A stretch of DNA of 63,599 nucleotides from a virus. The stretch is taken from positions 1-63,599 of the IMG/VR virus record IMGVR_UViG_3300045988_069679. One strand, given 5' to 3'. The notes below the pieces were generated by a model. The model had not been told where the DNA came from. It made no database searches and worked only from the letters and a program-made list of their open reading frames with translations. Shown one piece after another: positions 1 to 63,599 of the stretch. Positions within the stretch are counted from its first letter, which is position 1. The number at the start of each line of letters is the position of its first letter. The position numbers and the translations under genes are program-made.

Positions 1-55
1 CATAGCACCTTGTTCTTGGAAATAATACCACTTTCCTCCAACATTTTTCCAGCCA
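1..55. repeat. Terminal overlap, copy 1 (identical to 63545..63599); indicates a circular or circularly permuted assembly
   Basis: Read directly: both ends read CATAGCACCTTGTTCTTGGAAATAATACCACTTTCCTCCAACATTTTTCCAGCCA. Confidence 0.9.
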
Positions 56-774
56 GTAGCCATTTGACCTGAATTATCAAACCAGTACCAATAGCCGTCA
101 CTATGTTTCTTCCATTTGTTAGATAACATATAACCACTATTATCAAAGTAGTACCAAACTTCTTTAATCTTCTTAAACTGTTCTTTAGGATAAGTTCCAT
201 CAGCGTATTCATACCAATAACCGTTGGTGTTCTTCTTCCAACCCTCAGTACCTCCAATACCATTCTCAATATCTTTCTTGAATTGGGCTTTTGAAATTCC
301 CCAACTTTCTAGATAAGGATATGGGTCAACGTGGTCTGAGTGGTTATCAGGCTGATTATAAGTACAGTAGTAATGAGTCTTAATACCAGCTAAATCATCA
401 GTATCTAATGTTACTGGGATTCCACCTTCTACTGCAAGTTCACGGAGGAGCTGTACATAGAGTCTATAATCAGTATCAAATTCTTCTTGTGTTTTATGAC
501 TTTCAATCAATTCCACAGAAGCATAAGACTCAGCGTTCCAACCTCCTCCAACGTCATACGAGCCACGATTGGTTTGGGCTGTTTGTAGCACTCTTCCATT
601 CCCTACAACGTGTGTAAAGAATCCTGAATCAATAGGTCTTCTTAGATGGTAATCAGCTTCATTATCCACAGTGGAGTTCTTATTCCCTGTAGAGTGTGCA
701 TGAACTTGTCTATATGGAGCATACCCTACTTGTGGAGTATCCCATCTAAGTTTATGCTTTTCTATTTTTAGCAC
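1..774 (-). CDS. Endolysin, 5' part: LytA-like N-acetylmuramoyl-L-alanine amidase (Amidase_2) plus first choline-binding repeats. The gene wraps the window junction and continues at 63544..63350 (322 aa in total).
   Basis: Manual minus-strand translation gives [31 protein letters not shown]...[46 protein letters not shown]...[23 protein letters not shown], collinear with pneumococcal LytA as I remember it. GTG start at 774-772 sits 6 nt after AAGGAGA. It is absent from the ORF track because it runs off the window. Confidence 0.9.
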
Positions 775-1102
775 TAGCTTTCTCCTTACTAAATTGCCAT
801 TCTAGCTTAGTATCCAATCCATGAATATAGTGGTTTCCTTGAAGATTATCAAAGTATTCCTTCACAAGAGGTCTAGTCATTTCCCATTTCTCTTTTGCTG
901 TGAACTCTGTTGAGTTATAAATCTGCAAGTATTCTGAGCGTAGGCTAGAGCGTTTAGCTCCCTTAGTAATTTCAATGAGCTGTTCTCTCTTACGATTTAA
1001 AAAGAATACTCCAAAACTACAAGCAGTAGTAATTAATAGAGTTAAACCTGTAACTACTGTTTGGTCTTCTAGGAGCTTTAATACAATACTATTATTACCC
1101 AT
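752..1102 (-). CDS. Putative holin / lysis membrane protein (single N-terminal TM helix)
   Basis: ORF track 752..1111. TM segment [20 protein letters not shown]. The gene ends 22 nt inside the lysin start. ATG 1102 (AGGTGG, 5 nt spacing) is preferred over GTG 1111. Confidence 0.5.
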
Positions 1103-1424
1103 ATAGACCACCTGTTTCTATTTCTAGGATTGGGTCTTCTCCACCTTCTGCAAGTTTCTCAAGGTCTTTAAGGATTTCCTCTTTACCTTTACCCACACAA
1201 GGCATCTCAATAACCTTTTCTTCTGGAATAGGTGTTGGTGTAGGAGTTACTCCACTACCATTACCTTTTCCATTGTCAAGGCTACAGTCAAAGTCAATTT
1301 GTATTCCATCACACTGACCATCTAATTGCTCACAAGTTGCTTTAGGAATCTGTGAATAACGTTTAGACCAGTCAATGTATGAAATACCACAGAGTTTATC
1401 TGCTTCATCTAATACATAGACCAT
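1095..1424 (-). CDS. Hypothetical late protein with Cys residues and a TPTPTP linker
   Basis: ORF track; tightly packed between the CHAP gene and the holin candidate. Confidence 0.6.
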   Translation of the reverse strand: MVYVLDEADKLCGISYIDWSKRYSQIPKATCEQLDGQCDGIQIDFDCSLDNGKGNGSGVTPTPTPIPEEKVIEMPCVGKGKEEILKDLEKLAEGGEDPILEIETGGLYG

Positions 1425-1426
1425 GT

Positions 1427-2494
1427 TTACCTCACATAAACGTCAAAGGACGTTTTATCATTAGTTGTATATACTTTACCCTTAAATCCGAAGGGTGTGT
1501 TGTAAGTTCTGCCTATAATATCACCATAAGTCTTAGGAGCTGACATGATTATATTACCATCACCATCAGACAAGAATCCATAGGCATTGAATCCCTTACC
1601 AGGAACTACTACATTATCAGGAAAAGAGCTTCCTGCTGAGTAAGTCCATTCATAATTGGCTTCTTTTATACGACCTAGTGAAACAAACTGTGCTAGGGAA
1701 TAGATTTTCTGTGTACCAGATTGGTCTATTCCATCAGTAGTTTTGTCTGTAAACCAGTCATAACCATTAGGTGTTTCATATTTCTTTTTCTCTTCCTTCT
1801 TAGTGGTAGAGTAATCATCTAGCTTCTTCACACAAGAGATAGGTATATAAGCCACAGAGCCATCATACTTATCATAGATGAGCCATTCACCATTTATATT
1901 ACCTGTTACTTTGTTACACTTATAGAATGTCTCTATCACAGTGCTATCTCCAGGAGATTTAATTCCCTCAACCTTGTCACAAGTAATTTCAAAGAAGTCT
2001 CTAGCAATGAACTTATCAGTCTCTTTAGCATTACCTACTTTAACACCATTGGCATCAGCAGGTTCATAGTTGTCTTGACCCTTAATGCGAATAACACTTA
2101 TTAGAGTGTTACCATAGCCATAAACAGCTCTTCTGTGCTCTATTGTACATTGGTGTTGATAGTTCTGTTCAACCACAAGGGCATCAGATAAATCTCCACC
2201 ACCATACACAAAGACGTGACCATACGTCCAACCCTCACCTTGTGGTTCTCTTGTAGTGATAATATCACCTACATTAAGTTTCATGCCATCAGTATAAGGA
2301 ATAACATCAGCAAAGGAGGATATGTCATTGACAAGTCCAAAGTCTTTAGCACCTTCTCCATCAAACTTGAATCCCCAATGTTGAGCTACAATATTAGCTA
2401 AGTCTGCACACTGATAAGGCTGTTCAGGAGGATAACCATCAATGTCAACACACTGTCCTGCATATTGTTGGGCTATCTTATAAGCATTTGTCAT
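1427..2494 (-). CDS. CHAP-domain peptidoglycan hydrolase (second lysin or virion-associated hydrolase) with a C-terminal binding-type domain
   Basis: N-terminal motifs YQCADL ... GDIITT ... YGHVFVYGG ... VVEQNY match the Cys-His-(Glu/Asn) CHAP pattern. Confidence 0.75.
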   Translation of the reverse strand: MTNAYKIAQQYAGQCVDIDGYPPEQPYQCADLANIVAQHWGFKFDGEGAKDFGLVNDISSFADVIPYTDGMKLNVGDIITTREPQGEGWTYGHVFVYGGGDLSDALVVEQNYQHQCTIEHRRAVYGYGNTLISVIRIKGQDNYEPADANGVKVGNAKETDKFIARDFFEITCDKVEGIKSPGDSTVIETFYKCNKVTGNINGEWLIYDKYDGSVAYIPISCVKKLDDYSTTKKEEKKKYETPNGYDWFTDKTTDGIDQSGTQKIYSLAQFVSLGRIKEANYEWTYSAGSSFPDNVVVPGKGFNAYGFLSDGDGNIIMSAPKTYGDIIGRTYNTPFGFKGKVYTTNDKTSFDVYVR

Positions 2495-2505
2495 AATAAT
2501 TATAC

Positions 2506-2790
2506 CTAAAATTCATCATCTAGTAAACTCAAACACAAGTGAGTAAGGTGTGTAAAATCATAGCTAAATTCTTCTTTATCAAGCTGAATTATGTTAGATT
2601 TTCTAAAGCAGATAACCTCTTTATCCTCAATCCTTAATGAGAAATCATCAGAGTGAATGAACTCACGAGCACCACCTACATCATTACTATGGATAAGCTG
2701 TCTCACAAACTGCTCCACAATGTCTTCTGCAAGGATTCTATTTCTCATTCTGTGAACAAGGTCTTTTCTAATCTTCTTATTCTTTGGCAT
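2506..2790 (-). CDS. Hypothetical late protein
   Basis: ORF track; overlaps the upstream gene by 14 nt in an operon arrangement. Confidence 0.6.
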   Translation of the reverse strand: MPKNKKIRKDLVHRMRNRILAEDIVEQFVRQLIHSNDVGGAREFIHSDDFSLRIEDKEVICFRKSNIIQLDKEEFSYDFTHLTHLCLSLLDDEF

Positions 2791-2983
2791 CTACTTCCAT
2801 CTCCTTCAATACTTGTTTCAGTTTATACTCTAACCAATATATCTCACCCTTTAGCTTTTCATTAGCTATCACAGATTGGTAGTCTGTAGGGTGCTGTGCT
2901 AGGTGTCCTTCTAGCTTGTATTGTTTAGTCTCTCTGTGAACCTTTCTTAGCAAGGTGTTCTTATATGTACCATATAGGCTCAT
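2777..2983 (-). CDS. Hypothetical late protein
   Basis: ORF track; compact operon context. Confidence 0.6.
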   Translation of the reverse strand: MSLYGTYKNTLLRKVHRETKQYKLEGHLAQHPTDYQSVIANEKLKGEIYWLEYKLKQVLKEMEVDAKE

Positions 2984-2991
2984 AGTTCCTC

Positions 2992-4245
2992 CTAGTTAAT
3001 ATGACTATATTTTAAGAAGTTTCTAAGGGTAATCTTAGCTTCACCTAGTGCATACACAGTGAATACCTTCTCACCAGCACTGAACAAAGCACTACGCTGT
3101 GAATCATTTAGATACCATGCAGAATACATTAAGTCATAGCCTTCTAGTGGTTTGTTATTAGGGAAAATACCCTCTCCACTAGCATCATCACCAATCCAAT
3201 TACAACCCCACTGTCTTCTAAAGATTTCAGTAAGGTCAATCTCAGCAGTCTCTCCTGTATGCTCATTCTTAGCTGACACAGTTAAGTGAACGTCTGCAAT
3301 AGGATTTACTTTTCCTCCATCACAGCCACTCTTATTCTGCTCAACAATGAACTTTAAGAACCATCTTTGGAATCTATCCAAGTCTGATGGAACTAACACA
3401 CGGAAGGAAGCTGATGATTGGTCTTTGTTAATTGGTACTACATCTTCTGGGTCTGGTTTATCATTGTCTGTGTTTCCACTACCATCACCCTCTAAGACAT
3501 TCTTAATGAACTCATAGTGTTTCTTAGCAAACTCAATACGCTCTGCTGGTTTATTATCAGGTTGTCCTCCCCAATCAGAAAGGAAACGTTGTGTAAGTTC
3601 CCCTATATCTCCATCACTAGAAGCTACCTCTTTTAACACACTAGACCTACCCTCTTCTGAAAGCATGAACTTAACTTGTGTGCCAAATGAGAAAATGCTT
3701 CTACGCTTATCCTTCTTAGCAAAGTCATATAAGGCTTTAGCCCTCACACCAGTCCATTGTCCTAAACCTAGACCTATCCAGTGCTTACCATCTACTAGAT
3801 AACCGCTCTCATCAAGGGTCAGGTTTTTATATAAACTAGCAAAAGCTCCCCATGAGCCTAATAGTTTTTCTGCTGTGGGTTCATCTTCCATCAACCCATA
3901 CTTATTATCTGTTAAGTAGTCATTCTCATAACGTTTAGCCTTAACTTCACTCTCAAGACCAAAGAATCCTACAATAGCAGAAGCACCCTCTGGTTTAGTT
4001 CCAGGGATTTCTTTCTTAAGTGCTTTAACTAGCTTTTTAATTCTACCTTGAACATCTTTGTCATCTCCATCACCATCAGCTTCCTCTTTACCATAAGGAG
4101 CACAAGCCTTGGCAGTATGAAATGTTGATACATAGTCAAGAGCGTAGAGGTCAGTTACACCTCCACGTCTTTGCTTTGATTGCTGAATAACCCTAGCCTT
4201 AGTTCTAGCCACAGAGTTTACTAACTTTACATAACTGTTTGACAT
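2992..4245 (-). CDS. Tail-associated lysozyme-like protein
   Basis: Motif GLGLGQWTGVRAKALYDFAKK resembles the phage tail lysozyme (GxxQWtgxR) signature. Lies directly after the Tal-like gene. Confidence 0.55.
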   Translation of the reverse strand: MSNSYVKLVNSVARTKARVIQQSKQRRGGVTDLYALDYVSTFHTAKACAPYGKEEADGDGDDKDVQGRIKKLVKALKKEIPGTKPEGASAIVGFFGLESEVKAKRYENDYLTDNKYGLMEDEPTAEKLLGSWGAFASLYKNLTLDESGYLVDGKHWIGLGLGQWTGVRAKALYDFAKKDKRRSIFSFGTQVKFMLSEEGRSSVLKEVASSDGDIGELTQRFLSDWGGQPDNKPAERIEFAKKHYEFIKNVLEGDGSGNTDNDKPDPEDVVPINKDQSSASFRVLVPSDLDRFQRWFLKFIVEQNKSGCDGGKVNPIADVHLTVSAKNEHTGETAEIDLTEIFRRQWGCNWIGDDASGEGIFPNNKPLEGYDLMYSAWYLNDSQRSALFSAGEKVFTVYALGEAKITLRNFLKYSHIN

Positions 4246-4253
4246 ATTCCCTC

Positions 4254-5531
4254 CTACTGGTTCACAGTAATATCTCTATCACTGTACAAGAACTTGGATA
4301 GTTTTAGCTTTTGTAAGTGTGTATTACCTACATCATACTCATCAGTAATGTGTGTCACATAGAACCAATCACTTTGCTTAAGAATCTTCTCATAATACTT
4401 GGTACAAGCAGTCAATTCCCACACACCAGCATTAAGAGTAAACATTACCCTATCACCTACACCTAATGTTCTAGGCTCTAAAGGCTCTATTGTAATGTCA
4501 TAGGTAACTTTACGTCTAGAGTTAATCAAACGTCTTATAGCTGTCCTATAGAGCTGTTCTGTAGCTCTAAGCCTATCTGAATCTGTAATCTCTCTATTGT
4601 CATCAGCAATGGATTGTGTGTCATTATCAGTCACAGTACCCCAATAAAGCTCTCCAGCTTCTAAAGCAATACCTTCTTCGTCCATTACAGCAAACTCATC
4701 ACCAATAATTTCAGGAGCAAACACAGGAAGCTGAGGATAATCATAATAGCGCTGAGAATTTACTTTATTACCTGTCTTAATCACAGGGAAGCCTTTTAGC
4801 ATGAACTTAGGGTTATGGAAAATATCTCTAAGGGTAAGGGAACTAGCGCCACTATCAGACTTATCTGACATAGCTACAGCTATATTCACAGTGTCCTCAT
4901 AGTTTTCCTCTACCTCATTCAATGCAATCAGCTTTGTGTGTTCATTGATTAGAACATCTCTCTTATGACCAAAGATTCCAAACTGAATCAGATAAGGGTC
5001 TTGTCTACTTACTCTCCAATAAAGAGCTGTAGTCTTCTCACACACCTTAGTTAAGAACTCTAGGAAAGTCTCATTAGAAAACTCATACTCAATCAAGTTC
5101 TTCTCTGCATAGTCATCTAGGTACTCAATCTTGAAGTCATTTAGTAGGTCATCTTTGTGTTGTTCACCTTTCCAATAACCCATAGCTTGTTCCACAGCAG
5201 ATACAACAGACCTAGCTTTTACTGTTACGTTTGTAGGAAGAGTTCTTTTACCTAATCTACCAATAATATGAGAGATATCTACACTCACAGTCATGTTAGT
5301 AAAGTCATTTACCTTATTACCTACATAACCTCTATATTCCCAATCATCAGTCTTGATAATGATATGAGTATTCCCATTCATCATCTTACCATATCTGATA
5401 GGAAGTGTGAGCTTAATAGAAGGAACTTCCATAAGGGAGAACTCTACTGAGATTCCCCCTAAGAAGTCATCTTTGGCTATAATTGCTGAACCTAGTCCAG
5501 AGCTTACTGAATTTTCAATATAACCAATCAT
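4254..5531 (-). CDS. Tail-associated (Tal-like) baseplate protein
   Basis: Position immediately after Dit, and size; called by synteny only. Confidence 0.55.
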   Translation of the reverse strand: MIGYIENSVSSGLGSAIIAKDDFLGGISVEFSLMEVPSIKLTLPIRYGKMMNGNTHIIIKTDDWEYRGYVGNKVNDFTNMTVSVDISHIIGRLGKRTLPTNVTVKARSVVSAVEQAMGYWKGEQHKDDLLNDFKIEYLDDYAEKNLIEYEFSNETFLEFLTKVCEKTTALYWRVSRQDPYLIQFGIFGHKRDVLINEHTKLIALNEVEENYEDTVNIAVAMSDKSDSGASSLTLRDIFHNPKFMLKGFPVIKTGNKVNSQRYYDYPQLPVFAPEIIGDEFAVMDEEGIALEAGELYWGTVTDNDTQSIADDNREITDSDRLRATEQLYRTAIRRLINSRRKVTYDITIEPLEPRTLGVGDRVMFTLNAGVWELTACTKYYEKILKQSDWFYVTHITDEYDVGNTHLQKLKLSKFLYSDRDITVNQ

Positions 5532-6634
5532 ACTGTTACACCCTCATAATCAATAAAAATACAAGCATTTTCACTTTCTACACCACTAACTGATACTTGG
5601 TTGACTCCCTTCTTGATATAAGGAGTTTCAGCACAGAGGGTAAGCACAGAGAGGGAAACCTCTTTATAGCTGAACTCTATACATTCCCAAGACTTAGCAT
5701 ATCTGATTTCACCTTTATAATTAGCTGTAAGAACTCCATTGTACTCACCACTAATCTTAAAGTCAATGTCATTGATTCTAACCACAGGGTCTTTAAACTG
5801 ACCATCTAAGGCAAAGCTCCACTTATGACTATCAAGCACTGTGTCAGATATAAAGCTACCATTCAAGACCTCATGCACACAGTTATCACAGATTGCATGT
5901 TTGTAGAAGTCTTTAAGGGATTGATTACATTTACCTTTTGAGCAGTTATAGACTATTCTCCATTTAGAGTTACACTCTTCAAAGAAGTCATTCATGAACT
6001 CTACATTGGCTTGTGCTGTACACAGGTCAATCATATCGTCCATATCCTTACAGTCTTGCTCACAGCACTCACAGATATTATTACAATTAGGTAGACCATT
6101 ACAGCAATGCCTTGACTTAGCTACACAGCTTGCTTTCATATCTAGGAAGTCACAGTTATCAAAAGGTTCTAGGAAGGTCTTGGCTTCATCAGCCTTATAC
6201 CACACACCATCAGGGTTATCAAACTCAACTTTAAACACAAGGTAGTCATCATCAGTGATTATCCACTCTTTGTTAGGCTGAATACTTGTAACATAGGCAT
6301 TACACCACACGAGTTGTAGCCCTGTGTTCACAGCCCATAGCTTACCAGGAGTGAAGAGCTGTTCAATGATAAAGTCATAGTGTGCTTGTATATGTTCCTC
6401 TGACCAATTATGAGTTCTTAATGCAATTTTAAGTGAGATAGAGTTACTATCTACTAATGATTTAGACCCAATATTTCCAACATAAGACCCATTGGTAAAA
6501 GTGCGTGAGGTTTTACTCTCACGCAAGCTAATACTCTCTGTCTGTTCATCAATAGATTTTCTACCAAGGAACACTAGGTCATTGAATTGGATATATCGTT
6601 TGGGCTTTGAGAAATTTTCATCACACGCAAACAT
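5528..6634 (-). CDS. Distal tail protein (Dit) with a Cys-rich insertion
   Basis: Immediately downstream of the tape measure, with ATGA-type overlap. Internal cluster CCNGLPNCNNICECCEQDCKD...CNSKW..CSKGKCNQ..CDNC. Confidence 0.65.
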   Translation of the reverse strand: MFACDENFSKPKRYIQFNDLVFLGRKSIDEQTESISLRESKTSRTFTNGSYVGNIGSKSLVDSNSISLKIALRTHNWSEEHIQAHYDFIIEQLFTPGKLWAVNTGLQLVWCNAYVTSIQPNKEWIITDDDYLVFKVEFDNPDGVWYKADEAKTFLEPFDNCDFLDMKASCVAKSRHCCNGLPNCNNICECCEQDCKDMDDMIDLCTAQANVEFMNDFFEECNSKWRIVYNCSKGKCNQSLKDFYKHAICDNCVHEVLNGSFISDTVLDSHKWSFALDGQFKDPVVRINDIDFKISGEYNGVLTANYKGEIRYAKSWECIEFSYKEVSLSVLTLCAETPYIKKGVNQVSVSGVESENACIFIDYEGVTV

Positions 6635-9600
6635 TAAACATACCTCATCAATTTATCTACACCAAACATACCGTTTAGATATTGAGATTTATTATCAATA
6701 TTTTGACTAATTTTGGCATTATTTGTGTTATATACATTGTTAATTATAGTTGATTTATTCATGGTTTGCAAGGCATTTACACCATACTTGTTAAGGTTAT
6801 TTAGGAAGTTAGTACCTAGACTATCCACAGCCTTTTTACGGAGCACATACTCACCAGGAGTAAGCATTGCAGGCACAGTATCAGTACCTCTAGGTTGCCA
6901 ATTTATACCTACTGGTAGACCTTGTGAATGGTATTCAGGAATAAGACCTCCTGTTTGATACCCTCTTTGTACTCTTGCGTACTCAGCTAATTTTCTTTCA
7001 GTTACAAGCTCGTTTACTTCATCCCAGTTATTAGCAAGTTTTGCTTTTTCAATACCCTCTTCTATCTTACTGATAGCTTTTTGAATTGAATCACTAACAG
7101 AAGTCTTAAGTTTACCAATACTAGTAGATATACCATAAGTAGGGATACCCAATATGTTCTCATTATTAATTAAACCAGCTCCTTCAAGAAGTTTTTTCTC
7201 TCCATCTTTAAGGCTGTTTGTAATTGAGAATTTATACTCAGTAACTTTCTTACTTAGAGGGTCTACACTAATATTAGATATACCAGCTAATTCAAATAAC
7301 TTAGAAGCTTCCTCGGCTTTAAGATACCCTTTTTGGATAAATTCTTCAACCTTAGTCTTAAACTCCGTAATCTTAGTAGGGTCAGCTTTAGAACCACCAG
7401 CTGTTTTTATCTCCTCTGCATTATTAAGTAATGCTAAATAGCTGTCTAGCTCTTCATTACCAATACGCTCCAACACTTTACCAAGAGTATCTTTATAATT
7501 AGATACCTTAGTTTCAATCTGTGTTTTAATACCAGCGAACTGATGGTCAGAACTTCCACCAAGCTTATCTCCATTCTTGATAATCTCTGTAACTATATCC
7601 ATTTTCTCAGCAATAGTCTTGCCTACAAACTCTGTAGTATCAACTCCTATCTTGTTGAGAATTTCATCAATGGCTTTGCTTTTAGCTTCACTGTTTAGAC
7701 TACCCTCTTTTTGGATAGCTGTTAACTGCTCAACCACAGAAGAAATATCCTTGAAGATAAGCTCTTTGCCTTCTTGTAGTTTAAGACCTAGCTCTCCTAG
7801 TTTACCCTTGAATGTATCTATGTTAGAGCTTTGTCTGTGTTGTTCTCCACTTGTAAGTGTAGGAATCTTAGCTACAACCTCTTGACCAGTCTCATTCACA
7901 AGCTCTACAAACTTCTCACCAATAGCTGATTTAGCTAGTTGAAGTGATTGTAGTAACTGTTCATCAGTGTAACCTGTAGATTCTTTAAGCTCTTTCCAGC
8001 TCTTAACTTGGTCTCCAATCTTCACAAAAAGACTATCAACATTCTTTGGAACTTTGGCTACCTCAATACCTAATTGAGATAAAGCTCCTGCCACAGTAGT
8101 GTTAGAGTTATTCTTGATTGCTTCAATAGTAGAGTTAGCTCCAACCACACTATCAACTAATGAGGTATCTTTTGTGATTGTCTTGAAGTAAGAATCTCTA
8201 ATTTGGTTATTCTGCTCAGAAATTTCTCTTAAGTGTGCTCTTTGTTGTAGGTATTCTTCTTTTGATTGCTTTTCAGCTTCTTGTTTAGCTTCTGCTTCAA
8301 GACGTTTCCTATCTTGTGCATTTTTGTGATTATCCCACAAACCAAGACCAAGACCTATCAATCCTCCAATACCGCCACCAATAGCCATACCTAGTCCTCC
8401 ACCAAAGCTACCAAGTAATGCTCCATTTGAAGCCCATGAAGCTGTACTAGCAAGTACATTAGTGAAGTCTTTAGCACCTTGAGAAGCTTTAGTAGAATTT
8501 TGTACTAGCCCATTACCATACCCAATAGCAATATCAGTTCCAAGTAATGCAAGGTTAGCGATATTAGTCATTCTAGCAGATTTAGCTCTAGCTCTTCTTG
8601 AAAGATTTTCTTTAGGAGCATTTTTACCTGCTCTTGACAAACCACTATGAGCTACATCAATGTCATAAGAAGACATACCTTGTTTAGCAAGTCTTTCCTT
8701 ACTAAAGTTACTACCTAGTCCTAGAGGGTTTATTTTTCCTCCACTCACCGAACTCATAGCAGTAGCCACAGTAGTCAATGAGGTAATGATATTAGAAGCC
8801 CAAGAGACAAATTTAGTACCAATATATCCCATAAGGATATACTTACCTACTCCACCTAATAGAGTTGCTACTCCAGATGCCATATTGATAGCTAAGGTTA
8901 GAAAATCTAATAGTTTCTTAAGTCCACCTTCTACTGAACCTCCAATAGCCACAAGAGTCTGTTTAATAGCATTAGTCACAGCTTTTACAAAATTTTCCAC
9001 TGCTTTAAAGAAGGCTTCACCACTAGAAGATGATAGGGTAGATATAATACCTTTACCAAGTTCTATAAGAAGAGGTTTAAGATGGTTTATAATACCCAAC
9101 AGAGCTTCTCTAAGGCTGTCTACAGCTTTATTAAATGCTCCTTGGTTAAATCCCTTAATTCCTTTTACAATGTCTCCTAGAGCACTTAGAGCTGTTTTAA
9201 TAACAGTAGCAAAATTGCTAATTAAGTTCGTCTTAGTTGCTACAGTTTCCACAAAAGAGATAACTTGAACAGCTAAATATCTAATAGCTCCAAACACACC
9301 TTTAACATCTGTAGGGTTGATTGATTTTACAATCTTATTGAGTGTATCTGAAAGATAATCATAAATAGCAATAATGTCTTTAAGAGCTTCTGACTTCACA
9401 GCTAACTTAGCTAGATTATTGTAGACATCTACATATTGAGATAGCACTTTAAGAGCACCAGCATTGATACCTTGTGTTGTTAGTTTAGAGATGCTACTCA
9501 AGAAATCTGATGCACTATGAACAATGTCCTTGGTGAACTTACCAAACTCTGTACCTGAGTTTTTCAACACAGTAAGCATATCTTTTGTGATATTGAAGAA

Positions 9601-11055
9601 TCTGTTACCTACATCAAGACCACTTACACCTTGTTTAAAATCACTAGCAAACTTCTCAATACCTTTAAGAATCTGACTACCAAAAGTGAGCTTCCAAGCT
9701 GAACCAAACTGGTTTACTTGTTGGATTGTTCCTCCAATAGCATTACCTAGTTTAGTGACATACTCTTTAAACTTATCAGTACCTACAATCTCTGTGATAC
9801 CTTTAATAAAGTCACGAGTAGCTACATATACTTGGTTTAGTGCTCCTGGTTTAGCATTACCCTCTTCATCAATCTCATCAAACACAAGAAGGTTGGATAG
9901 AGTTTCCTTAAAGTTAGCAATGGCTTGTCTAGGTGTAACAATAGAGGTAACTAGGTTTTGGAATATGTCTTCATTACCAAGTTTGTTTACAATATCTAGA
10001 TATTCATTGGCTGTAATCAACTTCTTACGAGTTGCATCAGTGATGGAATCCTCACCTTTAGACTTGGCAATCTTAAGAAGCTCCTCATTCAATTTAGAAG
10101 CTCCTAGAGCTGATAGACGTTCACGAATGAAACGGTAGTCACCTTGGTTTAGATAACCATTAGCAAGCATTTGTGAGGTCTGTGTGGTAACTGTCTTCAT
10201 ACCTTGAACTGGGTTCTTAGTCTGAGCAAGTAAACCTGCATAACCTCTAACAATATCCTCAGCATCTTTACGACCATAAGCAGTATAAGTAGAAGCTTGT
10301 TCTAAGAGGTCAGTAGCATCAAACACAGAAGCCTTACCATAGTCACCTAGACGTTTAATGGATTTATTTGTCTCTTTCTCACTAAAGCCTAGAGCTTCCA
10401 TGTTGATTCTATAAACCTGCATTGCATCTCCAAGGTTATTAGCTTCATCTTTAAGTTGACCAACACCACTCTTCACAGCACCTAGTGTACCTTGAATAGC
10501 ATTACCTAAAGCACCAGTTACCTTGTTACCTACTAAGCCCATGATATTGTTCTGAATACCCATCACAGTAGAGTTAACCTTATTAAACACAGAGAGTAGT
10601 CCTTTTGCTGGGTTTACTGCTCCTAGCTTAATCATTTGTGATGACAATCCCATTGTAGAGGTTGTAACATCTTGTACAGCTTTGTGTAGGTTTCTCCATG
10701 ATTGGTAGTCTTGGTCACGGACTTTTACATATTCAGCTACTTTCTCTTTAGGTCTAGTTACTTGGGTTTTATCAATAGGAGCTGAACTAGATTCTGTAAT
10801 CTTTCCCTTTTTGCTGTTTACATTGATAGGGATACTCTCAATTTGTTTTTTAAGAGCTAAAAAGTCTTTAAGGGCTTTATCTGTATTTAGATTCAAGTTA
10901 ACATTAAAAGAGAGCGGAGAAGTATTCTTCCCGCCCATCTTTTTCAGTTTCTTCTCAAAGTCTAACACAGAATCCCTAAGAGCTGACACAGACTTCTGGG
11001 CTTTTTCAATTTCCTTTAAACCTGTAATATCAACCTTAATGGTTCTAATTGTCAT
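6634..11055 (-). CDS. Tail tape measure protein (1473 aa)
   Basis: Size, long helical/coiled sequence, Gly-rich TM-like segment (GGGLGMAIGGGIGGLIGLGLGLW), and position before Dit. Confidence 0.9.
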   Translation of the reverse strand: MTIRTIKVDITGLKEIEKAQKSVSALRDSVLDFEKKLKKMGGKNTSPLSFNVNLNLNTDKALKDFLALKKQIESIPINVNSKKGKITESSSAPIDKTQVTRPKEKVAEYVKVRDQDYQSWRNLHKAVQDVTTSTMGLSSQMIKLGAVNPAKGLLSVFNKVNSTVMGIQNNIMGLVGNKVTGALGNAIQGTLGAVKSGVGQLKDEANNLGDAMQVYRINMEALGFSEKETNKSIKRLGDYGKASVFDATDLLEQASTYTAYGRKDAEDIVRGYAGLLAQTKNPVQGMKTVTTQTSQMLANGYLNQGDYRFIRERLSALGASKLNEELLKIAKSKGEDSITDATRKKLITANEYLDIVNKLGNEDIFQNLVTSIVTPRQAIANFKETLSNLLVFDEIDEEGNAKPGALNQVYVATRDFIKGITEIVGTDKFKEYVTKLGNAIGGTIQQVNQFGSAWKLTFGSQILKGIEKFASDFKQGVSGLDVGNRFFNITKDMLTVLKNSGTEFGKFTKDIVHSASDFLSSISKLTTQGINAGALKVLSQYVDVYNNLAKLAVKSEALKDIIAIYDYLSDTLNKIVKSINPTDVKGVFGAIRYLAVQVISFVETVATKTNLISNFATVIKTALSALGDIVKGIKGFNQGAFNKAVDSLREALLGIINHLKPLLIELGKGIISTLSSSSGEAFFKAVENFVKAVTNAIKQTLVAIGGSVEGGLKKLLDFLTLAINMASGVATLLGGVGKYILMGYIGTKFVSWASNIITSLTTVATAMSSVSGGKINPLGLGSNFSKERLAKQGMSSYDIDVAHSGLSRAGKNAPKENLSRRARAKSARMTNIANLALLGTDIAIGYGNGLVQNSTKASQGAKDFTNVLASTASWASNGALLGSFGGGLGMAIGGGIGGLIGLGLGLWDNHKNAQDRKRLEAEAKQEAEKQSKEEYLQQRAHLREISEQNNQIRDSYFKTITKDTSLVDSVVGANSTIEAIKNNSNTTVAGALSQLGIEVAKVPKNVDSLFVKIGDQVKSWKELKESTGYTDEQLLQSLQLAKSAIGEKFVELVNETGQEVVAKIPTLTSGEQHRQSSNIDTFKGKLGELGLKLQEGKELIFKDISSVVEQLTAIQKEGSLNSEAKSKAIDEILNKIGVDTTEFVGKTIAEKMDIVTEIIKNGDKLGGSSDHQFAGIKTQIETKVSNYKDTLGKVLERIGNEELDSYLALLNNAEEIKTAGGSKADPTKITEFKTKVEEFIQKGYLKAEEASKLFELAGISNISVDPLSKKVTEYKFSITNSLKDGEKKLLEGAGLINNENILGIPTYGISTSIGKLKTSVSDSIQKAISKIEEGIEKAKLANNWDEVNELVTERKLAEYARVQRGYQTGGLIPEYHSQGLPVGINWQPRGTDTVPAMLTPGEYVLRKKAVDSLGTNFLNNLNKYGVNALQTMNKSTIINNVYNTNNAKISQNIDNKSQYLNGMFGVDKLMRYV

Positions 11056-11070
11056 ACTTTTCTCCTATGG

Positions 11071-12426
11071 TTACGCTACGTCCTCAACGTTTCTACGGAT
11101 TTCATAGAAGTTACCATTTTCATCACGAGACACAGTGAATGTAAGTGACAAGGTAATTTCTCCTTCCGTACCAAACTCACGAGAGTTTTCAGTAATAAGG
11201 ACATTGTTGAATACATAGTATTCTTTAATTCCACGAGTGTTTTCAACTTCTTGAATAACACGGAAGTGAGTGTTACGGAGACGTTTGTCATTAGCAACAA
11301 TCAATTCTACATCACGTTCACCATTGTAAGTAACCAACAATTTCTCACCAATGTACATTGGGTTTACTAGCACAGTACCACGGTCATATCCATGATATTG
11401 TTGTGTCATAGCAATGAACTCATCATCTTCAAGCTCAATACCTGGAGACATTGGCATACTAGACAAGTAAGTACATGCACAACGGTCTGACGAAACTGTG
11501 ATTGTGTTACAATCTTCATAGTAAAGGTCAGGAATCAATAATGAACCATAACGTTTACCATCTACAGTGATTTCTTCAACAGTGAAGCTATCTGTAACAG
11601 GAACACCACTAGTCATTTTCTTAGACATAGATTGAAGTGGATTCAACCAATAGTCATTACATGAAGTAGTAGTTGCTGTAATTTCTTTTGTAATCTCAAC
11701 TTGAGCTTTATCATATTGACGACCAAAGCAACGAGCATCAGTAGCTGGTACTGAAACGTTGTGTGTGAATGAAGTCAAACATGAAAGCAATACATTAGAG
11801 AACTTACGAAGCTCAGAACGGTCATTCACAATAGCTGGTGAAGAGAATCCAATGTGACCTGTAAGAGCATCATCTCCCTTATAAGTTACCTCATAAGTTA
11901 CAACAACACCGTGGTCAGTAGGTTTCCAACCTGTACCTGTCTGAGTCATTACTCTTGAATCTGCAAAGTCCACAGTACGAAGAACATAACCTGGAGCTGA
12001 TGAGTTGAATGTGTAAGTGTACACATAAGAGTTTGTTTGAGCTACATCTTTAAAGTCAGATACAATAGCTTTGAACTCATATCTACCAGCTTTTGGTAAT
12101 TTCAAGTATACCATGTTGAACCCTAGTGCAAAGTCATCAGCATCAGAACGAACTTGGAACTTAGCAGAAGCTTTTTTGTTTGCAGGGTTTACATACAAAG
12201 TACCTGTATTCAAACATTTAATAGGGTTACAGTTGATTTGGTCTTCTGGCACATCTTTACGTACGTAGCTCACAAGAGTCCCTGATGGAATCTGAATTTG
12301 TTTGCTTGTTTTCCAACGAACACAAGGACGAATCTCTTCTGTGATAGATACAATAATTTTTGCATCTTTATCTTGTGTGTTGTAACCGTACATAGGGTGT
12401 GACATATCTACAAAACAGTTAGACAT
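11071..12426 (-). CDS. Putative major tail (tube) protein, unusually large (451 aa)
   Basis: Only large gene between the neck genes and the tape measure; RBS GGAGAA. No recognisable G/GT chaperone pair. Confidence 0.35.
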   Translation of the reverse strand: MSNCFVDMSHPMYGYNTQDKDAKIIVSITEEIRPCVRWKTSKQIQIPSGTLVSYVRKDVPEDQINCNPIKCLNTGTLYVNPANKKASAKFQVRSDADDFALGFNMVYLKLPKAGRYEFKAIVSDFKDVAQTNSYVYTYTFNSSAPGYVLRTVDFADSRVMTQTGTGWKPTDHGVVVTYEVTYKGDDALTGHIGFSSPAIVNDRSELRKFSNVLLSCLTSFTHNVSVPATDARCFGRQYDKAQVEITKEITATTTSCNDYWLNPLQSMSKKMTSGVPVTDSFTVEEITVDGKRYGSLLIPDLYYEDCNTITVSSDRCACTYLSSMPMSPGIELEDDEFIAMTQQYHGYDRGTVLVNPMYIGEKLLVTYNGERDVELIVANDKRLRNTHFRVIQEVENTRGIKEYYVFNNVLITENSREFGTEGEITLSLTFTVSRDENGNFYEIRRNVEDVA

Positions 12427-12651
12427 CTATTTCTCCTTTTTGTCTTGGTTTACATTTGGTTTTACAGGAGCAGTTTCTTCCTGAACTACAGGCTTAACTG
12501 TTTCCTGAACTTGCTTTTTTGAGCTTTCATCTACCATGTGTTCTCTCACACGAGCAATAGCTTGAAGCTCTAATTTTCCACCATGACGGTTAGCAATCTC
12601 ATTACGAGACATAAAGAACTCATCAAGGTTTAATGGTTGTTCTACAGCCAT
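12427..12651 (-). CDS. Hypothetical small tail-module protein (Lys/Glu/Pro-rich C-terminus)
   Basis: ORF track 12427..12672. Internal ATG 12651 has AAGGAGA 6 nt upstream and avoids overlap with the upstream gene. Confidence 0.55.
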   Translation of the reverse strand: MAVEQPLNLDEFFMSRNEIANRHGGKLELQAIARVREHMVDESSKKQVQETVKPVVQEETAPVKPNVNQDKKEK

Positions 12652-12662
12652 CTCTTTTCTCC

Positions 12663-13235
12663 TTATAGACATGTAAATATTGAGAGCGTTGCAGGGAATG
12701 AGAACATTTCTACCTCATCTACTAACTCATTAGAGAAGTCCTCTGGACAACCAATGTCTTGAACTTGCACACGGATTGGTAAATACCAACCATCTAATGA
12801 AGCTACATCTTGAGCGAATGTCTTTCTCTGAATACCTCTCGGTGTTTTAACTTGGTGAACCAACATATTCTTAAGTTGGCAATGTACTTCTTCTCTATAC
12901 TCTAGCTTACCCTCTGGAGTGTTCTCAATACAAACCTTACCAGTAGGAGGTGTAACTGGAGAGTAGTACACAGAAAAGTTTACATATACCTTAGAGAAAC
13001 ACTTTGCACTATTATCACAAGTAATATCAATGGCTAGGAAGGGGAACTCCACACCTTGATTTAATTGGAAATGCTCAGACGTTCCTACGTGTTGGTTAAA
13101 TTGTACGTCAAAGTTATCATAACGTTTTCTTGGGTCTAGCTCATCTATATGGTCTGGTTGAATGAAGTAGTCAAGCACATCAGCACCATACATTTGTAGC
13201 CATTTTTTAATGTTGATATACACAGCACTAATCAT
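12663..13235 (-). CDS. Neck / tail-terminator-type protein
   Basis: Synteny: follows the HK97 gp10-like gene and precedes the tail tube candidate. Confidence 0.4.
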   Translation of the reverse strand: MISAVYINIKKWLQMYGADVLDYFIQPDHIDELDPRKRYDNFDVQFNQHVGTSEHFQLNQGVEFPFLAIDITCDNSAKCFSKVYVNFSVYYSPVTPPTGKVCIENTPEGKLEYREEVHCQLKNMLVHQVKTPRGIQRKTFAQDVASLDGWYLPIRVQVQDIGCPEDFSNELVDEVEMFSFPATLSIFTCL

Positions 13236-13714
13236 TTAGCTAATCTCCCTGGTATCTTAACTGTGCCCTTACTTCCCTGTGCATACAGATAATTTCTTCC
13301 TGGAGCTGTGTCCTTGGAAGTGTAATGAGCTGTTCCTGAACCTCTTCTCCCTGATGGTCTTTGTGCTTTATAGATACCATAGAATCCACTAGTTGAATCC
13401 ACAAGATTCTCACTATCACCCACAGTATCAAAAGCTGTAAAGATAAAAGGGAAAGCAGGGTTGTACTTGTAACCCTTAAACATATAAGTATTTACATAGT
13501 ACCGTTCTTTTCCTCTTTTAGTTGGAGGATAATCATTTCTATCAGCATACACAGAGAAGCCATCACCAATCTTCTTCATCTTGATTGAACGAACCATACG
13601 ACCTGTTTTCACAGAGCCTATAGCCTTGGCTTCTAGCATACCTGTCACAGTAAAGTCTACAAACTCTTTTGCAAACTCTATCCCTTTCCAGTCATGAATA
13701 TCAATCGTGGTCAC
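13232..13714 (-). CDS. HK97 gp10-like head-tail joining protein
   Basis: Motif VKTGRMVRSI resembles the TGxLrxSi signature of the HK97 gp10 family; neck-module position. Confidence 0.5.
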   Translation of the reverse strand: MTTIDIHDWKGIEFAKEFVDFTVTGMLEAKAIGSVKTGRMVRSIKMKKIGDGFSVYADRNDYPPTKRGKERYYVNTYMFKGYKYNPAFPFIFTAFDTVGDSENLVDSTSGFYGIYKAQRPSGRRGSGTAHYTSKDTAPGRNYLYAQGSKGTVKIPGRLAK

Positions 13715-14201
13715 GAGTAATCACCCCCTGTAATTGTTTCACATAAGGCTTACACTCTAAGAGTAGCTGTTCACTTTCACGTCCAGCTAATCTCTCACCA
13801 GTTAATTTCACGTCCCAGCAACCAGGAAAAATTTCATACGCTCTACTAGCTACCACTTTCCAAAAGAGATAACCAGCATCTTCTGGGCAACTAAATCTGT
13901 TACACCTTGTAGAAATTCTCTGTAATATGTAATACCCATGCTTAATGTCAAAGTCACAATCATGGGATTGGTTATGTAATGAAAAATAAAATGTTTCTAG
14001 CTGTCTTGAAGTCTCTAAGCCATGCGTTGTTGTAGCATCACTTTCAGCACCTCTTGACGTTGGCATGTGGTCTACACACTTAATGTGTTCCACTTCTTCC
14101 CATAAACACTTCATTACTTGCCTACTATTCTCATCATAAGTGGGAGTAGCAGTACCTTGTCTCAACACAAGGATTTCCTTATTATTCCAAGGGAGAGCCA
14201 T
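13701..14201 (-). CDS. Head closure / neck protein
   Basis: ORF track; synteny between the connector and the gp10-like gene. Confidence 0.4.
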   Translation of the reverse strand: MALPWNNKEILVLRQGTATPTYDENSRQVMKCLWEEVEHIKCVDHMPTSRGAESDATTTHGLETSRQLETFYFSLHNQSHDCDFDIKHGYYILQRISTRCNRFSCPEDAGYLFWKVVASRAYEIFPGCWDVKLTGERLAGRESEQLLLECKPYVKQLQGVITRDHD

Positions 14202-14211
14202 GATAACCTCC

Positions 14212-14514
14212 TTATAGGGTCATCTCATTGTCCGTATTGGTATATGTACTCTCCATGTTATCTGGAACTTCCTCAAATTGGTTGCGAATATTTCCATCTT
14301 TGTCTGTGTATTTTAGGTTCTTCAAATACTTACCTAGAATATCATCTACTGGGTATACCTTATCTTTTTCAAAGATATAAAGACGACCACTATAGTAGGT
14401 ACGATACACAGTCTTATAAGTCTCCACACCATTGATTGAACGTCCAGTACCACACTTTGAACAGCCATAAGAGCGTGACTCTCTAGCATATTCACCATTA
14501 TATCTTACTAACAT
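14212..14514 (-). CDS. Hypothetical small structural-module protein (CSKCGTG motif)
   Basis: ORF track; operon context. Confidence 0.55.
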   Translation of the reverse strand: MLVRYNGEYARESRSYGCSKCGTGRSINGVETYKTVYRTYYSGRLYIFEKDKVYPVDDILGKYLKNLKYTDKDGNIRNQFEEVPDNMESTYTNTDNEMTL

Positions 14515-15293
14515 TCTTTCCTTCTTCCAATGGTCAAATACATATTATCTGTGTAAACCCTCTTACACAGTGATAGTGAACTTAGCGTTTGTAATGCCCA
14601 TGTATTTATGAGCTTCACATAATACCTATCAATACTTGATTGGTCTACTGTCCATTCTCGTACAATATAGTCTACTGATTTCTGCTTGAGCACAGCTCCT
14701 ACAGCCAATCTATCCATATTAGCACACTCATCTAAAGTACCACAGTCATTCTGATAGGCAATAAAGATATTTAGGAAGTGACACATTGCATCATACACAC
14801 AGTCAGGTAAAGTTTCAGAGGTGTAACCTGCTTCATAGTCAAGCACGAGTTTATACTCAGCTTCACACGAACAAGGGTCACAGCATTTACAGCAAGGACT
14901 TAGCTCATCAGTTACATTCACAAGGATTGTACCATCTACAAAAGACCAATTCCATTTATCTGTATCTAGCTCATACTCTTCACGCTCAAGACCTTTTCTC
15001 TTGTGCATATACACCTTAAGTGTAGTGGGGTCAAAACCTTTCCAATAGTAAGGCTTAACCTCCACCATAGCATCACACCCACAGAGGTGAAAACTCGTGA
15101 GTGGAATTACTTCATGTCTTAAGGCTCTTAGTATTGTCGAACATTCACCATCAGTCCAACAGAGCAATCTAGCAAGGACACGGAGAAAGCTCTCCATGTA
15201 CCTTTGCATAGTTGCACCATCATCACAGTCAAAACAACCACAACGTTCTTGAAGATTTTGAGTAATCTTGATTAGTTCAAGAGCTGGTTGCAT
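14508..15293 (-). CDS. Head-tail connector-type protein, Cys-rich (19 Cys in 261 aa)
   Basis: Directly downstream of the capsid gene. Clusters ERCGCFDCDD and SPCCKCCDPCSCE; Cys counted from the supplied translation. Confidence 0.45.
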   Translation of the reverse strand: MQPALELIKITQNLQERCGCFDCDDGATMQRYMESFLRVLARLLCWTDGECSTILRALRHEVIPLTSFHLCGCDAMVEVKPYYWKGFDPTTLKVYMHKRKGLEREEYELDTDKWNWSFVDGTILVNVTDELSPCCKCCDPCSCEAEYKLVLDYEAGYTSETLPDCVYDAMCHFLNIFIAYQNDCGTLDECANMDRLAVGAVLKQKSVDYIVREWTVDQSSIDRYYVKLINTWALQTLSSLSLCKRVYTDNMYLTIGRRKEC

Positions 15294-15304
15294 AACTTAT
15301 CTCC

Positions 15305-16495
15305 TTATTTAGCAGGGATTGTAGCCATTGGGAATGGGTTAAGACCTGTAAGAAGACCTTGGATACGTTCAAATACCACAGCAGGGCAAGTTTGTTCAAG
15401 AGGAATGTTTGCCACAAGAAGGTGAGAGATATGTGAGTTAGTATGTACCAAACCGAAGTTTTCATACTTGTCACAGATTACTTCACACCCTGGTTTTGAA
15501 ACATCTTCTGTACGAACTGTGTGGATTGAAGATTGAGGTACGAACAAGTCGTATTGAGTCAATGCTTCTACACGAGCCAAGTCAATTACATAGGCTTCAC
15601 CAGTCATTGTTTGTTCAAGGTCATAAGGCAAGTGGTAAGATACACCGAATGGAATATCTTTGAATGAGATAGACTCACCGTTCACAGACCAACCTTGAGG
15701 TAATTTACCATCTTTACCAGGCACAATTTCAGCTTTGATTCCACGAAGAGTTAGTGGGTGTACATAGATTTTGTAACGAGCTGATTGGTTATCCAATACA
15801 TCTAGGTAGCAAGCTACTTGACGGAAAGCACCAATAACTGAACCAGAAGCATCAATAGGAGTTACACCTGGGTGAGACATCATTTCAGCCACACCAGCAA
15901 AAGGACGTAGACCTTGACCACTAAAGTTCAACATACCTTGAACGATATGACGTTGAACGATAAAGGCGAATGTGTACCATGCCATGAATTGTTCTGCTTC
16001 TTCATAAGACATACCCAAACGTTGGAAGATATTGATAAGGTCTCCTTGTTTGAAGTGCATCTTGTCTTTCATCAAACGGTCAAGACGAGTTTCACAGTCT
16101 TTAAAACATAGGTAACGTACAGGAGTAGCATCACCAGTAGCTTGCATAGTGAATTTCTCAGTAAAACAGCAGGCATCAGAATTGTCATTAGCAAAGTCTG
16201 GAGCTTTTGTTCCCCAAGTAATTCCCTCAATAATCCAGTCACCGTTCTTAGCTTGTCTCAAAGCACCAAAACTTGATTGCTCAAAACGCTTAAGAATGTC
16301 GTTAACTAGCTCATCACCCATACCAACTTCTCTTAGTGAGGGTACTGCTTTAGACCAGTCACGAGAGATACCGAATGGGATTTTACCATCTTCATTAGTG
16401 AAGTTTTCTTTAGTTGCTAGTTGGGCTTTAGTACGCTCATACAAGTTGTCAATAGCTTCACCCAACAAAATATCAAAATTAGTTGTTGTACTCAC
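15305..16495 (-). CDS. Major capsid protein (GTG start, 396 aa)
   Basis: Follows the protease/scaffold gene. GGAGGA, 7 nt, then GTG at 16495, one base after the scaffold stop. The ORF-track start at 16525 lies inside the scaffold gene. Confidence 0.75.
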   Translation of the reverse strand: MSTTTNFDILLGEAIDNLYERTKAQLATKENFTNEDGKIPFGISRDWSKAVPSLREVGMGDELVNDILKRFEQSSFGALRQAKNGDWIIEGITWGTKAPDFANDNSDACCFTEKFTMQATGDATPVRYLCFKDCETRLDRLMKDKMHFKQGDLINIFQRLGMSYEEAEQFMAWYTFAFIVQRHIVQGMLNFSGQGLRPFAGVAEMMSHPGVTPIDASGSVIGAFRQVACYLDVLDNQSARYKIYVHPLTLRGIKAEIVPGKDGKLPQGWSVNGESISFKDIPFGVSYHLPYDLEQTMTGEAYVIDLARVEALTQYDLFVPQSSIHTVRTEDVSKPGCEVICDKYENFGLVHTNSHISHLLVANIPLEQTCPAVVFERIQGLLTGLNPFPMATIPAK

Positions 16496-16496
16496 T

Positions 16497-17570
16497 TTAT
16501 TGTCCTCCAAAGCGAACACGTCCAAAACGGTTCACAGGTTGCTCTTCTTTGATTTCTGCTTTTTCTACTACAGGGTTAGCTTTATCCAACAATGTAGCCA
16601 ATTTAGCTAGTTGTGCATCTACAGCATTTTCATTAGCTTCTTTTTGAGCCACAGTAGCTTTCAATTCAGTATTTTCTGCTTTAAGTTCTTCAACTTCTGC
16701 TTTCAATGCTTCAATAGATGCAATAGCTTGTGCCAATGTATCACCTTCCACAGCAGTTTCTTCTTTAACTTCTTCTACTACTGGTTCTTCAACTTCTACA
16801 ACTTCCTCTGTAGCAACTACTTCTTCTGTAACTGCTTCTTCTGGAGCTACTTCTGCTGAAAGGTGAGCAAGCACTTTATCTAGAATTTCTTTCTTATTCA
16901 AGTGTTCTTCCTCATTTCTTACTAGTAGTGATGGTTCATATCCACCACTCTTTGCATTTCCTGGATTTCCCACAAAGGAGAATCCTGTAATTTCAATTTC
17001 GTCTGTGATTGGTACGTCAATATCACCACCATGCTCAATGTTATAAACAACTAGCTTGGCATATTCTTCAATGTCACTGTCTTGTATCTCTTTAGCATAC
17101 CACAGAAACTCTGATGAAATAGCAAAAGGCTCATCTTGTAAGATAAGGTCTTTCACGTTGCTCAATTCTAGATTTACATGGGGTTTTACCAATAGGTCAT
17201 AGCGACCATTCTCATCTTGTACCAATTTAAGGTCTGATTTCTTAAAATAACCTTCTCTAACAGGGTAAGAGTTTAAATCTCTATGACCTGTAGAGACATA
17301 TCCTTCAAAAGTACCATCAATACTGTCATACCATTTCTTGAGTGTACCTTTACACAAATACAAACGAATAGTGTCGTCTGTATAGAGCACAGAACCCTCT
17401 GATAGTAGTGTCATGTACCCTTCTGAATTATCAACCTTATCCACAGACAGACGTTCTACCTCTTGCTTATTAGCTGAGAGGTTCATCATTGCATCAAGAT
17501 TATCTTTCTTCTCAATGTACTCATTGATTTCATTCATAATTCTCTCTGCTATCTGTGTTTTAACTGGCAT
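16497..17570 (-). CDS. Prohead protease fused to an acidic coiled-coil scaffold domain
   Basis: N-terminal protease-like region (STGHRD, FVGNPGNAKSG). C-terminal half is EEV/AEV-rich coiled coil. Lies before the capsid gene. Confidence 0.6.
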   Translation of the reverse strand: MPVKTQIAERIMNEINEYIEKKDNLDAMMNLSANKQEVERLSVDKVDNSEGYMTLLSEGSVLYTDDTIRLYLCKGTLKKWYDSIDGTFEGYVSTGHRDLNSYPVREGYFKKSDLKLVQDENGRYDLLVKPHVNLELSNVKDLILQDEPFAISSEFLWYAKEIQDSDIEEYAKLVVYNIEHGGDIDVPITDEIEITGFSFVGNPGNAKSGGYEPSLLVRNEEEHLNKKEILDKVLAHLSAEVAPEEAVTEEVVATEEVVEVEEPVVEEVKEETAVEGDTLAQAIASIEALKAEVEELKAENTELKATVAQKEANENAVDAQLAKLATLLDKANPVVEKAEIKEEQPVNRFGRVRFGGQ

Positions 17571-17896
17571 TAGTCAATAACCTCAAACAAATTGTACTTT
17601 AATTTTCTCACTTTCTTACCACCACAAGATGCACAGTATGAATACTCGTATGGAACTCCATCTTTCTTCAACCCTGCTTCTGTTTCTGGTGTGAAAGGTA
17701 GTTGTTCTGTAGCTTCCTTAATACTTTCAAGAAGAACTTGGTCAGTAGTTGTATACCAACCATTGCTCTCTTGATTGTTATCTGGGTAGAACTCAAAGAA
17801 CTTGCGTTGATTTTGAATAATACCACGTTCGTTTAAGAAGTTTACACGAACTACTAAATCACGTTGGAGAAAGCGAGCAACCCTAAACTTACTCAT
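17570..17896 (-). CDS. Hypothetical head-module protein (CASCGG zinc-ribbon-like motif)
   Basis: ORF track; ATGA-type coupling to the protease gene. Confidence 0.6.
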   Translation of the reverse strand: MSKFRVARFLQRDLVVRVNFLNERGIIQNQRKFFEFYPDNNQESNGWYTTTDQVLLESIKEATEQLPFTPETEAGLKKDGVPYEYSYCASCGGKKVRKLKYNLFEVID

Positions 17897-18023
17897 TATC
17901 TACCACCTTAACTAATGTGCCCTCTGTAATCTTAGAGATGACATCAGATTCACGTCCAAATTGCTTTGCACGGACTTCACGGAGGTATTCCTCGTAAGTT
18001 TGACTTACTGTTTTAACTTCCAT
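17889..18023 (-). CDS. Small ORF (44 aa, MEVKTVSQTYEEYLREVRAKQFGRESDVISKITEGTLVKVVDNE), below the ORF-track cutoff
   Basis: Fills the 126-nt gap. TAATG overlap with the upstream stop and an 8-nt ATGAGTAA overlap with the downstream start. Confidence 0.5.
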   Translation of the reverse strand: MEVKTVSQTYEEYLREVRAKQFGRESDVISKITEGTLVKVVDNE

Positions 18024-18307
18024 TATTTATCTCCAGCGTATGTAATAGGGAAACCATAGCAATCAAACTCAGTATCTTTGAGCTTAACTTCTTCCACAGT
18101 GTAGTCGAATGAGTATTTATCTCCACAGCAGTAAGTGAATGATTTGAACTTGTTAGCTTCTACATCATAATACTGAATCTGCTCATGTCCAACTACAATT
18201 TTGCGTACTTGTGCTAGAATTGTTTCTGCCAATGGTGATTTGAACTCTTTAGTCTCACCAGCAACTTCTAGTTTTAAGTGCATAATTGGAACTTTAATCG
18301 TAGCCAT
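18023..18307 (-). CDS. Hypothetical head-module protein (94 aa)
   Basis: ATG 18307 preceded by GGAAAGGAG with 7-nt spacing. The ORF-track start at 18325 lacks an RBS. Confidence 0.6.
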   Translation of the reverse strand: MATIKVPIMHLKLEVAGETKEFKSPLAETILAQVRKIVVGHEQIQYYDVEANKFKSFTYCCGDKYSFDYTVEEVKLKDTEFDCYGFPITYAGDK

Positions 18308-18348
18308 GTATATGCTCCTTTCCATGAATGTTCTAATAATAGTATAAC

Positions 18349-18373
18349 AAAAAAAGAGAGTTTGACAACTCTC
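18349..18373 (-). terminator. Intrinsic terminator after the 194-aa gene, overlapped by promoter-like TTGTCA-16-TGtTATACT
   Basis: Minus strand reads GAGAGTT-gtca-AACTCTC followed by T7. Confidence 0.7.
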
Positions 18374-18384
18374 ATGACTTTTAG

Positions 18385-18969
18385 TTAGAACTCAATGTTA
18401 GAAATTACTTTTGCAGTACCATGTTCAAGTTTATACTTGTTAATAATATCCATAATATCTTCCATTGCTTGTGTATCAAAGGTAGTATCAAAGTCATTAA
18501 TGAACTCATCTTCCTTGATATGGATAACTCCACGAACCTCTGGTTTAGGTTTCTTACCATCTTTTGCACCATTACCTACTACATAACCAATAACATAGTT
18601 AGCATAGATATGACCTGATGATTGTTCCATCAAGGCACGTTGGTCAACCACAAAGGTGTATACTTTCTCAGTAGAGCCATCTTCTAGTGTTTCTGTAGCT
18701 ACTTTCACACGATTGTCAAAGGCTACGTCTACGTTCACAGCGTAAGAAGTACGAGGTGTACGAAGCATATTACCGTTAGCACCGATTGTAGGAATCTTTT
18801 GTGTAACGTTCATCTCTCCACCGTTGATTAGCACTTCTGCATCAAGGTCTGTAATCTCTGCATACTTACGAAGAGTATATACAGGTTTACCAGAACGTAC
18901 ATATTCAGGAGTAATCTTGCTACGTTTCTCATCTAAGAAACCAAGTACGTCTGAAATAAGGTTAGTCAT
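18385..18969 (-). CDS. Hypothetical structural-module protein (194 aa), probably abundant
   Basis: ORF track; followed by a strong terminator. Confidence 0.6.
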   Translation of the reverse strand: MTNLISDVLGFLDEKRSKITPEYVRSGKPVYTLRKYAEITDLDAEVLINGGEMNVTQKIPTIGANGNMLRTPRTSYAVNVDVAFDNRVKVATETLEDGSTEKVYTFVVDQRALMEQSSGHIYANYVIGYVVGNGAKDGKKPKPEVRGVIHIKEDEFINDFDTTFDTQAMEDIMDIINKYKLEHGTAKVISNIEF

Positions 18970-19381
18970 CTAGTTTTCCTCCATGACGGTACATGTTTCT
19001 AAGTCCGTCTTTTTTGTCTTCAATATTTGCTCTCTGCTTATCCACAGATAGGATTTGATATACATAAGGTTTAGGCTTACCATAGTCTGTCACAAACTTG
19101 CCTTGACTTTGCTCATCTAGGTTTAAGTAATCATTATAACTTGTGAATGCTTTTTCATTAGCCAACTTAGCATAAATCACAGTGACATCAGGGTAGTACA
19201 TTCTATCAAGAACATAGCCATAGTCCATATTATATTCTTTACACAGAGTGAGAGCCATTTCTTCTACATCATCAAGCTCAACTACTACCATATCCTCATA
19301 AGCTAGACCTTTATACTCATCTAGGGGCTTAATTGCCCCTTGAGTAAATGCCCAGTTATAACGGACTAGGTAACTAATCAA
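18962..19381 (-). CDS. Hypothetical head-module protein
   Basis: ORF track; 8-nt overlaps with both neighbours. Confidence 0.6.
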   Translation of the reverse strand: MISYLVRYNWAFTQGAIKPLDEYKGLAYEDMVVVELDDVEEMALTLCKEYNMDYGYVLDRMYYPDVTVIYAKLANEKAFTSYNDYLNLDEQSQGKFVTDYGKPKPYVYQILSVDKQRANIEDKKDGLRNMYRHGGKLDD

Positions 19382-19919
19382 CTTGAAAAAACGAAGGGTT
19401 CTCTCTTAGGATTTTTCCACAGTTCTCAATAAGTGATACGTCTGTGATATAAGCTGTAAGGTGTTCAGGAATACCTAGAACCTCTCCTACCAATTTCTCA
19501 CAAGCATCAATCACATTATCATCAAACACCTCATAGATTTTGAATAAATCATCTGGTGTGTAGATTTCTGTAGAGCCATCTTCTCTAAAGTCTGTGAAGG
19601 CAATAGAGATGATTGAAGCATAGTTACGAACCTTACGAGCAATACGAGGTGTAATATACTTTTCTTTAGCAGTGACCTCTTGTACATAGGCTTTACCATC
19701 TTGTACAATCTCAGCTCCAGCAGGAGCTTGACCAACAATAGGCAACCATAAAGTCACGGTATAGTCTTTCGGAGTAATACTTCCAATCTTTGTGCTATCT
19801 CCATTTACCACAGAGTTTGTAGCTGTTTGGATAGCCACAGGAGCATCACTTTGGACTGCATCTTGGAAGTTACCTTGGAGTTTTGATAGCTCCTCAATAC
19901 TCATAATCTTACTTGTCAT
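19374..19919 (-). CDS. Hypothetical head-module protein
   Basis: ORF track; follows the portal gene. Confidence 0.6.
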   Translation of the reverse strand: MTSKIMSIEELSKLQGNFQDAVQSDAPVAIQTATNSVVNGDSTKIGSITPKDYTVTLWLPIVGQAPAGAEIVQDGKAYVQEVTAKEKYITPRIARKVRNYASIISIAFTDFREDGSTEIYTPDDLFKIYEVFDDNVIDACEKLVGEVLGIPEHLTAYITDVSLIENCGKILRENPSFFQVD

Positions 19920-19926
19920 TTCTTAC

Positions 19927-21270
19927 CTACACAATCAAATTTTTCTTCAAATAGGCTTCTGCCATATCATCATCAATACCTTTCAATCTATCATAAACAT
20001 CAAGGATATAAATGTCGTTATTGTAGTTATAGTTAGTTGTGAACTCATAACTATCAAACTTAATATGTGAGTCAAGCCCTGTAGCATTTTGGAGCAACTT
20101 AACAATCTGTCCTATGAAATGGTCACGCATTGGAATAATAGTGTTCTTCATAGAGTTGTCAATGATACTGTAAGTACCAATGTTAGATACAGTTTTGTTA
20201 AGGTCAAAGAGACGTGCTGGAACTCCAAACATTTGACAGATAATAGCTGGAACATACTGCGATAGGTAGTCCAAGAAATCTGTAGCTTTGGTATCACGCT
20301 CAAGTTGCTCAAGATTTTGGAAGTTTCCTGAATACACAATGGCATCATTGAACTCTGTCTCAGAGAGTTTTTCTGCAAAAGCATTCATATCTTCCACAAT
20401 CTTCTTGTTACGCTCTTCTTTGGCTTGTCTACCCATATCAAGTAAATCACCACTTCCAAAGGACGTACCTTGCTCTACACTTTCCTCAATCTGCTCTTCT
20501 AGGGTATCCTTGGCTTGCAAAGCAATCGTACCAATACCGTTTCTAGAAATATCATAGTTCATACGATTCAAGATATTGAGGATAAGTTCAACACGCTTAC
20601 GGTCTTTAAGTAAGGGAGACATACAGAATACTTGGGAAGTATCTAACCTCACACAAGCGAATTGGTCTTCTGTAACAACCATTACCTCCTTCTTGAACCG
20701 TTCAGGGTCTTTAAGGATTTGCTTAATGTCGTCCTCAGAATAATCACTAGCTACTCTAGGATTCCCTGTTTTACGGTCATAAGGTGTCACAAAGATATTA
20801 TTGTTTTTAATCAAGTATGTAAGGGTCTGTCTAAGCACAGGCATCTTAGGGTAATCAATCACACAAGCGAGAATATCTTTAGGGTGAACTCCCACAAGAC
20901 CATCACCAGTATTTAGGATTCCATAATAACCATATTTACGATAGCCTTTGGCTACTTGTTTTAATACATCATAGTTTCTCTGACCATTGTAGTTATGTGC
21001 ATAGAGATACTCTCTGAGTTTTTCATCCTTAGTGTAGTCATCTGTGGTTAGATAGTTTGTAAACATGTAGTTCACAATATTATCTAGGATATAATCAACA
21101 TCAGGAAGGTCAAGAGCTAATCTTTCAATGTCTTCTAGATTCTCACTTACTGGTGCTCCTCTAAAACCTGAACTCTGAAAAATTAGTCTATCTTTATACT
21201 CAGCATTGAAGTATCTATCCATTGCACAAGAGCCACCACAGTCATCTTTTTTGCACTTTCCACAGCTCAT
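19927..21270 (-). CDS. Portal protein (N-terminal CGKCKKDDCGGSC cluster)
   Basis: 447 aa, immediately after the large terminase with a one-base overlap. Confidence 0.6.
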   Translation of the reverse strand: MSCGKCKKDDCGGSCAMDRYFNAEYKDRLIFQSSGFRGAPVSENLEDIERLALDLPDVDYILDNIVNYMFTNYLTTDDYTKDEKLREYLYAHNYNGQRNYDVLKQVAKGYRKYGYYGILNTGDGLVGVHPKDILACVIDYPKMPVLRQTLTYLIKNNNIFVTPYDRKTGNPRVASDYSEDDIKQILKDPERFKKEVMVVTEDQFACVRLDTSQVFCMSPLLKDRKRVELILNILNRMNYDISRNGIGTIALQAKDTLEEQIEESVEQGTSFGSGDLLDMGRQAKEERNKKIVEDMNAFAEKLSETEFNDAIVYSGNFQNLEQLERDTKATDFLDYLSQYVPAIICQMFGVPARLFDLNKTVSNIGTYSIIDNSMKNTIIPMRDHFIGQIVKLLQNATGLDSHIKFDSYEFTTNYNYNNDIYILDVYDRLKGIDDDMAEAYLKKNLIV

Positions 21271-22910
21271 TAAGAACCTCCAAGGTAGAATAACTCAGCT
21301 ACATGTAATGATAGCAACACACTATCCAATTCATCCGGAGAGTGTTTTAACAATTTCTTAATTTCTGATTTAGGACGTATTTTAACCAATCTATCCTCTG
21401 GTTTCTGAATCTCAGACACAAAGGACATTTGACGACTAATACTATCCCACACAGATTTAACAAAGGATACCCTCTGTGCTTCCATCATACCTCTTAACAT
21501 TAAGTGCATCTCTGCTCTTCTGTTATAGGCATATTCAGCACTAGGGTCTTTTGCCAATACTTTAATTTCTGTAGGCTTTCCACCAAAGTTAATGTCATAC
21601 ACAGGACACTTTAGCTTTCCACCTAGTCTTCTCATTTTCAATGGTTGTACAATATGTGCTCCTCCACCAGCATCTATACCAATAGCTTTGGCATTGAGTC
21701 TGTTAGCTAGAGTCACAATCTTGTCAACAATCTCTATGGCAGTAATACCATCTATCCACTCAGCAGGCTTAATATCTTTCGTATCTAGCACAGTGAAGTG
21801 ATTATGCTTATCTACCACAGTAACAGTAACTTGAATACTGTCAGCACCTTTATAGGCACTATCCACACCAATGAAGTAGTCATATTCCTCTGATTTAGGG
21901 TCAAAGGAATCTAGCACATTAGGTGATGAATCAAAGAACGCTGAACGCTCTGTAGGAAACTCACACAGAAGGTTTTCACGAATAGAATCCTCTGTAATGG
22001 TGAACTGTGAACGCATAAGCTCTTCTTTGGTGTACCTGATACTACCCTCTTCAATGGCTGTCACAACGTCAAGCCACATTACAAACTCATCATCAGCTAA
22101 GTCCTCATTGGTCATGAAGTCATAGAAGTTGTTAAGTGAACGAGGGTTAGAGATTAGATACATAATGAGCTTACGTCCATCATCAGACTCAAACTCCCTA
22201 CGACCCATGTGACCAAGGGCTATAGGTGAAATATCTGATGCTTCATCTCCAAACATATTACCACCACGACCAATGACGTGGATTTTAGATGGGTCAGTGA
22301 AGTTAGAACCAGCACTAAGACCCTCCAATTTACCCCCATTACGGAAGGTGAAACCCTCACTAGAGAATGAGGATAGACCACGTTTAAGTCGCTTATCTAC
22401 TGCTGTTACGTCTTTCTCATCAAACGAGAGCATAGCCTTAACATCAGGGTGAGCATTTACCAAGATTTCTCTTGCGTGTTGGATAATGATACCAGAATAT
22501 TCTTGTGTTGAACCTACAGCATAACAGTTTTCACCTTCATAGGCAAAGTGGTTAGACATAATTCCACACAAGAATGACTTACCATAACGAGGAGTTGCCA
22601 CACAGTAACCAGTCTTGTAATCACCACTTAAGAAAGCTCCAAATTGTACTGCTTGAGACCACCAAAGCTCTAAATTAAACTCAGAAAGGGCTGTTGTAAA
22701 CCCTAACTTGTAATATTCAAGCTCTTTCTCAAAGCCATGTCTTTCTCGAATGGTATTACGCTTAAAGTGTTTAGGGATTTTACCCTTCACAGCATCTCTA
22801 AGTTGGTCTTGTGGGGTTACTTGGTCAAGAAGTATAGATAACTTCTCACGATTGGAGAGTACCTTACGCTTTTGAATAAGTGACCCAACATCTGCATCTT
22901 GGGTGTGCAT
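21270..22910 (-). CDS. terL: Terminase large subunit
   Basis: Walker A-like ATPRYGKS, Walker B-like MFGDEASD, C-terminal nuclease-like IGVDSAYKGADS / IGIDAGGG. RBS GGAGGAG 9 nt upstream. Confidence 0.85.
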   Translation of the reverse strand: MHTQDADVGSLIQKRKVLSNREKLSILLDQVTPQDQLRDAVKGKIPKHFKRNTIRERHGFEKELEYYKLGFTTALSEFNLELWWSQAVQFGAFLSGDYKTGYCVATPRYGKSFLCGIMSNHFAYEGENCYAVGSTQEYSGIIIQHAREILVNAHPDVKAMLSFDEKDVTAVDKRLKRGLSSFSSEGFTFRNGGKLEGLSAGSNFTDPSKIHVIGRGGNMFGDEASDISPIALGHMGRREFESDDGRKLIMYLISNPRSLNNFYDFMTNEDLADDEFVMWLDVVTAIEEGSIRYTKEELMRSQFTITEDSIRENLLCEFPTERSAFFDSSPNVLDSFDPKSEEYDYFIGVDSAYKGADSIQVTVTVVDKHNHFTVLDTKDIKPAEWIDGITAIEIVDKIVTLANRLNAKAIGIDAGGGAHIVQPLKMRRLGGKLKCPVYDINFGGKPTEIKVLAKDPSAEYAYNRRAEMHLMLRGMMEAQRVSFVKSVWDSISRQMSFVSEIQKPEDRLVKIRPKSEIKKLLKHSPDELDSVLLSLHVAELFYLGGS

Positions 22911-23544
22911 AGACTATATCTCCTCCAGTATAGCTTAATTGCTCAACAATGCCCACAGAAGGAGCTACTGTTGAAAAACTTTCTGTTACAGGTATAGTCA
23001 GTCCATTCATAGCCAAACAAGTAGGACAAGTATTAGAATCCCCAATACAGTTCCATGTTTTTAGAATGGAGTTTTCTGTAACAAGCTCAAATAACTTGGC
23101 ACTTTCCACAGAAGCCTTTTCAATACCCATTTGAACTTCACTTAAAGCCAATCGCTCTAGGTTACTGCTGAACTCTTTGATAATATCATCAAAGCTCACA
23201 GTATCGATAGAATCAATCAACTTAGCTCTAAGGTCACTAGCATGAGCATCTAAGATTTCTTTCAGTCTGCCATAGTTGCTTCTTGCAAAAGCAGAAGTAT
23301 TCACACCATTTCTAATTTCGATTACTTCCTCTGGTGCTAAATCTACACCAAGCGCATCAAGGATATAATCAATCTCGTCTAAGAACACAGTGGAATACAT
23401 GTCAATCAAGTACCCAATTAGGGAAGATTCAGCACTTAGGTAATCTCCACTCACTACAACGGAGTTAACAAAGGCTTCAAGTAAGGATACTATATCATCA
23501 TAATGCTTTTGGAAGAGGTCTTCTCTAGGACTGTGTGATGCCAT
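22864..23544 (-). CDS. Minor head protein, MuF / SPP1 gp7-like
   Basis: C-terminal NTCPTCLAMNG...HPRCRCWV motif typical of the family. Confidence 0.65.
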   Translation of the reverse strand: MASHSPREDLFQKHYDDIVSLLEAFVNSVVVSGDYLSAESSLIGYLIDMYSTVFLDEIDYILDALGVDLAPEEVIEIRNGVNTSAFARSNYGRLKEILDAHASDLRAKLIDSIDTVSFDDIIKEFSSNLERLALSEVQMGIEKASVESAKLFELVTENSILKTWNCIGDSNTCPTCLAMNGLTIPVTESFSTVAPSVGIVEQLSYTGGDIVYAHPRCRCWVTYSKA

Positions 23545-23903
23545 TACATATCTCCAAACAACTCGTCAAGTTTGGCTTTGGTGTAGTTTTTAAGCTCATC
23601 AACACCATCTTTAGTATCATGGTTCACATTGACTGTAGTTTGTGTGGCTTTACCTTCAATACGGTCAGCCCACTCTTTACGCTCATAGCTATCCTCGAAG
23701 GAAGCCATAATCTGTAACATTGCATTTCTAGCTACTGGAGTGCAAGGAGGAATTTGGGAATAGACCTCAAAGCCAACTTCGCTGAGTAATGTTTCATCTA
23801 CGTCAATTAGACCCCAACGCATTTGGTAAAGCTCTAGTGACTTTTCATCAAGCAAGCTTAACTCTCTCATAGTCTCAGAGTATAATTTTGATTTACTAGC
23901 CAT
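23544..23903 (-). CDS. Hypothetical protein, first late gene (small terminase candidate by position only)
   Basis: ORF track; RBS AAAGGTAAAG; no motif recognised. Confidence 0.3.
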   Translation of the reverse strand: MASKSKLYSETMRELSLLDEKSLELYQMRWGLIDVDETLLSEVGFEVYSQIPPCTPVARNAMLQIMASFEDSYERKEWADRIEGKATQTTVNVNHDTKDGVDELKNYTKAKLDELFGDM

Positions 23904-23928
23904 TATCTTTACCTTTCTAAAAATTTAA

Positions 23929-24002
23929 TACACCCTACTGGGCTTGAACCAGTGACACTACGCTTAGAAGGCGTATGCTCTATCCAACTGAGCTAAGAGT
24001 GT
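23929..24002 (-). tRNA. tRNA-Arg (anticodon UCU)
   Basis: Hand-folded 74-nt cloverleaf. Acceptor ACACTCT/AGGGTGT, D arm GCTC-AGTTGGATA-GAGC, anticodon arm TACGC-CTTCTAA-GCGTA, T arm ACTGG-TTCAAGC-CCAGT. Confidence 0.85.
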
Positions 24003-24058
24003 ATATGGTGGGAATAACCACCATTTAGTATTCACAAGAGTGATACCTATCAACCAAA

Positions 24059-24130
24059 AGTACGTAGTGGGATTTGAACCCACGAATGGTGCTTTTGCAG
24101 AGCACAGCGTTACCACTTCGCCATACGTAC
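24059..24130 (-). tRNA. tRNA-Cys (anticodon GCA, U73 discriminator)
   Basis: Hand-folded 72-nt cloverleaf. Acceptor GTACGTA/TACGTAC, anticodon arm GTGCT-CTGCAAA-AGCAC, T arm GTGGG-TTCAAAT-CCCAC. Confidence 0.85.
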
Positions 24131-24260
24131 AAAACCCACAGAGGAAAGGATAACTCTGTAGGAAAAACTTGAAAGGAGGCTTGGCGATTATGCCAAAGGA
24201 AATGTTCCACACCATTCTCGCCTATGGTGGGAGGGAACTATAATCTCGTTATCTAGTATA

Positions 24261-24719
24261 TCACACAGAAACAAACTTGTCAAGTGTGAAAAGTCCAATG
24301 AGAATCGCTTCTGCTTCATCATCATTCTTGACTTTATACCCTAGGCTTGTACACAGAGCTATAGCCTTTCGTTTGGCTTCCTCTCGTTTGCCATTTAGTG
24401 AGAATTGCTTTCTCCACACAGTAGGTGATACAAATTCCACAAGAGAATTATTAAGCTCTCTAAGAACCATTCCTTGCACAATCGCTAACATCACTAGTGT
24501 TTTCTGATTTGAGATGACTTTAAGCTCTTCAATCACTACTTTGTCGAACTTTCCATACTTCTCACAGAGCAATCTCACAAATTCTGCCATGTATTGACCT
24601 CTCACCGTAAAGTCTTTATCCTGTGAGCTTATAGTACCATAATCAATCACAGAACCATTACTTATCACACAGTAGCCAGAACTCTTTGTGGAAAGGTCAA
24701 GAGATAAAATCTTAACCAT
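24261..24719 (-). CDS. ruvC: RuvC-like Holliday junction resolvase (152 aa)
   Basis: MVKILSLDLSTKSSGYCV...VVIEEL...NDDEAEAILIG matches the RuvC-fold acidic motifs of Gram-positive phage resolvases. The ATG at 24719 is the leaderless start. Confidence 0.75.
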   Translation of the reverse strand: MVKILSLDLSTKSSGYCVISNGSVIDYGTISSQDKDFTVRGQYMAEFVRLLCEKYGKFDKVVIEELKVISNQKTLVMLAIVQGMVLRELNNSLVEFVSPTVWRKQFSLNGKREEAKRKAIALCTSLGYKVKNDDEAEAILIGLFTLDKFVSV

Positions 24720-24725
24720 GAATAA

Positions 24726-24754
24726 ATTATAACACACACAGAAGAGAATGTCAA
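24726..24754 (-). promoter_or_regulatory. Consensus sigma-A promoter TTGACA-17-TATAAT, 6 nt upstream of the RuvC ATG (leaderless mRNA)
   Basis: Minus strand reads CCTCTTGACAttctcttctgtgtgtgtTATAATttattcATG. Confidence 0.7.
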
Positions 24755-24801
24755 GAGGTAATTATAAATACACTCAACTGTGCGGAGCTTGTATCGTCCC
24801 C

Positions 24802-24836
24802 AAAAAATGTTTGCAACTCGATTGCGAACATTTTGC
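24802..24836. promoter_or_regulatory. Hairpin A: 11-bp AT-rich stem flanked by A/T tracts (terminator/attenuator or palindromic operator); inverted copy of 33680..33712
   Basis: AAAATGTTTGC-9 nt-GCGAACATTTT. On the minus strand it is followed by TTGGGG. Confidence 0.6.
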
Positions 24837-24923
24837 TTGGTCTATCAGAGGGCTATTATGTAATCTTTTATTGCTTATACAAGAATACTAGTATTCTAGT
24901 ATATATACTAGAGTATATAGTAT

Positions 24924-24952
24924 ATAATATAGCTAACTTATACTTCCATCAA
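24924..24952 (-). promoter_or_regulatory. Promoter TTGATG-17-TATTAT inside the inverted copy of the 33.5-kb repeat unit
   Basis: Read on the minus strand; homologous to the two TTGGTG-17-TATAAT/TATATT promoters at 33458 and 33565. Confidence 0.5.
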
Positions 24953-25011
24953 AAAGGTACATATTCTACATATCGCACAAAAGGATAAATAGAATAATCT
25001 ACACTTACCTC

Positions 25012-25040
25012 TTGCTTTTTATTTTCGACTGTGCTATACT
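25012..25040 (+). promoter_or_regulatory. Early promoter TTGCTT-17-TGcTATACT
   Basis: ACCTCTTGCTTtttattttcgactgTGcTATACT, 20 nt before the ATG at 25060. Confidence 0.6.
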
Positions 25041-25059
25041 ATTCTATGAGGACTTAATC

Positions 25060-26007
25060 ATGAACACAAAAATTATTTGGCACTTTGACAGTGATAAAAA
25101 AGAACGTGGAACTACCTTTGCCACAAAGGAAGAATACACACTTGCTATCCAATTTGAAGATAAAGCACTAGTAGACCAAGACTTAAAAACTCAAGTCAAA
25201 AAATTCATTAAAACTCGCTACAAGGTCTCTGTGCATCAGCTAACCTATCGCGAAAGACCAATGTACACAGTAAGCAAGCTATTTGGAGGAGCTAAAGGGC
25301 TGTGTGAAGAGCTTAACCTTTCCACAGAAGAGCTCTGTGAGCTATCCAATTCCTTTTCTTCCCCACACAAGAAATCAAGGCTTATTGTGGACTACTTACT
25401 CCCTGTGCTTAAAGACCAAGACTTTGCTAATTGGTTTTACTCTACTGTGTATAACCTATACAACAACACCACAGAACCACTTTTACTTGTACCTAGTTCA
25501 TTACCACAAGAGTTCTATGAGTGGCTATCAAAAGAAAGTAGATACACAAAGCTAATACCTTTCCTAACAGGTAAATCTATACCTAGTGGAGTAATGATAG
25601 GTGATTACATATATGAGCATAGAGGAAGCTACTCACAGCTCTATGATGCCTATTCTTCATTACTTTCAGAATACATTACACAAGAGAGTGGAAAAGCTCC
25701 ACAGTACATAAACAGCCTTCAACAGAGAACCACAATGGCTCTTAAGAAGTATGGTGTACTAGTATCACATAAGCTAGAGTCTATGGGGCTTAATTATAAG
25801 TCTTATATGAGTATGTTCTATACCACATCACCTAGTATGACACATTACATTAGCACCATAGCCAATGAGGTAGGATTTGACCCTTATGATATGCTATACA
25901 CCATTGTTCTCAATACAGTAGAGTATTATGCCAAGAAGCCTAGTCATAAGAGGAATGTAACACTAGACTACTTTAAAGAACAGAAGATACAGCTCAAGAG
26001 ACTGTAG
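25060..26007 (+). CDS. Hypothetical early protein (315 aa)
   Basis: ORF track 25012..26007. The ATG at 25060 has a GAGGA RBS; upstream codons overlap the promoter. Confidence 0.7.
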   Translation: MNTKIIWHFDSDKKERGTTFATKEEYTLAIQFEDKALVDQDLKTQVKKFIKTRYKVSVHQLTYRERPMYTVSKLFGGAKGLCEELNLSTEELCELSNSFSSPHKKSRLIVDYLLPVLKDQDFANWFYSTVYNLYNNTTEPLLLVPSSLPQEFYEWLSKESRYTKLIPFLTGKSIPSGVMIGDYIYEHRGSYSQLYDAYSSLLSEYITQESGKAPQYINSLQQRTTMALKKYGVLVSHKLESMGLNYKSYMSMFYTTSPSMTHYISTIANEVGFDPYDMLYTIVLNTVEYYAKKPSHKRNVTLDYFKEQKIQLKRL

Positions 26008-26094
26008 GAATTACCTATGGTCTTTTTTATTACGCTTTAGGATAATATAGAATATTTATATGGAGTAGCATGTTTTTGAATGATTTAGGTTATA

Positions 26095-26216
26095 GGTGAA
26101 TAGGGGAATTTGGGTAGGGTAGTAGGTAACACATTTTTTAATCACCCCTTTTGTTGGTGAATAGAGAAAACCAAGCCCTCTCTCCCTCGTTCCATTTTTT
26201 AATCACCCCTTTTGTT
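26095..26216 (+). repeat. Two tandem 61-bp units: GGTGAATAG + variable core (G-rich in unit 1, C-rich in unit 2) + CATTTTTTAATCACCCCTTTTGTT
   Basis: Read directly; units are 26095-26155 and 26156-26216. Confidence 0.8.
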
Positions 26217-26480
26217 ATATTAAATTTTAATTGCCATTGCCTTTGCCCTAACATGATACTGCTTTTAGGCTAATTGATTGGAATGGAAGGGTAAATAAAA
26301 TACATTTATATAGATGTCAAATATAATTTACCACCAAAATCATACCTAACCAAACCAAAACCCCAAAAATAAAAACGTAAATACTTGACTTTCTTAAGCT
26401 ATAGCACTCGCTTATATATATCAAATTATCCTTGTCTCTCTATGCTTTACCCTCATTCTTCTCTCTTGAAAAATTCCTTA

Positions 26481-26527
26481 ATTTACTATACTAAAAATTA
26501 TTTCATTTACTATACTAAAAATTATTT
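26481..26527 (+). repeat. Two direct 23-bp repeats ATTTACTATACTAAAAATTATTT (period 24), followed by ATCGCAA x2 at 26531-26550. Candidate operator sites.
   Basis: Read directly, about 40 bp upstream of a consensus promoter. Confidence 0.8.
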
Positions 26528-26568
26528 TAAAATATCGCAAATTATCGCAAGAAATTGTTAAATTTCTA

Positions 26569-26597
26569 TTGACAAGCCTATTTCTTAATGATATAAT
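26569..26597 (+). promoter_or_regulatory. Consensus promoter TTGACA-17-TATAAT
   Basis: TTGACAagcctatttcttaatgaTATAAT. Confidence 0.75.
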
Positions 26598-26680
26598 AGT
26601 TATAGTTAAAAGATAACAGAAAATAGTCTAGAAACGTTGATTTATTAACTAAAATATTCTAAATTATTCTAACTTATCTC

Positions 26681-26709
26681 TTGACAAATAAACTGAAATA
26701 GTTTATAAT
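26681..26709 (+). promoter_or_regulatory. Consensus promoter TTGACA-17-TATAAT
   Basis: CTCTTGACAaataaactgaaatagttTATAAT, 45 nt before the ATG at 26755. Confidence 0.75.
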
Positions 26710-26754
26710 AAATACATAAAATAAAACAAGCCTAAAAGGCAAAGGAGAAAAATC

Positions 26755-27012
26755 ATGAAAACACCTAATTTCAATTATGCAAATACAGAGCTTTACACCT
26801 CTCGTTATTCTCAATATGGCTATTGCCTATTTGTGATGGTAGACATTGAAAATGGAACCTTTGTATTTGGACAAAGCAACTCTACTTGTGTATCTCTACA
26901 TAGAGCAGAGTACAGAGTTATGGAAAGAATGACTCAAAAACAGGTTAGAGACTTAAGAGATAGATTTCTACAACGTGGATACACTCAACTAACTACTAAA
27001 GACTTTATTTAA
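26755..27012 (+). CDS. Hypothetical early protein
   Basis: ORF track; RBS AAAGGAGA. Confidence 0.7.
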   Translation: MKTPNFNYANTELYTSRYSQYGYCLFVMVDIENGTFVFGQSNSTCVSLHRAEYRVMERMTQKQVRDLRDRFLQRGYTQLTTKDFI

Positions 27013-27302
27013 AGCCTTCTAGGTTCAAGCCTAGCGCCAATCTTGCAAGGGATTGGGGGCTATACTCTTCTAAAGTGCTACAATCATATTAAGCATTATA
27101 ATACTAGTCAAAGCCCTCTTAATGTAAGGGATATGCTTTCTAGACTTGCTTAAAACATTGCAAAAAGCAGACCAGAAGAAAAAGTAAACAGATTGCCCCT
27201 ATAAAGCTATAAAAAGGGGGAATAGTCAGAAGATAGCACTGTACTAACGCAAAATATAATAAAATCGAAGGGAATAGCCTAAAGGCTATAGAGGTTTAAT
27301 TT

Positions 27303-27596
27303 ATGCTTGAGTTTAAAACTCGTTATACTAGCGTTATAATTGATGAATTAAGCTCTGTAAAAAGAATTGGTAAATATCCAATAAACTACAAAGCTGTTAC
27401 ACGTTTAGACGGTAGAAGAGTCACAGCAAAAGAAAACTATGTAAGCTTTATCTTTGAAAAATATGAGATTCTGATAGCTTGTAATAACTCTAAAAAAGTT
27501 TGTGAATTGATTGAAGAAACTTTCTTGAATCCTATCAAGTATAAACACAATAAGACAACCATAAAAGCTGAAAGCATTAACATTTATAAGATTTAA
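27303..27596 (+). CDS. Hypothetical early protein
   Basis: ORF track; RBS AGAGG. Confidence 0.65.
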   Translation: MLEFKTRYTSVIIDELSSVKRIGKYPINYKAVTRLDGRRVTAKENYVSFIFEKYEILIACNNSKKVCELIEETFLNPIKYKHNKTTIKAESINIYKI

Positions 27597-27656
27597 AGGT
27601 TTGGGGATTCTTTCCCCTTACCTAACTATTAAAGAATAAGAAAGAGAGAAAAGAAA

Positions 27657-27935
27657 ATGGCAAATTTTTATAGCACAAATTGCGTTGTAGAGTTTTTACA
27701 AGGGAATAACAAGATAGAAAGCTATAAAGTTACAAAGGTGGAACTATTAGACTTTAATGACATGGAAGGTTGGAATTATTTAGTACATGTTTCTGTTAAG
27801 TCTATAGAGGGTTATAAAAACAAACGAATCAAGTTAGTTACAAATAGCACATACTTAGAAGGCTTTGAATGGAATGATGAGGAAACACAAGTAGCTAATT
27901 TTGATAACTGGTTAGCTGAATTAGTAGGAGTGTAA
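27657..27935 (+). CDS. Hypothetical early protein
   Basis: ORF track. Confidence 0.65.
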   Translation: MANFYSTNCVVEFLQGNNKIESYKVTKVELLDFNDMEGWNYLVHVSVKSIEGYKNKRIKLVTNSTYLEGFEWNDEETQVANFDNWLAELVGV

Positions 27936-28025
27936 GGGGGTAATTTTACCCCTTGGGATTTAAGAAATTGAAAAACTGTATAAGTATAATCAACTAACAC
28001 AAAAAAAGAAAGTAGAGAAATTAAA

Positions 28026-28319
28026 ATGAAATTATTAAAGGGTTTGGGCATTGCTTTGGTATTGTTTTACGCTTGGGTATTTATAGCAGTCAACTTTGTT
28101 ACTGTTGGGGTAAATAGTAAAGATACAGCACAAGAAAGCACTAAATCTGTAGAAGAAACTAGCTTGAAAGCAGAAATGAAAGACGCTGAGATTTTGAGCA
28201 AGTTCTACAATGAAAAAGGGTATTTTATTGTAGTATACAATGGAATCACAAAAGCCCCTGAGGTGCTTCAGGTTGATTTTTCTGAGTGGGAGCTGATGAG
28301 TATTGGGGAACTGTATTAA
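28026..28319 (+). CDS. Hypothetical early membrane/secreted protein (N-terminal TM or signal)
   Basis: ORF track; hydrophobic LGIALVLFYAWVFIAVNFVTV. Confidence 0.65.
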   Translation: MKLLKGLGIALVLFYAWVFIAVNFVTVGVNSKDTAQESTKSVEETSLKAEMKDAEILSKFYNEKGYFIVVYNGITKAPEVLQVDFSEWELMSIGELY

Positions 28320-28372
28320 AACGCTGTAGGGGGCTTGTGAGAGCCTTCTAGGGCTATGCTAGAGGTAAATAT

Positions 28373-28627
28373 ATGAGTAGATATGATAAAATGCTGGTAG
28401 TTCATATCTTTGGGGGTTCTGCTATTTTCAAAAGTCCTTCTGGAAAATTATTAGAGGTTGAAGCTAGCCCTTTTGGATATGTAAAAATGTTAAAAGATAT
28501 AAACTTTTTATACTTTGAGTTCTTTGTATTAGATAATTTTATAAATACTTTTTACATGGGTTATAGTTATGAAGAGTTTTACAAACAATTAAAAATTAGA
28601 ATGGGAATAGAACAAAATGAAAATTAA
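28373..28627 (+). CDS. Hypothetical early protein
   Basis: ORF track; RBS AGAGG. Confidence 0.65.
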   Translation: MSRYDKMLVVHIFGGSAIFKSPSGKLLEVEASPFGYVKMLKDINFLYFEFFVLDNFINTFYMGYSYEEFYKQLKIRMGIEQNEN

Positions 28628-28631
28628 AAAA

Positions 28632-28772
28632 ATGAAATTACTAAAATTTATGGCTTTGCCTTCTTTCTTGGGGTATAGTGTGTTAGCTAACCTAAACTAC
28701 ACTTTTTCGCTGATGATTCTTTGTGGATTTGTGGTTGTCACAGCCTTACAATTCATGTATGTTACAGACTAG
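28632..28772 (+). CDS. Small hydrophobic ORF (46 aa, MKLLKFMALPSFLGYSVLANLNYTFSLMILCGFVVVTALQFMYVTD), below the ORF-track cutoff
   Basis: Fills the gap between flanking genes and predicts two TM-like segments. No clear SD. Confidence 0.4.
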   Translation: MKLLKFMALPSFLGYSVLANLNYTFSLMILCGFVVVTALQFMYVTD

Positions 28773-28784
28773 GAGGGCATTAAA

Positions 28785-28997
28785 ATGAGAGAATACACAG
28801 CAAATAACGGAACAAAGGTAACTATACTAGGTAACACTTTAACTTGTGTCAGGGAGGGTCTTATTATGGTTTTCCCTAATGTGAAAATGACTTATGTATC
28901 TAAAGTTGGATTTATTGCAGATAATGGAATTTATAAAGTGTACCCAGAGTTAGATAGTGGGAAAATTGAAAGTTTTAATATAGAAAAGGTTGAATAA
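28785..28997 (+). CDS. Hypothetical early protein
   Basis: ORF track; RBS AGGAGGG. Confidence 0.7.
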   Translation: MREYTANNGTKVTILGNTLTCVREGLIMVFPNVKMTYVSKVGFIADNGIYKVYPELDSGKIESFNIEKVE

Positions 28998-29209
28998 TGG
29001 ATAAGAGAACTTTAAAAAATGCTTGGCAAACTGCTAGAAATAAGCGTGTGACTGCTGAGGTATTAGACACATTTCTGATTGAGGTTTTTGTGTTATACAG
29101 TTATGACCACAAAGAAGAGCCTCCTTTCTTGCTTGGTAAGGATTTACAGAAGGCATTGAATTTACCTTTTGCTGTTAAGTTTAGACAGCTTGAGAGGGTT
29201 CTTGGATAA
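28997..29209 (+). CDS. Hypothetical early protein
   Basis: ORF track; TAATG coupling. Confidence 0.65.
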   Translation: MDKRTLKNAWQTARNKRVTAEVLDTFLIEVFVLYSYDHKEEPPFLLGKDLQKALNLPFAVKFRQLERVLG

Positions 29210-29406
29210 TGAAAATAGAAAAAGATATGATAATTAGGTGCATACGCAACATTGGAAGGCATAAAGAGGGTCTTATATTTAAAGTTGTAGACGTTGGGGG
29301 TTCTCTTGCCTTTGCTATAAATGTAAATGATAAAAACGATAAGATGATACTCTATAGGTATTCAGAGCTTGTAGAAGAGGTAGGGAAAGGAGATTTCTAT
29401 GTTTAA
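29209..29406 (+). CDS. Array-1 paralogue a (65 aa, single small beta-barrel-like unit, ends GDFYV)
   Basis: ORF track; TAATG coupling; C-terminal motif shared with the next three genes. Confidence 0.7.
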   Translation: MKIEKDMIIRCIRNIGRHKEGLIFKVVDVGGSLAFAINVNDKNDKMILYRYSELVEEVGKGDFYV

Positions 29407-29614
29407 TATTGGGGACATAATTGAACTAACCAAAAATGTATTATTTTATAAACAAGGCTTAATTTGTAAAGTTTTAGAAATTGATGAAGATAATTCTAAT
29501 TATGGTTGGGTTGAAATTTTAAAGGATTCTAATGGTAAATTAGATGTAGGTAAGAGAAAACATGCAAACCTAACTATATTTAAGTTAGTAAGAAGGGGTG
29601 GTTTCTATGTTTAA
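29399..29614 (+). CDS. Array-1 paralogue b (71 aa, MFNIGDII..., ends GGFYV)
   Basis: ORF track; ATGTTTAA start/stop overlap. Confidence 0.7.
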   Translation: MFNIGDIIELTKNVLFYKQGLICKVLEIDEDNSNYGWVEILKDSNGKLDVGKRKHANLTIFKLVRRGGFYV

Positions 29615-29948
29615 GGTTGGCGATATAGTATGGGCTAAAAATAGTGGATATTCAATGACTTTCTATCATAGACCTTGCAAAGTATTGAGCTATAATAGTG
29701 AAGGTATGCGTGTTAGGATTATAGATAGTGGTAGCACCTTCACAGTGCAAGAATCTGTATTTGAGCTTGTTCCAGAAGGTGGAATACTTGACCCAGGTGA
29801 TAAACTTATCCACAAAGAATCTAAGGAAATGCTAGTTTTTACAGCGTATGTTGATTGTGATTTTATAAAGTGTAGAGACTCTTTTAATGAGGTAAAACAA
29901 TTTAAAATCCAAGAGGTAGAAAGGTTTAGGGAAATATTTTATGTTTAA
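29607..29948 (+). CDS. Array-1 paralogue c (113 aa, MFKVGDIVW...YHRPCKV, two-unit, ends EIFYV)
   Basis: ATG 29607 chosen by analogy: same ATGTTTAA junction and MFK start as its neighbours. Confidence 0.7.
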   Translation: MFKVGDIVWAKNSGYSMTFYHRPCKVLSYNSEGMRVRIIDSGSTFTVQESVFELVPEGGILDPGDKLIHKESKEMLVFTAYVDCDFIKCRDSFNEVKQFKIQEVERFREIFYV

Positions 29949-30285
29949 AGAAGGTGACATTGTATGGTGTACTGATGATAGATATAGAGTGACTAGTTAT
30001 CATAGACCTTGCTTAGTTAAGGGTTATGATAGTTTTGGTAGCTTATTACTACAAGCCTTTGACCAATCAGATTTAACAGAATATGACGTAAAAGAGAGAT
30101 ATTTTGAACTAGTACCAAGTTTTAAAGTATTAAAAGCTGGTCAAATGATTGGAATTATGGGATTAAGTAGGTTAGTTGAATTTAAAAAGTATAAAAATAA
30201 AGGTTATATTGAAGTAGCTGATGGTGATTGGTACTCAGAATACCATGTAAATGACATTATATTTGAAGAGAGGTTTTATATCTAA
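29941..30285 (+). CDS. Array-1 paralogue d (114 aa, MFKEGDIVW...YHRPCLV, two-unit, ends ERFYI)
   Basis: ORF track; ATGTTTAA junction. Confidence 0.7.
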   Translation: MFKEGDIVWCTDDRYRVTSYHRPCLVKGYDSFGSLLLQAFDQSDLTEYDVKERYFELVPSFKVLKAGQMIGIMGLSRLVEFKKYKNKGYIEVADGDWYSEYHVNDIIFEERFYI

Positions 30286-30629
30286 TGCTTGCAAACTTAA
30301 CAGGTCATGATATTTACATTGTGGATAGACATGGCACAGTAGTAACCACTATACAGCCTTGTGAGACGGAAGAGCCTTTGAGAGCTGAGGTTACACTAAG
30401 AAGACAGAAAAAAATCGAAGGAATCAAGCTAACTAAGTTATATTATAGGTCTAATATCACAGAGCGTAAAATGCAAGAATTGCTGAATAAGTATGATGGT
30501 ATTATTGTATCTAAGATAACAGCAGAGTGCTTGAAAGAGCTAGGATACACAGATAAGATTTATATCACAGGTAGAAAATTCTATAAGCATGGGGAACTTA
30601 TCGGTGTGAAAGAATTATGTATATTATAA
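30285..30629 (+). CDS. Hypothetical early protein
   Basis: ORF track; TAATG coupling. Confidence 0.65.
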   Translation: MLANLTGHDIYIVDRHGTVVTTIQPCETEEPLRAEVTLRRQKKIEGIKLTKLYYRSNITERKMQELLNKYDGIIVSKITAECLKELGYTDKIYITGRKFYKHGELIGVKELCIL

Positions 30630-30647
30630 GGTAAAGGAAAGAAGAAA

Positions 30648-32189
30648 ATGAAAATGCAATCAGTATCAAAAGAAAATATGGAAACATTCAAGGAATCAAT
30701 GCTATCAAAGAAAGAGTTTGAGGAGCTTGTGGGAGAGGTAAAAACAAACAAAGAGCTTGCTGAAAAGCTTGCACAGATTGAAGCACCAGCAGACATTGAA
30801 GGTTATGGAGCTGACTTTGTGGAAGCTGTTAAGACCTTAAACAGTCATACAGATTTTGTTGAGATTATCCGTCAATGGGATTTAGTAGATAAACTAAGAG
30901 AGTATCAAAGCTTATTCCCTAGTGGATATACTTTCAATGATATTTACCTAACTAGTCCTATTCCTACTGTTCTTGTGGGATTGGATAAGGAACGCACACT
31001 TTTAACATATCCTGAAAAGTGGTATGAAGACCACAAAGAAGAGCTTTTAAAAGTGCTTGACTCACTGATTTACCGTAAGAAAAATGAAGGTGTGGCTTAC
31101 ACAGAGCCTAAGAATAAAATCAAAGACCTTGAAAGATTTATTTCAGATAACAACCTAAACAGATACCCTAAAGTGTTCTCTTACATGCTTATGAGAAGCA
31201 CTAATGAAAGGTATACTACTGATGGACATAAAGTAGACATTTTAGGCAAGTTTCAAGGTTATGTGTCTAAGAAATTTGATAAAAAGATTCAAGGAATCAA
31301 TGAAAATTTAGTAAAAATTACTTATGCAAGCATGGTAAAAGACTACTTTGGTCTTGATTTAGATGAATCAAAAAATGCTCCTAAGTTGGCTAAACAGCTT
31401 AAAAAGGCTGGTATTGACTACACAGAAGAAGAAATCCGTCACTTTGGAGAGGTTAAGTTCTGGTGGGAAGATTGGAACAAGGTTAACATTTCCACAATTA
31501 GCAATAGTGTCTTTCGTGCAAGAGACTTGTGGGTAGATAAAGCAGACTTTAATATCCCAGCTCTTGTGGACGATTGGGCTTTCAACGATAGCTGTAACAA
31601 GTATGATAGTAGCGCTGGTTCTGATACTCATCTTGTGTTAAGAGCTTTCGGATTTGAATACCTCAAAGGGTATTCTGTAGGATATACAAAAGATAATGGA
31701 TATGCCTTATACCCAGCTATGAGAACTTATTTCTTGAGAAAAGACAGCGATATTGCTCATGCTGGTACTTATGCAGACTTTAACGGTACAAGAGCCAAAG
31801 CATGCTATGAATTTACTACAGTCCTCTTGTGTATCTTCTTTAACAAGAAAGTAGATGACTTTTCTAAAATCTATGGTATGAATATTGACTGTAAATCTTA
31901 TGATGACCCACACTATAATAATATCAACTTTTGGGCTAACCAAGCTAAGAATGAATACGCTAAATGGGGTACAGCACAGCTTTTCAGAGACTATGGTAAA
32001 GAAGATATGCTACACTACATTAGTAACAATGAGAGTCTACGAAGCACACTCTATGACCGCTTAGATACTTTTGAGCTAAGAGCATTGAAACAAAAATACA
32101 TGAACTTTACTGGTGTACAACTAACAGAGAAAGCACCAGAAGTTAAAGAACTAACACCACTTACTAAAGAACTATTGGAATTGATTTAA
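30648..32189 (+). CDS. Large early protein of unknown function (513 aa)
   Basis: ORF track; RBS AAGGAAAGAAG; no motif recognised. Confidence 0.75.
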   Translation: MKMQSVSKENMETFKESMLSKKEFEELVGEVKTNKELAEKLAQIEAPADIEGYGADFVEAVKTLNSHTDFVEIIRQWDLVDKLREYQSLFPSGYTFNDIYLTSPIPTVLVGLDKERTLLTYPEKWYEDHKEELLKVLDSLIYRKKNEGVAYTEPKNKIKDLERFISDNNLNRYPKVFSYMLMRSTNERYTTDGHKVDILGKFQGYVSKKFDKKIQGINENLVKITYASMVKDYFGLDLDESKNAPKLAKQLKKAGIDYTEEEIRHFGEVKFWWEDWNKVNISTISNSVFRARDLWVDKADFNIPALVDDWAFNDSCNKYDSSAGSDTHLVLRAFGFEYLKGYSVGYTKDNGYALYPAMRTYFLRKDSDIAHAGTYADFNGTRAKACYEFTTVLLCIFFNKKVDDFSKIYGMNIDCKSYDDPHYNNINFWANQAKNEYAKWGTAQLFRDYGKEDMLHYISNNESLRSTLYDRLDTFELRALKQKYMNFTGVQLTEKAPEVKELTPLTKELLELI

Positions 32190-32202
32190 AAGGAGAATTA
32201 AC

Positions 32203-33327
32203 ATGAAACACACATTTATTGACGTACTAACTAAAACACAAACAGAAATGCAAGAATGGCTTCCAGAAGTATTGGCTGATTATGGTTATCAGATTAAGGT
32301 AACAGATTACATGATTCAAGCTATTAGCTCAGAAGAGAATCAGCCTTGTCTTGTGGCTCACCTAGACACAATCAACACTAAGCGCAAGACCTACAACTAC
32401 GGTACTTACTATCAAACTACAGCAACTACAAGCACAGAAAAAGACCGTACCCCAGAGGTACAAGATATTCTAGTCACAGAGCGCTATATCTTATTGTCTC
32501 CTGAGTGTAAATCTAGTATTCAATGTTTGGGTGCTGATGACAGAGTTGGAGTTAAGACTATCCTAGATATTCTTGAGATGGGTCTCAGACCTCATATTTT
32601 GTTCACTACAGACGAAGAAGTGGGTTGTGTGGGTTCTAGGAAGGCATTAGAAGAAAATGCGCTAGAGGGGCTAAAAATGGCTTCTATGCTTATCCAAATT
32701 GACCGTGGTGTTCATAAGCGTTCTTGGCATGAAATGGTGACTTATGATTTTGACCCTGAATCACACAAGGAAATCTTTGATGAATTGGGTAAAACTTATA
32801 CAATGGCTACAGGTTCATACACAGACGTTGCAGTTCTTGGGCCACATTTAGACAAGCCTATTGTGAATGTATCAGCAAGCTATCGCCATGAGCATACCAC
32901 AGACGAATTTATCAACCTAGATGCCTATGAATATAACACACAAGGACTAATCAAGTTCATTAAATGGGCACAGGAACAAGACACAAGCGAATGGAAGTAT
33001 GTAGCTAAGTATGTACCACCAAAACCAGTAACAACATACACACGTACCTCAGACTTTACTAACTACCCTCCTAAGTTTGGGATTGCAAGACCTAGCTTGT
33101 GGGTAAAAGGTAAGGGTTATGGAAAAGCAGAAGACTACCTCACAGAAATGTGTAAGTCACAGTTCATGAGACCTAAAGACATCTTTGATAGATTCATTGA
33201 TGAAGGATATGATGAAGAAGAGCTACTTGACTGTTTAGACTTAGCTTATAGCCTTGGAGCTGAGTTCACAAACATGTGGCAATTAAACTATATTCTTGAA
33301 GGTAAGATTTACCAACACGTTGAATAA
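32203..33327 (+). CDS. M28/M20-type Zn metallohydrolase-like protein
   Basis: Ordered motifs AHLDT, GADDRVG, TTDEEVGCVGS, IQIDRG, YRHEHT resemble the M28 metal ligands (HxD, D, EE, D, H). Confidence 0.5.
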   Translation: MKHTFIDVLTKTQTEMQEWLPEVLADYGYQIKVTDYMIQAISSEENQPCLVAHLDTINTKRKTYNYGTYYQTTATTSTEKDRTPEVQDILVTERYILLSPECKSSIQCLGADDRVGVKTILDILEMGLRPHILFTTDEEVGCVGSRKALEENALEGLKMASMLIQIDRGVHKRSWHEMVTYDFDPESHKEIFDELGKTYTMATGSYTDVAVLGPHLDKPIVNVSASYRHEHTTDEFINLDAYEYNTQGLIKFIKWAQEQDTSEWKYVAKYVPPKPVTTYTRTSDFTNYPPKFGIARPSLWVKGKGYGKAEDYLTEMCKSQFMRPKDIFDRFIDEGYDEEELLDCLDLAYSLGAEFTNMWQLNYILEGKIYQHVE

Positions 33328-33332
33328 AAGAA

Positions 33333-33362
33333 AAAAGGAGAGCTAATTTGCTCTCCTTTTAA
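33333..33362 (+). terminator. Intrinsic terminator ending the 25-33 kb early operon
   Basis: AAAAGGAGAGC-taattt-GCTCTCCTTTT. Confidence 0.8.
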
Positions 33363-33457
33363 GGTTACTTTATGTACTTATAAGTATATCACACACAGCA
33401 GAATCTTGCAAATTAAAAACTCTTTTAGGTTAAAACTTTTATAGGTTATGTACCTTT

Positions 33458-33486
33458 TTGGTGGAAATATAAGTTTTCTTTATATT
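33458..33486 (+). promoter_or_regulatory. Promoter TTGGTG-17-TATATT (repeat unit B1)
   Basis: TTGGTGgaaatataagttttcttTATATT. Confidence 0.5.
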
Positions 33487-33564
33487 ATATATACTCTTGT
33501 ATATGTGATAAATAAGTACATAGTCTACTTTATTCTACACAGATATTATAGCGTATGTATACTT

Positions 33565-33593
33565 TTGGTGGATATATAAGTTTTCTTTATAAT
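33565..33593 (+). promoter_or_regulatory. Promoter TTGGTG-17-TATAAT (repeat unit B2)
   Basis: TTGGTGgatatataagttttcttTATAAT. Confidence 0.55.
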
Positions 33594-33679
33594 ATACTAT
33601 ATACTAGTAATTAGTATACTTGTATATGTGATAAAAGAATACATACCATATGACTAAAATACCAAACCCTAGACCAAGC

Positions 33680-33712
33680 AAAATGTTCGTAGTCAAGCTA
33701 CAAACATTTTTT
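33680..33712. promoter_or_regulatory. Hairpin B: 13-bp stem with one mismatch followed by TTGGGG (terminator/attenuator or operator); inverted copy of 24802..24836
   Basis: AAAATGTTCGTAG-tcaag-CTACAAACATTTT. Confidence 0.6.
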
Positions 33713-33744
33713 GGGGACAATATAAAATTTCTTGTAGTTGACTA

Positions 33745-33773
33745 TTGCTTTCTGTGTGTGATTGTGCTATACT
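33745..33773 (+). promoter_or_regulatory. Promoter TTGCTT-17-TGcTATACT for the replication operon
   Basis: TTGCTTtctgtgtgtgattgTGcTATACT, with the same -35/-10 as the 25012 promoter. Confidence 0.6.
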
Positions 33774-33806
33774 AGATTTATCAATTAACGAATGAGAGGT
33801 TACTTT

Positions 33807-34691
33807 ATGTATTTCAAAGTACATGTAAATATGTTTCAGCACAAAGATTTAAAGAACTTATCTGACATATTCTTGTATAGCTTTCTGTGTGGATTTGCCA
33901 AGGAAGACCAAAAAGAGGTTTATTCTCACTATACTAACCAGCAACTTGTGGATATTTTTGGATGTTCATCACAAACAATCTCTAACTCAATCACTCGTCT
34001 TGTGAAGCTAGGATTGGTTAAACGTTATGAGGATACTCGTTTCAGTGAATCTAACCATGATTTCTTCTGTAGACGAACTATTGTGACAGATACTACATTG
34101 TACCGTAGCTATGCTGGAGAGCATTATCTTTCTGTGAACACTAATTGGTTATCAGATTGGAAATTACCTTTCAGAGCTGTGCAGTTACTAGCATTGTTTT
34201 GGTCTAGCTATTTCATGAATAACTCTAGAATTATTGAGTTTACTACTGAGCATGTAATGGACATTATGGGAAATGTAAATTACAGAACGTATATCAATAA
34301 CTATAACCTTTTAGAAGAGCTAGGATTGATTAAAGTATACTCAGAGAAACATGAGCATTATAAATGTATTGAGCTTTGTGTGGAATACCTTGGGGAAGAG
34401 GTAAATCCAGAAGAGGTTCTAGGTTCTGCTGTGGAAACTGAAAGCATTAAGTCTTCTGTGGGAAAGCTAAAGTCTGTGGTATCTTACTTTGTTAAATTCC
34501 TAAGACAGAAGAGTAGTAAGGTAGTTAAGAATCTGTTACACAAGCTAGACCCTTCAATCTCTGTGAAGAGAACACTAGAGCCTTTGTGGCAAGCCTTTGA
34601 CTATTATGACAGACTATCAATCAGGTCAAGAATCCCAGAAGATGCAGACCCTAGAGATGGTTATTTTGTACAAGGAGAAGGATATGCCTAA
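33807..34691 (+). CDS. Winged-helix DNA-binding protein, replication initiator candidate
   Basis: Segment QQLVDIFGCSSQTISNSITRLVKLGLVKR looks like an HTH/wHTH. First gene of the replication operon. ATG 33807 has a GAGAGG RBS. Confidence 0.4.
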   Translation: MYFKVHVNMFQHKDLKNLSDIFLYSFLCGFAKEDQKEVYSHYTNQQLVDIFGCSSQTISNSITRLVKLGLVKRYEDTRFSESNHDFFCRRTIVTDTTLYRSYAGEHYLSVNTNWLSDWKLPFRAVQLLALFWSSYFMNNSRIIEFTTEHVMDIMGNVNYRTYINNYNLLEELGLIKVYSEKHEHYKCIELCVEYLGEEVNPEEVLGSAVETESIKSSVGKLKSVVSYFVKFLRQKSSKVVKNLLHKLDPSISVKRTLEPLWQAFDYYDRLSIRSRIPEDADPRDGYFVQGEGYA

Positions 34692-36444
34692 GAATAAGTT
34701 TATTGAACTCTTACAACGAAACTTTGGAGAAAAAGACCTTGTTAACTTTGGGGTAAATAAAAAGTATTACCTAGAGCGTAAGGCTAAAGAAGACCCTGAG
34801 TTTGAGGATAGATTCAGTCGTGACTTTGAACAAGCAAAGCACTTTGTGAAAAATATTGGTTCACAAGTTAAAGCTCTAAGAAACAAGTATGACCTATACT
34901 TATCATTCACACATACGGGTGGACAAGAGCGTAAGAAAACCAATGCACAAGACACTTATATCATTGCACAAGACATTGATGGAGCACCTATTCCTACAGA
35001 CCTACCTCCTAGCTATTATTGGGAAACAAGTCCTAATAAGTATCAAGGGGTATGGGTATTAGATAACAAGGTGAATCCACAAGAGCATGAGGTTCTGTGT
35101 AGAAAACTTGTTAAAAAGTATGGTTTTGACCCTTGTGGTGTGGATATTGTACATCTCTATCGAATCCCTGGTACTGTGAATCACAAGTATGCTACAGACT
35201 TTAAGGTTAGTGGTATGAAGGGTGATGGTACTGTGTACCGTAAGCGTGAATTTGTGAAGTTCCTAGAGGACGTAGACATTTCTACACGCAAGATGGCTGA
35301 TGAAGGGGGTATTGAGTATATCCAATATGACTTAGATGCTGTGTTATCTGAGTATAATGCCTTTCCTGAGTTCACTCATCAGCTTGCTATTGATAGGTCT
35401 GAATGGGCTTGGAAATTAGAGCAGAAGATGATTTTTGGTGGAGCTAGTAAGGAAGAGGTTAAGTTTGTACTCTTAAATGCTCCTGACAAGATGGCTAAGT
35501 TCACAGAAGAGACTGTAGATGCAGAAGTACACAGAGCCTTTGCTAAATCAGAAGAAGGTGAAGAAGAAGCTGTAGAAGCTGTTACAGAGCTTCCTAAGAA
35601 AGTAACCATTGAGGAGAATAAGGGTAAGACCTTATCTACTGTGAGACAAAAAGGGGAGAAGAAAAAGAACAAGTTTAATATCGTCAGAGTTGATGAGATT
35701 GAACCTTTTGACCCTACAGACTTTTGGCTCATTGAAGATTTCTGGGAGAATGGTTCTGTGGGAGTTATTGGGGCACCTTCTAAATCCTTCAAGTCAACCT
35801 TTGCCCTTAACTTAGCTTGTGCTGTGGCTACTGGTAAGCCTTTTGATGGTAGAGAAGTTAAGCAAGGTGCTGTGCTGATTATTCAAGGCGAAAATAACTT
35901 GTCTATGGAACAGCATAAGATTTATGCCATTACTGGTTCTGAAACACCTCCTCCTATTTATTTTGTGGAAGATGCTATTAACATGCAACAAATGCACAAG
36001 TTAGAGAATGACATTAGAGAGTTAGAAATTAAGCTCTTAATCATTGACCCTATGTATTTGCTCTTTGGTAGTGGAGATATTAACCGTCACCAAGATATTG
36101 TAGAACGGTTAGAGATTCTCACAAAACTATCAAAGAATACTGGTTGTGCTGTGATGTTGATTCACCACAGTAGAAAGCTAGAGCGTGGAGCTAAGATTCA
36201 AACTGCTGATATGTATGGTTCAGCCTTCATTGAGGGTTGGTATGAGTCTATGATTCTCCTTCAACGTAAAACCAATAACTCAAGTACCCTTACTACATAT
36301 TTCCGTAACCATAAATCAGGAGATGTGTATGACCTTGTGGTAGATGATAACATGGGTTGTAAAGCCTATGCTCGCAAGGGAGAAAGTGCTTATGAAGCTC
36401 CTGAGACAGACTTTGGTGTATTGGCAGGTGATGAAGATGACTAA
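34684..36444 (+). CDS. Primase-polymerase (RepB/prim-pol-like N-terminus) fused to a RecA-fold AAA_25-type helicase/ATPase domain
   Basis: AQDIDG, YQGVWVL and RIPGTVNHK in the N-terminal half. GAPSKSFKST (Walker A) and LLIIDPM (Walker B) in the C-terminal half. ATG 34684 has an AAGGAGAAGG RBS. Confidence 0.65.
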   Translation: MPKNKFIELLQRNFGEKDLVNFGVNKKYYLERKAKEDPEFEDRFSRDFEQAKHFVKNIGSQVKALRNKYDLYLSFTHTGGQERKKTNAQDTYIIAQDIDGAPIPTDLPPSYYWETSPNKYQGVWVLDNKVNPQEHEVLCRKLVKKYGFDPCGVDIVHLYRIPGTVNHKYATDFKVSGMKGDGTVYRKREFVKFLEDVDISTRKMADEGGIEYIQYDLDAVLSEYNAFPEFTHQLAIDRSEWAWKLEQKMIFGGASKEEVKFVLLNAPDKMAKFTEETVDAEVHRAFAKSEEGEEEAVEAVTELPKKVTIEENKGKTLSTVRQKGEKKKNKFNIVRVDEIEPFDPTDFWLIEDFWENGSVGVIGAPSKSFKSTFALNLACAVATGKPFDGREVKQGAVLIIQGENNLSMEQHKIYAITGSETPPPIYFVEDAINMQQMHKLENDIRELEIKLLIIDPMYLLFGSGDINRHQDIVERLEILTKLSKNTGCAVMLIHHSRKLERGAKIQTADMYGSAFIEGWYESMILLQRKTNNSSTLTTYFRNHKSGDVYDLVVDDNMGCKAYARKGESAYEAPETDFGVLAGDEDD

Positions 36445-36895
36445 GATATATAAGGGTTATGCAGACCTTCCTTGGTTTGAGGATATATTGGATAATGGTT
36501 GTGAGTCTCTTGTGTGGTTCTTTGAGGAATTACTAAATGATGCAGAAGTGCAAGACTTGAGTATTCAATCATACATTATCCAATATGTTGAGAGTGGATT
36601 CATGAAGAGCAATATTCTTAGGAATCTGAAACAATACAAGTTCCCACAACCTCAGTATATTCATAAGTTCCCTTTTCTCAGCCAAGAAGCTATTGATTGG
36701 CTTGAATGGGAAGCTGTGAATAATGTAAAGCAAAAGCTTTATAGCAAGGTATCACAACCTTATCTAGAAAAATGGCTAGATAAACCTGAACCTACTAAGC
36801 CATCTTCATTGAGAGGAAAGAGTGAATACTTTAAATCTGTGAGAAAAGCTTCTCGCCAATACTGGTTAGAGAAAGCAATTTCTATGGGGGTATAG
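36437..36895 (+). CDS. Hypothetical replication-module protein
   Basis: ORF track 36344..36895. ATGACTAA overlap start chosen at 36437. Confidence 0.55.
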   Translation: MTKIYKGYADLPWFEDILDNGCESLVWFFEELLNDAEVQDLSIQSYIIQYVESGFMKSNILRNLKQYKFPQPQYIHKFPFLSQEAIDWLEWEAVNNVKQKLYSKVSQPYLEKWLDKPEPTKPSSLRGKSEYFKSVRKASRQYWLEKAISMGV

Positions 36896-36896
36896 T

Positions 36897-37109
36897 ATGG
36901 CACTTATATCAATAAAACCAACAAAAAGAAGTGGGAGTCTAGGACTAGAGTATAGTGAGGTACTATTGCTAGATGAAGATAGAATGATTACAAAACTAAT
37001 GCTCACACAGTATGGTTCTGTGATGGTCTACTGTGGAAGAGACATGGTAGGATTCTATAATGGTTATGTAGAAGATTTACTTGTAGGATTGGGGTGGAAT
37101 GAATGTTAA
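36897..37109 (+). CDS. Hypothetical small protein
   Basis: ORF track. Confidence 0.6.
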   Translation: MALISIKPTKRSGSLGLEYSEVLLLDEDRMITKLMLTQYGSVMVYCGRDMVGFYNGYVEDLLVGLGWNEC

Positions 37110-39025
37110 ATACAATAGACACCTCAAAACCAGTTTGCTTGGATATTGAGACAAAGGGTCTTGATAGACACAGACATGCTATTACCTCAATTCAGCTAGG
37201 ATTCACTCACACAGAGACACAAGTATATACTCGTAAGTTTTTTAACTGGGATAAGCTAGGTAAAAAGAGACAACTAGCACTCATGCGTAAGTTACAAGAG
37301 TGTAAGCTAGTTACCCACAATGGTAAATTTGACTTACTGTTCCTTTATGTTAAGACTGGCATCTCTTTAAACTTATGGCTAGATACTCTTGTGCTTGCTC
37401 ACGTTTGTGGAGAAGAAGAGTTAGGTCTTAAACCCCTCACAGAGAAGTATTTCCATGTTAAGTATGATATTTCCAAAGAAGCTAAAACTGGTACAATTAC
37501 AGAACAGTTCAAAGCCTATGGTCTTGATGATGTACTGTATCCTATGAAGCTCTTGAAGATTTTCCAAAAGAAAATTGCACGTTATGACTTGCTTAAGGTA
37601 TTTAAGCATGAAATGAGAGCATATAAAGCATACTATGAGGTTGAAAAAGGTGGAGTGCCTATCAGTCCTAGAAGACATGAGGTGCTTGAGAAACTAGAAG
37701 CAGAGCTTAAACCTTACACAGAAAAACTATTAACCTATGGAGACATAAACTGGAACTCTAATGCACAAGTAGCTAAGATTCTATTTGAGAAGTTAGATAT
37801 ACCTGTATATGATGAAAAAGGTGAGAGGTTAGGCACTGAGTATAATGTATATATTGATGATTATACTGATGGTGGTTACACTAAAATAGAATCTTGTATA
37901 GGTACATTTAAGACTAGAAAAGAAGCTAACGCTTTTGCAAGAACTATTGAAAAAACTACTTATGTAAGAAGTAATCCATTGTGGAAAAGAACTATCATAG
38001 GTTATGGTCAAGGTCTTAAAGTAATTGAGCGTACAAAAAAGGGAGCACCATCTATAGGTATAGACACACTCTCTAACTATGTAGGCAATGACTGTGTGGA
38101 TACCTTGCTTGAATATAAACGTATCTCTAAACTAATTACCTTTATTGAATCATGGGAAGACCTACAAGTAGATGGTAAAATTTATCCTAGTTTTAATATC
38201 ACAGCAAGAACAGGTAGAACTACTTGTAATTCACCTAATCTTCAACAGTGCCCTCAAGACAGCTATGTGCGTAACTTGATTGAAGCTAGACCAGGTTGGA
38301 AACTAGCAGAAATTGATTACTCACAGTTAGAGCTTCGTGTGGCTAGTTGGCTATCAGGCGACTTAAATATGCAACATGCCTATCAATCAGGAAGTGACTT
38401 GCACAGTAAGACTACAGAGCTTCTGTTTGGTGATACTAGTGAGTTAAGCCATGAAGAGCAGAAAAGAAAACGTACTCAATCTAAGAGTGCTAACTTTGGC
38501 TTTTTATATGGAATGGTTGCAAAAACATTTATTACCTATGCTAAAGGTTATGGACTAGACCTTACACAAGAGGATAGTGAAAAAATCCGTGCTGATTTCT
38601 TTAATGCCTATCCTAGATTGCTTGTGTGGCATGAAGAGTGTAAGGAGTTTGCTAGACAACATGGTTATATAGAGTCACCTATTGGACGTAAGAGATGGTT
38701 TGATAATATCAATGGATATGACTTTAAGAAGCGCTCTGCTGATGAAAGACAAGCCATTAACTCACCAGTGCAAGGGTTTGGGTCTGACCTATGTACCAGT
38801 GCTTTAGCTGAGATTGTATTCAGCAAGGAACTAGACCACACAAGATTTAATGTACTAGGTTCTGTGCATGATGCTATTCTCTTTGAGATTAAAGATGACT
38901 ATGTAGAAGAACTAATACCTAAATTACAATCAATTATGGAGAATCCTCCTATAGTCGAAGGGTTAGATGTACCTATCCCTCTTGTGGCTGATGTTGAAGT
39001 TTCTTCATGTTGGGGAGGACACTAA
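37103..39025 (+). CDS. polA: Family A DNA polymerase (3'-5' exonuclease + polymerase domains)
   Basis: CLDIETKGLD (Exo I), DYSQLELRVASWLSGD (motif A), RTQSKSANFGFLYGM (motif B), SVHDAILFE (motif C). Confidence 0.9.
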   Translation: MLNTIDTSKPVCLDIETKGLDRHRHAITSIQLGFTHTETQVYTRKFFNWDKLGKKRQLALMRKLQECKLVTHNGKFDLLFLYVKTGISLNLWLDTLVLAHVCGEEELGLKPLTEKYFHVKYDISKEAKTGTITEQFKAYGLDDVLYPMKLLKIFQKKIARYDLLKVFKHEMRAYKAYYEVEKGGVPISPRRHEVLEKLEAELKPYTEKLLTYGDINWNSNAQVAKILFEKLDIPVYDEKGERLGTEYNVYIDDYTDGGYTKIESCIGTFKTRKEANAFARTIEKTTYVRSNPLWKRTIIGYGQGLKVIERTKKGAPSIGIDTLSNYVGNDCVDTLLEYKRISKLITFIESWEDLQVDGKIYPSFNITARTGRTTCNSPNLQQCPQDSYVRNLIEARPGWKLAEIDYSQLELRVASWLSGDLNMQHAYQSGSDLHSKTTELLFGDTSELSHEEQKRKRTQSKSANFGFLYGMVAKTFITYAKGYGLDLTQEDSEKIRADFFNAYPRLLVWHEECKEFARQHGYIESPIGRKRWFDNINGYDFKKRSADERQAINSPVQGFGSDLCTSALAEIVFSKELDHTRFNVLGSVHDAILFEIKDDYVEELIPKLQSIMENPPIVEGLDVPIPLVADVEVSSCWGGH

Positions 39026-39495
39026 TGCACTTATATGACAAGTACAGTTACTCTATGGAAGACTATAAAGAGCTTAGAGAGAAGAACAGACTGTGCTTTC
39101 AAGCAGACGTAGAGCACTACTGTAGAAACCAGATTGATTATGAACCTAAATATGAGATTGGTGTGGAAGGTAGAGAATATGTGATGTGTAAGTTTGTAAA
39201 AGGCTTAAGGCATATCAATAAAACATACGGTGAAAAGATTACTGTGTTTGCAAGTTTTGATGAAATGTATAAGCTAAACTTTAGACTACCATCTAACATA
39301 GATTTTATGGTCATGCACAATAGTGCTGTGACATTCATGAAAACACGCTACGTCTCACACAATATAGCCTTTACTTACGCTGTGGGAGATAGAGGAGACC
39401 AGCTACAGATTCACTATCCAGCTAACACACCAGAGGTTGAGGAATTGGCTAAGTTCATTATCAAGAATGGTTTTAGAGAGTATGTACGCAGTTGA
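39025..39495 (+). CDS. Hypothetical protein (156 aa)
   Basis: ATG 39025 overlaps the polymerase stop (TAATG), with GGGGAGGA 5 nt upstream. Confidence 0.65.
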   Translation: MHLYDKYSYSMEDYKELREKNRLCFQADVEHYCRNQIDYEPKYEIGVEGREYVMCKFVKGLRHINKTYGEKITVFASFDEMYKLNFRLPSNIDFMVMHNSAVTFMKTRYVSHNIAFTYAVGDRGDQLQIHYPANTPEVEELAKFIIKNGFREYVRS

Positions 39496-39667
39496 CGAAT
39501 ACTTTGATGGGGAATTAGTAGAAGAGCATTTATTTCTCACTTATGAGAAAGCCTATGCCTTCTATGACCTCATGTTCAATAAGACTAAATCTACCTACTT
39601 TGTGAGGTATGAATACAGAGGTTTAATACATGACAGTAAACAAGAACAGCTCAGTTGGTATTACTGA
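39482..39667 (+). CDS. Hypothetical small protein (61 aa)
   Basis: ORF track 39437..39667; internal ATG chosen to minimise overlap. Confidence 0.5.
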   Translation: MYAVDEYFDGELVEEHLFLTYEKAYAFYDLMFNKTKSTYFVRYEYRGLIHDSKQEQLSWYY

Positions 39668-40130
39668 GGATATTATTACTAATATCATGCACTTAGGTGC
39701 TAGTGAATACCATCTTGAAATTCTTATCCGTAAATATGAAGACCAAATTAAGTTTTGGTATAACCTAGACACACCAGACTTGCAGACAGAAGAGGACAAG
39801 ATTGCCATCTATGACACAAAGGATAAAGTGAATCAGATTACAATGACCCTACAGCAAGTCACAGAACAGCGTAGAAGGGCTATGGAGCTACTTAAATCAC
39901 AAGCTAATGATAATGGCAACCCTGACCTTTGGTGCTTGTTAAAACACGTTCTCGTGGCTGTGATAACGTCCTTTGAAGCTTGGCAAGTAGATATTGCTAA
40001 TGATAAGGTTAAGTTTGTATTCTTGGAGCAGTCTCGTGTGGCTAATCAAGTATTAGCTATGTTTTTAGGCTATGAAGTCACTCCTTGCAGTGCTTGCTTA
40101 ACTGACCAATTAAAAGAAGATGGAAAATAA
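39630..40130 (+). CDS. Hypothetical protein
   Basis: ORF track; RBS AGAGG. Confidence 0.6.
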   Translation: MTVNKNSSVGITEDIITNIMHLGASEYHLEILIRKYEDQIKFWYNLDTPDLQTEEDKIAIYDTKDKVNQITMTLQQVTEQRRRAMELLKSQANDNGNPDLWCLLKHVLVAVITSFEAWQVDIANDKVKFVFLEQSRVANQVLAMFLGYEVTPCSACLTDQLKEDGK

Positions 40131-40164
40131 AAGGGAAAATTTTTAAATTTTCTCTAATTTCCTC

Positions 40165-40193
40165 TTGACAAATATCCGAATATAGGTTAAACT
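40165..40193 (+). promoter_or_regulatory. Promoter TTGACA-17-TAAACT
   Basis: CCTCTTGACAaatatccgaatataggtTAAACT. Confidence 0.65.
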
Positions 40194-40217
40194 AGTATAT
40201 GTAGAAAGGAGCAAGAC

Positions 40218-40892
40218 ATGAAAGAACAAATTTTAAAAAGTCTTGAGACCATGAGCAAAGCTCAGTTAAGTAAAGAAATTGGTATCACACCATTCATCTT
40301 AAACAAGTTTATTTCATGCAAGATGGAAACAATTAAAACAGAGTATTTAGATAAAGTGAAAGCCTATTATGGAGAAGAGGAAGAGCCTAAACAAGATAGA
40401 GCTACACTCTCTGTAGAAGTACCTGAGCTTTCTAAAGAAGAAATTAAATTTTTCAATACACTACAAACAAGTAGTATTCATGATAAAATTAGCACACTAG
40501 GTTACATTAACTATGTATTTACGTCTAATGCAAGACAATCACAGCCTTGGTTTATCCGTCTAGCACGAGGTAAGAAGGCTGATGAGATTAAAGACTTAAT
40601 TAAACGATTAGGATTGGCTGTTCTGTGTGGACGTTATAATGAGAAGGAATCTGAAAAAACTTATGCAATTAAGTTGCCATCAGAGCATTACTTCTGTAAA
40701 TATGGTAATGGAAGCACTGGTTGGTCTGTAGAACCTAATAAGTTCACAGTCAAGTCAACTAATAAGGAAGAACTAGCTAAAGAGTATCCTGAATTTAAAG
40801 ATTTCATTGTGGAGCTTGGTGTGCTAATTGAGCATTACAATGGAAAGCCAAGAGGATATACAATTAGTGAGCGTACTAGGAAGAAGAATTAG
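40218..40892 (+). CDS. Protein with an N-terminal HTH-like segment (224 aa)
   Basis: ORF track; RBS AAAGGAG; MSKAQLSKEIGITPFILNKFI. Confidence 0.6.
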   Translation: MKEQILKSLETMSKAQLSKEIGITPFILNKFISCKMETIKTEYLDKVKAYYGEEEEPKQDRATLSVEVPELSKEEIKFFNTLQTSSIHDKISTLGYINYVFTSNARQSQPWFIRLARGKKADEIKDLIKRLGLAVLCGRYNEKESEKTYAIKLPSEHYFCKYGNGSTGWSVEPNKFTVKSTNKEELAKEYPEFKDFIVELGVLIEHYNGKPRGYTISERTRKKN

Positions 40893-41271
40893 AGAGCTAC
40901 GTCTCTCAAACAAGATGACACAAATGCAACTATCTAAGCGATTAGGTTATAAGAATAACTCTCGTGTGGCTAGTTGGGAGAATGGTCATAACTTACCGTC
41001 TGCTATGAATGTTAAGCGACTATCTGAGGTATTTGAGGTAGATTTGATGCAATATGTTAAAGAAGGTGTACCTACTATTGACATTGAGATTGGACGTATT
41101 ATCCGAAAAGCAAAACAGCTTGGTAAAACTCGTATGCAGACAATCAAAGCCCTAGATAGAAAAGGACTAATCACAGAAGAAAATGAAAAGAAAGTTTTTG
41201 AAGCTATACTGTCTGGTAAGTGGGTGTCTACTATTGCTCCTAAGTCTAGCACTAATGCTGATGCTGAATAG
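40840..41271 (+). CDS. XRE-family (HTH_3) transcriptional regulator; start uncertain (TTG 40828, ATG 40840, GTG 40867)
   Basis: LGRRIRELRLSNKMTQMQLSKRLGY...VASWENGHNLPS...RLSEVFEV is a canonical XRE HTH. Confidence 0.7.
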   Translation: MESQEDIQLVSVLGRRIRELRLSNKMTQMQLSKRLGYKNNSRVASWENGHNLPSAMNVKRLSEVFEVDLMQYVKEGVPTIDIEIGRIIRKAKQLGKTRMQTIKALDRKGLITEENEKKVFEAILSGKWVSTIAPKSSTNADAE

Positions 41272-41413
41272 AGTGAATGAGTTAGACAAGAAACTTACCA
41301 CAGTAAAGAATGATTTGAATGTAGAGAGAACACAGCGTACTGGAGCTGATTATTCAATAGGTATGAGGTTTGATACTCTCATTCATTACTTGCAAGAAGG
41401 GAAACAACCATGA
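41183..41413 (+). CDS. Hypothetical small protein; start uncertain (alternative ATG at 41255)
   Basis: ORF track. The 89-nt overlap with the XRE gene makes the long form doubtful. Confidence 0.4.
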   Translation: MKRKFLKLYCLVSGCLLLLLSLALMLMLNRVNELDKKLTTVKNDLNVERTQRTGADYSIGMRFDTLIHYLQEGKQP

Positions 41414-41844
41414 AAATAACAATAAGGATACCAAGAGAAATTGGTGAGTGGATTGAATACTGTAAGTCTCATTGTATTACATTATATGGAGCTTTAGACC
41501 CTATAGACAAGTTTGGTGAACATATTGCTGAATCTTTTAAAGGTGATGCGAATAAGTGTGCTAAATGGGCTAGAACAAACTCTAATGATTTTGCCTATGC
41601 TTGGGTAAATGGTTATGAAGTAGATGAGAAATACTACTATATAGTTATACCTTGTGGTGAGGGTACATATAGAAGAGTGTTTATGAATAGCAATAGAAAC
41701 TTAGTAATAGGTGGGTTTACATATTATTCTGAGGAAGAAGCTATAAAAATAGCAAAAGATAGTAGTTTTAAACTTACAGAGAAGATGGTTAAAGATTCTC
41801 CTCTTTCATGGGCTTGGCAGTTTGCTAAAGAATTGGAGTTGTAA
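41410..41844 (+). CDS. Hypothetical protein (possibly DUF1642-like)
   Basis: ORF track; ATGA coupling. FAYAWVNGYEVDE resembles a motif common in streptococcal/lactococcal phage proteins (from memory). Confidence 0.6.
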   Translation: MKITIRIPREIGEWIEYCKSHCITLYGALDPIDKFGEHIAESFKGDANKCAKWARTNSNDFAYAWVNGYEVDEKYYYIVIPCGEGTYRRVFMNSNRNLVIGGFTYYSEEEAIKIAKDSSFKLTEKMVKDSPLSWAWQFAKELEL

Positions 41845-41846
41845 TT

Positions 41847-42302
41847 ATGGATAATCTATTAGAAGCATTAGCAAAAGGCATGAATGTATCTATAGATGGT
41901 ATATCATCATTACTAGGTTCTATCAAGGAAAATACACCACAGCTCTATGAACAACTAGTTAGAGAGTGGACTTATTATCAAGTTTTAGGTAAATTAGCTG
42001 GAGCTATGTACATACTTATAGTTGTATTTGTTGTGATTTACCTTTGTGTAAGATACAACCTTGAGGTAGATGGTGATTATATAAACATGTCAGATGTTCC
42101 TAATAATATGTCTAGGTGTGCTTATGCAAAATTACTTACACAGGAAAACATTAAAAAAGCTAGTAGTAAATTTAAAAAGATATATGTAGGTATGTTTTTA
42201 TCTCTTGCTTTAGGTTTAGTATTTGATGTTACTAGGTATATAGTATCACCTAATTATTCATTCTTTCTGAATGAAATTCTACCAAAGTTAGTGAATAAAT
42301 AG
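41847..42302 (+). CDS. Hypothetical membrane protein
   Basis: ORF track; TM segments AGAMYILIVVFVVIYLCV and IYVGMFLSLALGLVF. Confidence 0.6.
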   Translation: MDNLLEALAKGMNVSIDGISSLLGSIKENTPQLYEQLVREWTYYQVLGKLAGAMYILIVVFVVIYLCVRYNLEVDGDYINMSDVPNNMSRCAYAKLLTQENIKKASSKFKKIYVGMFLSLALGLVFDVTRYIVSPNYSFFLNEILPKLVNK

Positions 42303-42310
42303 GAGGAACT

Positions 42311-43120
42311 ATGAAATTTAGTGTATCTCGTGTGAATACCTACCTAGAAAATCCTTGGGAGCATTGGTGTAAATACATTGCTGGATATAAGGAATTACCT
42401 TCCCCTGAACGTACAAAGTACATGGATAGAGGTACAGTATTCCACACAGCTATGGAACTAATGGCACAGCACAATGGAGAACTCACAGAAGAACAGCTTA
42501 AGGAGATGACCCTTAAAGTGCATGAGTTTTCACCATTCAGTGATGAAGCTAGACACACAGGGTTACTTGCTTTGGAGCGCTATCTTGCAGAAGGTGAAAC
42601 TGTAGATTTCACCAAGGTAGTAGAGACAGAGAAGAAGATTGAGCTTAAATTGCCTAATGGTCATGAGTTTATAGGCTTTGTTGATGCTGTGATTGATAAT
42701 GGTGATGGCACTGTGTCTCTTATTGACTATAAGACCTATAGTGAAGCACCACAAGAAGCTAAGATGAAGTATAGCCTTCAAGGTAACATGTACATGGAAG
42801 TCATGACCAAGCTAGGCTATAAAGTAAAAGATTTCTGCTTTGAATGTGTGAACCCTAAAGAGGTTCTAAAAGGCAGAATGTATCGTGTGAAGCATATTAA
42901 ATTCCCTTACAATAAGTATCGTGGAGCTGATATGTTTGAGCAATTCTGTGAATTAACCACAATGATTGCTAAAAACCCTAATCTTCGTATGTATACACCA
43001 CCAGAAAAAAGACAACCTGGAGTATATGACTACTTCTATAAAGTCTATATTGGTGATGTTGTAGAAGATTTAGATGAATTTATTGAAAAAAGTTTTAAAA
43101 AAGTTGAAATTACCTCTTGA
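42311..43120 (+). CDS. PD-(D/E)XK (RecB/Cas4-like) exonuclease
   Basis: GFVDAVIDNGDGTVSLIDYKT (D...D/ExK core) and QGNMY (QxxxY). Confidence 0.7.
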   Translation: MKFSVSRVNTYLENPWEHWCKYIAGYKELPSPERTKYMDRGTVFHTAMELMAQHNGELTEEQLKEMTLKVHEFSPFSDEARHTGLLALERYLAEGETVDFTKVVETEKKIELKLPNGHEFIGFVDAVIDNGDGTVSLIDYKTYSEAPQEAKMKYSLQGNMYMEVMTKLGYKVKDFCFECVNPKEVLKGRMYRVKHIKFPYNKYRGADMFEQFCELTTMIAKNPNLRMYTPPEKRQPGVYDYFYKVYIGDVVEDLDEFIEKSFKKVEITS

Positions 43121-43145
43121 CAAGGTAACACGTTTTTGATAAACT
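43117..43145 (+). promoter_or_regulatory. Promoter TTGACA-17-TGaTAAACT; the nuclease stop codon lies within the -35
   Basis: ACCTCTTGACAaggtaacacgtttTTGaTAAACT. Confidence 0.65.
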
Positions 43146-43210
43146 AATATTGTGGTGGTAGAGCTAATCACTTTAAACCCTCTACAAATATTATTAAGGA
43201 GGTTAGCACA

Positions 43211-43495
43211 ATGGCTAACAAAAAAGAACTATTTGTCTCACTCGCTCAAGAACTTGGAATTGAATTACCAACTGACTTTCTTGAACCACGTTACATTATC
43301 TTCGTAGGTAAGAAACCACGTCGTGTTAAAGCACCATACATTGCTATCAATGCTAATGGTGAGCTTTCTGGATTCACAGAAGAAGCTGACGTGCTTGGTC
43401 ATGGTACTGACAAGATTGGTAAATTCACTCTTGCTGAAATTGAAGAACGTTTCCCTCAATTCAATCATGAAGCGTTCCTAGTTAAAGTAGACTAA
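43211..43495 (+). CDS. Hypothetical protein (94 aa) in a single-gene transcription unit
   Basis: ORF track; strong RBS AAGGAGG; own promoter and terminator. Confidence 0.75.
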   Translation: MANKKELFVSLAQELGIELPTDFLEPRYIIFVGKKPRRVKAPYIAINANGELSGFTEEADVLGHGTDKIGKFTLAEIEERFPQFNHEAFLVKVD

Positions 43496-43502
43496 TGGGT
43501 AT

Positions 43503-43530
43503 GGGCTACTTAGTAGCCCTTTACTCTTTG
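43503..43530 (+). terminator. Intrinsic terminator-like hairpin
   Basis: GGGCTAC-tta-GTAGCCC followed by TTTACTCTTT. Confidence 0.6.
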
Positions 43531-43541
43531 TGAGGTAAGTT

Positions 43542-43721
43542 ATGGGTAAAGATACTTTTACTAAAACGTTCAAAACAGCTAACACAGAGCAGTTTGATGA
43601 AAACCTAAACAAGTTCCTTGAAGGTGAAGATAAGATTATCACAAGCGTTAAGTTTGGTGATGGACGTGTGACCTTCAATGGAATCACAGTTAAAAAAGAA
43701 GAAGAGAAACAAGATGCTTAA
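43542..43721 (+). CDS. Small ORF (59 aa, MGKDTFTKTFKTANTEQFDENLNKF...), just below the ORF-track cutoff
   Basis: RBS GAGG; 8-nt overlap with the DHFR start. Confidence 0.5.
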   Translation: MGKDTFTKTFKTANTEQFDENLNKFLEGEDKIITSVKFGDGRVTFNGITVKKEEEKQDA

Positions 43722-44199
43722 GTTTATTTGGGCACAAGATAAGAATGGACTAATTGGTAACAAAGGGAGATTACCCTGGTCTAATAAAGCTGACCTTAAC
43801 TACTTTAAAAACCAAACAACAGGTGGAGTAGTTGTCATGGGTCTAGCTACATGGGTATCAATCGGAAGTAAACCCCTTAAGGGTAGAATCAATGTGGTAT
43901 TGACACACAAAGATGAGATTGATGGCTATGATGATGAGAATGTGTACATTGCTAACTCTGTGGAGGAGGTCTTACAGTTTGAAAAAGAGACTGACCGAGA
44001 TGTTTGGGTCATTGGAGGAGCAAGAACATTCAAAGCCTTTGAAAAATACTGTGAGGAAGTAGTAGTAAGTACCATTGATGGAGATTACAGTGGTGATACC
44101 TATTACTTAGGCTTAAAGGACAAACTCACAGATGATAAAGTAGTAGTAACAACGAAAGGTGAGGGCTTCACAGTGAAGCACTATAGGTTAGTAGAATGA
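43714..44199 (+). CDS. folA: Dihydrofolate reductase
   Basis: MLKFIWAQDKNGLIGNKGRLPW...DLNYFKNQT..VVMGLATWVSIG.KPLKGRINVVLT...VIGGA matches DHFR motifs. Confidence 0.85.
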   Translation: MLKFIWAQDKNGLIGNKGRLPWSNKADLNYFKNQTTGGVVVMGLATWVSIGSKPLKGRINVVLTHKDEIDGYDDENVYIANSVEEVLQFEKETDRDVWVIGGARTFKAFEKYCEEVVVSTIDGDYSGDTYYLGLKDKLTDDKVVVTTKGEGFTVKHYRLVE

Positions 44200-44498
44200 T
44201 TGAAGCACTTTTAGCAGTGATTACTGTATTGATTATAGCTCTGTGTGTTTCTATTTACTTTGTAATAGTCCTACAAGGCTCTAAAACGTCCCTAGAAGAA
44301 GATAAAAAGAACCTTGGACATATTATAATGAGCTATAGAAAAAATGAGGAGAAACAAGTTGAGAGCCTTATAGGAAGTATTGATGGAGTAACCTCTGTAA
44401 ACTTATCACCTATCCGTTACTTGGAGTTAGTTAAGGCTGAGGAAGACTTAGCTGAGTATAGACTAAAGATTAGGACGATTGGAGATTATCATGAGTGA
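44196..44498 (+). CDS. Hypothetical membrane-anchored protein
   Basis: ORF track; N-terminal TM ALLAVITVLIIALCVSIYFVIVL; ATGA coupling. Confidence 0.6.
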   Translation: MIEALLAVITVLIIALCVSIYFVIVLQGSKTSLEEDKKNLGHIIMSYRKNEEKQVESLIGSIDGVTSVNLSPIRYLELVKAEEDLAEYRLKIRTIGDYHE

Positions 44499-44583
44499 TA
44501 ACTTATATAATTTACTAGAGCAAGCTCTACTTTGTATCTTTATTATCTCCGTGTTCTATATTGACAGACGAGGTAAGAAGTAA
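44491..44583 (+). CDS. Micro-ORF 1 (30 aa, MSDNLYNLLEQALLCIFIISVFYIDRRGKK)
   Basis: GGAG RBS; overlaps the upstream stop; hydrophobic core with a basic tail. Confidence 0.45.
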   Translation: MSDNLYNLLEQALLCIFIISVFYIDRRGKK

Positions 44584-44669
44584 TGGGTGATTTAGATAAA
44601 TATCTCTATCTTCTTATAATCTTTATCTTTGTCCTAAATATAGTTTATACTAACACAAGAGGTAAGTAA
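44583..44669 (+). CDS. Micro-ORF 2 (28 aa, MGDLDKYLYLLIIFIFVLNIVYTNTRGK)
   Basis: GAGGTAAGAAGTAATG junction; same architecture as micro-ORF 1. Confidence 0.45.
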   Translation: MGDLDKYLYLLIIFIFVLNIVYTNTRGK

Positions 44670-44773
44670 TGAAAAGATTTATTGTAAACCTACTAGGGTA
44701 TATGTGGATTTTTATTCTGATTCTAATGTTAGGTTTTGGTGTATTGGCTATAATAGGATTTCTTATTAGTTAG
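44669..44773 (+). CDS. Micro-ORF 3 (34 aa, MKRFIVNLLGYMWIFILILMLGFGVLAIIGFLIS)
   Basis: AGAGGTAAGTAATG junction; single TM. Confidence 0.45.
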   Translation: MKRFIVNLLGYMWIFILILMLGFGVLAIIGFLIS

Positions 44774-44782
44774 GAGTAGGTA

Positions 44783-45172
44783 ATGAATGAAGATATTGAA
44801 AACCCTAAACGGTATACTCACACAAAGCTGGAGTGTTGGGATTTCTGGGTAAAAGCTGGACTTGACCCTTTAATTGCTTCTGCTGTGAAGTATGTATGGA
44901 GATACAAACACAAGAATGGGTTAGAAGACCTTAATAAAGCTAAGGTATTCTTAAGAAAAGCTATTGAGGAAGTACACAAAACTGAACTCTACCATTCATA
45001 TAAGTTTTATTTATTACCTCACAGTGAAGTAGAAGACCTATCTGATAAACAGTATAAATTTATGCTGAATGCAACAGGTACTACTGGTAACACTCATTAT
45101 GTTTATCACTGTGAACAAATGATTGATTTGGTAGATGAAATGATAAAGGAGTATGAATCAAACAATGACTAA
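44783..45172 (+). CDS. DUF3310-like protein
   Basis: ECWDFWVKAGLDPLIASAVKYVWRYKHKNGLEDLNKAKVFL resembles the DUF3310 signature (..KYl.R...K....DL.KA..Y) from memory. Confidence 0.5.
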   Translation: MNEDIENPKRYTHTKLECWDFWVKAGLDPLIASAVKYVWRYKHKNGLEDLNKAKVFLRKAIEEVHKTELYHSYKFYLLPHSEVEDLSDKQYKFMLNATGTTGNTHYVYHCEQMIDLVDEMIKEYESNND

Positions 45173-45683
45173 GATTGAATTAGCTCTTGTGATTATTGTA
45201 GCTGTGTATTTTGGATTGAATTTCTTTGTACACCTATATGAACTGCTACATAATTTCAAAGTAATTAAACTAAAAGCAATAAATGAAGGTGTAAACCATA
45301 TTCACAATATTTCAGTTGGAGATTGGATTGACCTTGCATCTAATGCAAAAGTAAACTATAAAGCTGGTGACACAGTAGTGATTTACTTTGGTGTGGCTAT
45401 GGAATTACCTAAAGGGTATGAAGCACACCTATTGCCACGCTCAAGCACTTTCCAGAACACTGGTCTATTACTCACAAATAGTATGGGTATCATTGATAAC
45501 TCTTTCTGTGGAGATAATGACTTTTGGAGTGCTAAATTCTATGCAACTAGAGATGGGAGCATTGATAAGGGACAACGTGTGTGTCAGTTCAGAATTATGA
45601 AGAACCAACCTGAGTTACATTTCAAGGAAGTAATGAGCCTTGGCAATGCTGACCGTGGTGGATATGGTTCAACCGGAAAGTAG
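45165..45683 (+). CDS. dut: Trimeric dUTPase (YosS/YncF-like) with an N-terminal hydrophobic extension
   Basis: GDWIDL, AMELPKGYEAHLLPRSS, GIIDNSFCGDND, RVCQFRIM, RGGYGSTGK. The N-terminus IELALVIIVAVYFGLNFFV is in frame, with no internal start before the catalytic core. Confidence 0.85.
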   Translation: MTKIELALVIIVAVYFGLNFFVHLYELLHNFKVIKLKAINEGVNHIHNISVGDWIDLASNAKVNYKAGDTVVIYFGVAMELPKGYEAHLLPRSSTFQNTGLLLTNSMGIIDNSFCGDNDFWSAKFYATRDGSIDKGQRVCQFRIMKNQPELHFKEVMSLGNADRGGYGSTGK

Positions 45684-45689
45684 GAAAGA

Positions 45690-46433
45690 ATGAAGCTAAA
45701 AAAACTTAATAAAATCAAGTTGCACACAATGACTGTGTTCTATGGTTTACCTGGTTCTGGAAAGTCAAGCTTTATCAACTCACTACCTGGTAGTGTATTG
45801 ATTATTGATACTGACCGTGGACTAGCTTCTGTGGAACAAGATGACCGTTTCTCTGTAGCTGAGTGTGCTAGTTGGTCTGACGTAATTGAAGCTCTTAGCT
45901 ATGCTAAAGACTTTGATAGTATCGCTGTAGACCACTTAACAAACGTTCAAGAGCTTTGCTACAAGGACATTATGGAATCTAATAATATCAAGAAAATGCT
46001 TATTAACCACTATGGTGAAGCATCTACTCGCTTAAAAGCCTTTATTGATGAGCTTGTGGACTTATCTTATCAAGGTAAGAATGTGTATGTAATTGCACAA
46101 GAAAAGAACTTGAACATTGAAGATGTAGTAGATGAGAATGTACCAGCACAGACTGTACCTAACCTTATGGATAGTGTGGCTAAGTACATTACAGCATCAT
46201 CTCGTATCATTGGTCATACAGAACGTGTGACTAAATCTAAGATTGTTAAGGGAGAGAAAAAGGTTAAGGACTTCTACCAAGTACGTCTTGCAGGAAATCC
46301 TATCTATACCCTTAAGGTAACTCGTAAGCCTGGTCTTACAATCCCTGACACAATGGTTAACCCTACATGGGAAGCTGTTGTAGGATTGACTGATGGTAGC
46401 ACACAAGAAAAAACGAAAGAGGTTAAAGAATAA
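45690..46433 (+). CDS. Sak4-like / AAA_24 RecA-fold ATPase (recombination)
   Basis: FYGLPGSGKSS Walker A, VLIIDTD; paired with a downstream SSB-like gene, as is usual in Gram-positive phages. Confidence 0.65.
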   Translation: MKLKKLNKIKLHTMTVFYGLPGSGKSSFINSLPGSVLIIDTDRGLASVEQDDRFSVAECASWSDVIEALSYAKDFDSIAVDHLTNVQELCYKDIMESNNIKKMLINHYGEASTRLKAFIDELVDLSYQGKNVYVIAQEKNLNIEDVVDENVPAQTVPNLMDSVAKYITASSRIIGHTERVTKSKIVKGEKKVKDFYQVRLAGNPIYTLKVTRKPGLTIPDTMVNPTWEAVVGLTDGSTQEKTKEVKE

Positions 46434-46849
46434 TGTCAATTATTACTGTACAAGCAACTAAAAGAGAAGATTTTGCCTATGAACCTGGCAGATATGAAGC
46501 AGTTATTCAAGGTGTAGAGCAGACTGTATCACGTTCACAGATTGATATGGTCAAAGTAACACTTAAAGGTGACTTTGGTAAAAACGCTCCTCACACAATC
46601 ACTTCATTCATGTTGGATAACAAGATTGGACGTGAGCAACTTTACAGCCTACTCTCAGCATTAGGTATGCAAGATGAAGAAGCTGTAGATACTGATGACC
46701 TTCAAGGTAAATATGTAGGTATTGTTATTAAAGAAGGTCAACCTTACAATGACAAACCTTCATGGAACGTTGTAGACTTCTTCCCTCTTGATGAAGATGA
46801 TTCTGATGACGTAGATGTTGACACAGACGATTGGTCTGATGCAGAGTAA
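46433..46849 (+). CDS. SSB-like (DUF669-type) protein with an acidic C-terminal tail
   Basis: TAATG coupling to the Sak4-like gene; C-terminus DEDDSDDVDVDTDDWSDAE. Confidence 0.5.
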   Translation: MSIITVQATKREDFAYEPGRYEAVIQGVEQTVSRSQIDMVKVTLKGDFGKNAPHTITSFMLDNKIGREQLYSLLSALGMQDEEAVDTDDLQGKYVGIVIKEGQPYNDKPSWNVVDFFPLDEDDSDDVDVDTDDWSDAE

Positions 46850-46863
46850 TTAACCCAATGGGT

Positions 46864-47024
46864 GAGTGACTAACCAACTAAACTAAATCAAAAGAAAGAT
46901 TTAATTTCTAATTAACACCTAGTCACTCCTCTCATAGAGCTGGTAGGATACACTCCTTAATTTGTTAGATTTTCTTACATTTTTACTGACGTTTTCCTTA
47001 AGCCATTAGCAGATTACCTACCAG
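46864..47024 (+). other. Structured non-coding segment: two long-range inverted repeats, GAGTGACTA/TAGTCACTC (46864-72 / 46920-28) and CTGGTAGG/CCTACCAG (46940-47 / 47017-24)
   Basis: Read directly; no ORF on either strand. Confidence 0.6.
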
Positions 47025-47027
47025 TTC

Positions 47028-47057
47028 CATGAGGGGAAGCCCTCGTCATGATTTTTA
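47028..47057 (+). terminator. Intrinsic terminator
   Basis: CATGAGGGG-aa-GCCCTCGTCATG followed by ATTTTT. Confidence 0.65.
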
Positions 47058-47280
47058 CTCCTAATATTAATTCTAGCGTGGAAGGATTTTCCTTCCTAAA
47101 TGCACACAATTATTTATGGTATCCTCTGTCTCCTGTTTTTTAAAAATGATTGTCATAAATAATAAATTATCAAAAGATTGAATAGCACTCTCAGGGTAAG
47201 TTTCAAATTCATAGTCAAATTCCAATACAGAACGCTTTCGCTTTATAGTAATTGAATTGTGTGCATCTAGGAGGGTAAAT

Positions 47281-48183
47281 ATGTCAATAACATTAGATGG
47301 TCTTAAAGAGTATGTACTCAAGAGACGTGATGCCTTTGAATACAAGTATGATTTGAATGGCATGAAAAGAAACCCCTTGTACCGTAAGCACTATCCAAAC
47401 AACCTTAAATACTTAGATAAAACTTCACAGATTCTAATTAGGACAATGAACAATCACCCTGTACCTATTAGAGAGAAACTACTTACTGTGCTAGTGTATC
47501 GCTTTGTGGGTGATAAGGACTTTGTGAGAAGACATACGAATAAGCAAGGTATGATAACACTCAAAGAGCTAAATATTTTAGCTAAGAAGTTAGATAATGA
47601 GAAGACTAGACTAGTACACAGATATGCAACACCACTTAGCAAAAGAGGAATCACAGGGCTAAGTAGAGGGGAGTTCTTACTCGCTGTGGCTTGTGACTTC
47701 TTAGACAAACTTCCTAAAGATAACTTCTATAAGTGGAAGACCTCAGAGATTGCTAGACAGTTCATTGAGTTTGAGAATGTTTATGGAATAAGTTATACTA
47801 TGGCTTATCAGTTAGCTTCTGATATAAGTTATATCAATGAGCTGTGTGTTAAGATTGACTTTATAAAGGCTGTACCTGAGAGAGCTAGAGAAATGTTCTC
47901 ATACATTACAGGTCAACCTTATAGACTAGAACGCTATGAGCAGTTCACTTATGAGTTTATGGATTGGTATGCAGAGCAAGATTTCTTAGAGAATAAAGAA
48001 AGACTTGTGTTACCTCATGATGTTACACAAATGTTGTTAGGGTATAGGCTCTATACTTTTGGAGGAGCACTTATAACTAGACACAGAATAGAACGTAAGC
48101 CTAGAAGAATTACAGGTGGTATTGTTATATCAAGGAGTATGTATGAGTATTATAAAGAAGGTGTGGATTCTAAAGAGAATTGA
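47281..48183 (+). CDS. Protein of unknown function (300 aa); weak, memory-based resemblance to DNA base hypermodification (aGPT-Pplase-type) enzymes
   Basis: AGGAGGG RBS 5 nt before the ATG at 47281. Motifs YPNNLKYLDKTS and YTMAYQLASDISY. Confidence 0.7.
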   Translation: MSITLDGLKEYVLKRRDAFEYKYDLNGMKRNPLYRKHYPNNLKYLDKTSQILIRTMNNHPVPIREKLLTVLVYRFVGDKDFVRRHTNKQGMITLKELNILAKKLDNEKTRLVHRYATPLSKRGITGLSRGEFLLAVACDFLDKLPKDNFYKWKTSEIARQFIEFENVYGISYTMAYQLASDISYINELCVKIDFIKAVPERAREMFSYITGQPYRLERYEQFTYEFMDWYAEQDFLENKERLVLPHDVTQMLLGYRLYTFGGALITRHRIERKPRRITGGIVISRSMYEYYKEGVDSKEN

Positions 48184-48370
48184 TGAGTTAGGTAACTGCT
48201 ACCACACATTAGAAATTAGTAGTTATGTCACACGGAACAAATTCATTAGAGAATGGATTGGAGATGAGACTGTGTACACAAGAACTAAAGAGGGTGATGT
48301 AGATATTATCCTCAAGCGTAATGGAGAGGAGCTGTGGTACTATGAAGACTACCCAGAATCTTACCGCTGA
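48143..48370 (+). CDS. Hypothetical small protein (75 aa)
   Basis: AAGGAG RBS before the ATG at 48143. Confidence 0.55.
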   Translation: MSIIKKVWILKRIDELGNCYHTLEISSYVTRNKFIREWIGDETVYTRTKEGDVDIILKRNGEELWYYEDYPESYR

Positions 48371-48614
48371 TGAAGCATCAGACAAGTATATAGAGCTTGA
48401 GAAGTTGTATAAAGAGGTTGGTAAGGAAATAAAGGATACTCTTGACCACAGAAAGCTTAAGAAGCTCAGACGTAAACGTAAGCTCATTAGAGCTGAACAG
48501 AACATGCTTTACCCTTATATGGTCAACACAGGTTATGTAGCTTACACAGAGCATGTACTAGGTCTAAAGGGTAATCAAGCCCTATATGGTAGATATATAA
48601 GAGGTAAGAAATGA
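48342..48614 (+). CDS. Hypothetical small basic protein (90 aa)
   Basis: ORF track 48321..48614; GGAGAGGAG upstream of the ATG at 48342. Confidence 0.55.
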   Translation: MKTTQNLTADEASDKYIELEKLYKEVGKEIKDTLDHRKLKKLRRKRKLIRAEQNMLYPYMVNTGYVAYTEHVLGLKGNQALYGRYIRGKK

Positions 48615-48898
48615 TAGACTTAGAAATTTTAAGAAGAAAGGCTAAAAAGGGTATCTGGTTTCCTAAACAGACTCCACGGTGGGTTGAGTTGTTTGGTGTG
48701 AGATGCCTAGCCATAGGATTCTATAGAGGTAATGAGAGACGTGTACTCTTTATTGCTGAGAAGCCTACACCAAAGTTTCATAGTGGTCATAAGATTTTTA
48801 GGTTTATCTTATCTCTAGAAGCTAGATGCTATGAGTTACCATTCACAGGACAAGTAGACTTAGGTACAGAGATGTTCCCTAAAGGGTTTTATGTATAG
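48611..48898 (+). CDS. Array-2 paralogue a (95 aa; VLFIAE...FHSGH; ends KGFYV)
   Basis: ORF track; ATGA coupling. Confidence 0.7.
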   Translation: MIDLEILRRKAKKGIWFPKQTPRWVELFGVRCLAIGFYRGNERRVLFIAEKPTPKFHSGHKIFRFILSLEARCYELPFTGQVDLGTEMFPKGFYV

Positions 48899-48907
48899 GA
48901 GTGTATC

Positions 48908-49213
48908 ATGGAAACGCTAAATGAATTAATGAAAATCATAGATGAAAACTTAGATGATTGTTTTTGGACAGCTAAGAATCCTAAAAGGTGTGTACTCAAT
49001 AAGTATTATGGTTTATGGAATATACCTGGGTATGTTGTTGAAATTTTTGATAGAAGTTTTGATATGGAGTTGTTATTCATAGCTGATATACCAGATAGTA
49101 CAATGTTTCATCATGGCTCTCATATTTTTGATACAAGGTGCTTTAAAGATAGATGCTTGTGGATAGACTATAAAGATATAACTATAATAAAAATAGAGGG
49201 ATTCTATATATGA
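48908..49213 (+). CDS. Array-2 paralogue b (101 aa; LLFIAD...FHHGSH; ends EGFYI)
   Basis: ORF track; AGGAG RBS. Confidence 0.7.
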   Translation: METLNELMKIIDENLDDCFWTAKNPKRCVLNKYYGLWNIPGYVVEIFDRSFDMELLFIADIPDSTMFHHGSHIFDTRCFKDRCLWIDYKDITIIKIEGFYI

Positions 49214-49503
49214 CAGTTATGACTAGACAAAGAGCTTTAACTGTGCTGACTGATGACTTATTTATTGGAGAATTTGTCCATTTTAAGTCACCATGCTTTA
49301 GAGCCTTAAATATTAGAGATGGAGTGAAGGGTTATGCTAGAAAGTTACACCCAAAAGGCTACCTATTCATAGCTGATGAGAGACAAAAGAAACAAATGTA
49401 TGGCTATGGTTTTATACTTGAAAGGAGTGAACTATTAGCTAGACGTTGTTTATTATTAGAAGATGGAGCTGTTAGAATCATAGAGAAAGGACTATGGATA
49501 TGA
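49210..49503 (+). CDS. Array-2 paralogue c (97 aa; YLFIAD; ends KGLWI)
   Basis: ORF track; ATGA coupling. Confidence 0.7.
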   Translation: MTVMTRQRALTVLTDDLFIGEFVHFKSPCFRALNIRDGVKGYARKLHPKGYLFIADERQKKQMYGYGFILERSELLARRCLLLEDGAVRIIEKGLWI

Positions 49504-49805
49504 CAAATGTAGAAAGAGTAGTAAAAGCTATTGAAAATAGAGGGTTTACCATTACTCATTACCCTTGTAGGGCATCTATAGAGATATATGAAGCTGATTT
49601 TAAACGTTTTGAAGGTAATGTGGTAGAACTTGAAAATGCTACGTCTAGAACTTCACTTAAATATACTCTATTTATATCTGATGAGGAAGACCATGTCCAA
49701 TTCCACAATGGGTTCTCCTTGATTAGTGACGATAGTATGCCAGACGTATTATGGTTTAAAGAAACTGCTGATAAAATTACTAGACTTGAAGGATTTTATA
49801 TTTAA
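49500..49805 (+). CDS. Array-2 paralogue d (101 aa; TLFISD...FHNG; ends EGFYI)
   Basis: ORF track 49494..49805. The second ATG (ATGA overlap, better SD spacing) is preferred. Confidence 0.65.
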   Translation: MTNVERVVKAIENRGFTITHYPCRASIEIYEADFKRFEGNVVELENATSRTSLKYTLFISDEEDHVQFHNGFSLISDDSMPDVLWFKETADKITRLEGFYI

Positions 49806-49815
49806 GGAGATAGGT

Positions 49816-50109
49816 ATGGAAAAACACCAAGAGGAGTATATAAAATTGCTAGATGATAAGTTTAATATAGCTGGTGAACCTAGAATAGCTACATATAATA
49901 GACACAGACATACTATTGAGAGTGGTATTGCAGTAGAGATAAAAAACTTTGGTGATGGTGTAGTAGTATTCATAGCAGACAATCCAAAAGGATACTTACA
50001 TAAGTTCGCAACAGAGTTGGATAGTGAGCATTTACCTCCTTGTGTATGGCTTACTAGATGGTCTGACAAAGATTTAGAGTTACACCTAGACAAAGGATTC
50101 TTCATATAA
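49816..50109 (+). CDS. Array-2 paralogue e (97 aa; VVFIAD; ends KGFFI)
   Basis: AAGGAG RBS 6 nt before the ATG at 49816. The ORF-track start at 49726 overlaps the previous gene. Confidence 0.7.
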   Translation: MEKHQEEYIKLLDDKFNIAGEPRIATYNRHRHTIESGIAVEIKNFGDGVVVFIADNPKGYLHKFATELDSEHLPPCVWLTRWSDKDLELHLDKGFFI

Positions 50110-50112
50110 AAC

Positions 50113-50140
50113 AAAAAGAGCCAATTAAGGCTCTCTTTTT
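50113..50140. terminator. Bidirectional intrinsic terminator between the convergent early and late blocks
   Basis: AAAAAGAGCC-aattaa-GGCTCTCTTTTT. Confidence 0.8.
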
Positions 50141-50996
50141 ATTTATTCTTTTTATCATCACAGTTACAGTCATCTTTAGGAATCTCTGTGAACTTCAAGC
50201 AGTCAGGTAGGTCTTTACCTTCAATGATAGGAACATACTCAACCTTGAATTGGTGAAGTCTGAACACACCGCTAGCTTGGTTATCAGGTACAACTCTTAC
50301 CTTAATGTATTGACCAGCAGGTACAATGATTGTATCAGACATTTCCATAGCACCATCAGAGATACCAGTCATTTGCCAATGCACAGAGCGCTGTTTAACC
50401 ATATCTGTGGTATAGCTTTCTCCACTGTGGTAGACTACAATCTGAATAGTGTTATCCTCTTGTGGATTCAATGTAGTACCATCAGCACACCAACGTAGGA
50501 ACACACGGTACTGTCTATCTGTGAGCTGTCTACGCTTATCATCATTCTCAAAGTCCACACCAGTAGTAGAATCCATGTAGAGGTCAATGTCATACTCTTT
50601 AGTAATAGGAGCATAGAATGTAGCAGAAGATACAGCAGAGTTACGAGAGTAGTTCGTGTGTACCTTACCCATATCTCCAATAGATGCTACATACTCACCC
50701 ATACACTGTACCATATCCCACAAAGCACAGATATTCTCAATGTAGTGGTTAAGCTGACAAGCTAGTTTCTTAATGAATGATGAGAAGAACTTAGGGTTAT
50801 AGCACTTCTGTGATTCTGCCATACAAGCAAAACGTCCTACACCCTTGTTGTTTTCCTCCACAAGCCTATCACAGTCAGCAATAGGAATGTCTTCACAGTC
50901 ACAGTTATCATACCAGCATCTATCTTTAGGATTCTCATTGTAACTCTTGAAAGATGCTTCATTAAGTCTTGTGTTTTTATTATCTTCGTAAGCCAT
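50139..50996 (-). CDS. Cys-rich adaptor-domain protein (285 aa) with a beta-rich C-terminal domain; last gene of the late block
   Basis: N-terminus DRCWYDNCDCED..CDRL...ACMAESQKC...LACQL..ICALWDMVQC. C-terminus PDCLKF...DDCNCDD. Confidence 0.7.
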   Translation of the reverse strand: MAYEDNKNTRLNEASFKSYNENPKDRCWYDNCDCEDIPIADCDRLVEENNKGVGRFACMAESQKCYNPKFFSSFIKKLACQLNHYIENICALWDMVQCMGEYVASIGDMGKVHTNYSRNSAVSSATFYAPITKEYDIDLYMDSTTGVDFENDDKRRQLTDRQYRVFLRWCADGTTLNPQEDNTIQIVVYHSGESYTTDMVKQRSVHWQMTGISDGAMEMSDTIIVPAGQYIKVRVVPDNQASGVFRLHQFKVEYVPIIEGKDLPDCLKFTEIPKDDCNCDDKKNK

Positions 50997-52372
50997 TAGC
51001 TACCTATCTTTCCTTGTCTCTTCCAATTACCATCTTTACGGATATAGTTACCTCTAACTACTCCAGAGTCAGCAGGTTCTACATACCCAAACCTAGGGTC
51101 TCTAGGAATAACTTGTCCTACTTGCTCCTCATTTATTTCAGTAGAAGCTCTCTCCCAAAGGCTTTTGTGACGTTTAGACATGTGGATATTCTTAGTTACA
51201 AAAGATTTCCATGAGCCACTATTTCTAATAGCCCAAGGTCTAATCTTAGCTACCCTATCATAGAGGATTGTAATGTCTCTAGTCTCAGTAGGCTCTTTTG
51301 GTTTTATAGGGTCTGCATAAGAGAACACCTCACCACGAGAAGCATTACCAAAGAATCCTAACTCAAAGGAATCTCCTACTTTCTCTTTACCTGGGTTATA
51401 GATGATTCTGTTTCCAGGTCTATTACCCAAGGCATTGAAGTTGATTGTACTACCAATACCAGCAAGCATGAATGAACCTCTTGGAATATCAGAAGTACCT
51501 TCATAGTGAGCACCATTAGTATCACCAATACGACCAGAACCCATAAAGGTAAGTCCTGAACCTGGAGGTCTTAATAGCACAGAGTTGCTATCACCAAAAC
51601 CTGCTCTTACACTTTGGTTAAAGTCAATATCGGCTACTGCTGTAGAAGCTAGAATCTTTACTGGTCTATTGGTGTATTTCTCCACAAAAGAGAATGAGAA
51701 GTCTACTGAGTAAACATCATAGAACCATAGACCAATACCAGTACCATCATAAGGAGCTATCCACACACCTGGAGTTGCTCCAGCAAAGCTTACCACCTCA
51801 TAATCATTGATTCTAATAACCAAGTTTAAGGTCTTACCACTTAGTGTATAAGATACCTCAGTAAGCTCGAAGGTCATACCTGGATACATTCTACCAGAAG
51901 AACCTTCTTTACCTGAGTAGTTATACTCTCTGTTACCATGATAGGTAATAGGTCTTGCTAGAAGTTCTGCTTCTTGGTCATTTGTGAAAATCTTTACTGG
52001 GTTAAAGTAGTTATATCCAGAAGAATAAGTGCTATACTCTTCCACACCAGAGATAGAGCCATACTCAAAGTAGTTAGGGTTTCTTCTTAAGCTATCTACC
52101 CTCTCAGCATTTCTCTGTGCTACAGCTAAGCCATTATAGTATTTTCTAAGTAAGTAGTTATAAGATTGTACATCTTGTCTACTATTATAGTCACTCTCAG
52201 AAGGTGTTCTCTTTTGAGTCTCATACAACTCCCTAGCAGTATAGCCTTGGAAGGTCTTCTGTGTCTCAGTAATTGCTGTACTAAACTCATCATAACCAAC
52301 AGTCACAGGAGAAGCTAAGTCTTGTCCTGTTTGGGCATCTTTATAATAGATATTATAATTAAACTTAGCCAT
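50996..52372 (-). CDS. Adhesin/lectin-like receptor-binding candidate (458 aa); paralogue of the C-terminal domain of 55534..56829
   Basis: N-terminus NYNIYYKDAQTGQDLASPVTVGY is MucBP-like. Shared motifs ADIDFNQS, PRGSFMLAGIGSTINF, FFGNASRGEV. Confidence 0.6.
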   Translation of the reverse strand: MAKFNYNIYYKDAQTGQDLASPVTVGYDEFSTAITETQKTFQGYTARELYETQKRTPSESDYNSRQDVQSYNYLLRKYYNGLAVAQRNAERVDSLRRNPNYFEYGSISGVEEYSTYSSGYNYFNPVKIFTNDQEAELLARPITYHGNREYNYSGKEGSSGRMYPGMTFELTEVSYTLSGKTLNLVIRINDYEVVSFAGATPGVWIAPYDGTGIGLWFYDVYSVDFSFSFVEKYTNRPVKILASTAVADIDFNQSVRAGFGDSNSVLLRPPGSGLTFMGSGRIGDTNGAHYEGTSDIPRGSFMLAGIGSTINFNALGNRPGNRIIYNPGKEKVGDSFELGFFGNASRGEVFSYADPIKPKEPTETRDITILYDRVAKIRPWAIRNSGSWKSFVTKNIHMSKRHKSLWERASTEINEEQVGQVIPRDPRFGYVEPADSGVVRGNYIRKDGNWKRQGKIGS

Positions 52373-53331
52373 TAGCTGATTCCTCCTGCAAGGTCATTCT
52401 CTGTGCTACCATTGTTTGTTCTAATGAAGGCATCACCATCAGGAGTACCACCAAAGAGGTTGATATTACCTGTAGCAAGGTGTCTATTAGGTTTAAGATT
52501 ACCTTTGAAGATAGTATCTCCAGTTTGTTCCCAAGCTCCAGAGCCTTTAAGGTCTTCAAGTAGCTTAGTAAAAGCATCTTTAAGCTCATTGTACTGATTC
52601 ACAGTGACATAGTTATTAAGGTCAGGCTGAGGAATATCCACAGAGTTTCCATTAGAAATGGTTAGCCTATTGTTACTGATAGAGAGAGTCTGATTATCAT
52701 TATCCCTCTTAGCTTCAAGCACACCAAGTCTACGCTTAATATCTGCATCATTGTATGGTGTAGCTGTAGGAATATCTACCTCTCCACCTCCATTAGATAA
52801 TACAATCTTGTTACCACTCTTACTGATAGTTTGCTTATCATTAGGGAGAGTAACATTATTACCTCCATCAATGGATAGCACACGAGTGTTAGAGTTAAAG
52901 TTAAGGTTCTTACGAAGGATAGTATCATAGTTACCAATACCTTGTACTTTAACATTATCTCCACTAACCTCTATGATTTTCCAGATACCTCTATTGATAA
53001 CTGTTTGGTCAGCCCAATGGTCTTCTGCTGTGTCACCTACTTTAACTCCATCAGGGTTTCTAAAGTTGTTTTTCTTAACAGTGACTATAGTGTTTGATTC
53101 AGCTCTTCCTGGAATATCTCCATTGTAGAATCTGTGTGTAGAGCCACTAGGTAAGGCTACTGTGTTACCTCCACTAATTGTAAGGTTATTGCCATTCACA
53201 GACAATGATTGGTTATCCCTATCTTGCTTACTTTCTAAAGCAGTTAGTCTAGCCTTTAGTTGAGTATCATCATAGGCTGTCACAGTAGGTGTAGCTTGTT
53301 GTTCATTCTTGATATATGTAGTCTTTGACAT
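52372..53331 (-). CDS. Fibre protein (319 aa) with LTISNGN-type repeats and a conserved C-terminal NINLFGGTPDG...NDLAGGIS module
   Basis: ORF track; repeats NNLTISGGNTVALPSG, VLSIDGGNNVTLPNDKQT, RLTISNGNSVDIPQP. Confidence 0.7.
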   Translation of the reverse strand: MSKTTYIKNEQQATPTVTAYDDTQLKARLTALESKQDRDNQSLSVNGNNLTISGGNTVALPSGSTHRFYNGDIPGRAESNTIVTVKKNNFRNPDGVKVGDTAEDHWADQTVINRGIWKIIEVSGDNVKVQGIGNYDTILRKNLNFNSNTRVLSIDGGNNVTLPNDKQTISKSGNKIVLSNGGGEVDIPTATPYNDADIKRRLGVLEAKRDNDNQTLSISNNRLTISNGNSVDIPQPDLNNYVTVNQYNELKDAFTKLLEDLKGSGAWEQTGDTIFKGNLKPNRHLATGNINLFGGTPDGDAFIRTNNGSTENDLAGGIS

Positions 53332-54968
53332 TAGTTCAACCTCTGAATCTTCTCATATCTGTTATTGGTAGGGTTTTTAAGGTAAATACGGTTTTCTGAC
53401 GTTTGCATATAGAAACTTAAACCTGAAAGAGTTAGTGTGAGTTTACCAATAAGGGTTTCACCTTTTTTAACTTCAACCACAATAGGCTCTCCTGAGTCAA
53501 TCTCCTCTTTAGTTAGGAAGTGTGTATAATACTCTGTATGTGAGCTTAATTGTACACCCCAAACTAGTTTTGGTCTTATATTAATAACAACTTTATTATT
53601 AGAATCTTTCCAGATTGCAGTTATAATACTCTCAATTTTAATGTCCTTACTTAGCATTGCAAAGTTATTAGCAACTACAGTAGAAGCATCTGTTGAAGTA
53701 CCTGATATTCTAAAGTTATTCCCTGAAAAATCAGCGTTTGGTAAACCATCATACGTGTAGTTACCTGTGTAATTAAATACTATTCCAGCTTCTAAGAATG
53801 ACCCTGTTTGGGGAGTACCATCATTATCTACTGCATAGGCAATTCCATCTTTAAGACCAGAGTTATATCTTTTGTCAGGTGTAGCAGGTAATGCTCCATT
53901 ATTACCATTAGTACGGTAAGGACGTGAGACAATGGTATTAGTAGCCATATCAATACTAAAGTTATTATCACTATCAAGTAGTAGTCCATTACCTTTAGCT
54001 TTGTACTTGGTATCCTTATCCTCTTTTGCTTCTAGTGCATTAAGTCTATTGACCACAGAGGAATCATCATAAGGCTGTGTACTATTAGGTTGTGGTAGCT
54101 CTACCTCACCTCCGCCATTAGAGAGAATTAGTTTATTCCCTTCTTTTCTAATAGTCTGTTTGTCATTAGGTAGAGTTACATTATTACCATTAGAGATAGT
54201 TAACACACGAGAGTTATTGTCTAGTGTTAGATTCTGATTATCTCTATCTTGTTTGGCTTCTAAGGCATCAATTCTATCATATAGGGTCTTACCAGGGTAA
54301 GGTCTAGCTTCTAGGTCATCTAGCCTTCTCTTAACATCTCTATCATCATAAAGGGTATCCTTATCAGGTTTATCCTCTAAGGCTTTAACTCTAGCTTTTA
54401 AGGCTGTATCATCATAGGCTAAACTAATTGTGTCCTTATCCTCAAATTCAACCTCTTTAGGAGCACCATTCACAAAGGTATAGGTAAGCTTAACCTTATT
54501 CCCTTCCCTAGATACTGTCACACCACTCACAAAGTTATCAGCCTTATCTTCCACAGCTTGAATACGTCTACGGAGTTCAGCATCATTATACACAGTGTCT
54601 CTATCTTCTGGTAGGTTGATTGCATTACCATTGCTGATAGTGATTGTTCTACCATTGATTGAGAGGTTCTGTGTATCATTAGGAAGGGTTACTGTATTCC
54701 CTCTTGTAATTGTAAGCTCTCTTGTGTCATTATTTAATTCAAGATTCTGTGGCTTCTGTACCGTACCTCCAGCACCTCCCATAAGAATCCAATGAGTTCT
54801 ATCAGGAGATAAGGCATACATGTTTCCATCAGGAGTTCTGAATAAGTGGTCAAAGTCACCCATGAAAGGGTCAGGAAGACTATCCACAGGAGCAATCCAA
54901 GTGTCTTTAGGGTAAGTGCAATCTCTACAAAATGTATTGGGATTTCCTCCACAAGAATAACAACCCAT
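53331..54968 (-). CDS. Fibre / receptor-binding protein (545 aa); N-terminal GCYSCGG..FCRDC cluster, shared fibre modules, unique C-terminal domain
   Basis: The module NFVSGVTVSREGNKVKLTYTFVNGAPKEVEFEDKDTISLAYDD also occurs three times in the 1171-aa protein. Confidence 0.7.
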   Translation of the reverse strand: MGCYSCGGNPNTFCRDCTYPKDTWIAPVDSLPDPFMGDFDHLFRTPDGNMYALSPDRTHWILMGGAGGTVQKPQNLELNNDTRELTITRGNTVTLPNDTQNLSINGRTITISNGNAINLPEDRDTVYNDAELRRRIQAVEDKADNFVSGVTVSREGNKVKLTYTFVNGAPKEVEFEDKDTISLAYDDTALKARVKALEDKPDKDTLYDDRDVKRRLDDLEARPYPGKTLYDRIDALEAKQDRDNQNLTLDNNSRVLTISNGNNVTLPNDKQTIRKEGNKLILSNGGGEVELPQPNSTQPYDDSSVVNRLNALEAKEDKDTKYKAKGNGLLLDSDNNFSIDMATNTIVSRPYRTNGNNGALPATPDKRYNSGLKDGIAYAVDNDGTPQTGSFLEAGIVFNYTGNYTYDGLPNADFSGNNFRISGTSTDASTVVANNFAMLSKDIKIESIITAIWKDSNNKVVINIRPKLVWGVQLSSHTEYYTHFLTKEEIDSGEPIVVEVKKGETLIGKLTLTLSGLSFYMQTSENRIYLKNPTNNRYEKIQRLN

Positions 54969-55534
54969 TAGTTAATACCTCCTGCCAAGTCATTTTCAGT
55001 GCTTCCATTATTAGTACGGATAAAGTATTGTCCATCTGGTGTTCCACCGAACAAGTTAATGTTACCTGTGGCAATGTTACGATTAGGAACAAAGTCACCA
55101 TCTAGTCCACCTTGCCAAGCTCCACTAGCTTGTAAGTTATTTATAATCTTATTTAAAGCTCTCTTAAGCTTCTCATTCTCTGCTCTCAAATCAGCATCAT
55201 TGTAGGGTTGTGAAGGACTTGGAATATTCCCTGTAAAGCTAATAGTACCATCTTTAGAGATACTAATTAAGTTACCTGCTTTATAAGTAGGAGCAGTAGA
55301 ACCTCCACCTCCAGCATTATTAGCTAACCAACATAGCTGATTAGATACATTCTTATTGAAACACCACTGTGAGTAGGCAAACTTAGCTGTCTGGTCTACA
55401 ATCTCACACATTTGGCTATCCCTAAGAACTAGAGCGTGCATTTTAATTTTATCATCATTCTGTGCTAAGAGTGATTGGCAAGCTGTCTTACCAACTACTA
55501 TATCTTCACACTGACAGTTTACACAATCTGACAT
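54968..55534 (-). CDS. Cys-rich adaptor-domain protein (188 aa) ending in the NINLFGGTPDG...NDLAGGIN module
   Basis: N-terminus SDCVNCQCED..ACQSL...MCEIV...QWCFNK..LCWL. Confidence 0.7.
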   Translation of the reverse strand: MSDCVNCQCEDIVVGKTACQSLLAQNDDKIKMHALVLRDSQMCEIVDQTAKFAYSQWCFNKNVSNQLCWLANNAGGGGSTAPTYKAGNLISISKDGTISFTGNIPSPSQPYNDADLRAENEKLKRALNKIINNLQASGAWQGGLDGDFVPNRNIATGNINLFGGTPDGQYFIRTNNGSTENDLAGGIN

Positions 55535-56829
55535 TAGTTATCTCCTAAACAATCAAAATCACATGACATTAAGTCACATTCTTCTATAGGGGGTATAGGT
55601 TTTGGAGGTTCATGAAGGTCTACAGTTTCCCCTCTAAAGTTATTACCAAAGAAGTCCATTACCCAGTTACTTGGCTCTTCTGCATCACCATTCTGTTCTG
55701 TGGCATCAGGAGCACCACCTATAATCTCAAAATCAATCTTGGTAGCCACACCAGCCATAAGCATAGACCCTTTAGGTACAGATTCCTCATATTCATAGGC
55801 ATTATTGTAGGTACTCTTGAAATATGCTCCATCTTTTACAATATCAGCATCATTAGGAATACTATAGATAGTTTGGCTGTTATTAAAACTTGCTTTAAAA
55901 CTTTGCAACCAGTCAATATCACTGATAACCATTACATTCATAAGGTTAAGAGGTGCTCCACTATCATCAGTAAATTCAAAAGAACCTCTAACTTTATAAA
56001 TCTTATACATATCAAAAGATATACCACCAGAAGAGCTATAGATTTGTAAGTATCTATCACTAAGACCAGTCTTGTAGAAAGACTCTCCTCCAGCTTTAGA
56101 GAAGAACTCACTGACAGTTATTTTTACATGCACATTCTTACCAGAGGTAGTTCTAGCTACATTTCTTAGTGTGTAGGTTAAACCTGGAGCTAATTCACTT
56201 CCTAGGAATTTATGAGCTTTGTTATCTCTTCCAAAGCCTATACCTCCTACCACATAGTCCACACCCTCTTTAGAGGTTGCTAGTGAGAACTTAGAGTAGT
56301 AATCATAACTACCAGCTCTTGAAGGGTCAAAGTCACCAGAGATATAAATACCGTCTATCTCTTGCTTGTTAGGGTCATTCTTCATTTCCTCTAAGCGCTT
56401 CTTAGCTTTCTCTAATCGTTTGAGCTGTTCTTCATAGATGGCTTTAGCTTCGTTGTAGATACCTCTTTTATCATTAGGAGTATTAGGCTCTTTCTGCTTG
56501 TACTTCTTAATCATGTCCTTGTTACGCTTCACTGTGATTGAGTTAGCTTCAAGGATATTAGCTTTCATACAATGTAGGGTTACACACAGTGATTTAATCT
56601 TCTTCTGTAAACACACCATACGTTGCATTACATCACAGATAGTCTTGATAATCTTTCTTAATCTACACCAAAGCCTAAATACACCCTTCTGTGTATTAGG
56701 AACAATATCACACTGCTCAGAGTCTTTGATTATATCACCAGCACGCTTAATATCTTCTTGTGATTCATTTTTGTCACAGTATTTACCAGTGATTACTTTA
56801 TCATCACAACGACAATCACAAACGTCCAT
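55534..56829 (-). CDS. Cys-rich adaptor domain fused to a coiled coil and an adhesin/lectin-like domain (431 aa)
   Basis: ATG 56829 has AGGAGG 4 nt upstream. N-terminus VCDCRCDDK..YCDK...QCDIV...LWCRL..ICDVM..VCLQ..LCVTLHC. C-terminus ECDLMSCDFDC. Confidence 0.7.
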   Translation of the reverse strand: MDVCDCRCDDKVITGKYCDKNESQEDIKRAGDIIKDSEQCDIVPNTQKGVFRLWCRLRKIIKTICDVMQRMVCLQKKIKSLCVTLHCMKANILEANSITVKRNKDMIKKYKQKEPNTPNDKRGIYNEAKAIYEEQLKRLEKAKKRLEEMKNDPNKQEIDGIYISGDFDPSRAGSYDYYSKFSLATSKEGVDYVVGGIGFGRDNKAHKFLGSELAPGLTYTLRNVARTTSGKNVHVKITVSEFFSKAGGESFYKTGLSDRYLQIYSSSGGISFDMYKIYKVRGSFEFTDDSGAPLNLMNVMVISDIDWLQSFKASFNNSQTIYSIPNDADIVKDGAYFKSTYNNAYEYEESVPKGSMLMAGVATKIDFEIIGGAPDATEQNGDAEEPSNWVMDFFGNNFRGETVDLHEPPKPIPPIEECDLMSCDFDCLGDN

Positions 56830-56837
56830 AAGACCTC

Positions 56838-57200
56838 CTAGCACTTATCACAGCTAACCTCACAAGGAGTAACTGGTTGTTCTTTTAATACACTCAGAAC
56901 CTCTGCAATACTGTCATTCTGACATTTAACAGTACCACACAAGCTATCTACTTTCTTTTCTAAGCACTCTAGCTTTCTAATGATATAGCACAAGAAACCT
57001 ACAATGTTTTTGATTACACACCACACACCATAGAAGGCTTGTCTAATAGCTTCTTGAAGATTACACCACTCAGAGGTTGAGATTTTCCTCATTGCTGGTC
57101 TAATCTTTAGGTCATTTAGCTCTAGTAACTTAGCACAGTTCTCTGGTCTTGGCTCAACTTTCTCACACTCACAGTGCTTATTTAAACAGTTATCTGCCAT
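56838..57200 (-). CDS. Stand-alone Cys-rich adaptor-domain protein (120 aa, 13 Cys)
   Basis: ADNCLNKHCECEK..NCAKL...EWCNL...VWCVI..FLCYI..LECLE..LCGTVKC...PCEVSCDKC; Cys counted from the supplied translation. Confidence 0.7.
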   Translation of the reverse strand: MADNCLNKHCECEKVEPRPENCAKLLELNDLKIRPAMRKISTSEWCNLQEAIRQAFYGVWCVIKNIVGFLCYIIRKLECLEKKVDSLCGTVKCQNDSIAEVLSVLKEQPVTPCEVSCDKC

Positions 57201-57403
57201 TATTCATTCTCTTTCTTGTATGTGATATTAGACAGTCCTAAGACTGTTCCCAAGAATGTATTAAAGGCTGTGAGGACTACCACAGGGGTAGTCATCTCAT
57301 AACCTAATTGCACTCCTACCACACCAATAAAAGTAATGAAGGCAGGTAGCGCTGTAGTTGCTATAAATTTAGCAATATCATAATACTCATTACTTAATCT
57401 CAT
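57200..57403 (-). CDS. Small two-TM membrane protein, holin-like (possibly Dp-1-type holin family)
   Basis: 67 aa; TM1 FIATTALPAFITFIGVVGVQLG, TM2 VVVLTAFNTFLGTVLGL; charged C-terminus. Family assignment is from memory. Confidence 0.5.
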   Translation of the reverse strand: MRLSNEYYDIAKFIATTALPAFITFIGVVGVQLGYEMTTPVVVLTAFNTFLGTVLGLSNITYKKENE

Positions 57404-57418
57404 TTATATTCTCCTTGC

Positions 57419-57896
57419 TTAGTATGCTCTAGGAAATGTTACATTTGTAATTTCACTTGGATTTGTACTAGGACTTACTCTATGGTTTACATAACCTATA
57501 AAGCTAGAATTTTCCTCGTGTATAGTATTGACAAACTCATTACCTTTATGCTCAGTTCTAGTGTAAGCATAAACTAATACCCTAGTATCATTTACATCTT
57601 CATCATTATGTAAGTTTACTCTTATTTCTAACTTATCCTCTTCTGTAAGCACAGCCCTTATACTTAATAAATCAGTATTACATACATAAGGGATATTTTG
57701 GAAACCTATATAGGATTCATCAACAAAACATATAGGGTATAAAACTTTATTTTTGATTACCTCAAATTTTAATCTAAGGTAGTATCTATCCTCAATACTA
57801 TTTACAAATTTAAATAAGTTGTATTTGTATATTGGTATTAGTGTAAAAGAGTAAACTGTAAACTTTTCATGGGTTTTATATTTTTTTTTCAGACAT
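57419..57896 (-). pseudogene. Gene interrupted by an A9 tract. ATG 57896 reads 6 codons to a stop, and the +1 frame continues open into ORF 57419..57652. The restored product is 158 aa.
   Basis: Codon-by-codon translation of 57653-57898 shows no stop and no start codon. SD AGAGG lies 6 nt before the ATG at 57896. Span length 478 nt = 3n+1. Confidence 0.7.
57881..57889 (-). repeat. Homopolymer A9 (T9 on the plus strand) at codons 3-6 of the interrupted gene
   Basis: Read directly: ctgAAAAAAAAAtataaa on the minus strand. Confidence 0.95.
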
Positions 57897-57905
57897 ACTT
57901 AACCT

Positions 57906-58436
57906 CTAAGCATATAATCCAACAAAGTTGATAATGAATCTCTTACCAATCATAGCTTGTGTAAATCCTGTACTTCGTACCTTACCACCTCTATCCAACC
58001 AGAAAGAGATAGGTTCATTTCCAATGTACTGTTGAATCTCTAAGAACTCAATAGGAATAGGTGCTCCTGACGGTAATTCAGCAATCACAGCACTATGACC
58101 AATAGTACCTCTCACAAAACCGTCTACCTTAAAGATTCCAAAGGAGTTTACTGGGTTGTGAGATAGCACAGGAGGTCTATTATCATAGTTAAAAATATTA
58201 GGTACATTGAATCTACCACTATACTTTGTTAGTGTTTGTGCTTTCTTATTATTTTCAGCAATAGCCTTATCTACTTCACCCTTTGTGTAGTGCTTTTCAA
58301 AGGCTACATCAGCATTGATTGTGAATACCTCTTCCCCATTCTCTTGTGACTTAACCACAGTAAGTCCATCAGTAGTAGATTTTAGGTTGTAGAGTGTATC
58401 CTTATCTTCTAATTTATTGTAGTTCTTTGTTGTCAT
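57906..58436 (-). CDS. Receptor-binding knob candidate (176 aa), paralogue of 59381..59776
   Basis: N-terminus MTTKNY. The C-terminus GKRFIINFVGLYA parallels NRRMIINIVGLWSYTE, a C1q/TNF-like terminal strand pattern. Confidence 0.6.
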   Translation of the reverse strand: MTTKNYNKLEDKDTLYNLKSTTDGLTVVKSQENGEEVFTINADVAFEKHYTKGEVDKAIAENNKKAQTLTKYSGRFNVPNIFNYDNRPPVLSHNPVNSFGIFKVDGFVRGTIGHSAVIAELPSGAPIPIEFLEIQQYIGNEPISFWLDRGGKVRSTGFTQAMIGKRFIINFVGLYA

Positions 58437-58690
58437 TAAAGTCCTACTTTCTCTTTGATTCTTTCAATTTCAGCATCTTGTGTTTCTAGGACTAATTTAA
58501 GTTGCTCTGTAATTTGTGAGTTATTCACAGAAGTACCATTCACTCTAGTCAAGGTAAAATACTTATCATCTATCTGTGTTTCTTCATATTGATTGAAGCA
58601 AGTTTGTACAGTAGTGTGTAGTTCATTTACCTTATCCCACAGAGGTTCAAGACCTGTCTTATCTATTACTTTAAACTCTTTACTTGCCAT
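58436..58690 (-). CDS. Small coiled-coil protein (84 aa)
   Basis: ORF track; one-base coupling to both neighbours. Confidence 0.6.
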   Translation of the reverse strand: MASKEFKVIDKTGLEPLWDKVNELHTTVQTCFNQYEETQIDDKYFTLTRVNGTSVNNSQITEQLKLVLETQDAEIERIKEKVGL

Positions 58691-58691
58691 A

Positions 58692-59384
58692 TTATACCTT
58701 ATCTAACTTACCAGTAGGGTATGGGTCATCAGTGAACCATGAAGCACTAGAGAAACGTACATCATTGAAGGGTTCAGTAGGAATTACCTCATCAAAAATC
58801 AGTCTCATAAAGTTGGAATCATCAGTTCCTCCAACATACCAACTACCATATACCTTTTGTTTAGTTTGGTCATCTTGGAAAATCATTCCTTGTTGAGAGT
58901 ATGTAGCTCTAAACCCTTGAATAATATCACCTGGAACAATAATTCTACAACCTCTATCAGCTTGGTGATTCTGAGGAACATATCCTGGCTTACCTCTACC
59001 AACAATACCTAATCTACCAAAAGAACCACCAACTACTTTAAAGGTTACAGTATCATTCACACGTCTCATAGCAATATACTGACCTTTAGGTACACTTACT
59101 GTCTTCATCTTAACCCAACCAGTGTCACCTCGTAAGATTTTCCAACCTGTATTACCACCTTCTGATGTCTTTATCCACTTCACAGCACCATTGGTTACAT
59201 CTAAGTCGATATATGTAGTACCTATATGTCCTGTAACTTTACCTTCTGGGAATCCATGACCACTAAGCTCAGTAGGTAGTTCCACAGTATTACCATTACT
59301 AATAGAAAGGTTCTGACCATCTAAGGAAAGTGTTTGATACTCTTTTGATGGCCCTTGAGCTATATTATAATTTTTACTTGTCAT
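58692..59384 (-). CDS. Fibre / receptor-binding protein (230 aa)
   Basis: Start MTSKNY chosen by analogy (ATGA overlap). NLSISNGNTVELP repeat; GHGFPEGKVTGHIGTTYIDL..GAVKWIKTSEGGNTGWKILRGDTGW is typical of Gram-positive phage fibre proteins. Confidence 0.65.
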   Translation of the reverse strand: MTSKNYNIAQGPSKEYQTLSLDGQNLSISNGNTVELPTELSGHGFPEGKVTGHIGTTYIDLDVTNGAVKWIKTSEGGNTGWKILRGDTGWVKMKTVSVPKGQYIAMRRVNDTVTFKVVGGSFGRLGIVGRGKPGYVPQNHQADRGCRIIVPGDIIQGFRATYSQQGMIFQDDQTKQKVYGSWYVGGTDDSNFMRLIFDEVIPTEPFNDVRFSSASWFTDDPYPTGKLDKV

Positions 59385-59776
59385 TCTGTATAACTCCATA
59401 ACCCTACAATGTTAATAATCATTCTTCTATTGAACACAGTAGATATATCACCTTTAATATGACTAATCTGAACTTCTCTTGAATTTTTCTCTATGTATAA
59501 GGCAAAAGATACTTCTCCAATATTGACAGATTCTTCTATTAGCTCTACAGGAGTAGGTGTGTTTCCTTCAATTACACCAAGTTTTTGTCCACTTTGGTAT
59601 GTCCTAGCAAGAGAAAAATCGCATTTAGCAATGCCAAACCCTGTGGCATCATTGTAGAATAATTTAGATTTTCCAGCACTTTGGCTGTTTTGAAGAGTAA
59701 GTTCTGTATCATAATATGTTATATCAAAAGTTTTTAGAGTAGGGTCTCCATATTTAATATAATTTTTAGTTGACAT
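59381..59776 (-). CDS. Receptor-binding knob candidate (131 aa)
   Basis: N-terminus MSTKNY. The start codon abuts the (TA)10 tract and has no SD. Confidence 0.6.
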   Translation of the reverse strand: MSTKNYIKYGDPTLKTFDITYYDTELTLQNSQSAGKSKLFYNDATGFGIAKCDFSLARTYQSGQKLGVIEGNTPTPVELIEESVNIGEVSFALYIEKNSREVQISHIKGDISTVFNRRMIINIVGLWSYTE

Positions 59777-59795
59777 ATATATATATATATATATA
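59775..59795. repeat. (TA)10 dinucleotide microsatellite running into the ATG of 59381..59776
   Basis: Read directly: 21 nt of alternating A/T. Confidence 0.95.
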
Positions 59796-59810
59796 CCTTG
59801 TTATAATAGT

Positions 59811-59833
59811 TTAAAGGGGGAATAAACCCCCAC
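59811..59833 (-). terminator. Hairpin GGGGG-tttatt-CCCCC followed by TTTAAA, after the 1171-aa gene
   Basis: Read on the minus strand, a few nt downstream of the stop codon at 59838-59840. Confidence 0.5.
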
Positions 59834-59837
59834 TAAA

Positions 59838-62800
59838 CTACCCTTTCTTCTGAACTTTGTAAGAGTTAATTGAAGCAGTCACACCAGTGAATGTAGCTTC
59901 TACATAACCTTGCTCAACTCCACCTTTAGAGATTGAGATTCTAGCTGGCTCTGTACCTTGCAACTCAGCTAGGCTAAGTGCTTTACGGTATTTAACCACT
60001 TCATTTTCATTCTCTGGTTCATATACAAGGAAGGCTTTCACAGTAGAACCTGTATAGAAGAACTCTACATACACAAACTCATTGATAGAATTTCTGTGTG
60101 AACCTTGAATTTCATCTCCAGTAGTACCAGAGTTGAATCCAACCTTACCTGCCACAGTAGTTTCTTCACCACCAAATGGTGATTTAACTTTAGCTGAGAC
60201 ATTACCAGTGAGGACTAACTCTTTAAGTGGGTCAGTAGTTGCTTCTGATGCTAGGTTGATTACACCCTCACCTTGACTTAATGTCACAGCTTTGGTAGTT
60301 TTAGCTAGTTCATATTCAACTTCTGGTTTATTTTCAAGAACTTCAACTCTACCTCTAAGAGCACTATCATCATAGGCTACTGATACAGTATCATTGTCTG
60401 TGAATGAGACTTCTTTGTTATCACCATTTACCATAGTGTAAGTCAACTTCACAGTGTTACCTTCTCTTGATACACCTACGTTAGAGACAAAGTTATCAGT
60501 CTTACCTTCAAGAGCAGTAATCTTGTCACGTAACTCTTTATCATTATAGACTGTATCTTTATCCTCTTTAGTCTCAAGGGCTGTCAATCTAGCAGTCACA
60601 GCAGAGTCATCATAGATTGTATCCTTGTCAGGTTTAGCTTTAAGAGCTTCAACGTCTTTAGTCAAGGTGTTAATCTTGTTCTCATGCTCATCTACCATAT
60701 TGTCAGTAGTAGCAATGCTATCCTTGTTAGCTTGGATAAGCTTCTTAACTTCTGTATCATCATACACTGTATCTTTATCAGGCTTAGTTTCCAAAGCTGA
60801 GATACGAGCATCTAGTGCTGTGTCTTTGTCAGTCAACTCAGATACTTTAGTTTTCAAAGCTGAATCATCATAGATAGTGTCTTTATCTTCTTTAGATTCA
60901 AGAGCACCAATACGGTTTTCCAACTCAGTATTCTTAGTATCTTGTGCTTGTTTATTGTTATCTGCTTTTGTATCTACAGCTTGAATCTGAGCTTTAACCT
61001 CAGCATCATTGTAGATTGTGTCTTTGTCTTCTTTAGCTTCTAAAGCAGTAAGACGTTCTTTCACAGCAGTGTCGTCATAAGCAAGAGTTACTGTATCAGA
61101 ATCTTCAAACTCAACCTCTTTGTTAGAACCATCAACATAACTATAAGTCAATTTGACTTTTTTACCTTCTTTGTTCACAGAGACACCAGATACAAAGTTA
61201 TCTGTTTTAGCTTTGAGTGTGTTGATTTCATTAGTCAACTCTTGGTCTTTGTTAGCCAATTCTGTGTCTTTAGCCTTAAGCTCTTCCACACTAGCTTTCA
61301 AAGCACTGTCATCATATTTAGGAAGGGTAACTGCATTACCTCCACTGATTGACAATGTATGGTCTTCAAGACTAAGAGTTTGATTATCATTATCAACCTT
61401 GTTTTCCAAGGCAGTAATCTTACCTTCAATCTCTTTGTCTTTAGCATCAAGCTCTGCATTTTTAGCATCTTGTGCTTCTTTGTTAGCAGGAACAGTAGTC
61501 TCAAGAGCAGTAACTCTACCAGCAAGAGCTGTATCATCATATACAGTATCTTTATCTGGTTTAACTTCTAAGGCTTGGATTCTATTTTCAAGCTCAGTGT
61601 TCTTACCATCTTGAGTAGTCTTGTTACCATCTACCTTGCTCTCTAAGGCTGTAATTTGCCCTCTGACAGCACTATCATCATAGATGGTATCTTTGTCTTC
61701 CTTGTTCTCTAAAGCTTCAAGACGAGCGTCTGTGTGCGTTCTAAGGGCAGTTAAGTCATTCTCAACTCCTTGGATTGCATTTTCATTAGCTTTGATACCT
61801 TGCTTAACTTCTGTGTCATTGTAGATAGTATCTTTATCTTCCTTGTCTTCCAAGGCTTTGATACGAGTCTTCAATGGTTCATCATCATAGGCAAGGGTAA
61901 CAGTATCACTATCCTCAAACTCTACTTCACTAGAAGAACCGTCCACACGAGAGTAAGTAAGTTTTACCTTACCATCAGCCTTAGACACAGCAACATTATT
62001 GATAAAGTTATCTGTTCTATTTTCAAGGGCTGTAATCTTCTCATCTTGTGCTGTATTCTTAGCTTCGATTTCAGTAAGTTTATTCTCAACTACTGGTTTA
62101 GCTTCTTCAAGAACATTCACACGAGTGGTAAGAGCATCATTCTTACCTTCTAAGAAGTTCTTCACAGACTCAGTATAGTCATTAGCTTGTTTAATACTCT
62201 CTTTCACAGAAGAGTCATCATATTGTGGTAGGTCAACTTCATTACCATTAGAGATAGAAAGTTTGTTACCAGCAATAGCCAATGTCTGTTTGTCTGAATC
62301 TTCCTTAGATTCCAAAGCCTTAACTCTTGTATCAAGTCCTTGTGCTTTGTGGTCAATCAAGTCAACTGTTTTACCAAGAGTTTCACCCAATGTTTCAAGA
62401 GCAGTTTCTACTTCTGCATCTTTCTTCTTAAGGGCTTCAATCTCAGTATCTTGTGAACCATCTTTCTCAGCTTGTGCTTTAGATTTACCCTCAGCATCTT
62501 TAGCCAATTTGTCAGTTCTATTCTCAAGCTCAGTCACAGCATTAGTAATGTCTTCTACCTCTGTGTGTACTGCTTTGACTTCTTCCTCAAGTCCACCATC
62601 TAGGAGTTTAAGTTGGTCATTAATTTCATTAATTGAGTTATCTAGCTCACTAGTCAACTCTTTCAAGCCTTGAGAATCTTTTTGTAAGTCTGCAATAGCC
62701 TTACCATGCTCTTCATCTAGGTGTTGCACAGACTCATTTAAGTCTTTAACAGACTCTCCTAAGTCATCAAGAGCACCATCTTGACGTTCATTCTCTTTCT

Positions 62801-63353
62801 TAAGCTCAAGAACTTTAGCATCAATAAGGTCTACTGTTTTCTCAACAGCCTTACCTACAGCTTCTAGAGCATCATCTACTTGGTCATCATGAGCTTTCAA
62901 AGCTTCTAACTTAGTGTCTTGCTCAGAGTCTTTAGCTTCAATAGCTGAAAGTTTAGCATCATGCACAGCATCTTTAGCTTCCAAAGCAGATACTTTAGTA
63001 TCCAACTCTTTGTCTTTAGCTGTCAATGAATCTAATACTGCTTGGAATGAAGGAGAAGTAGTCACAGTGAACGTTACATCACCATTCTCATTATGCACTT
63101 CTTTCTTCACAGTGATTAGACCTTCACCTACTACATCAATTACTTGTGGAGACAAGTCAATGGCATCATAGCCACTTCTGTCAGGACGTAGTACATAAGC
63201 ACGTTTGTCTTGACCTGCATTGTCTTTAGGCACAAGGTAGATATAGTTTAGTTCAGCTGTTTCTTTAGGAGGTAGCTCACCAACAATCTTAACGATTGGG
63301 TCTTTTTTAAGTAGCTCCATTAAGCAACCTAAACCAACTTTAACTTTTGTCAT
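59838..63353 (-). CDS. Long repetitive fibre protein (1171 aa)
   Basis: ATGA overlap with the lysin stop. Many ALE(A/N/T)K.DKDT(I/V)YDD heptad-like repeats, three copies of a 60-aa NF(I/V)(N/S)xVxVxxxGxxVKLTY...FED(S/N)DTV module, LSISGGNAVTLP repeats. Confidence 0.85.
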   Translation of the reverse strand: MTKVKVGLGCLMELLKKDPIVKIVGELPPKETAELNYIYLVPKDNAGQDKRAYVLRPDRSGYDAIDLSPQVIDVVGEGLITVKKEVHNENGDVTFTVTTSPSFQAVLDSLTAKDKELDTKVSALEAKDAVHDAKLSAIEAKDSEQDTKLEALKAHDDQVDDALEAVGKAVEKTVDLIDAKVLELKKENERQDGALDDLGESVKDLNESVQHLDEEHGKAIADLQKDSQGLKELTSELDNSINEINDQLKLLDGGLEEEVKAVHTEVEDITNAVTELENRTDKLAKDAEGKSKAQAEKDGSQDTEIEALKKKDAEVETALETLGETLGKTVDLIDHKAQGLDTRVKALESKEDSDKQTLAIAGNKLSISNGNEVDLPQYDDSSVKESIKQANDYTESVKNFLEGKNDALTTRVNVLEEAKPVVENKLTEIEAKNTAQDEKITALENRTDNFINNVAVSKADGKVKLTYSRVDGSSSEVEFEDSDTVTLAYDDEPLKTRIKALEDKEDKDTIYNDTEVKQGIKANENAIQGVENDLTALRTHTDARLEALENKEDKDTIYDDSAVRGQITALESKVDGNKTTQDGKNTELENRIQALEVKPDKDTVYDDTALAGRVTALETTVPANKEAQDAKNAELDAKDKEIEGKITALENKVDNDNQTLSLEDHTLSISGGNAVTLPKYDDSALKASVEELKAKDTELANKDQELTNEINTLKAKTDNFVSGVSVNKEGKKVKLTYSYVDGSNKEVEFEDSDTVTLAYDDTAVKERLTALEAKEDKDTIYNDAEVKAQIQAVDTKADNNKQAQDTKNTELENRIGALESKEDKDTIYDDSALKTKVSELTDKDTALDARISALETKPDKDTVYDDTEVKKLIQANKDSIATTDNMVDEHENKINTLTKDVEALKAKPDKDTIYDDSAVTARLTALETKEDKDTVYNDKELRDKITALEGKTDNFVSNVGVSREGNTVKLTYTMVNGDNKEVSFTDNDTVSVAYDDSALRGRVEVLENKPEVEYELAKTTKAVTLSQGEGVINLASEATTDPLKELVLTGNVSAKVKSPFGGEETTVAGKVGFNSGTTGDEIQGSHRNSINEFVYVEFFYTGSTVKAFLVYEPENENEVVKYRKALSLAELQGTEPARISISKGGVEQGYVEATFTGVTASINSYKVQKKG

Positions 63354-63599
63354 TTAGTTTCTCCTTTTTGGATTTTAATAATACCATCTTTGTCCGTTGT
63401 GAATGTTCCATTAGTGTTCATCACACCATCATTATCCACAAAATACCAACCATCTCTACCCTTCACAAAGGTGTTTGTTTGCATATCACCATTAGCTGGG
63501 TCTAGATAGTACCACTTCTCTTTGTCTTTTAACCAACCAGTCTTCATAGCACCTTGTTCTTGGAAATAATACCACTTTCCTCCAACATTTTTCCAGCCA
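63350..63599 (-). CDS. Endolysin, 3' part (choline-binding repeats); continuation of 774..1. Bases 63545-63599 duplicate 1-55.
   Basis: ORF track fragment MKTGWLKDKEKWYYLDPANGDMQTNTFVKGRDGWYFVDNDG shows GW..WYY choline-binding repeats, in frame with the 1..774 translation. Confidence 0.9.
   Translation of the reverse strand, partial: GWKNVGGKWYYFQEQGAMKTGWLKDKEKWYYLDPANGDMQTNTFVKGRDGWYFVDNDGVMNTNGTFTTDKDGIIKIQKGETK
63545..63599. repeat. Terminal overlap, copy 2 (identical to 1..55)
   Basis: Read directly. Confidence 0.9.

Follow-up and report, generated by a model that had tools for sequence, protein, structure and literature searches.

The window analysed here, the whole stretch of 63,599 nucleotides, comes from an uncultivated phage with a genome of about 63.5 kb and contains two inverted copies of a non-coding module made up of putative protein-binding boxes, an AT-rich core and a structured hairpin. 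Cassette A adjoins the resolvase and late genes, while cassette B adjoins the replication genes. Both sit amid divergent promoters and have the same layout, one or two units followed by the hairpin and then by a sigma-A promoter, P2 (Table 1).

Table 1. Features of the two cassettes and their flanks (positions in the window).
Feature	Position	Strand	Remarks
RuvC-like Holliday-junction resolvase	24261..24719	-	first gene 3' of cassette A
P2A	24726..24754	-	consensus sigma-A promoter TTGACA-17-(TGTGT)TATAAT; upstream of RuvC
Hairpin A	24800..24840	+	13-bp main stem, 5-nt loop, outer CCAA/TTGG stem
Inverted box closing unit A	24855..24872	-	degenerate; AATAAAAGATTACATAAT
AT-rich repeat core of unit A	24873..24939	-	nested palindromes CTAGTATATATACTAG and AGAATACTAGTATTCT
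Box of unit A	24940..24964	-	ATATGTACCTTTTTGATGGAAGTAT; includes the TTGATG originally read as a -35 element
Pe, divergent promoter	25012..25040	+	TTGCTT-17-(TGTGC)TATACT; first early gene, ATG 25060
Leftward promoter	33383..33411	-	TTGCAA-17-(TGTGTGA)TATACT; divergent partner of cassette B
Unit B2	33446..33527	+	complete extra tandem unit: box 33446-33470, core, inverted box; no hairpin
Unit B	33553..33647	+	box 33553-33577, AT-rich core 33578-33629, inverted box 33630-33647
Hairpin B	33674..33714	-	outer arms as in A; complete pairing on this strand
P2B	33745..33773	+	TTGCTT-17-(TGTGC)TATACT; wHTH initiator gene, SD 33794-33799, ATG 33807
wHTH protein	33807..34691	+	HTH_36; DnaD-like/replication-initiator PHROGs; candidate box binder
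RepB'-like primase fused to AAA_25/DnaB-RepA-like helicase	34657..36444	+	candidate user of the hairpins

The inverted duplication proposed in the original prediction was borne out by blastn, by an inverted repeat finder and by counts in shuffled sequences. When the whole window was searched with cassette A, the sole matches were B (187 nt, 70% identity) and the extra unit B2 (61 nt, 84%, E 7e-13). The A-B alignment runs from 24963 to 24789 on the minus strand against 33554-33725 on the plus strand, with E values of 5e-21 to 3e-23. Arm pairs were found at 24789-24844/33670-33725 (56 nt, 88% complementary) and 24912-24968/33549-33605 (57 nt, 79%), and a third pair uses the extra copy at 33442-33489 (48 nt, 81%). 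Exactly two copies each of AGACCAAGCAAAATGTTCG and CAAACATTTTTTGGGGAC were counted in the window, one in A and the other in B, a number reached in none of 100 shuffles; for the box TTTTGRTGGNNNTATAAKTT there are three copies, in A, B and B2. Low-complexity AT noise does not account for the similarity, since the box and the hairpin are its most conserved parts and are found again in relatives. A real duplicated cassette therefore heads the RuvC/late-strand and replication operons in opposite orientations, as had been claimed. Several details required correction. The collinear span had been drawn from 24990 to 24726; similarity is real but begins at about 24968, and global identity across the whole span is 65%. 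Past the hairpin, A and B have little in common except promoter-type features and the CTGTGTGTG spacer. The extra tandem copy at B, described as partial, is present and lacks the hairpin alone. The interpretation originally attached to the duplication is partly supported, as discussed below.

Both P2 promoters were found where they had been predicted and are credible. The RuvC ATG (24719) is the predicted +1 of P2A, implying a leaderless mRNA, and in every clade this ATG lies 6-7 nt past the -10. Pe is 79% identical to P2B across 33 nt, while the leftward promoter at B resembles P2A, spacer included. The replication gene had been predicted to start at 33792, whereas its ATG lies at 33807 (MYFKV, preceded by the SD GAGAGG). 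The cumulative GC skew has its minimum at 24-26 kb, weak evidence for an origin because it is confounded with gene orientation.

Each unit is an imperfect palindrome, in which two boxes surround an AT-rich core that contains short iterons. Conservation of the box covers 23 nt (consensus TATGTAYNYTTTTGRTGGWARTA; 62 distinct instances among relatives). At the position of A's degenerate inverted box, the L026 and L119 relatives have complete ones, and in the L026 clade the box and inverted box make a palindrome with 49-nt arms. The AT-rich cores, with duplex stability z values of 4.0-4.4 (about 4.2-4.3 for unit A), are within the genome's five least stable duplex spots; they are not the sole minimum, which counts against reading them as origins. 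The TTGRTG of the box is a plausible -35 element, and in most instances a TATAAT-like hexamer follows 16-18 nt 3' of it, so a promoter role is conceivable. However, the reading of the box as a first promoter (P1) is doubtful, because the box is conserved over its full length, recurs in inverted form at the opposite end of the unit and occurs as a solitary copy at 26325-26349 with no usable -10. In these respects it resembles a protein-binding site more than a -35 element.

About 130 related IMG/VR loci preserve the two-locus layout, and unit copy number varies from 1 to 3 among close relatives. Box-proximal sequences are specific to a clade, yet common to A and B within one genome. Two distant superclades have units of unrelated sequence, with TACTTAGTTAC iterons in one case and TATAAGATA...TATCTTATA palindromes in the other, and these units again lie at the RuvC/early divergent region and 5' of the replication genes. 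Thus, across three superclades with unrelated unit sequences, A matches B within each genome. That the unit can differ wholly between clades while A still matches B points to concerted evolution and to a single binding factor common to both, and the comparative data show the A/B pairing to be under selection. The protein in the initiator slot has only about 22% identity between superclades, compared with 66% for the adjacent primase-helicase; its divergence parallels the turnover of unit sequence, a co-variation not independent of overall phylogeny.

The hairpins, 41 nt in length, had been called identical. Their outer arms are the same in A and B, but the inner stem differs, GCAA/TTGC in A being replaced by GTAG/CTAC in B through two compensatory changes. 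As the two copies in one genome differ and yet stay paired, it is the structure, not the sequence, that is read. Across 12 distinct variants the reverse strand is paired in 100% of cells, and four pairs show compensatory changes. One-sided changes are limited to U-A<->U.G on the reverse strand; at these places the opposite strand has C.A mismatches. Perfect pairing is confined to the strand antisense to the downstream genes, that is, the template strand of the downstream operon; in A this is the plus strand, whose main stem is completely paired, including one G.U/G.T. With DNA parameters the reverse strand folds better by 0.7-2.3 kcal/mol in every asymmetric variant, whereas in the forward RNA a C.A mismatch is conserved in the stem, which in three variants contains two mismatches next to each other. 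The bias reflects few independent events (one ancestral U.G, one U-A to U.G and one U.G to U-A). The hairpin is selected for structure. A coding mini-ORF was considered for the hairpin and rejected, as the ORF is not conserved (frameshift in L032, no ATG in L016). The L026 clade has the hairpin at A alone, indicating that the copy at B is dispensable, and no such hairpin was found in the two more distant superclades.

The product of the gene following the wHTH gene suggests what might use such a hairpin. Its primase domain matches Pfam RepB_primase (36.4 bits, cutoff 24.3), and homologues carry PF16793+PF13481. When an AF2 model (pLDDT 82) was submitted to Foldseek, the best PDB match was RepB' (3h20, E 2.6e-10) and the second was the RepB'-DNA complex (3h25); the helicase part matched RSF1010 RepA (1g8y) weakly. 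The primase domain, as modelled, is RepB'-like in fold. RepB' is the RSF1010 primase and starts at two 40-nt inverted-repeat ssi hairpins on complementary strands (PMC8567376).

Taken as a whole, the cassettes look less like two promoters than like a replication origin in two parts. Our preferred reading, offered tentatively and with rather more doubt than conviction, is that they are a pair of origin-type modules in inverted orientation, in each of which initiator boxes are combined with an unwinding element and an ssi-like hairpin for priming. In each unit, two inverted boxes of about 23 bp would flank a readily melted, repeat-rich AT core. We infer that the wHTH initiator encoded beside cassette B would bind the boxes and open the core. 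The 41-nt palindrome on the gene-proximal side, for which a perfect hairpin is predicted on the downstream operon's template strand alone, could then, once unwound into single-stranded DNA, act as the start signal for the RepB'-type primase-helicase. DNA synthesis would leave A leftwards and B rightwards, in the direction in which the operon headed by each cassette is transcribed, and the flanking divergent sigma-A promoters may aid the opening of both modules. We propose that A and B have stayed similar because both are targets of the same phage proteins.

The transcription-control cassette of the original prediction is a serious but unlikely alternative to such an origin. There, the box would be the -35 region of a phage-regulated promoter P1, whose RNA would carry the hairpin as a signal (a processing site, a nut/put-like antitermination signal or an attenuator) and pass P2 into the operon, so that the late-strand and replication operons would be co-regulated. 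This agrees with the spacing of the hexamers in most boxes and with the position of the hairpin, which at both A and B always comes after the box and before the operon and is followed by a T6 run on the forward strand. Precedents exist in lambda nutL/nutR and HK022 putL/putR, inverted RNA hairpin signals heading divergent operons. On the other hand, the hairpin is completely paired only on the strand opposite P1/P2 transcription, the U-run would be sequestered by the outer CCAA/TTGG stem, P1 transcripts could not express a RuvC that is leaderless from P2A, and conservation of the box extends far beyond a -35 element. What is more, the distant superclades retain two-locus units without a P1-like promoter, and along the minus strand from RuvC and the tRNAs to the terminase genes we found no terminator-like site for an antiterminator to overcome. 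The same P1-like promoters, with the hairpin and T6 run about 115 nt 3' at both loci, could alternatively define two diverged small RNA genes, in which the hairpin terminates an RNA of about 115 nt acting as a regulator or origin primer. Origin transcripts occur in phages T7, T4 and c2, and the idea is compatible with an origin role, but it is improbable, given that the sequence from box to hairpin is poorly conserved among clades, that B2 and the extra A units of relatives have P1-like boxes with no hairpin, that the hairpin is strand-biased and that it matches no Rfam family.

Somewhat less improbable than such RNA genes, although still quite unlikely, is an array of operators for a phage transcription factor other than the initiator, controlling Pe and P2A at A and the leftward small-RNA promoter and P2B at B, with the hairpin as a weak bidirectional intrinsic terminator that shields the operons from read-through. 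Divergent sigma-A promoters of related sequence do flank both cassettes, dimeric regulators suit palindromic box pairs, a weak Cro/C1-type HTH protein is encoded at 40218-40892, and the A-run 5' of the hairpin together with the 3' T-run is typical of bidirectional terminators. However, the stem is AU-rich with just 3 G-C pairs and was not called by a terminator scan, covariation of an outer stem that pairs the T-run is unexpected in a terminator, the boxes do not overlap the promoters but are 45-100 nt away from them, variable-copy AT-rich iteron cores are more typical of origins, and a DNA-binding domain could be recognised in none of the early-module proteins. A switch by inversion of the 8.7-kb early module, for which the inverted repeats of about 200 bp had been thought suitable, is hardly credible. 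The repeats contain identical stretches of 19 and 18 nt, the concerted evolution of A and B implies recombination or gene conversion between them, and recombination proteins are encoded (Sak4-like, PD-(D/E)XK, RuvC). Nevertheless, RuvC and the first early gene are adjacent and divergent in all 30 related contigs that hold both, none of which has the peptidase end beside RuvC; no serine/tyrosine recombinase or invertase was found among the ORFs scanned; and the one odd junction, in L137, uses a different 11-nt repeat inside genes and truncates both.

Like nut and put, the phage elements are inverted and hairpin-forming and head two divergent operons that bracket a central module. Nut and put sites, however, act as RNA on the transcribed strand, 3' of the operon promoter, whereas the phage hairpin lies 5' of P2 and is best paired on the non-transcript strand, and we found no boxA-like element, N/Q-like protein or proximal terminators in this phage. 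An AT-rich centre flanked by inverted initiator boxes amid divergent promoters is also seen in herpesvirus oriS/oriL and polyomavirus origins, and herpes simplex virus has multiple inverted origin copies per genome; these are eukaryotic viruses with unrelated proteins, and the analogy is one of layout only.

For the origin reading, the closest precedents appear to be RSF1010 ssiA/ssiB and SPP1 oriL/oriR. The IncQ plasmid RSF1010, whose oriV with ssiA/ssiB is served by RepA, RepB' and RepC, likewise combines an initiator, a RepB'-fold primase and a RecA-fold hexameric-type helicase, and its hairpins are read as single-stranded DNA (PMC8567376). The phage hairpins differ: with a 13-bp stem and an outer stem they are longer than the 21-nt hairpin of the plasmid, to which their sequence is unrelated. 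Whereas the ssi hairpins are neighbours within a single oriV, those of the phage are separated by 8.7 kb, and each is accompanied by a box/AT unit of its own. The phage primase and helicase are fused, one clade (L026) has a single hairpin, and priming at the phage hairpins is our proposal. SPP1 has no sequence relationship with the cassettes and uses a DnaB-type helicase, a loader and host primase; this phage encodes instead a RepB'-like primase-helicase fusion and a PolA of its own. The phage copies are, moreover, inverted, placed amid divergent promoters and built of palindromic rather than direct boxes, each with an added conserved hairpin. In both genomes, nevertheless, two distant origin-type copies occur in a lytic Firmicute-type phage, each with an AT-rich unwinding element and initiator-binding repeats, bound by the initiator at both SPP1 copies (PMC6316719) and predicted to be so here. 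One copy lies at the initiator gene and the other is intergenic, bracketed by transcription signals on the structural side. SPP1 also encodes a Holliday-junction resolvase, an exonuclease, an annealing recombinase and an SSB for the switch to concatemeric replication (PMC6316719, PMC3485210), and the counterparts of this set in our phage are RuvC, PD-(D/E)XK, AAA_24/Sak4-like and DUF669 proteins.

We compared the region of cassette A, the copy upstream of the RuvC gene, with the whole genome by BLASTN. The only matches were cassette B, upstream of the wHTH initiator gene (187 nt, 70%, E 5e-21), and B2, an extra unit beside B that lacks the hairpin (61 nt, 84%, E 7e-13). The repeat finder returned the inverted arms 24789-24844/33670-33725 (56 nt, 88%) and 24912-24968/33549-33605 (57 nt, 79%), and a third pair involving the extra copy (33442-33489). 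The inverted duplication described in the original prediction is thus borne out. The hairpin arms are exact duplicates in A and B and are absent from the rest of the window; 3' of the hairpin, the likeness of A and B is limited to promoter-type features. We conclude that A and B are a genuine, conserved and non-trivial pair of cis-elements with a putative function, and that the best-supported mechanism differs from the one first proposed for them.

The components of the cassettes are listed in the table. P2A, the sigma-A promoter before RuvC, is a perfect consensus promoter. The divergent promoter of the first early gene, Pe, resembles P2B (the sigma-A promoter before the initiator gene), and the leftward promoter at B resembles P2A, spacers included. 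Because each cassette has a divergent promoter on its far side, A and B form the cores of divergent-promoter regions. In all clades examined, the RuvC ATG lies 6-7 nt past the -10 element of a consensus promoter (24719-24754, minus strand) with no Shine-Dalgarno (SD) sequence. Since this ATG is the predicted +1 of P2A, the RuvC mRNA is expected to be leaderless. The GTG start assigned to RuvC by the ORF finder (24737) falls within P2A. For the initiator, the longest ORF starts at ATG 33792, while relatives and an SD sequence, GAGAGG (33794-33799), indicate that the true start is ATG 33807 (MYFKV...).

Positions of the cassette components and of the surrounding features
Feature	Position	Strand	Remarks
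Box	24964->24940 (A); 33553-33577 (B); 33446-33470 (B2, extra)	A -; B and B2 +	23-25 nt
Core between boxes	each cassette		AT-rich, short repeats, nested palindromes
Degenerate inverted box	24872->24855 (A); 33630-33647 (B)	A -; B +
Hairpin	24840->24800 (A); 33674-33714 (B)	read toward downstream gene	41 nt, 13-bp main stem
P2 sigma-A promoter	gene-proximal end of each cassette		after hairpin
Pe divergent promoter	25012-25040	+	far side of A; drives first early gene
Leftward promoter	33411->33383	-	far side of B; followed by strong terminator, 33360->33333
Likely small antisense RNA, ~50 nt	33411->33326	-	predicted target 33790-33815, initiator mRNA
Minus-strand arm	24719 down to 1, then 63353 to 50139	-	RuvC, two tRNAs, terminase, portal, tail genes
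Plus-strand arm	25060 to 50109	+	opens with 8.3-kb block of small orphan genes

The ends of the window share an exact 55-nt overlap (1-55 = 63545-63599), which makes it a circular assembly of ~63,544 bp; it is a complete phage genome assembled as a circle. Several related contigs in IMG/VR have their break point inside cassette A and show a 55-nt overlap of the same kind. The many IMG/VR contigs ending there had suggested genome termini at A, an idea that we rejected because those contigs and the window carry 55-nt end overlaps typical of circular assemblies. Beyond the orphan block, the plus arm encodes the wHTH initiator, the primase-helicase, PolA, a PD-(D/E)XK nuclease, DHFR, dUTPase, a Sak4-like AAA_24 protein and DUF669. 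The nuclease, the AAA_24 protein and DUF669 form a recombination set (42311-43120 and 45690-46849) that, together with RuvC, resembles the SPP1/Sak4-type toolkit for recombination-dependent replication. The ~16 proteins of the early module (25060-33327) have no significant Pfam match; the exception in annotation is 32203-33327, which belongs to a PHROG 'peptidase' family. The promoters of the window are Firmicute-type and have extended -10 elements (TRTG). Within the 3' end of RuvC (24255-24283, minus strand), directly upstream of tRNA-Cys and tRNA-Arg (24130-23928), is a second near-consensus promoter, TTGACA-17-TGTGA-TATACT. Megablast of 24000-34500 against 50,697 phage records and tblastn with the initiator against phage records both gave zero matches, and the best identities were 39% for PolA (Clostridium phages) and 26% for TerL (Lactococcus P087 group); the phage therefore has no cultured relative from which annotation could be borrowed. 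A profile search of bacterial genome contigs with the primase alignment yielded no relatives and no prophage form.

DNA and protein searches of IMG/VR recovered ~130 loci from a family of 50-65-kb contigs, with identities to the window of 65-99% for the primase-helicase and 62-100% for RuvC. Both cassettes are present in close relatives, and the box is kept in the distant clades L015, L032, L016, L026/L090 and L029/L119, with the consensus TATGTAYNYTTTTGRTGGWARTA (62 distinct instances). The 15-30 nt 3' of the box are clade-specific, yet common to A and B within a clade. Each cassette has one to three units, the number varying at A too; the B unit of the L026 clade is a palindrome with 49-nt arms, and the A unit of L119 closes with a complete inverted box. 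Two further superclades have wholly different units, TACTTAGTTAC-type iterons and TATAAGATA...TATCTTATA palindromes, placed at the RuvC/early divergent region and again 6-8 kb away, upstream of the replication genes. One arm pair of L051 is 97% complementary over 32 nt. Sequence turnover with retention of the two-locus pairing is the hallmark of a pair of sites recognised by a single co-evolving factor. Between superclades, identity is ~22% for the initiator-slot protein, compared with 66% for the neighbouring primase-helicase, and initiator slot and unit sequence turn over together. The pair offers a clear case in nature of distant cis-elements and their putative binding protein evolving in concert. 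The product of the first early gene (25060-26007, 315 aa) is also ~22% identical between superclades, a divergence rate about that of the initiator.

The hairpin was compared in 12 distinct variants. On the strand antisense to the downstream gene (plus at A, minus at B), all 156 of 156 pair cells are standard pairs, and four pairs show compensatory double changes. One-sided changes are exclusively U-A to U.G or the reverse, and these appear on the sense strand as C.A mismatches, one in 11 of the 12 variants and two adjacent ones in three variants. Folding with DNA parameters made the antisense-strand hairpin more stable by 0.7-2.3 kcal/mol in every asymmetric variant, and RNA folds agree. This bias, G.T tolerated as against C.A, rests on few events and is compatible with single-stranded DNA or RNA of that strand. 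In the window, the inner stems of A and B differ (GCAA/TTGC and GTAG/CTAC), although the same machinery must be served, suggesting that shape rather than sequence is read there. The hairpin is limited to the superclade of the window, the L026 clade having the A copy only. Among the matches listed in a metagenome scan with the 16-mer AAGTTGCAAACATTTT, a short pattern, most were random and four were real, corresponding to known variants. Mini-ORFs across the hairpin (sense, MF[AV][IV][EK]LQTFFGD...; antisense, 47 aa) were rejected as coding because of a frameshift in L032, a missing ATG in L016 and, on the other strand, a stop in the B copy.

At its N-terminus, the primase-helicase has a domain that scores 36.4 bits against Pfam RepB_primase PF16793 (cutoff 24.3), and its database homologues carry PF16793 together with PF13481. 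In Foldseek searches with the AlphaFold model (pLDDT 82), the best PDB match was RepB' of RSF1010 (3h20, E 2.6e-10), followed by the AEP domain of S-2L PrimPol and then by the RepB'-DNA complex 3h25 (chain 3h25_A). For the helicase part, matches were to Twinkle and, weakly, to RSF1010 RepA. The modelled fold and the profile match indicate that the replicon encodes a RepB'-family primase, and the wHTH initiator gene adjoins B. The most economical reading of the cassettes, which we hold tentatively, is that the units are initiator-binding and unwinding elements and that the hairpins are start signals like ssiA and ssiB, the priming hairpins used by RepB'. The geometry of this reading fits: the strand that pairs well serves as template for the downstream operon, and a primer placed on it would be extended away from the unit in the direction of transcription, leftward from A and rightward from B. 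The cores of the units rank in the five least stable parts of the genome duplex without being its unique minimum, and cumulative GC skew has its minimum at 24-26 kb. The skew is uninformative because it tracks gene orientation, with which it is confounded; together with the instability of the cores it gives non-specific support to an origin. The least stable duplex of the genome is at 59707-59810 (AT 82-89%, z 4.6-5.1), between the minus-strand ORFs 59381-59776 and 59838-63353.

The leftward promoter at B, TTGCAA-17-TGTGTGA-TATACT, is followed by a seed and the strong terminator, a layout that likely specifies a small antisense RNA. The initiator mRNA is complementary in its SD-AUG region to the seed, ACAUAAAGUAACCU (duplex of -23.2 kcal/mol; 0 of 500 shuffles as good), and the same layout, with clade-specific covarying complementarity, is found in L015, L016, L026, L029 and L032. 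It resembles the counter-transcript control of rep translation in plasmids, except that here the RNA would be encoded from a displaced copy of the ribosome-binding site. Within the early module there is also a 750-nt non-coding gap of very low duplex stability (26007-26755). It holds a solitary box (26325-26349, minus strand) kept in the relatives L076-L080, two exact 24-nt direct repeats, CATTTTTTAATCACCCCTTTTGTT, at 26132 and 26193, a 24-nt tandem repeat (26469-26516) and two perfect consensus promoters (26569-26597 and 26681-26709). This gap may serve as the principal promoter region for early genes, or as an alternative origin.

A fuller model, which we consider unlikely as a whole, is an oversized version of IncQ-plasmid replication with a split origin. 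Two inverted box/unwinding units 8.7 kb apart would each carry a single-stranded DNA hairpin at which the RepB'-type primase-helicase starts a leading strand co-directional with the operon, and synthesis of the initiator would be throttled by the small antisense RNA from its own ribosome-binding site. Boxes, hairpins and small RNA would then be one replication-control system, and we know of no description of such a combined system for a tailed phage.

The tandem-promoter cassette of the original prediction still has to be reckoned with, as a -10-like hexamer follows most boxes by 16-18 nt, the arrangement taken there for a promoter inside the box (P1). If correct, it would reduce the pair to neatly duplicated regulatory regions of an ordinary kind. 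However, it is at odds with the strand bias of the hairpin, with a box that extends over 23 nt and has inverted copies, with the solitary box in the early module, which lacks a -10, with the leaderless RuvC mRNA and with the distant superclades, which have no P1-like element. In its favour, lambda-type nut sites have the inverted layout seen in A and B. A nut- or put-type RNA element is expected in the transcript 3' of the operon promoter, folded on the transcribed strand and with terminators downstream. The hairpin, on the other hand, lies upstream of P2, would be transcribed only from the putative P1 and has the conserved C.A mismatch on the sense strand, and there are zero terminator-like sites on the minus strand from 24719 to 18373, that is, from RuvC and the tRNAs to the terminase genes. 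It is also less likely to be a simple terminator, given that covariation is seen in the outer 4-bp stem (CCAA/TTGG to CCAT/ATGG), in which the T-run is paired. Its main stem is rich in A-U, with three G-C pairs, the T-runs on both strands are paired by the A-run and the outer stem, and the terminator scan made no call.

An operator array with an insulator and a pair of small-RNA genes are both possible readings. Scans of Rfam 15 at gathering and E-value thresholds found two tRNAs only, leaving the hairpin unmatched. Inspection by eye and by scans in several clades revealed no conserved reverse-strand promoter upstream of the hairpin, which favours single-stranded DNA over RNA as the form of the structure. 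Inversion of the early module, also suggested originally, was not supported: 30 of 30 related contigs have one arrangement, and no invertase or recombinase domain was found in the ORFs scanned, those of the early module and its neighbours outside the structural arm. In one related contig, L137 (IMGVR_UViG_3300011982_000145, 1-600), codons 1-87 of the first early gene run directly into RuvC codons 64-152, both in one orientation. They meet at an 11-nt inverted repeat, GAAGAGCTTAA (window 24520-24542 and 25294-25316); this is an inversion junction around cassette A. The contig may derive from a genuinely rearranged or defective genome, or may be a chimera of amplification or assembly.

To our knowledge, hardly any uncultivated phage has a known origin of replication, and the RepB'-type (AEP) primase-helicases that are common among these phages have no known start signal. 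A concrete origin candidate is conserved in this family, a box/AT-core unit with a strand-specific hairpin, present twice and evolving in concert. If confirmed, it would extend IncQ ssi priming and the two-origin layout of SPP1 to a new phage lineage and provide a sequence rule for finding origins of this type. Replication of RSF1010 is begun by RepB' at ssiA and ssiB, a pair of 40-nt inverted repeats that lie on complementary strands and fold into hairpins after the initiator and the helicase have opened the duplex (PMC8567376). The window likewise has two highly similar hairpin-forming sequences, one per strand (the L026 clade, with one copy, is an exception). The RSF1010 sites, however, lie in one compact oriV beside the iterons and contain a 21-nt hairpin, whereas the copies in the window are 8.7 kb apart, each with its own unit and a longer hairpin. 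In SPP1, one initiator binds two distant origin copies; the second has been proposed to be a barrier to replication forks which, together with a Holliday-junction resolvase, sets off the change to concatemeric replication (PMC6316719, PMC3485210). The window shares with SPP1 two separated copies of similar non-coding repeats with an AT-rich region, conserved in relatives. What is more, cassette A abuts the resolvase gene, and genes for a nuclease, an annealing protein and DUF669 are present, in parallel with a pathway of the SPP1 type.

Follow-up and report, generated by a model that had tools for sequence, protein, structure and literature searches.

A candidate modular adhesion cassette with both lysis genes embedded in the late operon of an uncultured saliva phage

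Past the lysin gene of IMG/VR virus record IMGVR_UViG_3300045988_069679, analysed here over its whole length of 63,599 nucleotides (the window), lies a 13-kb block of fourteen minus-strand genes, which raises the question of what such a block encodes and whether its position is as atypical as it appears. A sequence-only reading had described it as a multi-fibre host-recognition cassette downstream of holin and lysin. Our best reading is a modular multi-protein host-adhesion cassette; its layout is unusual, yet it is common to a whole phage lineage, and a dairy phage already described prefigures it in part.

Operon layout and the two lysis genes

The window is a circular assembly whose ends overlap by 55 nt, and the lysin gene therefore spans both of them. 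The C-terminal choline-binding part of this LytA-like endolysin (63350..63599, minus strand) runs on over the circular junction into the N-terminal amidase part (1..774, minus strand), where the RBS AAGGAGA is followed by six bases and a GTG start at 774. The gene is located at complement(join(63350..63544, 1..774)), and the joined product of 322 aa carries Amidase_2 and Choline_bind_1/3 domains and is 64-66% identical to the lysins of MM1 and SpSL1. The source is an uncultured phage, probably of siphovirus type, with choline-containing (mitis-group) streptococci of the mouth as hosts. According to the source contig, the habitat of the phage is saliva.

Fourteen tightly packed ORFs (g1-g14), all on the minus strand, were found between the lysin overlap (63353) and a bidirectional intrinsic terminator (50113..50138, unstranded), a hairpin that closes both the late (minus) and the early (plus) operon. 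The original description of this arrangement, in which the start of the 1171-aa g1 (59838-63353, minus strand) overlaps the stop of the choline-binding lysin as ATGA and 13 more genes follow before the terminator, was confirmed, and an independent gene caller returned the same 14 genes on the source contig. One-nucleotide start/stop overlaps link g7 to g14, with g9 as a possible exception (short gap, start uncertain), and no minus-strand terminator-like site was found within the block, from the lysin to 50138. These tight or overlapping junctions and the missing internal terminator support a single operon, in which all block genes would be co-transcribed late.

The 67-aa product of g7 (57200..57403, minus strand) was assigned as a Dp-1-type holin by its matches to PF16938 Phage_holin_Dp1 (53.4 bits; cutoff 25) and to phrog_881 ‘holin’ (E 7e-23); it has two hydrophobic segments followed by a charged C-terminus, shares 42% identity with the holins of Dp-1 and MS1, is 94-98.5% conserved among relatives, and its stop overlaps the start of g8. 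Because g7 is a holin, the block does not consist of 14 fibre genes and not all of its members are structural. The block thus lies past the lysin, as had been proposed, but not past the holin, which sits inside it, and the true oddity lies in lysis genes scattered through a fibre array, not in fibres that follow a complete lysis cassette. Just upstream, g6 (77 aa, 57419..57652, minus strand, GTG start) is a doubtful ORF with no family match in Pfam or PHROG; it lies inside a strain-specific insertion of ~500 bp that is missing from 7/7 relatives, in which the holin is abutted by g5 or another small gene.

The presumed docking platform is a Dit-like and Tal-like baseplate core (4254..6634, minus strand; phrog_16596, phrog_21524), comprising a Dit-like gene at 5528-6634, whose product has 20 Cys, and a Tal-like gene at 4254-5531. 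Both proteins are 27-31% identical to those of the P087 group and 33-38% identical to those of L015, a 45-kb temperate relative (Dit 38%, Tal 33%). No RBP-like gene was found between Tal and the lysin, where the content is a tail lysozyme, a CHAP protein and small ORFs. The operon reads tail lysins, LytA-like lysin, g1, a g2-g5 swap slot for mini-fibres, the g7 holin, a second fibre set (g8-g14) and the terminator.

Domain architecture of the block proteins

Most block proteins gave no match in Pfam and PDB searches. Module sharing within the block was, nevertheless, well above chance, and both pairwise E-values and motif counts bear out the shared adaptor and stalk modules that had been noticed by eye: g11 matched g1 (E 5e-50), g10 the g12 C-terminus (E 2e-27), g9 matched g13 (E 2e-26) and g2 matched g5 (E 3e-7), and the N-termini of g8, g9 and g10 matched each other (E 1e-9 to 1e-13). 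Eight copies of the DKDTxYxD motif are present in g1 and four in g11, LTISNGN..V.LP is found in g1, g3, g11 and g12, and an M[ST][ST]KNY N-terminus is carried by g2, g3 (from Met6) and g5. About 10 of the 14 products are fibre- or head-like, and their heads fall into roughly six families. The at least eight C-terminal domains counted previously are reduced to this number since g2 and g5, g9 and g13, and g10 and g12 pair; the tips of g1 and g11 are at best marginally similar (E 0.011).

Two building principles can be made out. In linear fibres (g1, g2, g3, g5, g10, g11 and g12) an N-terminal anchor is followed by stalk repeats and a C-terminal head, the head being either fused to a long stalk or carried by a separate mini-fibre that keeps one stalk repeat. 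The long fibre g1 (59838..63353) consists of an N-terminal anchor, a coiled coil, a stalk with 8x DKDTxYxD, 3x a DNFVSxV module and 2x LSISNGN..LP, and a beta-rich tip; in relatives it is 64-84% identical and differs in repeat number. Mini-fibre g2 (131 aa, 59381..59776, minus strand) begins with MSTKNY, and its knob is a homologue of the one in g5 (176 aa, 57906..58436, minus strand), which combines a MTTKNYNKLEDKDTLY N-terminus, one stalk repeat and the knob; g2 is absent from 7/7 relatives compared, and g5 is 67-72% identical in relatives. The label C1q-like, given earlier to two knobs, found no support: there was no match in Pfam, and none in the PDB with a family profile. Mini-fibre g3 (230/235 aa, 58692..59399, minus strand; likely start 59384, MTSKNY) joins one LSISNGN..LP module to an EJ-1 ORF71-type head, with a match to phrog_21909 at E 2e-55 and 44% identity to EJ-1 ORF71 and to the Javan326 ‘tail fiber protein’ (database label), both encoded directly 5' of holin and lysin. 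The 84-aa g4 (58436..58690, minus strand) adjoins g3 in relative L005 and is also present in L006, whose locus begins at g4; its role as a connector or chaperone is a guess.

Beyond the holin, the 188-aa short fibre g10 (54968..55534, minus strand) was characterised from an AlphaFold model and family matches as a Cys-rich helical-hairpin N-domain, a short stalk, a coiled coil and a conserved 55-aa C-terminal domain that matches phrog_17155 and phrog_7547, and its family exceeds 1100 proteins. The 545-aa g11 (53331..54968, minus strand; 75-92% identity in relatives) has a CxxC N-terminus, a module like P087 gp81, stalk repeats shared with g1 and a tip of its own. Three LxISxGN..LP stalk modules and a Cp-1-type C-terminal domain make up g12 (319 aa, 52372..53331, minus strand); this domain is 64% identical to that of Cp-1 orf15 and 61% identical to that of Cp-7 ORF16, labelled ‘Appendage’ in the database.

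In the second principle, fold-back proteins present a variable head in the middle, between conserved ends that are Cys-rich in g8, g9 and g14; g9, g13 and probably g14 are of this kind, and g8 is a headless form. The head of g13 (458 aa, 50996..52372, minus strand) and its preceding helix are variable and lie mid-protein, where column identity drops to 0.35-0.53 from 0.68-0.82 at the ends. Its AlphaFold model (pLDDT 81.6) was matched by Foldseek to SspB / AgI/II A3VP1 and to Sgo0707 with prob 1.0 and E 8e-5, at a TM of only ~0.3. In g9 (431/436 aa, 55534..56844, minus strand) a Cys-rich N-domain is followed by a helix, a V-region-like lectin head, a Pro-rich segment and a Cys-rich C-terminus, and it aligned with the g13 family by hhalign at E 6.5e-40. 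Pfam V-domain models matched neither protein. The modelled g13 head resembles the lectin-like AgI/II V-region fold, as by homology does that of g9, which bears out the lectin-like domains originally suspected; each head has a helix on one side and a Pro-rich strand on the other, an arrangement shared with AgI/II adhesins.

The 120-aa g8 (56838..57200, minus strand) has 13 Cys, with Cys motifs at its N- and C-terminus that match those on either side of a BspA_v head in sister phages. The head-bearing protein is a 290-aa product of L017, from that sister lineage; its residues 1-107 are 82% identical to g8 and its BspA_v match (E 1e-4) is below the Pfam cutoff, and from this alignment g8 appears to be a head-deleted form of the head-bearing protein. 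Finally, g14 (285 aa, 50139..50996, minus strand) opens with a g10-type Cys-rich N-domain (hhalign against that family: prob 77%, E 2e-5) and closes with a Cys-rich C-terminus, and its beta-rich domain contains Asp, His and Arg residues that are invariant. The protein matched nothing in Pfam or the PDB, its family is rare (19 representatives among 1.84 billion) and it is 96-99% identical in relatives; given this near-invariance and the conserved Asp/His/Arg, an enzyme or assembly factor fits as well as an adhesin.

Relatives and rival explanations

The synteny comparison revealed no peculiarity of this genome: the order from g5 and the holin to the terminator is retained in 7/7 IMG/VR relatives examined, the lysin-g1 junction in both relatives that reach that far upstream, and the entire order in a ~60-kb sister lineage. 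In an NCBI saliva-metagenome contig the choline-binding lysin likewise precedes fibres and holin. The order lysin-fibre-holin-fibres is kept in all relatives examined. Conservation across relatives is 94-100% for g7, g8, g10 and g14 (98-100% for g8) and 47-98% for g9, g12 and g13 (g9, 64-98% overall; g13, 47-90%), the variation in g9 and g13 lying within the heads while the g9 N-terminus is conserved. Mini-fibre content of the g1-to-holin slot differs between relatives. Sister phages have heads swapped, fused or deleted between conserved ends: their g1 counterpart (583 aa) has the g1 N-terminus and ends in a g5-type knob (E 7e-19 to the g5 knob), g12 is fused to a g11-like N-terminus, the g9 counterpart (114 aa) retains both ends without the head, and L017 carries a MucBP domain on a g13-like C-terminus (42 bits, above the Pfam cutoff). 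Such a distribution of variation, with conserved genes beside variable heads and a variable slot, is typical for receptor binders. L015 encodes homologues of g10, the g11 N-terminus and the g13 C-terminus, together with a BspA_v protein, between its tail lysin and endolysin; unlike in the window phage, these modules sit ahead of the lysin.

We consider it likely that the block is a peripheral virion adhesion apparatus at the distal end of one long late operon in which both lysis genes are embedded, the support for virion adhesion being comparative. Its products would reside in the virion, seated either on the Dit/Tal baseplate or in part at the neck, and the variable heads would set host range by binding glycans of the cell wall. 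That part of the block, above all g1 and g2-g5, instead forms a neck-passage structure (collar, whiskers) or head fibres, leaving only g8-g14 at the tail tip, is unlikely, although gp86 of P087 (941 aa), the first gene past the endolysin, bears the annotation ‘structural protein; putative neck-passage structure protein’ and the morphogenesis modules of P087 and the window are distantly syntenic. The g1 tip has a weak match to a head-decoration PHROG (E 0.006), and the L015 tail module holds homologues of g8-g14 members and none of g1-g5. Against a neck location, g1 and gp86 have no detectable similarity, in EJ-1 and Javan prophages the tail module ends with a g3-type head, the g1 stalk modules are common to g11 and g12, and the variable slot behaves as a host-range determinant.

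The nearest structural matches are adhesins with which oral streptococci bind host tissue and saliva, MucBP and BspA_v occur in positional counterparts, and the phage lives in saliva, all of which could mean that the adhesin-like heads tether virions to salivary pellicle, mucin or plaque partners and not to the bacterial host, whose recognition would be left to a few others (the Cp-1-type C-terminal domain, the knobs). We regard this as quite improbable: among close relatives nothing varies more than the V-like heads (47-98% identity), which is better explained by an arms race with variable glycans on the bacterial surface than by binding to conserved human glycoproteins, and siphophages of Gram-positive hosts normally carry lectin/CBM heads directed at polysaccharides of the cell wall (PMC7533335, PMC9437275). 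It is very improbable that much of the block is non-virion, namely lysis accessories, assembly chaperones or cargo with fibre-like repeats by chance. The mid-block holin overlapping g8, the small headless g4, g6 and g8 and the nearly invariant g14 would suit that explanation, but 10/14 products show an anchor-stalk-head or fold-back-head architecture, modules are common to block proteins and tail-module proteins of other phages, and g8 looks like a head-deleted version of a head-bearing protein.

Comparison with known systems

In Gram-positive siphophages, adhesion genes as a rule lie between the tape-measure gene and holin/lysin (PMC11741397). The Lactococcus phage P087 (Teubervirus) resembles the window in that gp86-gp88, annotated structural, lie past the endolysin at the late operon end, in its distantly homologous and syntenic TerL, portal, Dit and Tal module, and in carrying a tRNA-Cys; it thus provides a precedent for structural genes past the lysin. 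P087, however, has three such genes versus thirteen, its holin and lysin lie almost side by side, upstream of them, and no sequence similarity to g1-g14 was found except between the g11 N-module and the gp81 region. The position is unusual, as had been claimed, but it is a lineage trait with a partial precedent. Dp-1 (holin Gp58, Pal Gp59) shares the holin family of g7 and a choline-binding amidase lysin in the order antireceptor, holin, lysin, terminator, whereas in the window the lysin lies ~6 kb upstream of the holin, with fibre genes between and after both.

The TP901-1/Tuc2009 BppU-BppA-BppL devices and the multi-CBM phages of S. thermophilus are built on a Dit-Tal core, as in the window; Pfam scans found no BppU-type anchor in g1-g14. 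Gram-positive siphophages carry several peripheral carbohydrate-binding proteins whose heads are exchanged modularly (PMC7533335, PMC9437275, PMC7291167), and multivalency is less unusual than had been claimed because it is well documented in them (PMC7533335, PMC9437275). The C-terminal 55-70 aa of g10/g12 recur in Cp-1 orf15 and Cp-7 ORF16 (61-64% identity) and the g3 head in EJ-1 ORF71 and the Javan protein (~44%), in other virion types (podovirus, myovirus, small temperate siphoviruses) and on other N-terminal parts. The AgI/II adhesins (SspB, SpaP, BspA, GbpC) and Sgo0707 share with the g13 model a V-region fold, a long helix before it and a Pro-rich segment after it, and the conserved ends of g13 around a mid-protein head echo the AgI/II fold-back stalk; g13 differs in its ~13% identity (TM ~0.3), the absence of an LPXTG anchor and its phage-specific ends. 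Neither the Cys-rich anchor nor the AgI/II V-like fold-back heads turned up for Gram-positive siphophage devices in the Pfam, PHROG and PDB comparisons run, and both are, to our knowledge, undescribed for them.

Among Gram-negative phages, the branched tailspike systems of G7C, CBA120 and PhiK64-1 have tandem receptor-binding genes with conserved N-terminal and exchangeable distal parts. Neither an enzymatic beta-helix tailspike nor a gp10-like adaptor domain emerged from the Pfam and PHROG scans; what likens the block to those systems, here at the level of genes, is its tandem array of diverse receptor-binding-type genes.

Late operon and lysis genes

The window begins and ends with the same 55 nt (1-55 and 63545-63599), which marks it as a circular assembly with a true length of 63,544 bp, and the endolysin gene, which lies at the junction, is divided between the window ends (complement(join(63350..63544, 1..774)), minus strand; it starts at a GTG six bases downstream of AAGGAGA). 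When the cassette and the window's first 20 kb were compared with 50,697 phage records by megablast, no near relative at the DNA level was returned, and the same collection contained no cultured or annotated representative of the lineage. The large terminase is ~25% identical to the terminase of the lactococcal P087 group (Teubervirus). A single long late operon occupies the minus strand, with the terminase, portal and head genes first; genes for tRNA-Arg(TCT) and tRNA-Cys(GCA) lie on the same strand at 23928-24130, just upstream of the packaging genes. The tape-measure gene (6634-11055, minus) is directly followed by a Cys-rich Dit-like gene (5528-6634, minus) and a Tal-like gene (4254-5531, minus), a pair that matches phrog_16596 / phrog_21524 (‘tail protein with lysin activity’) and is homologous to proteins in equivalent positions in the P087 group and in L015, a temperate relative of 45 kb (L015/L016; the protein that served as query is named from S. 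hyointestinalis).

These baseplate core genes are followed, still on the minus strand, by a tail lysozyme (2992-4245; PF18013), two small ORFs, a CHAP-like protein of 355 aa (1427-2494; endolysin PHROGs, E about 5e-10), a 109-aa protein (1095-1424) and, just upstream of the lysin, a 119-aa protein (752-1111) with one N-terminal hydrophobic segment and no family match. The last of these was considered as a holin candidate and is doubtful as such, its L015 homologue (48% identity) lying among fibre genes and not beside the lysin. In L017, a sister lineage of ~60 kb, the counterpart of the 109-aa protein (4623-5504) has 293 aa, shares only its first 38 residues and carries a long Pro/Glu/Thr-rich low-complexity linker and an additional C-terminal domain. 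Counting the CHAP-like protein, the PF18013 tail lysozyme and the LytA-like lysin, the phage encodes three wall hydrolases. No RBP-like gene was found between Tal and the lysin, an interval that holds only the tail lysozyme, the CHAP protein and small ORFs; the receptor binders of this phage must therefore be encoded elsewhere.

The endolysin was assigned by Amidase_2 (27.6 bits, cutoff 26), Choline_bind_1 (76 bits) and Choline_bind_3 (80 bits) domains and shares 64-66% identity with LytA-like lysins from phages of pneumococcus and S. mitis (MM1, SpSL1 and MissE2), a likeness that points to a choline-containing mitis-group Streptococcus as host. At the same position L020, an NCBI saliva-metagenome contig, encodes a Glyco_hydro_25 choline-binding lysozyme instead of an amidase (4262-5017), and in another relative, L010 (about 112-1107), the N-terminal half of the product is unmatched while the choline-binding repeats are retained. 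This suggests that catalytic domains are swapped at a fixed lysin position and that the choline-binding repeats are kept.

The predicted holin is the seventh of the fourteen minus-strand ORFs (g1-g14, from 63353 down to 50139) that follow the lysin. Its 67-aa product (g7, 57200-57403) matches PF16938 Phage_holin_Dp1 over its full length (53.4 bits, cutoff 25; E 3e-14) and phrog_881 ‘holin’ (E 7e-23), shares 42% identity with the holins of Dp-1 and MS1 and, by inspection, has hydrophobic residues at ~11-31 and 39-57 before a charged C-terminus (KKENE); by homology we assign it as a Dp-1-type holin. It is not adjacent to the endolysin, whose end at 63350 lies ~6 kb upstream, and the next gene is the Cys-rich g8. 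Dp-1 has the canonical arrangement (antireceptor, minor structural protein, two small genes, holin, lysin, terminator), whereas in the window the lysin precedes the holin by ~6 kb, with fibre genes between as well as after them; the lysis genes are thus dispersed inside the fibre array.

Composition of the fourteen-gene block

Gene calling bears out the boundaries proposed in the sequence-only reading. The lysin stop overlaps (ATGA) the start of the 1171-aa long-fibre gene g1 (59838-63353), the same fourteen ORFs down to 50139 are present in the gene call of the source contig (ENA ERZ989824, human oral metagenome), and a hairpin at 50113-50138 with T-runs on both strands forms the bidirectional terminator. 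No minus-strand terminator-like site was found inside the block, and g7-g14 are joined by 1-nt overlaps, except for a possible short gap before g9, the start of which is uncertain. That all fourteen are fibre genes did not hold: g7 is the predicted holin, and g6 is a GTG-started ORF of 77 aa in a stretch missing from 7/7 relatives. The related statement that the cassette lies after holin and lysin applies to the lysin, which fibre genes do follow, and fails for the holin, which lies inside the block (PF16938). The stretch with g6 is a strain-specific insertion of ~500 bp (57404-57905) between g5 and the holin, AT-rich with a nine-A run and only short or GTG-started ORFs; in the relatives, all seven of which lack it, g5 or another small gene abuts the holin. 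On the other side of the terminator, at the end of the early operon, six small plus-strand genes (95-127 aa; 48321-50109) were observed, five of which have similar C-terminal motifs (GFYV, EGFYI, GLWI, EGFYI, GFFI); 48908-49213 and 49494-49805 are the sole significant BLAST pair (E 1e-6), and the six are possibly a diverged paralogue array.

Shared stalk and anchor modules, read by eye from the sequence, were borne out by pairwise comparison: g11 with g1 (E 5e-50) and g12 (E 2e-28), g10 with g12 over the C-terminus (51% identity, E 2e-27), g9 with g13 (E 2e-26), the N-termini of g8, g9 and g10 among themselves (E 1e-9 to 1e-13) and g2 with g5 (E 3e-7). There are eight copies of the motif DKDTxYxD in g1 and four in g11; LTISNGN..V.LP-type modules are found in g1, g3, g11 and g12; and an M[ST][ST]KNY N-terminus is common to g2, g5 and g3 (in g3 from Met6, the gene caller's start). 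Instead of at least eight kinds of head, about six families can be told apart: the g1 tip, the g11 tip, the g2/g5 knob, the g3 head, the lectin-like g9/g13 heads, the C-terminal domain of g10/g12 and the g14 domain. Homology between the g1 and g11 tips was considered and is unconvincing, at most marginal (E 0.011). The g2/g5 knob, previously described as C1q-like, had no C1q/TNF-like match in Pfam and its family profile had no PDB match; the same type of knob is a true fibre tip in L017. Across all 14 products the holin was the sole Pfam match, PDB sequence searches (g13, g3, g12 and g11, and profiles of the g5 and g14 families) gave nothing significant, and Pfam and PHROG scans detected no gp10-like or other adaptor family of the G7C / CBA120-type branched multi-RBP systems.

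Links to known fibre genes came from phage proteins. The g3 product matches phrog_21909 (E 2e-55) and shares ~44% identity with EJ-1 ORF71 and with proteins of Javan prophages, some of which bear the annotation ‘tail fiber protein’; the homologue in EJ-1 and Javan326 is the last gene ahead of the holin and lysin. The last ~70 residues of g12 and the matching part of g10 share 61-64% identity with the C-terminus of Cp-1 orf15 / Cp-7 ORF16, the latter annotated ‘Appendage’, and g10/g12-like ends are also found on ‘tail fiber proteins’ of small streptococcal podoviruses. L015, whose Dit and Tal are 38% and 33% identical to those of the window, encodes between its tail lysin and its Amidase_2 endolysin the counterpart of g10, a 56-aa protein homologous to the N-terminus of g11, one whose C-terminus is g13-like, and a BspA_v-domain protein of 284 aa (PF18220, E 2e-18). 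These modules occupy the canonical position in L015.

Cys-rich anchors recur in the second fibre set (g8-g14). In a structure model of g10 (pLDDT 68), a member of a family with more than 1100 members in our search, the Cys-rich N-domain is a helical hairpin (helices 18-39 and 45-73) that leads into a short stalk and then a coiled coil; the last 35 residues, which are conserved, were left unmodelled (pLDDT below 50), and this domain probably needs an oligomer (trimer) to model. Alignment of the g14 N-domain to the g10 family (hhalign, probability 77%, E 2e-5) suggests one anchor type common to g8, g9, g10 and g14, and g8, g9 and g14 additionally carry C-terminal Cys motifs. Elsewhere in the window the Dit-like protein (5528-6634) has 20 Cys (5.4%), a 261-aa product encoded among the head genes of the late operon (14508-15293) 19 Cys (7.3%), a protein of 166 aa (13701-14201) 7 Cys and the 109-aa protein (1095-1424) 5 Cys. 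The Dit cysteines fall in an insertion that L015 retains in part (17 Cys) and the P087 group to a lesser extent (9 Cys). By hhalign this insertion showed no homology to the Cys-rich domain of the g10 type, which leaves a simple ‘like binds like’ docking idea without support. The tRNA-Cys of this phage is of note given such unusually Cys-rich predicted virion proteins; P087-group phages carry a tRNA-Cys too.

For the variable heads, an AlphaFold model of g13 was computed from a 21-sequence alignment (mean pLDDT 81.6). Its best Foldseek matches in the PDB were S. gordonii SspB, S. mutans AgI/II A3VP1 and the Sgo0707 adhesin N-domain (probability 1.0, E 8e-5 to 4e-3, but TM just 0.25-0.37 and rmsd high), and in the viral library (BFVD) ‘MucBP domain-containing’ and ‘Glucan-binding protein C’ proteins of metagenomic siphoviruses. 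The g13 family comprised 77 cluster representatives in our search (identities 39%-97%); members with long contigs lie on oral-metagenome contigs of roughly 50-70 kb, mostly 60-65 kb. Column identity in the family is 0.68-0.82 at the ends and 0.35-0.53 in the helix and head. Aligned to this family by hhalign, g9 has the helix, head and Pro-rich region in common (E 6.5e-40); a helix at 66-95 and PIKPKEP / PPKPIPP segments are present in g9 and g13 and may pair into a stalk. Neither protein matched a Pfam family at E ≤ 0.01, including the V-domain models (BspA_v PF18220 / GbpC), and hhalign gave no sequence relationship between the L015 BspA_v protein and the g13 family. The earlier description of these heads as lectin-like therefore appears reasonable at the fold level, from the g13 model matches and the g9-g13 homology, and lacks a counterpart in Pfam V-domain matches for g9 or g13.

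Module exchange among relatives

All seven IMG/VR relatives retain the gene order between g5 and the terminator, holin and g14 included, and the lysin-g1 junction was also kept in both relatives that reach upstream (2/2). Conservation relative to the window is a mosaic. Identity is high for g7 (94-98.5%), g8 (98-100%), g10 (98-99.5%) and g14 (96-99%), and lower or more widely spread for g1 (64-84%, with varying repeat number), g5 (67-72%), g9 (64-98%; N-terminus conserved, head variable), g11 (75-92%), g12 (60-82%) and g13 (47-90%). The interval between g1 and the holin acts as a swap slot: the small M[TA][ST]K[NS]Y proteins found there vary between relatives and have heads unrelated to one another.

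L017 has the window's overall order (Dit, Tal, lysozyme, CHAP, choline-binding lysin, fibre, Dp-1 holin, fibres, terminator) with its modules recombined. Its 583-aa fibre joins the g1 N-terminus and stalk to a g5/g2-type knob fused at the end (E 7e-19); a 290-aa protein corresponds to g8 (82% identity) with an inserted BspA_v-like head (E 1e-4, short of the Pfam cutoff) ahead of the Cys-rich C-terminus that both share; a 114-aa protein has both g9 ends without the head; a 610-aa protein is the g11 N-terminus fused to g12; a 401-aa protein combines a MucBP domain (42 bits, cutoff 23) with a C-terminus like that of g13; and the last gene is g14 (81% identity). We interpret conserved anchors with exchangeable, fusable and deletable heads as the behaviour of receptor-binding modules.

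Predicted adhesion apparatus and comparison with known phages

The functional readings rest on homology, on synteny, on the pattern of variation and on a single good structure model. On this basis we consider it likely that the block extends the late operon and encodes, around the embedded lysin and holin, the peripheral adhesion apparatus of an uncultured siphophage of mitis-group streptococci. The main rival would assign g1-g5 to a neck or collar structure instead of baseplate fibres. Its precedent is P087 (GenBank FJ429185), where the endolysin gp85 is followed by gp86, annotated ‘structural protein; putative neck-passage structure protein’, and by gp87 and gp88, both annotated ‘structural protein’; the window likewise carries late-operon genes after the endolysin, and its morphogenesis module is distantly syntenic with that of P087. 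However, g1 is without similarity to gp86, and no homology between g1-g14 and gp86-gp88 was detected by tblastn or BLASTP. A tblastn search of the phage collection with g1 also gave no match, for which low-complexity filtering is the probable cause.

A more specific proposal, which we regard as rather improbable, is that these oral streptococcal phages use an undescribed class of fold-back adhesion proteins, in which a variable, exchangeable adhesin-like head is inserted between two conserved ends, for adhesin mimicry in the plaque niche. The Cys-rich helical-hairpin N-domain and the Cys-rich C-terminus may together form a clamp at the virion-proximal end, and the head (AgI/II V-like, BspA_v or MucBP) may sit at the tip of a helix / Pro-strand stalk; the heads may have been taken from, or be convergent with, the hosts' own surface adhesins. 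If so, virions could bind the salivary-pellicle, mucin or co-aggregation glycans bound by host adhesins. Support for a baseplate locked by disulfides or metal would come from the phage's tRNA-Cys and its unusually Cys-rich Dit.

The phage belongs to a lineage that is common in human oral metagenomes, many matches of the g13 and g10 searches lying on 60-65-kb contigs, and annotation limited to the interval between tape measure and lysis genes would overlook its adhesion genes. Read as a peripheral adhesion apparatus, the cassette would be a naturally occurring collection of exchangeable heads, borne on conserved anchors, for mitis-group streptococci (including S. pneumoniae relatives), useful for host-range prediction and engineering.

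Lambdoid siphophages of Gram-positive hosts place their adhesion genes between the tape-measure gene and the holin/lysin genes (PMC11741397), a rule that Dp-1, EJ-1, Javan326 and L015 obey and the window does not. The position is atypical, as the sequence-only reading held, in the sense of breaking this rule; it is also lineage-wide among the relatives examined and has a published precedent in P087. Multivalent carbohydrate binding by the baseplates of Gram-positive siphophages is well documented (PMC7533335, PMC9437275, PMC7291167), so multivalency is not surprising in itself. In the literature we found no description of the lineage or of AgI/II-like phage receptor-binding proteins, and as far as we found, the Cys-rich anchor and the AgI/II-like fold-back head display are two module types undescribed for phage adhesion devices. 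What stands out is how many separate head-bearing proteins there are (about ten), along with the split lysis genes, the Cys-rich anchors and the AgI/II-like heads.

Follow-up and report, generated by a model that had tools for sequence, protein, structure and literature searches.

A cysteine-rich domain common to four paralogous phage proteins, a candidate stem of interchangeable tail-tip adhesins

Four paralogous proteins with a common cysteine-rich domain

Four minus-strand proteins of 120, 431, 188 and 285 aa have a collinear Cys-rich N-terminal domain in common, and we consider it reasonably likely that through this domain, as a stem, interchangeable adhesins or receptor-binding proteins (RBPs) of the tail tip form oligomers and are anchored to the baseplate. 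The proteins are encoded in one cassette (Table 1) of a DNA stretch of 63,599 nucleotides from an uncultured phage of oral Streptococcus, the whole of which is referred to as the window. The open reading frames and translations, when re-checked, agreed with those of an earlier sequence-only reading, which had claimed an ordered Cys pattern in these four proteins, and this pattern holds: the Cys positions are collinear, and with the 120-aa protein as query, BLASTP found the 431-aa protein at E=2e-13 and the 188-aa protein at E=5e-8. The 285-aa protein was found at only E=0.038 in this way, and an HMM that contained no 285-type sequence at all matched its residues 26-108 at E=1.5e-5, while profiles made from other paralogues matched the 120-, 431- and 188-aa proteins with E from 1e-46 to 3e-32. 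The paralogy of the four proteins is statistically real, and the domain HMM matched no others among the 37 minus-strand proteins tested. Also the C-terminal Cys clusters that had been noticed are present, in the 120-, 431- and 285-aa proteins.

The earlier count of four or five members has to be set to four. The 545-aa protein, which begins MGCYSCGGNPNTFCRDC, had no match to any domain HMM of the Cys family, and at its N-terminus it has another conserved element, CxxC-x7-CxxC, which stands outside that family. C3, C6, C14 and C17 do not vary among the 11 variants of this element in the clade, and the two conserved, closely spaced CxxC pairs suggest a putative zinc ribbon or zinc knuckle. Residues 28-88 of the protein resemble the N-terminal part of gp83 of Lactococcus phage AM6. 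Of the ~1029 residues of the four domain proteins together, 46 are Cys, whereas Cys makes up 1.23% of the remaining proteome. That such Cys-richness is a peculiarity of the cassette was not borne out, as the Dit (distal tail protein) homologue with 20 Cys and the head-tail adaptor homologue with 19 Cys are rich in Cys as well; in this phage lineage the trait extends across the virion.

Table 1. Coordinates of the cassette and of other relevant features in the window
Feature	Residues	Nucleotides	Strand	Cys positions	Remarks
Slot 1, 120-aa protein		56838..57200	-	5, 10, 12, 22, 46, 61, 71, 79, 88, 93 + 113, 117, 120	headless
120-aa Cys domain	1-107	56880..57200			long form
120-aa C-terminal cluster	113-120	56841..56864			CxxxCxxC
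Slot 2, 431-aa protein		55534..56829	-	4, 6, 8, 18, 40, 55, 65, 73, 82, 87 + 418, 423, 427	ATG at 56829; ORF extends to GTG at 56844
431-aa Cys domain	1-~100	56530..56829			long form
431-aa variable middle	125-420				paralogous to 458-aa protein
431-aa C-terminal cluster		55549..55578			CDLMSCDFDC
Slot 3, 188-aa protein		54968..55534	-	4, 7, 9, 19, 43, 58, 68	without C-terminal Cys
188-aa Cys domain	1-72	55319..55534			short form, 7 Cys
188-aa C-terminal tip domain		54971..55198			common to 319-aa protein and Cp-1/Cp-7/SOCP appendage proteins
Slot 4, 285-aa protein		50139..50996	-	27, 32, 34, 42, 58, 65, 80, 90, 98, 170, 266, 277, 279	
285-aa Cys domain	23-110	50667..50930			diverged
285-aa C-terminal cluster		50160..50201			C266/C277/C279
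545-aa protein		53331..54968	-		repeat-containing fibre protein
545-aa CxxC-x7-CxxC		54918..54968			N-terminal; conserved across clade; not the Cys domain
319-aa protein		52372..53331	-		Cys-free fibre protein
458-aa protein		50996..52372	-		Cys-free
Holin		57200..57403	-		Dp-1-type; directly upstream of 120-aa gene
Dit homologue, 368 aa		5528..6634	-		20 Cys
Dit Cys-rich insertion	~161-252	5879..6154			
Head-tail adaptor homologue		14508..15293			19 Cys

Structure of the domain

The domain has ~75-110 residues and consists of an N-terminal Cys knuckle, a helical hairpin and a long heptad helix. Its core has seven Cys in the order C-x(1-4)-C-x-C-x9-C ... C ... (W)C-x9-C, of which the part C-x(1-4)-C-x-C-x9-C forms the knuckle (with x7 instead of x9 in the 285-aa type), and the long form has three more Cys together with a C-terminal Cys cluster. 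That this cluster of two to three Cys is retained along with the three extra stem Cys points to an anchor that includes both chain ends; a Fisher test of the extra stem Cys against the C-terminal Cys relied on a rough regular expression, depends on phylogeny with few independent lineages, and is to be read as descriptive only. C22 and C71 have been lost jointly in at least four lineages, and C22 never alone. With 51 diverse sequences, AlphaFold2 predicted a confident monomer model (pLDDT 84.7) with the helices H19-42 and H45-107, after an earlier run with 13 sequences had been unusable (pLDDT 54), and there is a strong 3.5-residue hydrophobic periodicity at residues 47-105.

No relative of the domain was detected in known families, in line with the earlier statement that it was not recognised: the Cys domain of the four window proteins had no match in Pfam or PHROGs, phmmer and hmmsearch found no relevant match to the domain proteins in PDB sequences, and the Foldseek check of the domain model gave nothing below E=1 against PDB and just generic helical hairpins or the Cys family itself against PDB and BFVD. 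The CxxxCxxC C-terminus might be read as radical-SAM-like, but this was discarded, since the paralogues differ in their C-terminal Cys spacing (CxxxxCxxxC, Cx10CxC).

Family members and their heads

An exhaustive HMM search of 1.84 billion proteins gave 71 cluster representatives; the domain is N-terminal in nearly all of them, starting at residue 1-3 in most, and is followed by unrelated sequences. Differing distal domains had been claimed for the cassette, and across the family these are lectin domains of the BspA_v, GbpC or MucBP type (8, 5 and 1 Pfam matches, respectively) or a Cp-1/Cp-7 appendage-like tip. BspA_v or GbpC heads scored above the Pfam gathering score in P0073, P0082, P0084, P0080, P0085, P0087, P0097 and P0109, and the 431- and 285-aa proteins of the window, in which an antigen I/II-type head was looked for, had no Pfam match. 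In P0108 and P0109, the Cys domain is flanked by a GbpC head and a tip domain, and as the Cys domain can thus lie internally and C-terminal to a head, the architecture of an N-terminal anchor with a distal C-terminal domain is not strict. The 1073-aa repetitive protein P0081 was discarded as a spurious low-complexity match. In a distant subfamily (P0124-P0136), the N-terminal Cys-rich region is covered by the PHROG phrog_35125, which has no annotation, with E down to 1e-26, and this PHROG matched none of the four window proteins. Adjacent paralogues are also encoded on the short contigs of P0083, P0115, P0097, P0125, P0136 and P0124. Neither the cassette nor 25 kb of the window matched GenBank phages in megablast, tblastn searches of phages with the 431-aa and 285-aa proteins, P0124 and P0136 had no match either, and IMG/VR scans with P0085 and P0089 gave nothing. 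No relative turned up when representative GTDB genomes were scanned, hence no sign of prophage copies.

Fixed slots and exchanged middles

Among the 73 loci of the clade that were examined, complete loci hold four domain genes in the same order, except for L064-L066, where the slot-2 ORF was not picked up. For every slot there is a short headless version, including forms of 120 and 114 aa. The sequences indicate that middles have been exchanged or deleted while both ends were preserved: in some slot-2 orthologues, identity is 98-99% for the N-domain and 100% for the C-terminal cluster but falls to 54-55% for the middle, P0075 has kept both ends around an unrelated middle, and the C-terminal Cys clusters are kept even in headless variants. 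The 120-aa protein had been described as the domain alone. It is indeed headless, but by its sequence it arose by deletion from a lectin-bearing protein such as the ~290-aa orthologues with a BspA_v-like head (P0073), and it has retained the C-terminal Cys cluster beside the N-domain.

Two Cys-free neighbours are related to members of the cassette. The 458-aa protein has in its residues 71-367 a paralogue of the 431-aa middle (E=6e-25), and the 319-aa protein, the repeats of which are found also in the 545- and 1171-aa proteins, has the tip domain of the 188-aa protein (E=3e-25). This tip is 61-64% identical to the C-terminus of the Cp-1/Cp-7/SOCP appendage proteins.

Genomic context and the link to Dit

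In this clade the cassette is relocated: it is away from Dit at the end of the late operon, after the genes of the lysin, of a coiled-coil repeat protein of 1171 aa that weakly matches a head-decoration PHROG, and of the holin, the stop codon of which overlaps the 120-aa start codon (TAATG). In more distant loci, the tail proteins of which are 28-33% identical, the order is TMP, Dit, one to three Cys-domain paralogues and Tal in 13 of 15 cases, the other two being cut at the contig end. The Cys-rich Dit insertion is common to the Dit homologues of these distant relatives, and the same Dit is found in phages of the Lactococcus P087 group. In phage AM6, gp81 matches the Cys domain (hhalign 78%, E=1.8e-5) and adjoins gp80, an RBP according to HHpred (PMC5371800), which itself matches the domain only weakly (hhalign 5.8%). 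Genes after the lysis cassette in the P087 group are annotated as virion structural proteins. The co-occurrence with the Cys-rich Dit may simply be due to common descent of the whole tail module.

Possible function of the domain

A common docking module, as had been proposed from the Cys pattern, agrees with the N-terminal position, the swapped distal domains, the fixed slot order, the Dit-Tal location in relatives, the co-occurrence with the Cys-rich Dit and the P087-group relative beside a predicted RBP, but it is not strictly an N-terminal anchor. Each phage of the lineage would have several paralogous stems, four in this clade, which probably dock side by side on Dit, the proposed docking platform, with its Cys-rich insertion at the galectin side. 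As cargo they would carry either a Cp-1-type appendage tip or lectin-like heads taken over from streptococcal adhesins (BspA V domain, GbpC, MucBP). The heads would hang on Pro-rich or coiled-coil linkers and be exchanged by recombination. Within and between subunits, the anchor is probably stabilised by its cysteines, through structural metal sites, disulfides formed after release, or both. It would be out of the ordinary for a phage fibre if its C-terminus came back to the N-terminal anchor, and this counts against the reading, as do the location of the cassette away from Dit in this clade, the weak match of gp80 to the domain and the possible common descent of the tail module.

It is rather unlikely that the domain is mainly a self-contained unit for oligomerisation and folding, in the form of a coiled-coil stalk that is stapled by metal or disulfides and makes the adhesins trimeric, with the attachment to the particle brought about by something else, such as a partner protein or the cluster of C-terminal Cys. 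The predicted long heptad helix with its strong periodicity, the persistence of the C-terminal clusters in headless variants, the internal domain in P0108 and P0109, and the fact that the RBP stems of TP901-1 are three-helix bundles (PMC3893620) all point in that direction, but a pure trimerisation unit needs neither conservation across four paralogues in fixed slot order nor upkeep as a headless protein of 120 or 114 aa, and an oligomerising unit is compatible with the baseplate anchor anyway. A location at the head, neck or collar, with fibres anchored on the Cys-rich head-tail adaptor homologue instead of the baseplate, would be in line with the genes that precede the cassette, with the Cp-7 homologue of the tip domain, which sits among genes annotated 'head fiber' and 'appendage', and with the adaptor homologue being the most Cys-dense large structural protein; it is improbable, as the paralogues are encoded exactly between Dit and Tal in 13 distant loci and their P087-group relatives adjoin a predicted RBP (PMC5371800).

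Very improbable are soluble lectin-like proteins outside the virion that are freed at lysis and bind glucan, saliva or cell-wall polysaccharide, act as decoys or modify biofilms. The position downstream of the holin and the relation of the heads to the host adhesin domains GbpC and BspA_v would suit such a role, but the proteins have no signal peptides, their genes are linked with those of fibres through stop and start codons that overlap as TAATG, the Dit-Tal position and the virion annotations in relatives speak for structural proteins, and it makes no sense for a soluble lectin to be kept in headless versions.

If the baseplate anchor is real, the domain is the handle for several swappable adhesins in widespread uncultured human oral Streptococcus phages, with some adhesins derived from the glucan- and glycoprotein-binding adhesins of the host itself, and it would provide a sequence signature for the receptor-binding genes of the lineage as well as a natural scaffold to swap phage specificities. 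A more far-reaching and fairly unlikely possibility is that the four anchors, the zinc-knuckle N-terminus of the 545-aa protein and the Cys-rich arm of Dit form one baseplate scaffold linked by metal clusters or disulfides, in which the chains are fastened at both ends by N-domain and C-terminal Cys cluster, captured host lectins are exchangeable loops, and the chemistry extends to the head-tail adaptor. Virions of phages of Streptococcus, Lactococcus and relatives would then be held by thiol chemistry and possibly respond to redox or metal conditions in saliva. This raises the question of cysteine or metal chemistry as a stabiliser of Gram-positive phage virions, for which the Lactococcus P087-group phages are a cultivable model. 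As conserved N-terminal anchors with variable heads are already well known, the advance is incremental unless such a thiol or metal scaffold is real.

Comparison with known systems

The 120-aa protein resembles twin Cx9C (CHCH) proteins by its C12-x9-C22 and C61-x9-C71 motifs and by antiparallel helices, but a CHCH assignment was rejected: the first Cx9C is mostly predicted coil, 38 residues, including another helix, separate the motifs, and the joint loss pairs C22 with C71, which is not the CHCH pairing C1-C4/C2-C3. T4 gp10-like N-terminal adaptor domains are found in branched tailspike complexes, as in CBA120 TSP2/TSP4 and G7C gp66, where homologous N-terminal modules of adjacent receptor-binding proteins provide several specificities per particle. 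Those phages are podo- or myoviruses of Gram-negative hosts, however, and their adaptor domains are not Cys-rich and are unrelated in fold and family to the Cys domain (no Pfam match). With the iron-sulfur cluster of gpL in the siphophage tail tip of lambda (PMC10721106), there is a precedent for conserved Cys ligands that hold a metal cofactor in a tail-tip complex assembled in the cytoplasm; the four Cys of gpL, in contrast, are in one C-terminal domain of a hub protein and not in fibre anchors, and the Cys proteins had no Pfam or PHROG match to gpL-like families.

The window phage shares its lineage with the P087 group (Teubervirus), with 22-31% identity in terminase, capsid, adaptor, tube, Dit and Tal. 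In AM6 there are four small proteins in a row (gp80-gp83) that each begin with M-A-x-x-x-C, gp81 matching the domain HMM and gp83 the N-terminal region of the 545-aa protein. In contrast to the window cassette, they have far fewer Cys (2-8 per protein) and lack C22 and C71, their genes precede the lysis cassette, and BspA_v- or GbpC-type lectin heads were not seen.

The lactococcal siphophage RBPs p2 ORF18 and TP901-1 BppL, which are anchored by the Dit 'arm/hand' or by BppU, likewise have a conserved N-terminal module followed by an exchangeable head (PMC3893620). Further likenesses, inferred here, are helices near the presumed symmetry axis and several copies per baseplate. In p2, the Dit 'arm/hand' that anchors the RBP N-terminus is inserted after residue ~147 (PMC3893620), and an insertion directly after the ring domain of the Dit partner is proposed also for the window phage. 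No sequence or fold similarity to solved RBP structures was found by phmmer, hmmsearch and Foldseek against PDB, and the domain differs from the p2 and TP901-1 shoulder/stem in being all-helical with 7-10 conserved Cys, in having four paralogues per genome, in the C-terminal Cys cluster that travels with it, and in heads that are AgI/II-type lectin domains and not jelly rolls. The domain itself is a new family, built on the already familiar design principle of an N-terminal anchor with variable heads.

Four paralogues with a common cysteine-rich N-terminus

Downstream of the holin lie seven genes, the products of which comprise, in this order, 120, 431, 188, 545, 319, 458 and 285 aa, with overlapping TAATG stop/start codons at six of the seven junctions of the cassette. 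The sequence-only reading had seen a common cysteine pattern in "four or five" of the proteins, and for the 120-, 431-, 188- and 285-aa proteins this is borne out: the cysteine positions are collinear, and paralogy is evident from pairwise BLASTP (E=2e-13 and 5e-8), if weakly for the 285-aa protein (E=0.038), which is found at E=1.5e-5 by a profile made without any 285-type sequence. This profile has no further match among the 37 late proteins tested. The 545-aa protein has no profile match and is rejected as a member. Its N-terminal CxxC-x7-CxxC (54918..54968, minus strand) is a separate, zinc-knuckle-like element, invariant in the clade of phages close to the window phage and followed by DTW(I/V)APVD; the ~60 residues that come next resemble the N-terminal part of gp83 of Lactococcus phage AM6 (E=9e-7; locus L097, 16824..17210), which itself begins with MALNTCDNGC. 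The 545-aa N-terminus may represent another type of anchor built on cysteines.

The core of the Cys domain has seven cysteines (C5, C10, C12, C22, C46, C61 and C71 in the numbering of the 120-aa protein), joined in the long form by C79, C88 and C93, and the C-terminal clusters that had also been claimed are present as three-Cys clusters in the 120-, 431- and 285-aa proteins. In 1.84 billion representatives, searched exhaustively with a profile, the domain occurs in 71 clusters; it nearly always begins at residue 1-3, and the sequence behind it is unrelated. Eight of the proteins have a Pfam match to BspA_v, five to GbpC and one to MucBP, all three of them lectin-like modules from streptococcal surface adhesins, and no copy of the Cys domain turned up among 185,579 representative bacterial genomes. 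The tips (C-termini) of the 188- and 319-aa proteins share 61-64% identity with the C-terminal end of 'appendage' proteins from the pneumococcal podophages Cp-1, Cp-7 and SOCP. In two proteins the architecture is reversed, with a GbpC head followed by a poly-Pro linker, the Cys domain and the tip. The Cys module thus acts as the constant portion, with the heads as its cargo.

Predicted structure and cysteine partners

The domain, which the first reading did not recognise, has no relative in Pfam, PHROGs or the PDB, the latter searched by sequence and with Foldseek, and in BFVD Foldseek matched solely two members of the family itself, both uncharacterised. A first AlphaFold2 run with 13 sequences was uninformative; with 51 diverse Cys-domain sequences, the prediction reached a pLDDT of 84.7 and consists of a coil with a Cys knuckle, then a helix over residues 19-42, a turn at C46 and one unbroken helix over residues 45-107. 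Over the whole alignment, residues 47-105 have a strong 3.5-residue hydrophobic periodicity and thus a heptad coiled coil is indicated, the hydrophobic stripe of which includes C61 and C71, while C79, C88 and C93 flank core positions.

At least four lineages of the profile search (P0031/P0034, P0092, P0104/P0105 and P0131/P0132) have lost C22 and C71 jointly, and so has AM6 gp81; C71 is sometimes lost singly, C22 never, which suggests that the two form a pair or share one site. In some subfamilies C46 is replaced or supplemented by a cysteine 6-12 residues upstream. The odd number of core cysteines is consistent with links between subunits or metal sites on the axis.

Fixed slots and exchanged middles

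Among 73 related loci, every complete locus has the four Cys-domain genes in the same order, except for three (L064-L066) in which the slot-2 ORF was not picked up. The products have 120 or ~290 aa in slot 1, 407-433 or 114 aa in slot 2, 152-199 or 80 aa in slot 3, and 276-285 aa in slot 4, and between slots 3 and 4 there are one to three fibre genes, Cys-free in their products and highly variable. The 120-aa protein indeed has no head, but it is more than the "domain alone" that it had been taken for: it equals the ~290-aa slot-1 protein (P0073, with a BspA_v head) minus the head, with the N-domain kept as well as the C-terminal PCExxCDKC. Some slot-2 orthologues share 98-99% identity over the N-domain, 100% over the C-terminal cluster, and only 54-55% in the middle; in another slot-2 protein (P0075), a Pro-rich linker of ~50 residues precedes an unrelated middle between conserved ends. 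Headless versions that keep both ends point to a structural requirement for these ends, and suggest that the C-terminal cluster goes with the N-domain. Extra stem cysteines are statistically associated with this cluster, a descriptive association only, as the sequences are phylogenetically non-independent.

In slot 3, several lineages have 'stubs' of 74-82 aa (L010 1412..1636; slot 3 of L074, L075 and L076; P0031, P0052, P0104, P0105) that consist of the Cys domain and a short helix ending in ...LKGG and have lost C71 and often also C22. Their recurrence suggests functional placeholders rather than pseudogenes.

Genome, host and other genes

The late operon runs on the minus strand from the terminase (~22.9 kb) down to coordinate 1, resumes at the far window end and stops at 50139. 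As the endolysin gene is split across both ends, the 63.6 kb are the genome, circularly permuted and probably complete, of a siphophage that is uncultured. Six metagenome contigs, near-identical and 61-65 kb in length, encode a lysin with choline-binding repeats, the catalytic domain of which is Amidase_2 in some (322 aa) and GH25 in others (340 aa). The choline-binding lysin, the Dp-1-type holin and the Streptococcus-phage-like fibre modules point to a mitis-group Streptococcus host. GenBank phages have no nucleotide match to the window, and the nearest cultured relatives are Lactococcus phages of the P087 group (25-26% identity in the terminase, 26-28% in Dit, the distal tail protein). With the Phage_lysozyme2 and CHAP-like proteins besides the endolysin, the particle probably carries at least two wall-degrading activities.

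Features of the window, with coordinates and strand
Feature	Position	Strand	Remarks
Endolysin with choline-binding repeats	1..~720 + 63350..63599	-	split over both window ends
Cys-rich protein	1095..1424	-
CHAP-like protein	1427..2494	-	within tail module
Phage_lysozyme2 protein	2992..4245	-	within tail module
Dit	5528..6634	-	20 Cys in 368 aa (CCNGLPNCNNICECCEQDC)
Cys-rich protein	11071..12426	-
Cys-rich protein	13701..14201	-
Head-tail adaptor homologue	14508..15293	-	19 Cys in 261 aa (CGCFDC, CGC, CCKCCDPCSC)
Tandem array	48611..50109	+	five small genes, 95-103 aa
285-aa protein	50139..50996	-	slot 4
458-aa protein	50996..52372	-
319-aa protein	52372..53331	-
545-aa protein	53331..54968	-
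188-aa protein	54968..55534	-	slot 3
431-aa protein	55534..56829	-	slot 2
120-aa protein	56838..57200	-	slot 1
Dp-1-type holin	57200..57403	-	67 aa
176-aa protein	57906..58436	-	weak paralogue of 131-aa protein (E=1e-6)
131-aa protein	59381..59776	-	weak paralogue of 176-aa protein (E=1e-6)
1171-aa protein	59838..63353	-	coiled-coil, 'DKDT(I/V)YDD..' repeats, 'L(T/S)ISNGN.V.LP' motifs

An (L/V)FIA(D/E) motif is common to all products of the tandem array, which have GF(Y/F)(I/V) or GLWI as their last residues; BLASTP relates only one pair significantly (E=9e-7), and gene number and size (93-109 aa) vary across related contigs. Repeats and motifs of the 1171-aa protein, which measures 1171-1460 aa among relatives and has a weak C-terminal match to a head-decoration PHROG (E=0.006), recur in the 545-, 319- and 235-aa proteins. 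Between its gene and the holin lie the genes of the 131- and 176-aa proteins, which have similar C-termini (...INIVGLW and ...INFVGLYA).

Cysteine richness extends virion-wide beyond the cassette (see table); several other structural proteins have 5-10 cysteines each, and AM6 homologues of the Cys-rich structural proteins have roughly half the cysteines.

Interpretation and comparison with known phages

The best-supported reading is that the Cys domain is a baseplate-anchoring and oligomerising stem common to several interchangeable adhesins; the principle of exchangeable heads on a conserved N-terminal anchor is a classic one among phages. The stem probably docks on a Cys-rich insertion of Dit, and its cysteines would form structural metal sites and/or disulfides. 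Gene position bears on this in a distant subfamily, covered by phrog_35125, from phage contigs of 46-53 kb with capsid, adaptor, tube, tape measure (TMP), Dit and Tal homologous to those of the window: in 13 of 15 loci, TMP is followed by Dit, then by one to three Cys-domain paralogues and then by Tal, and the other two end at the contig edge. Some of these paralogues bear a Cp-1-like tip as in the 188-aa protein. The respective Dit homologues share 28-32% identity with that of the window (E down to 5e-46) and have in common the Cys-rich insertion (about residues 161-252, directly after the ring domain), with 20-22 cysteines per protein.

Less well supported are three alternatives. The domain, with its predicted coiled coil, could be a pure trimerisation unit; the proteins could be fibres of the head or neck, with the Cys-rich adaptor as their anchor; or, given lectin-like heads, they could be soluble lectins released at lysis. 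In the P087 group, virion structural proteins are annotated beyond the lysis cassette as well, and the post-holin position is therefore no argument against a structural role. A domain family without Pfam entry or solved structure is new, as are the predicted Cys-rich helical architecture with its coupled C-terminal cluster, the fourfold paralogy in fixed slots, and the capture of AgI/II-type host lectin domains.

AM6 has the same Dit as the window phage, but with fewer cysteines, and downstream of it four small consecutive proteins, each beginning with M-A-x-x-x-C. Of these four, gp80 is the receptor-binding protein (RBP) that HHpred predicts for the group (PMC5371800), but only a weak match to the Cys domain; gp81 does match the domain (HMM search of the locus, E=7e-9; hhalign 78%, E=1.8e-5), and gp82 carries the annotation 'virion structural protein'. 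Cys-ligated metal clusters are possible in tail-tip proteins, as in lambda gpL (PMC10721106), which has no homology to the Cys domain. In phage p2, the 'arm/hand' of Dit (residues 147-188) anchors the N-terminus of the RBP (PMC3893620), and it corresponds in position to the Cys-rich insertion of the window-type Dit.
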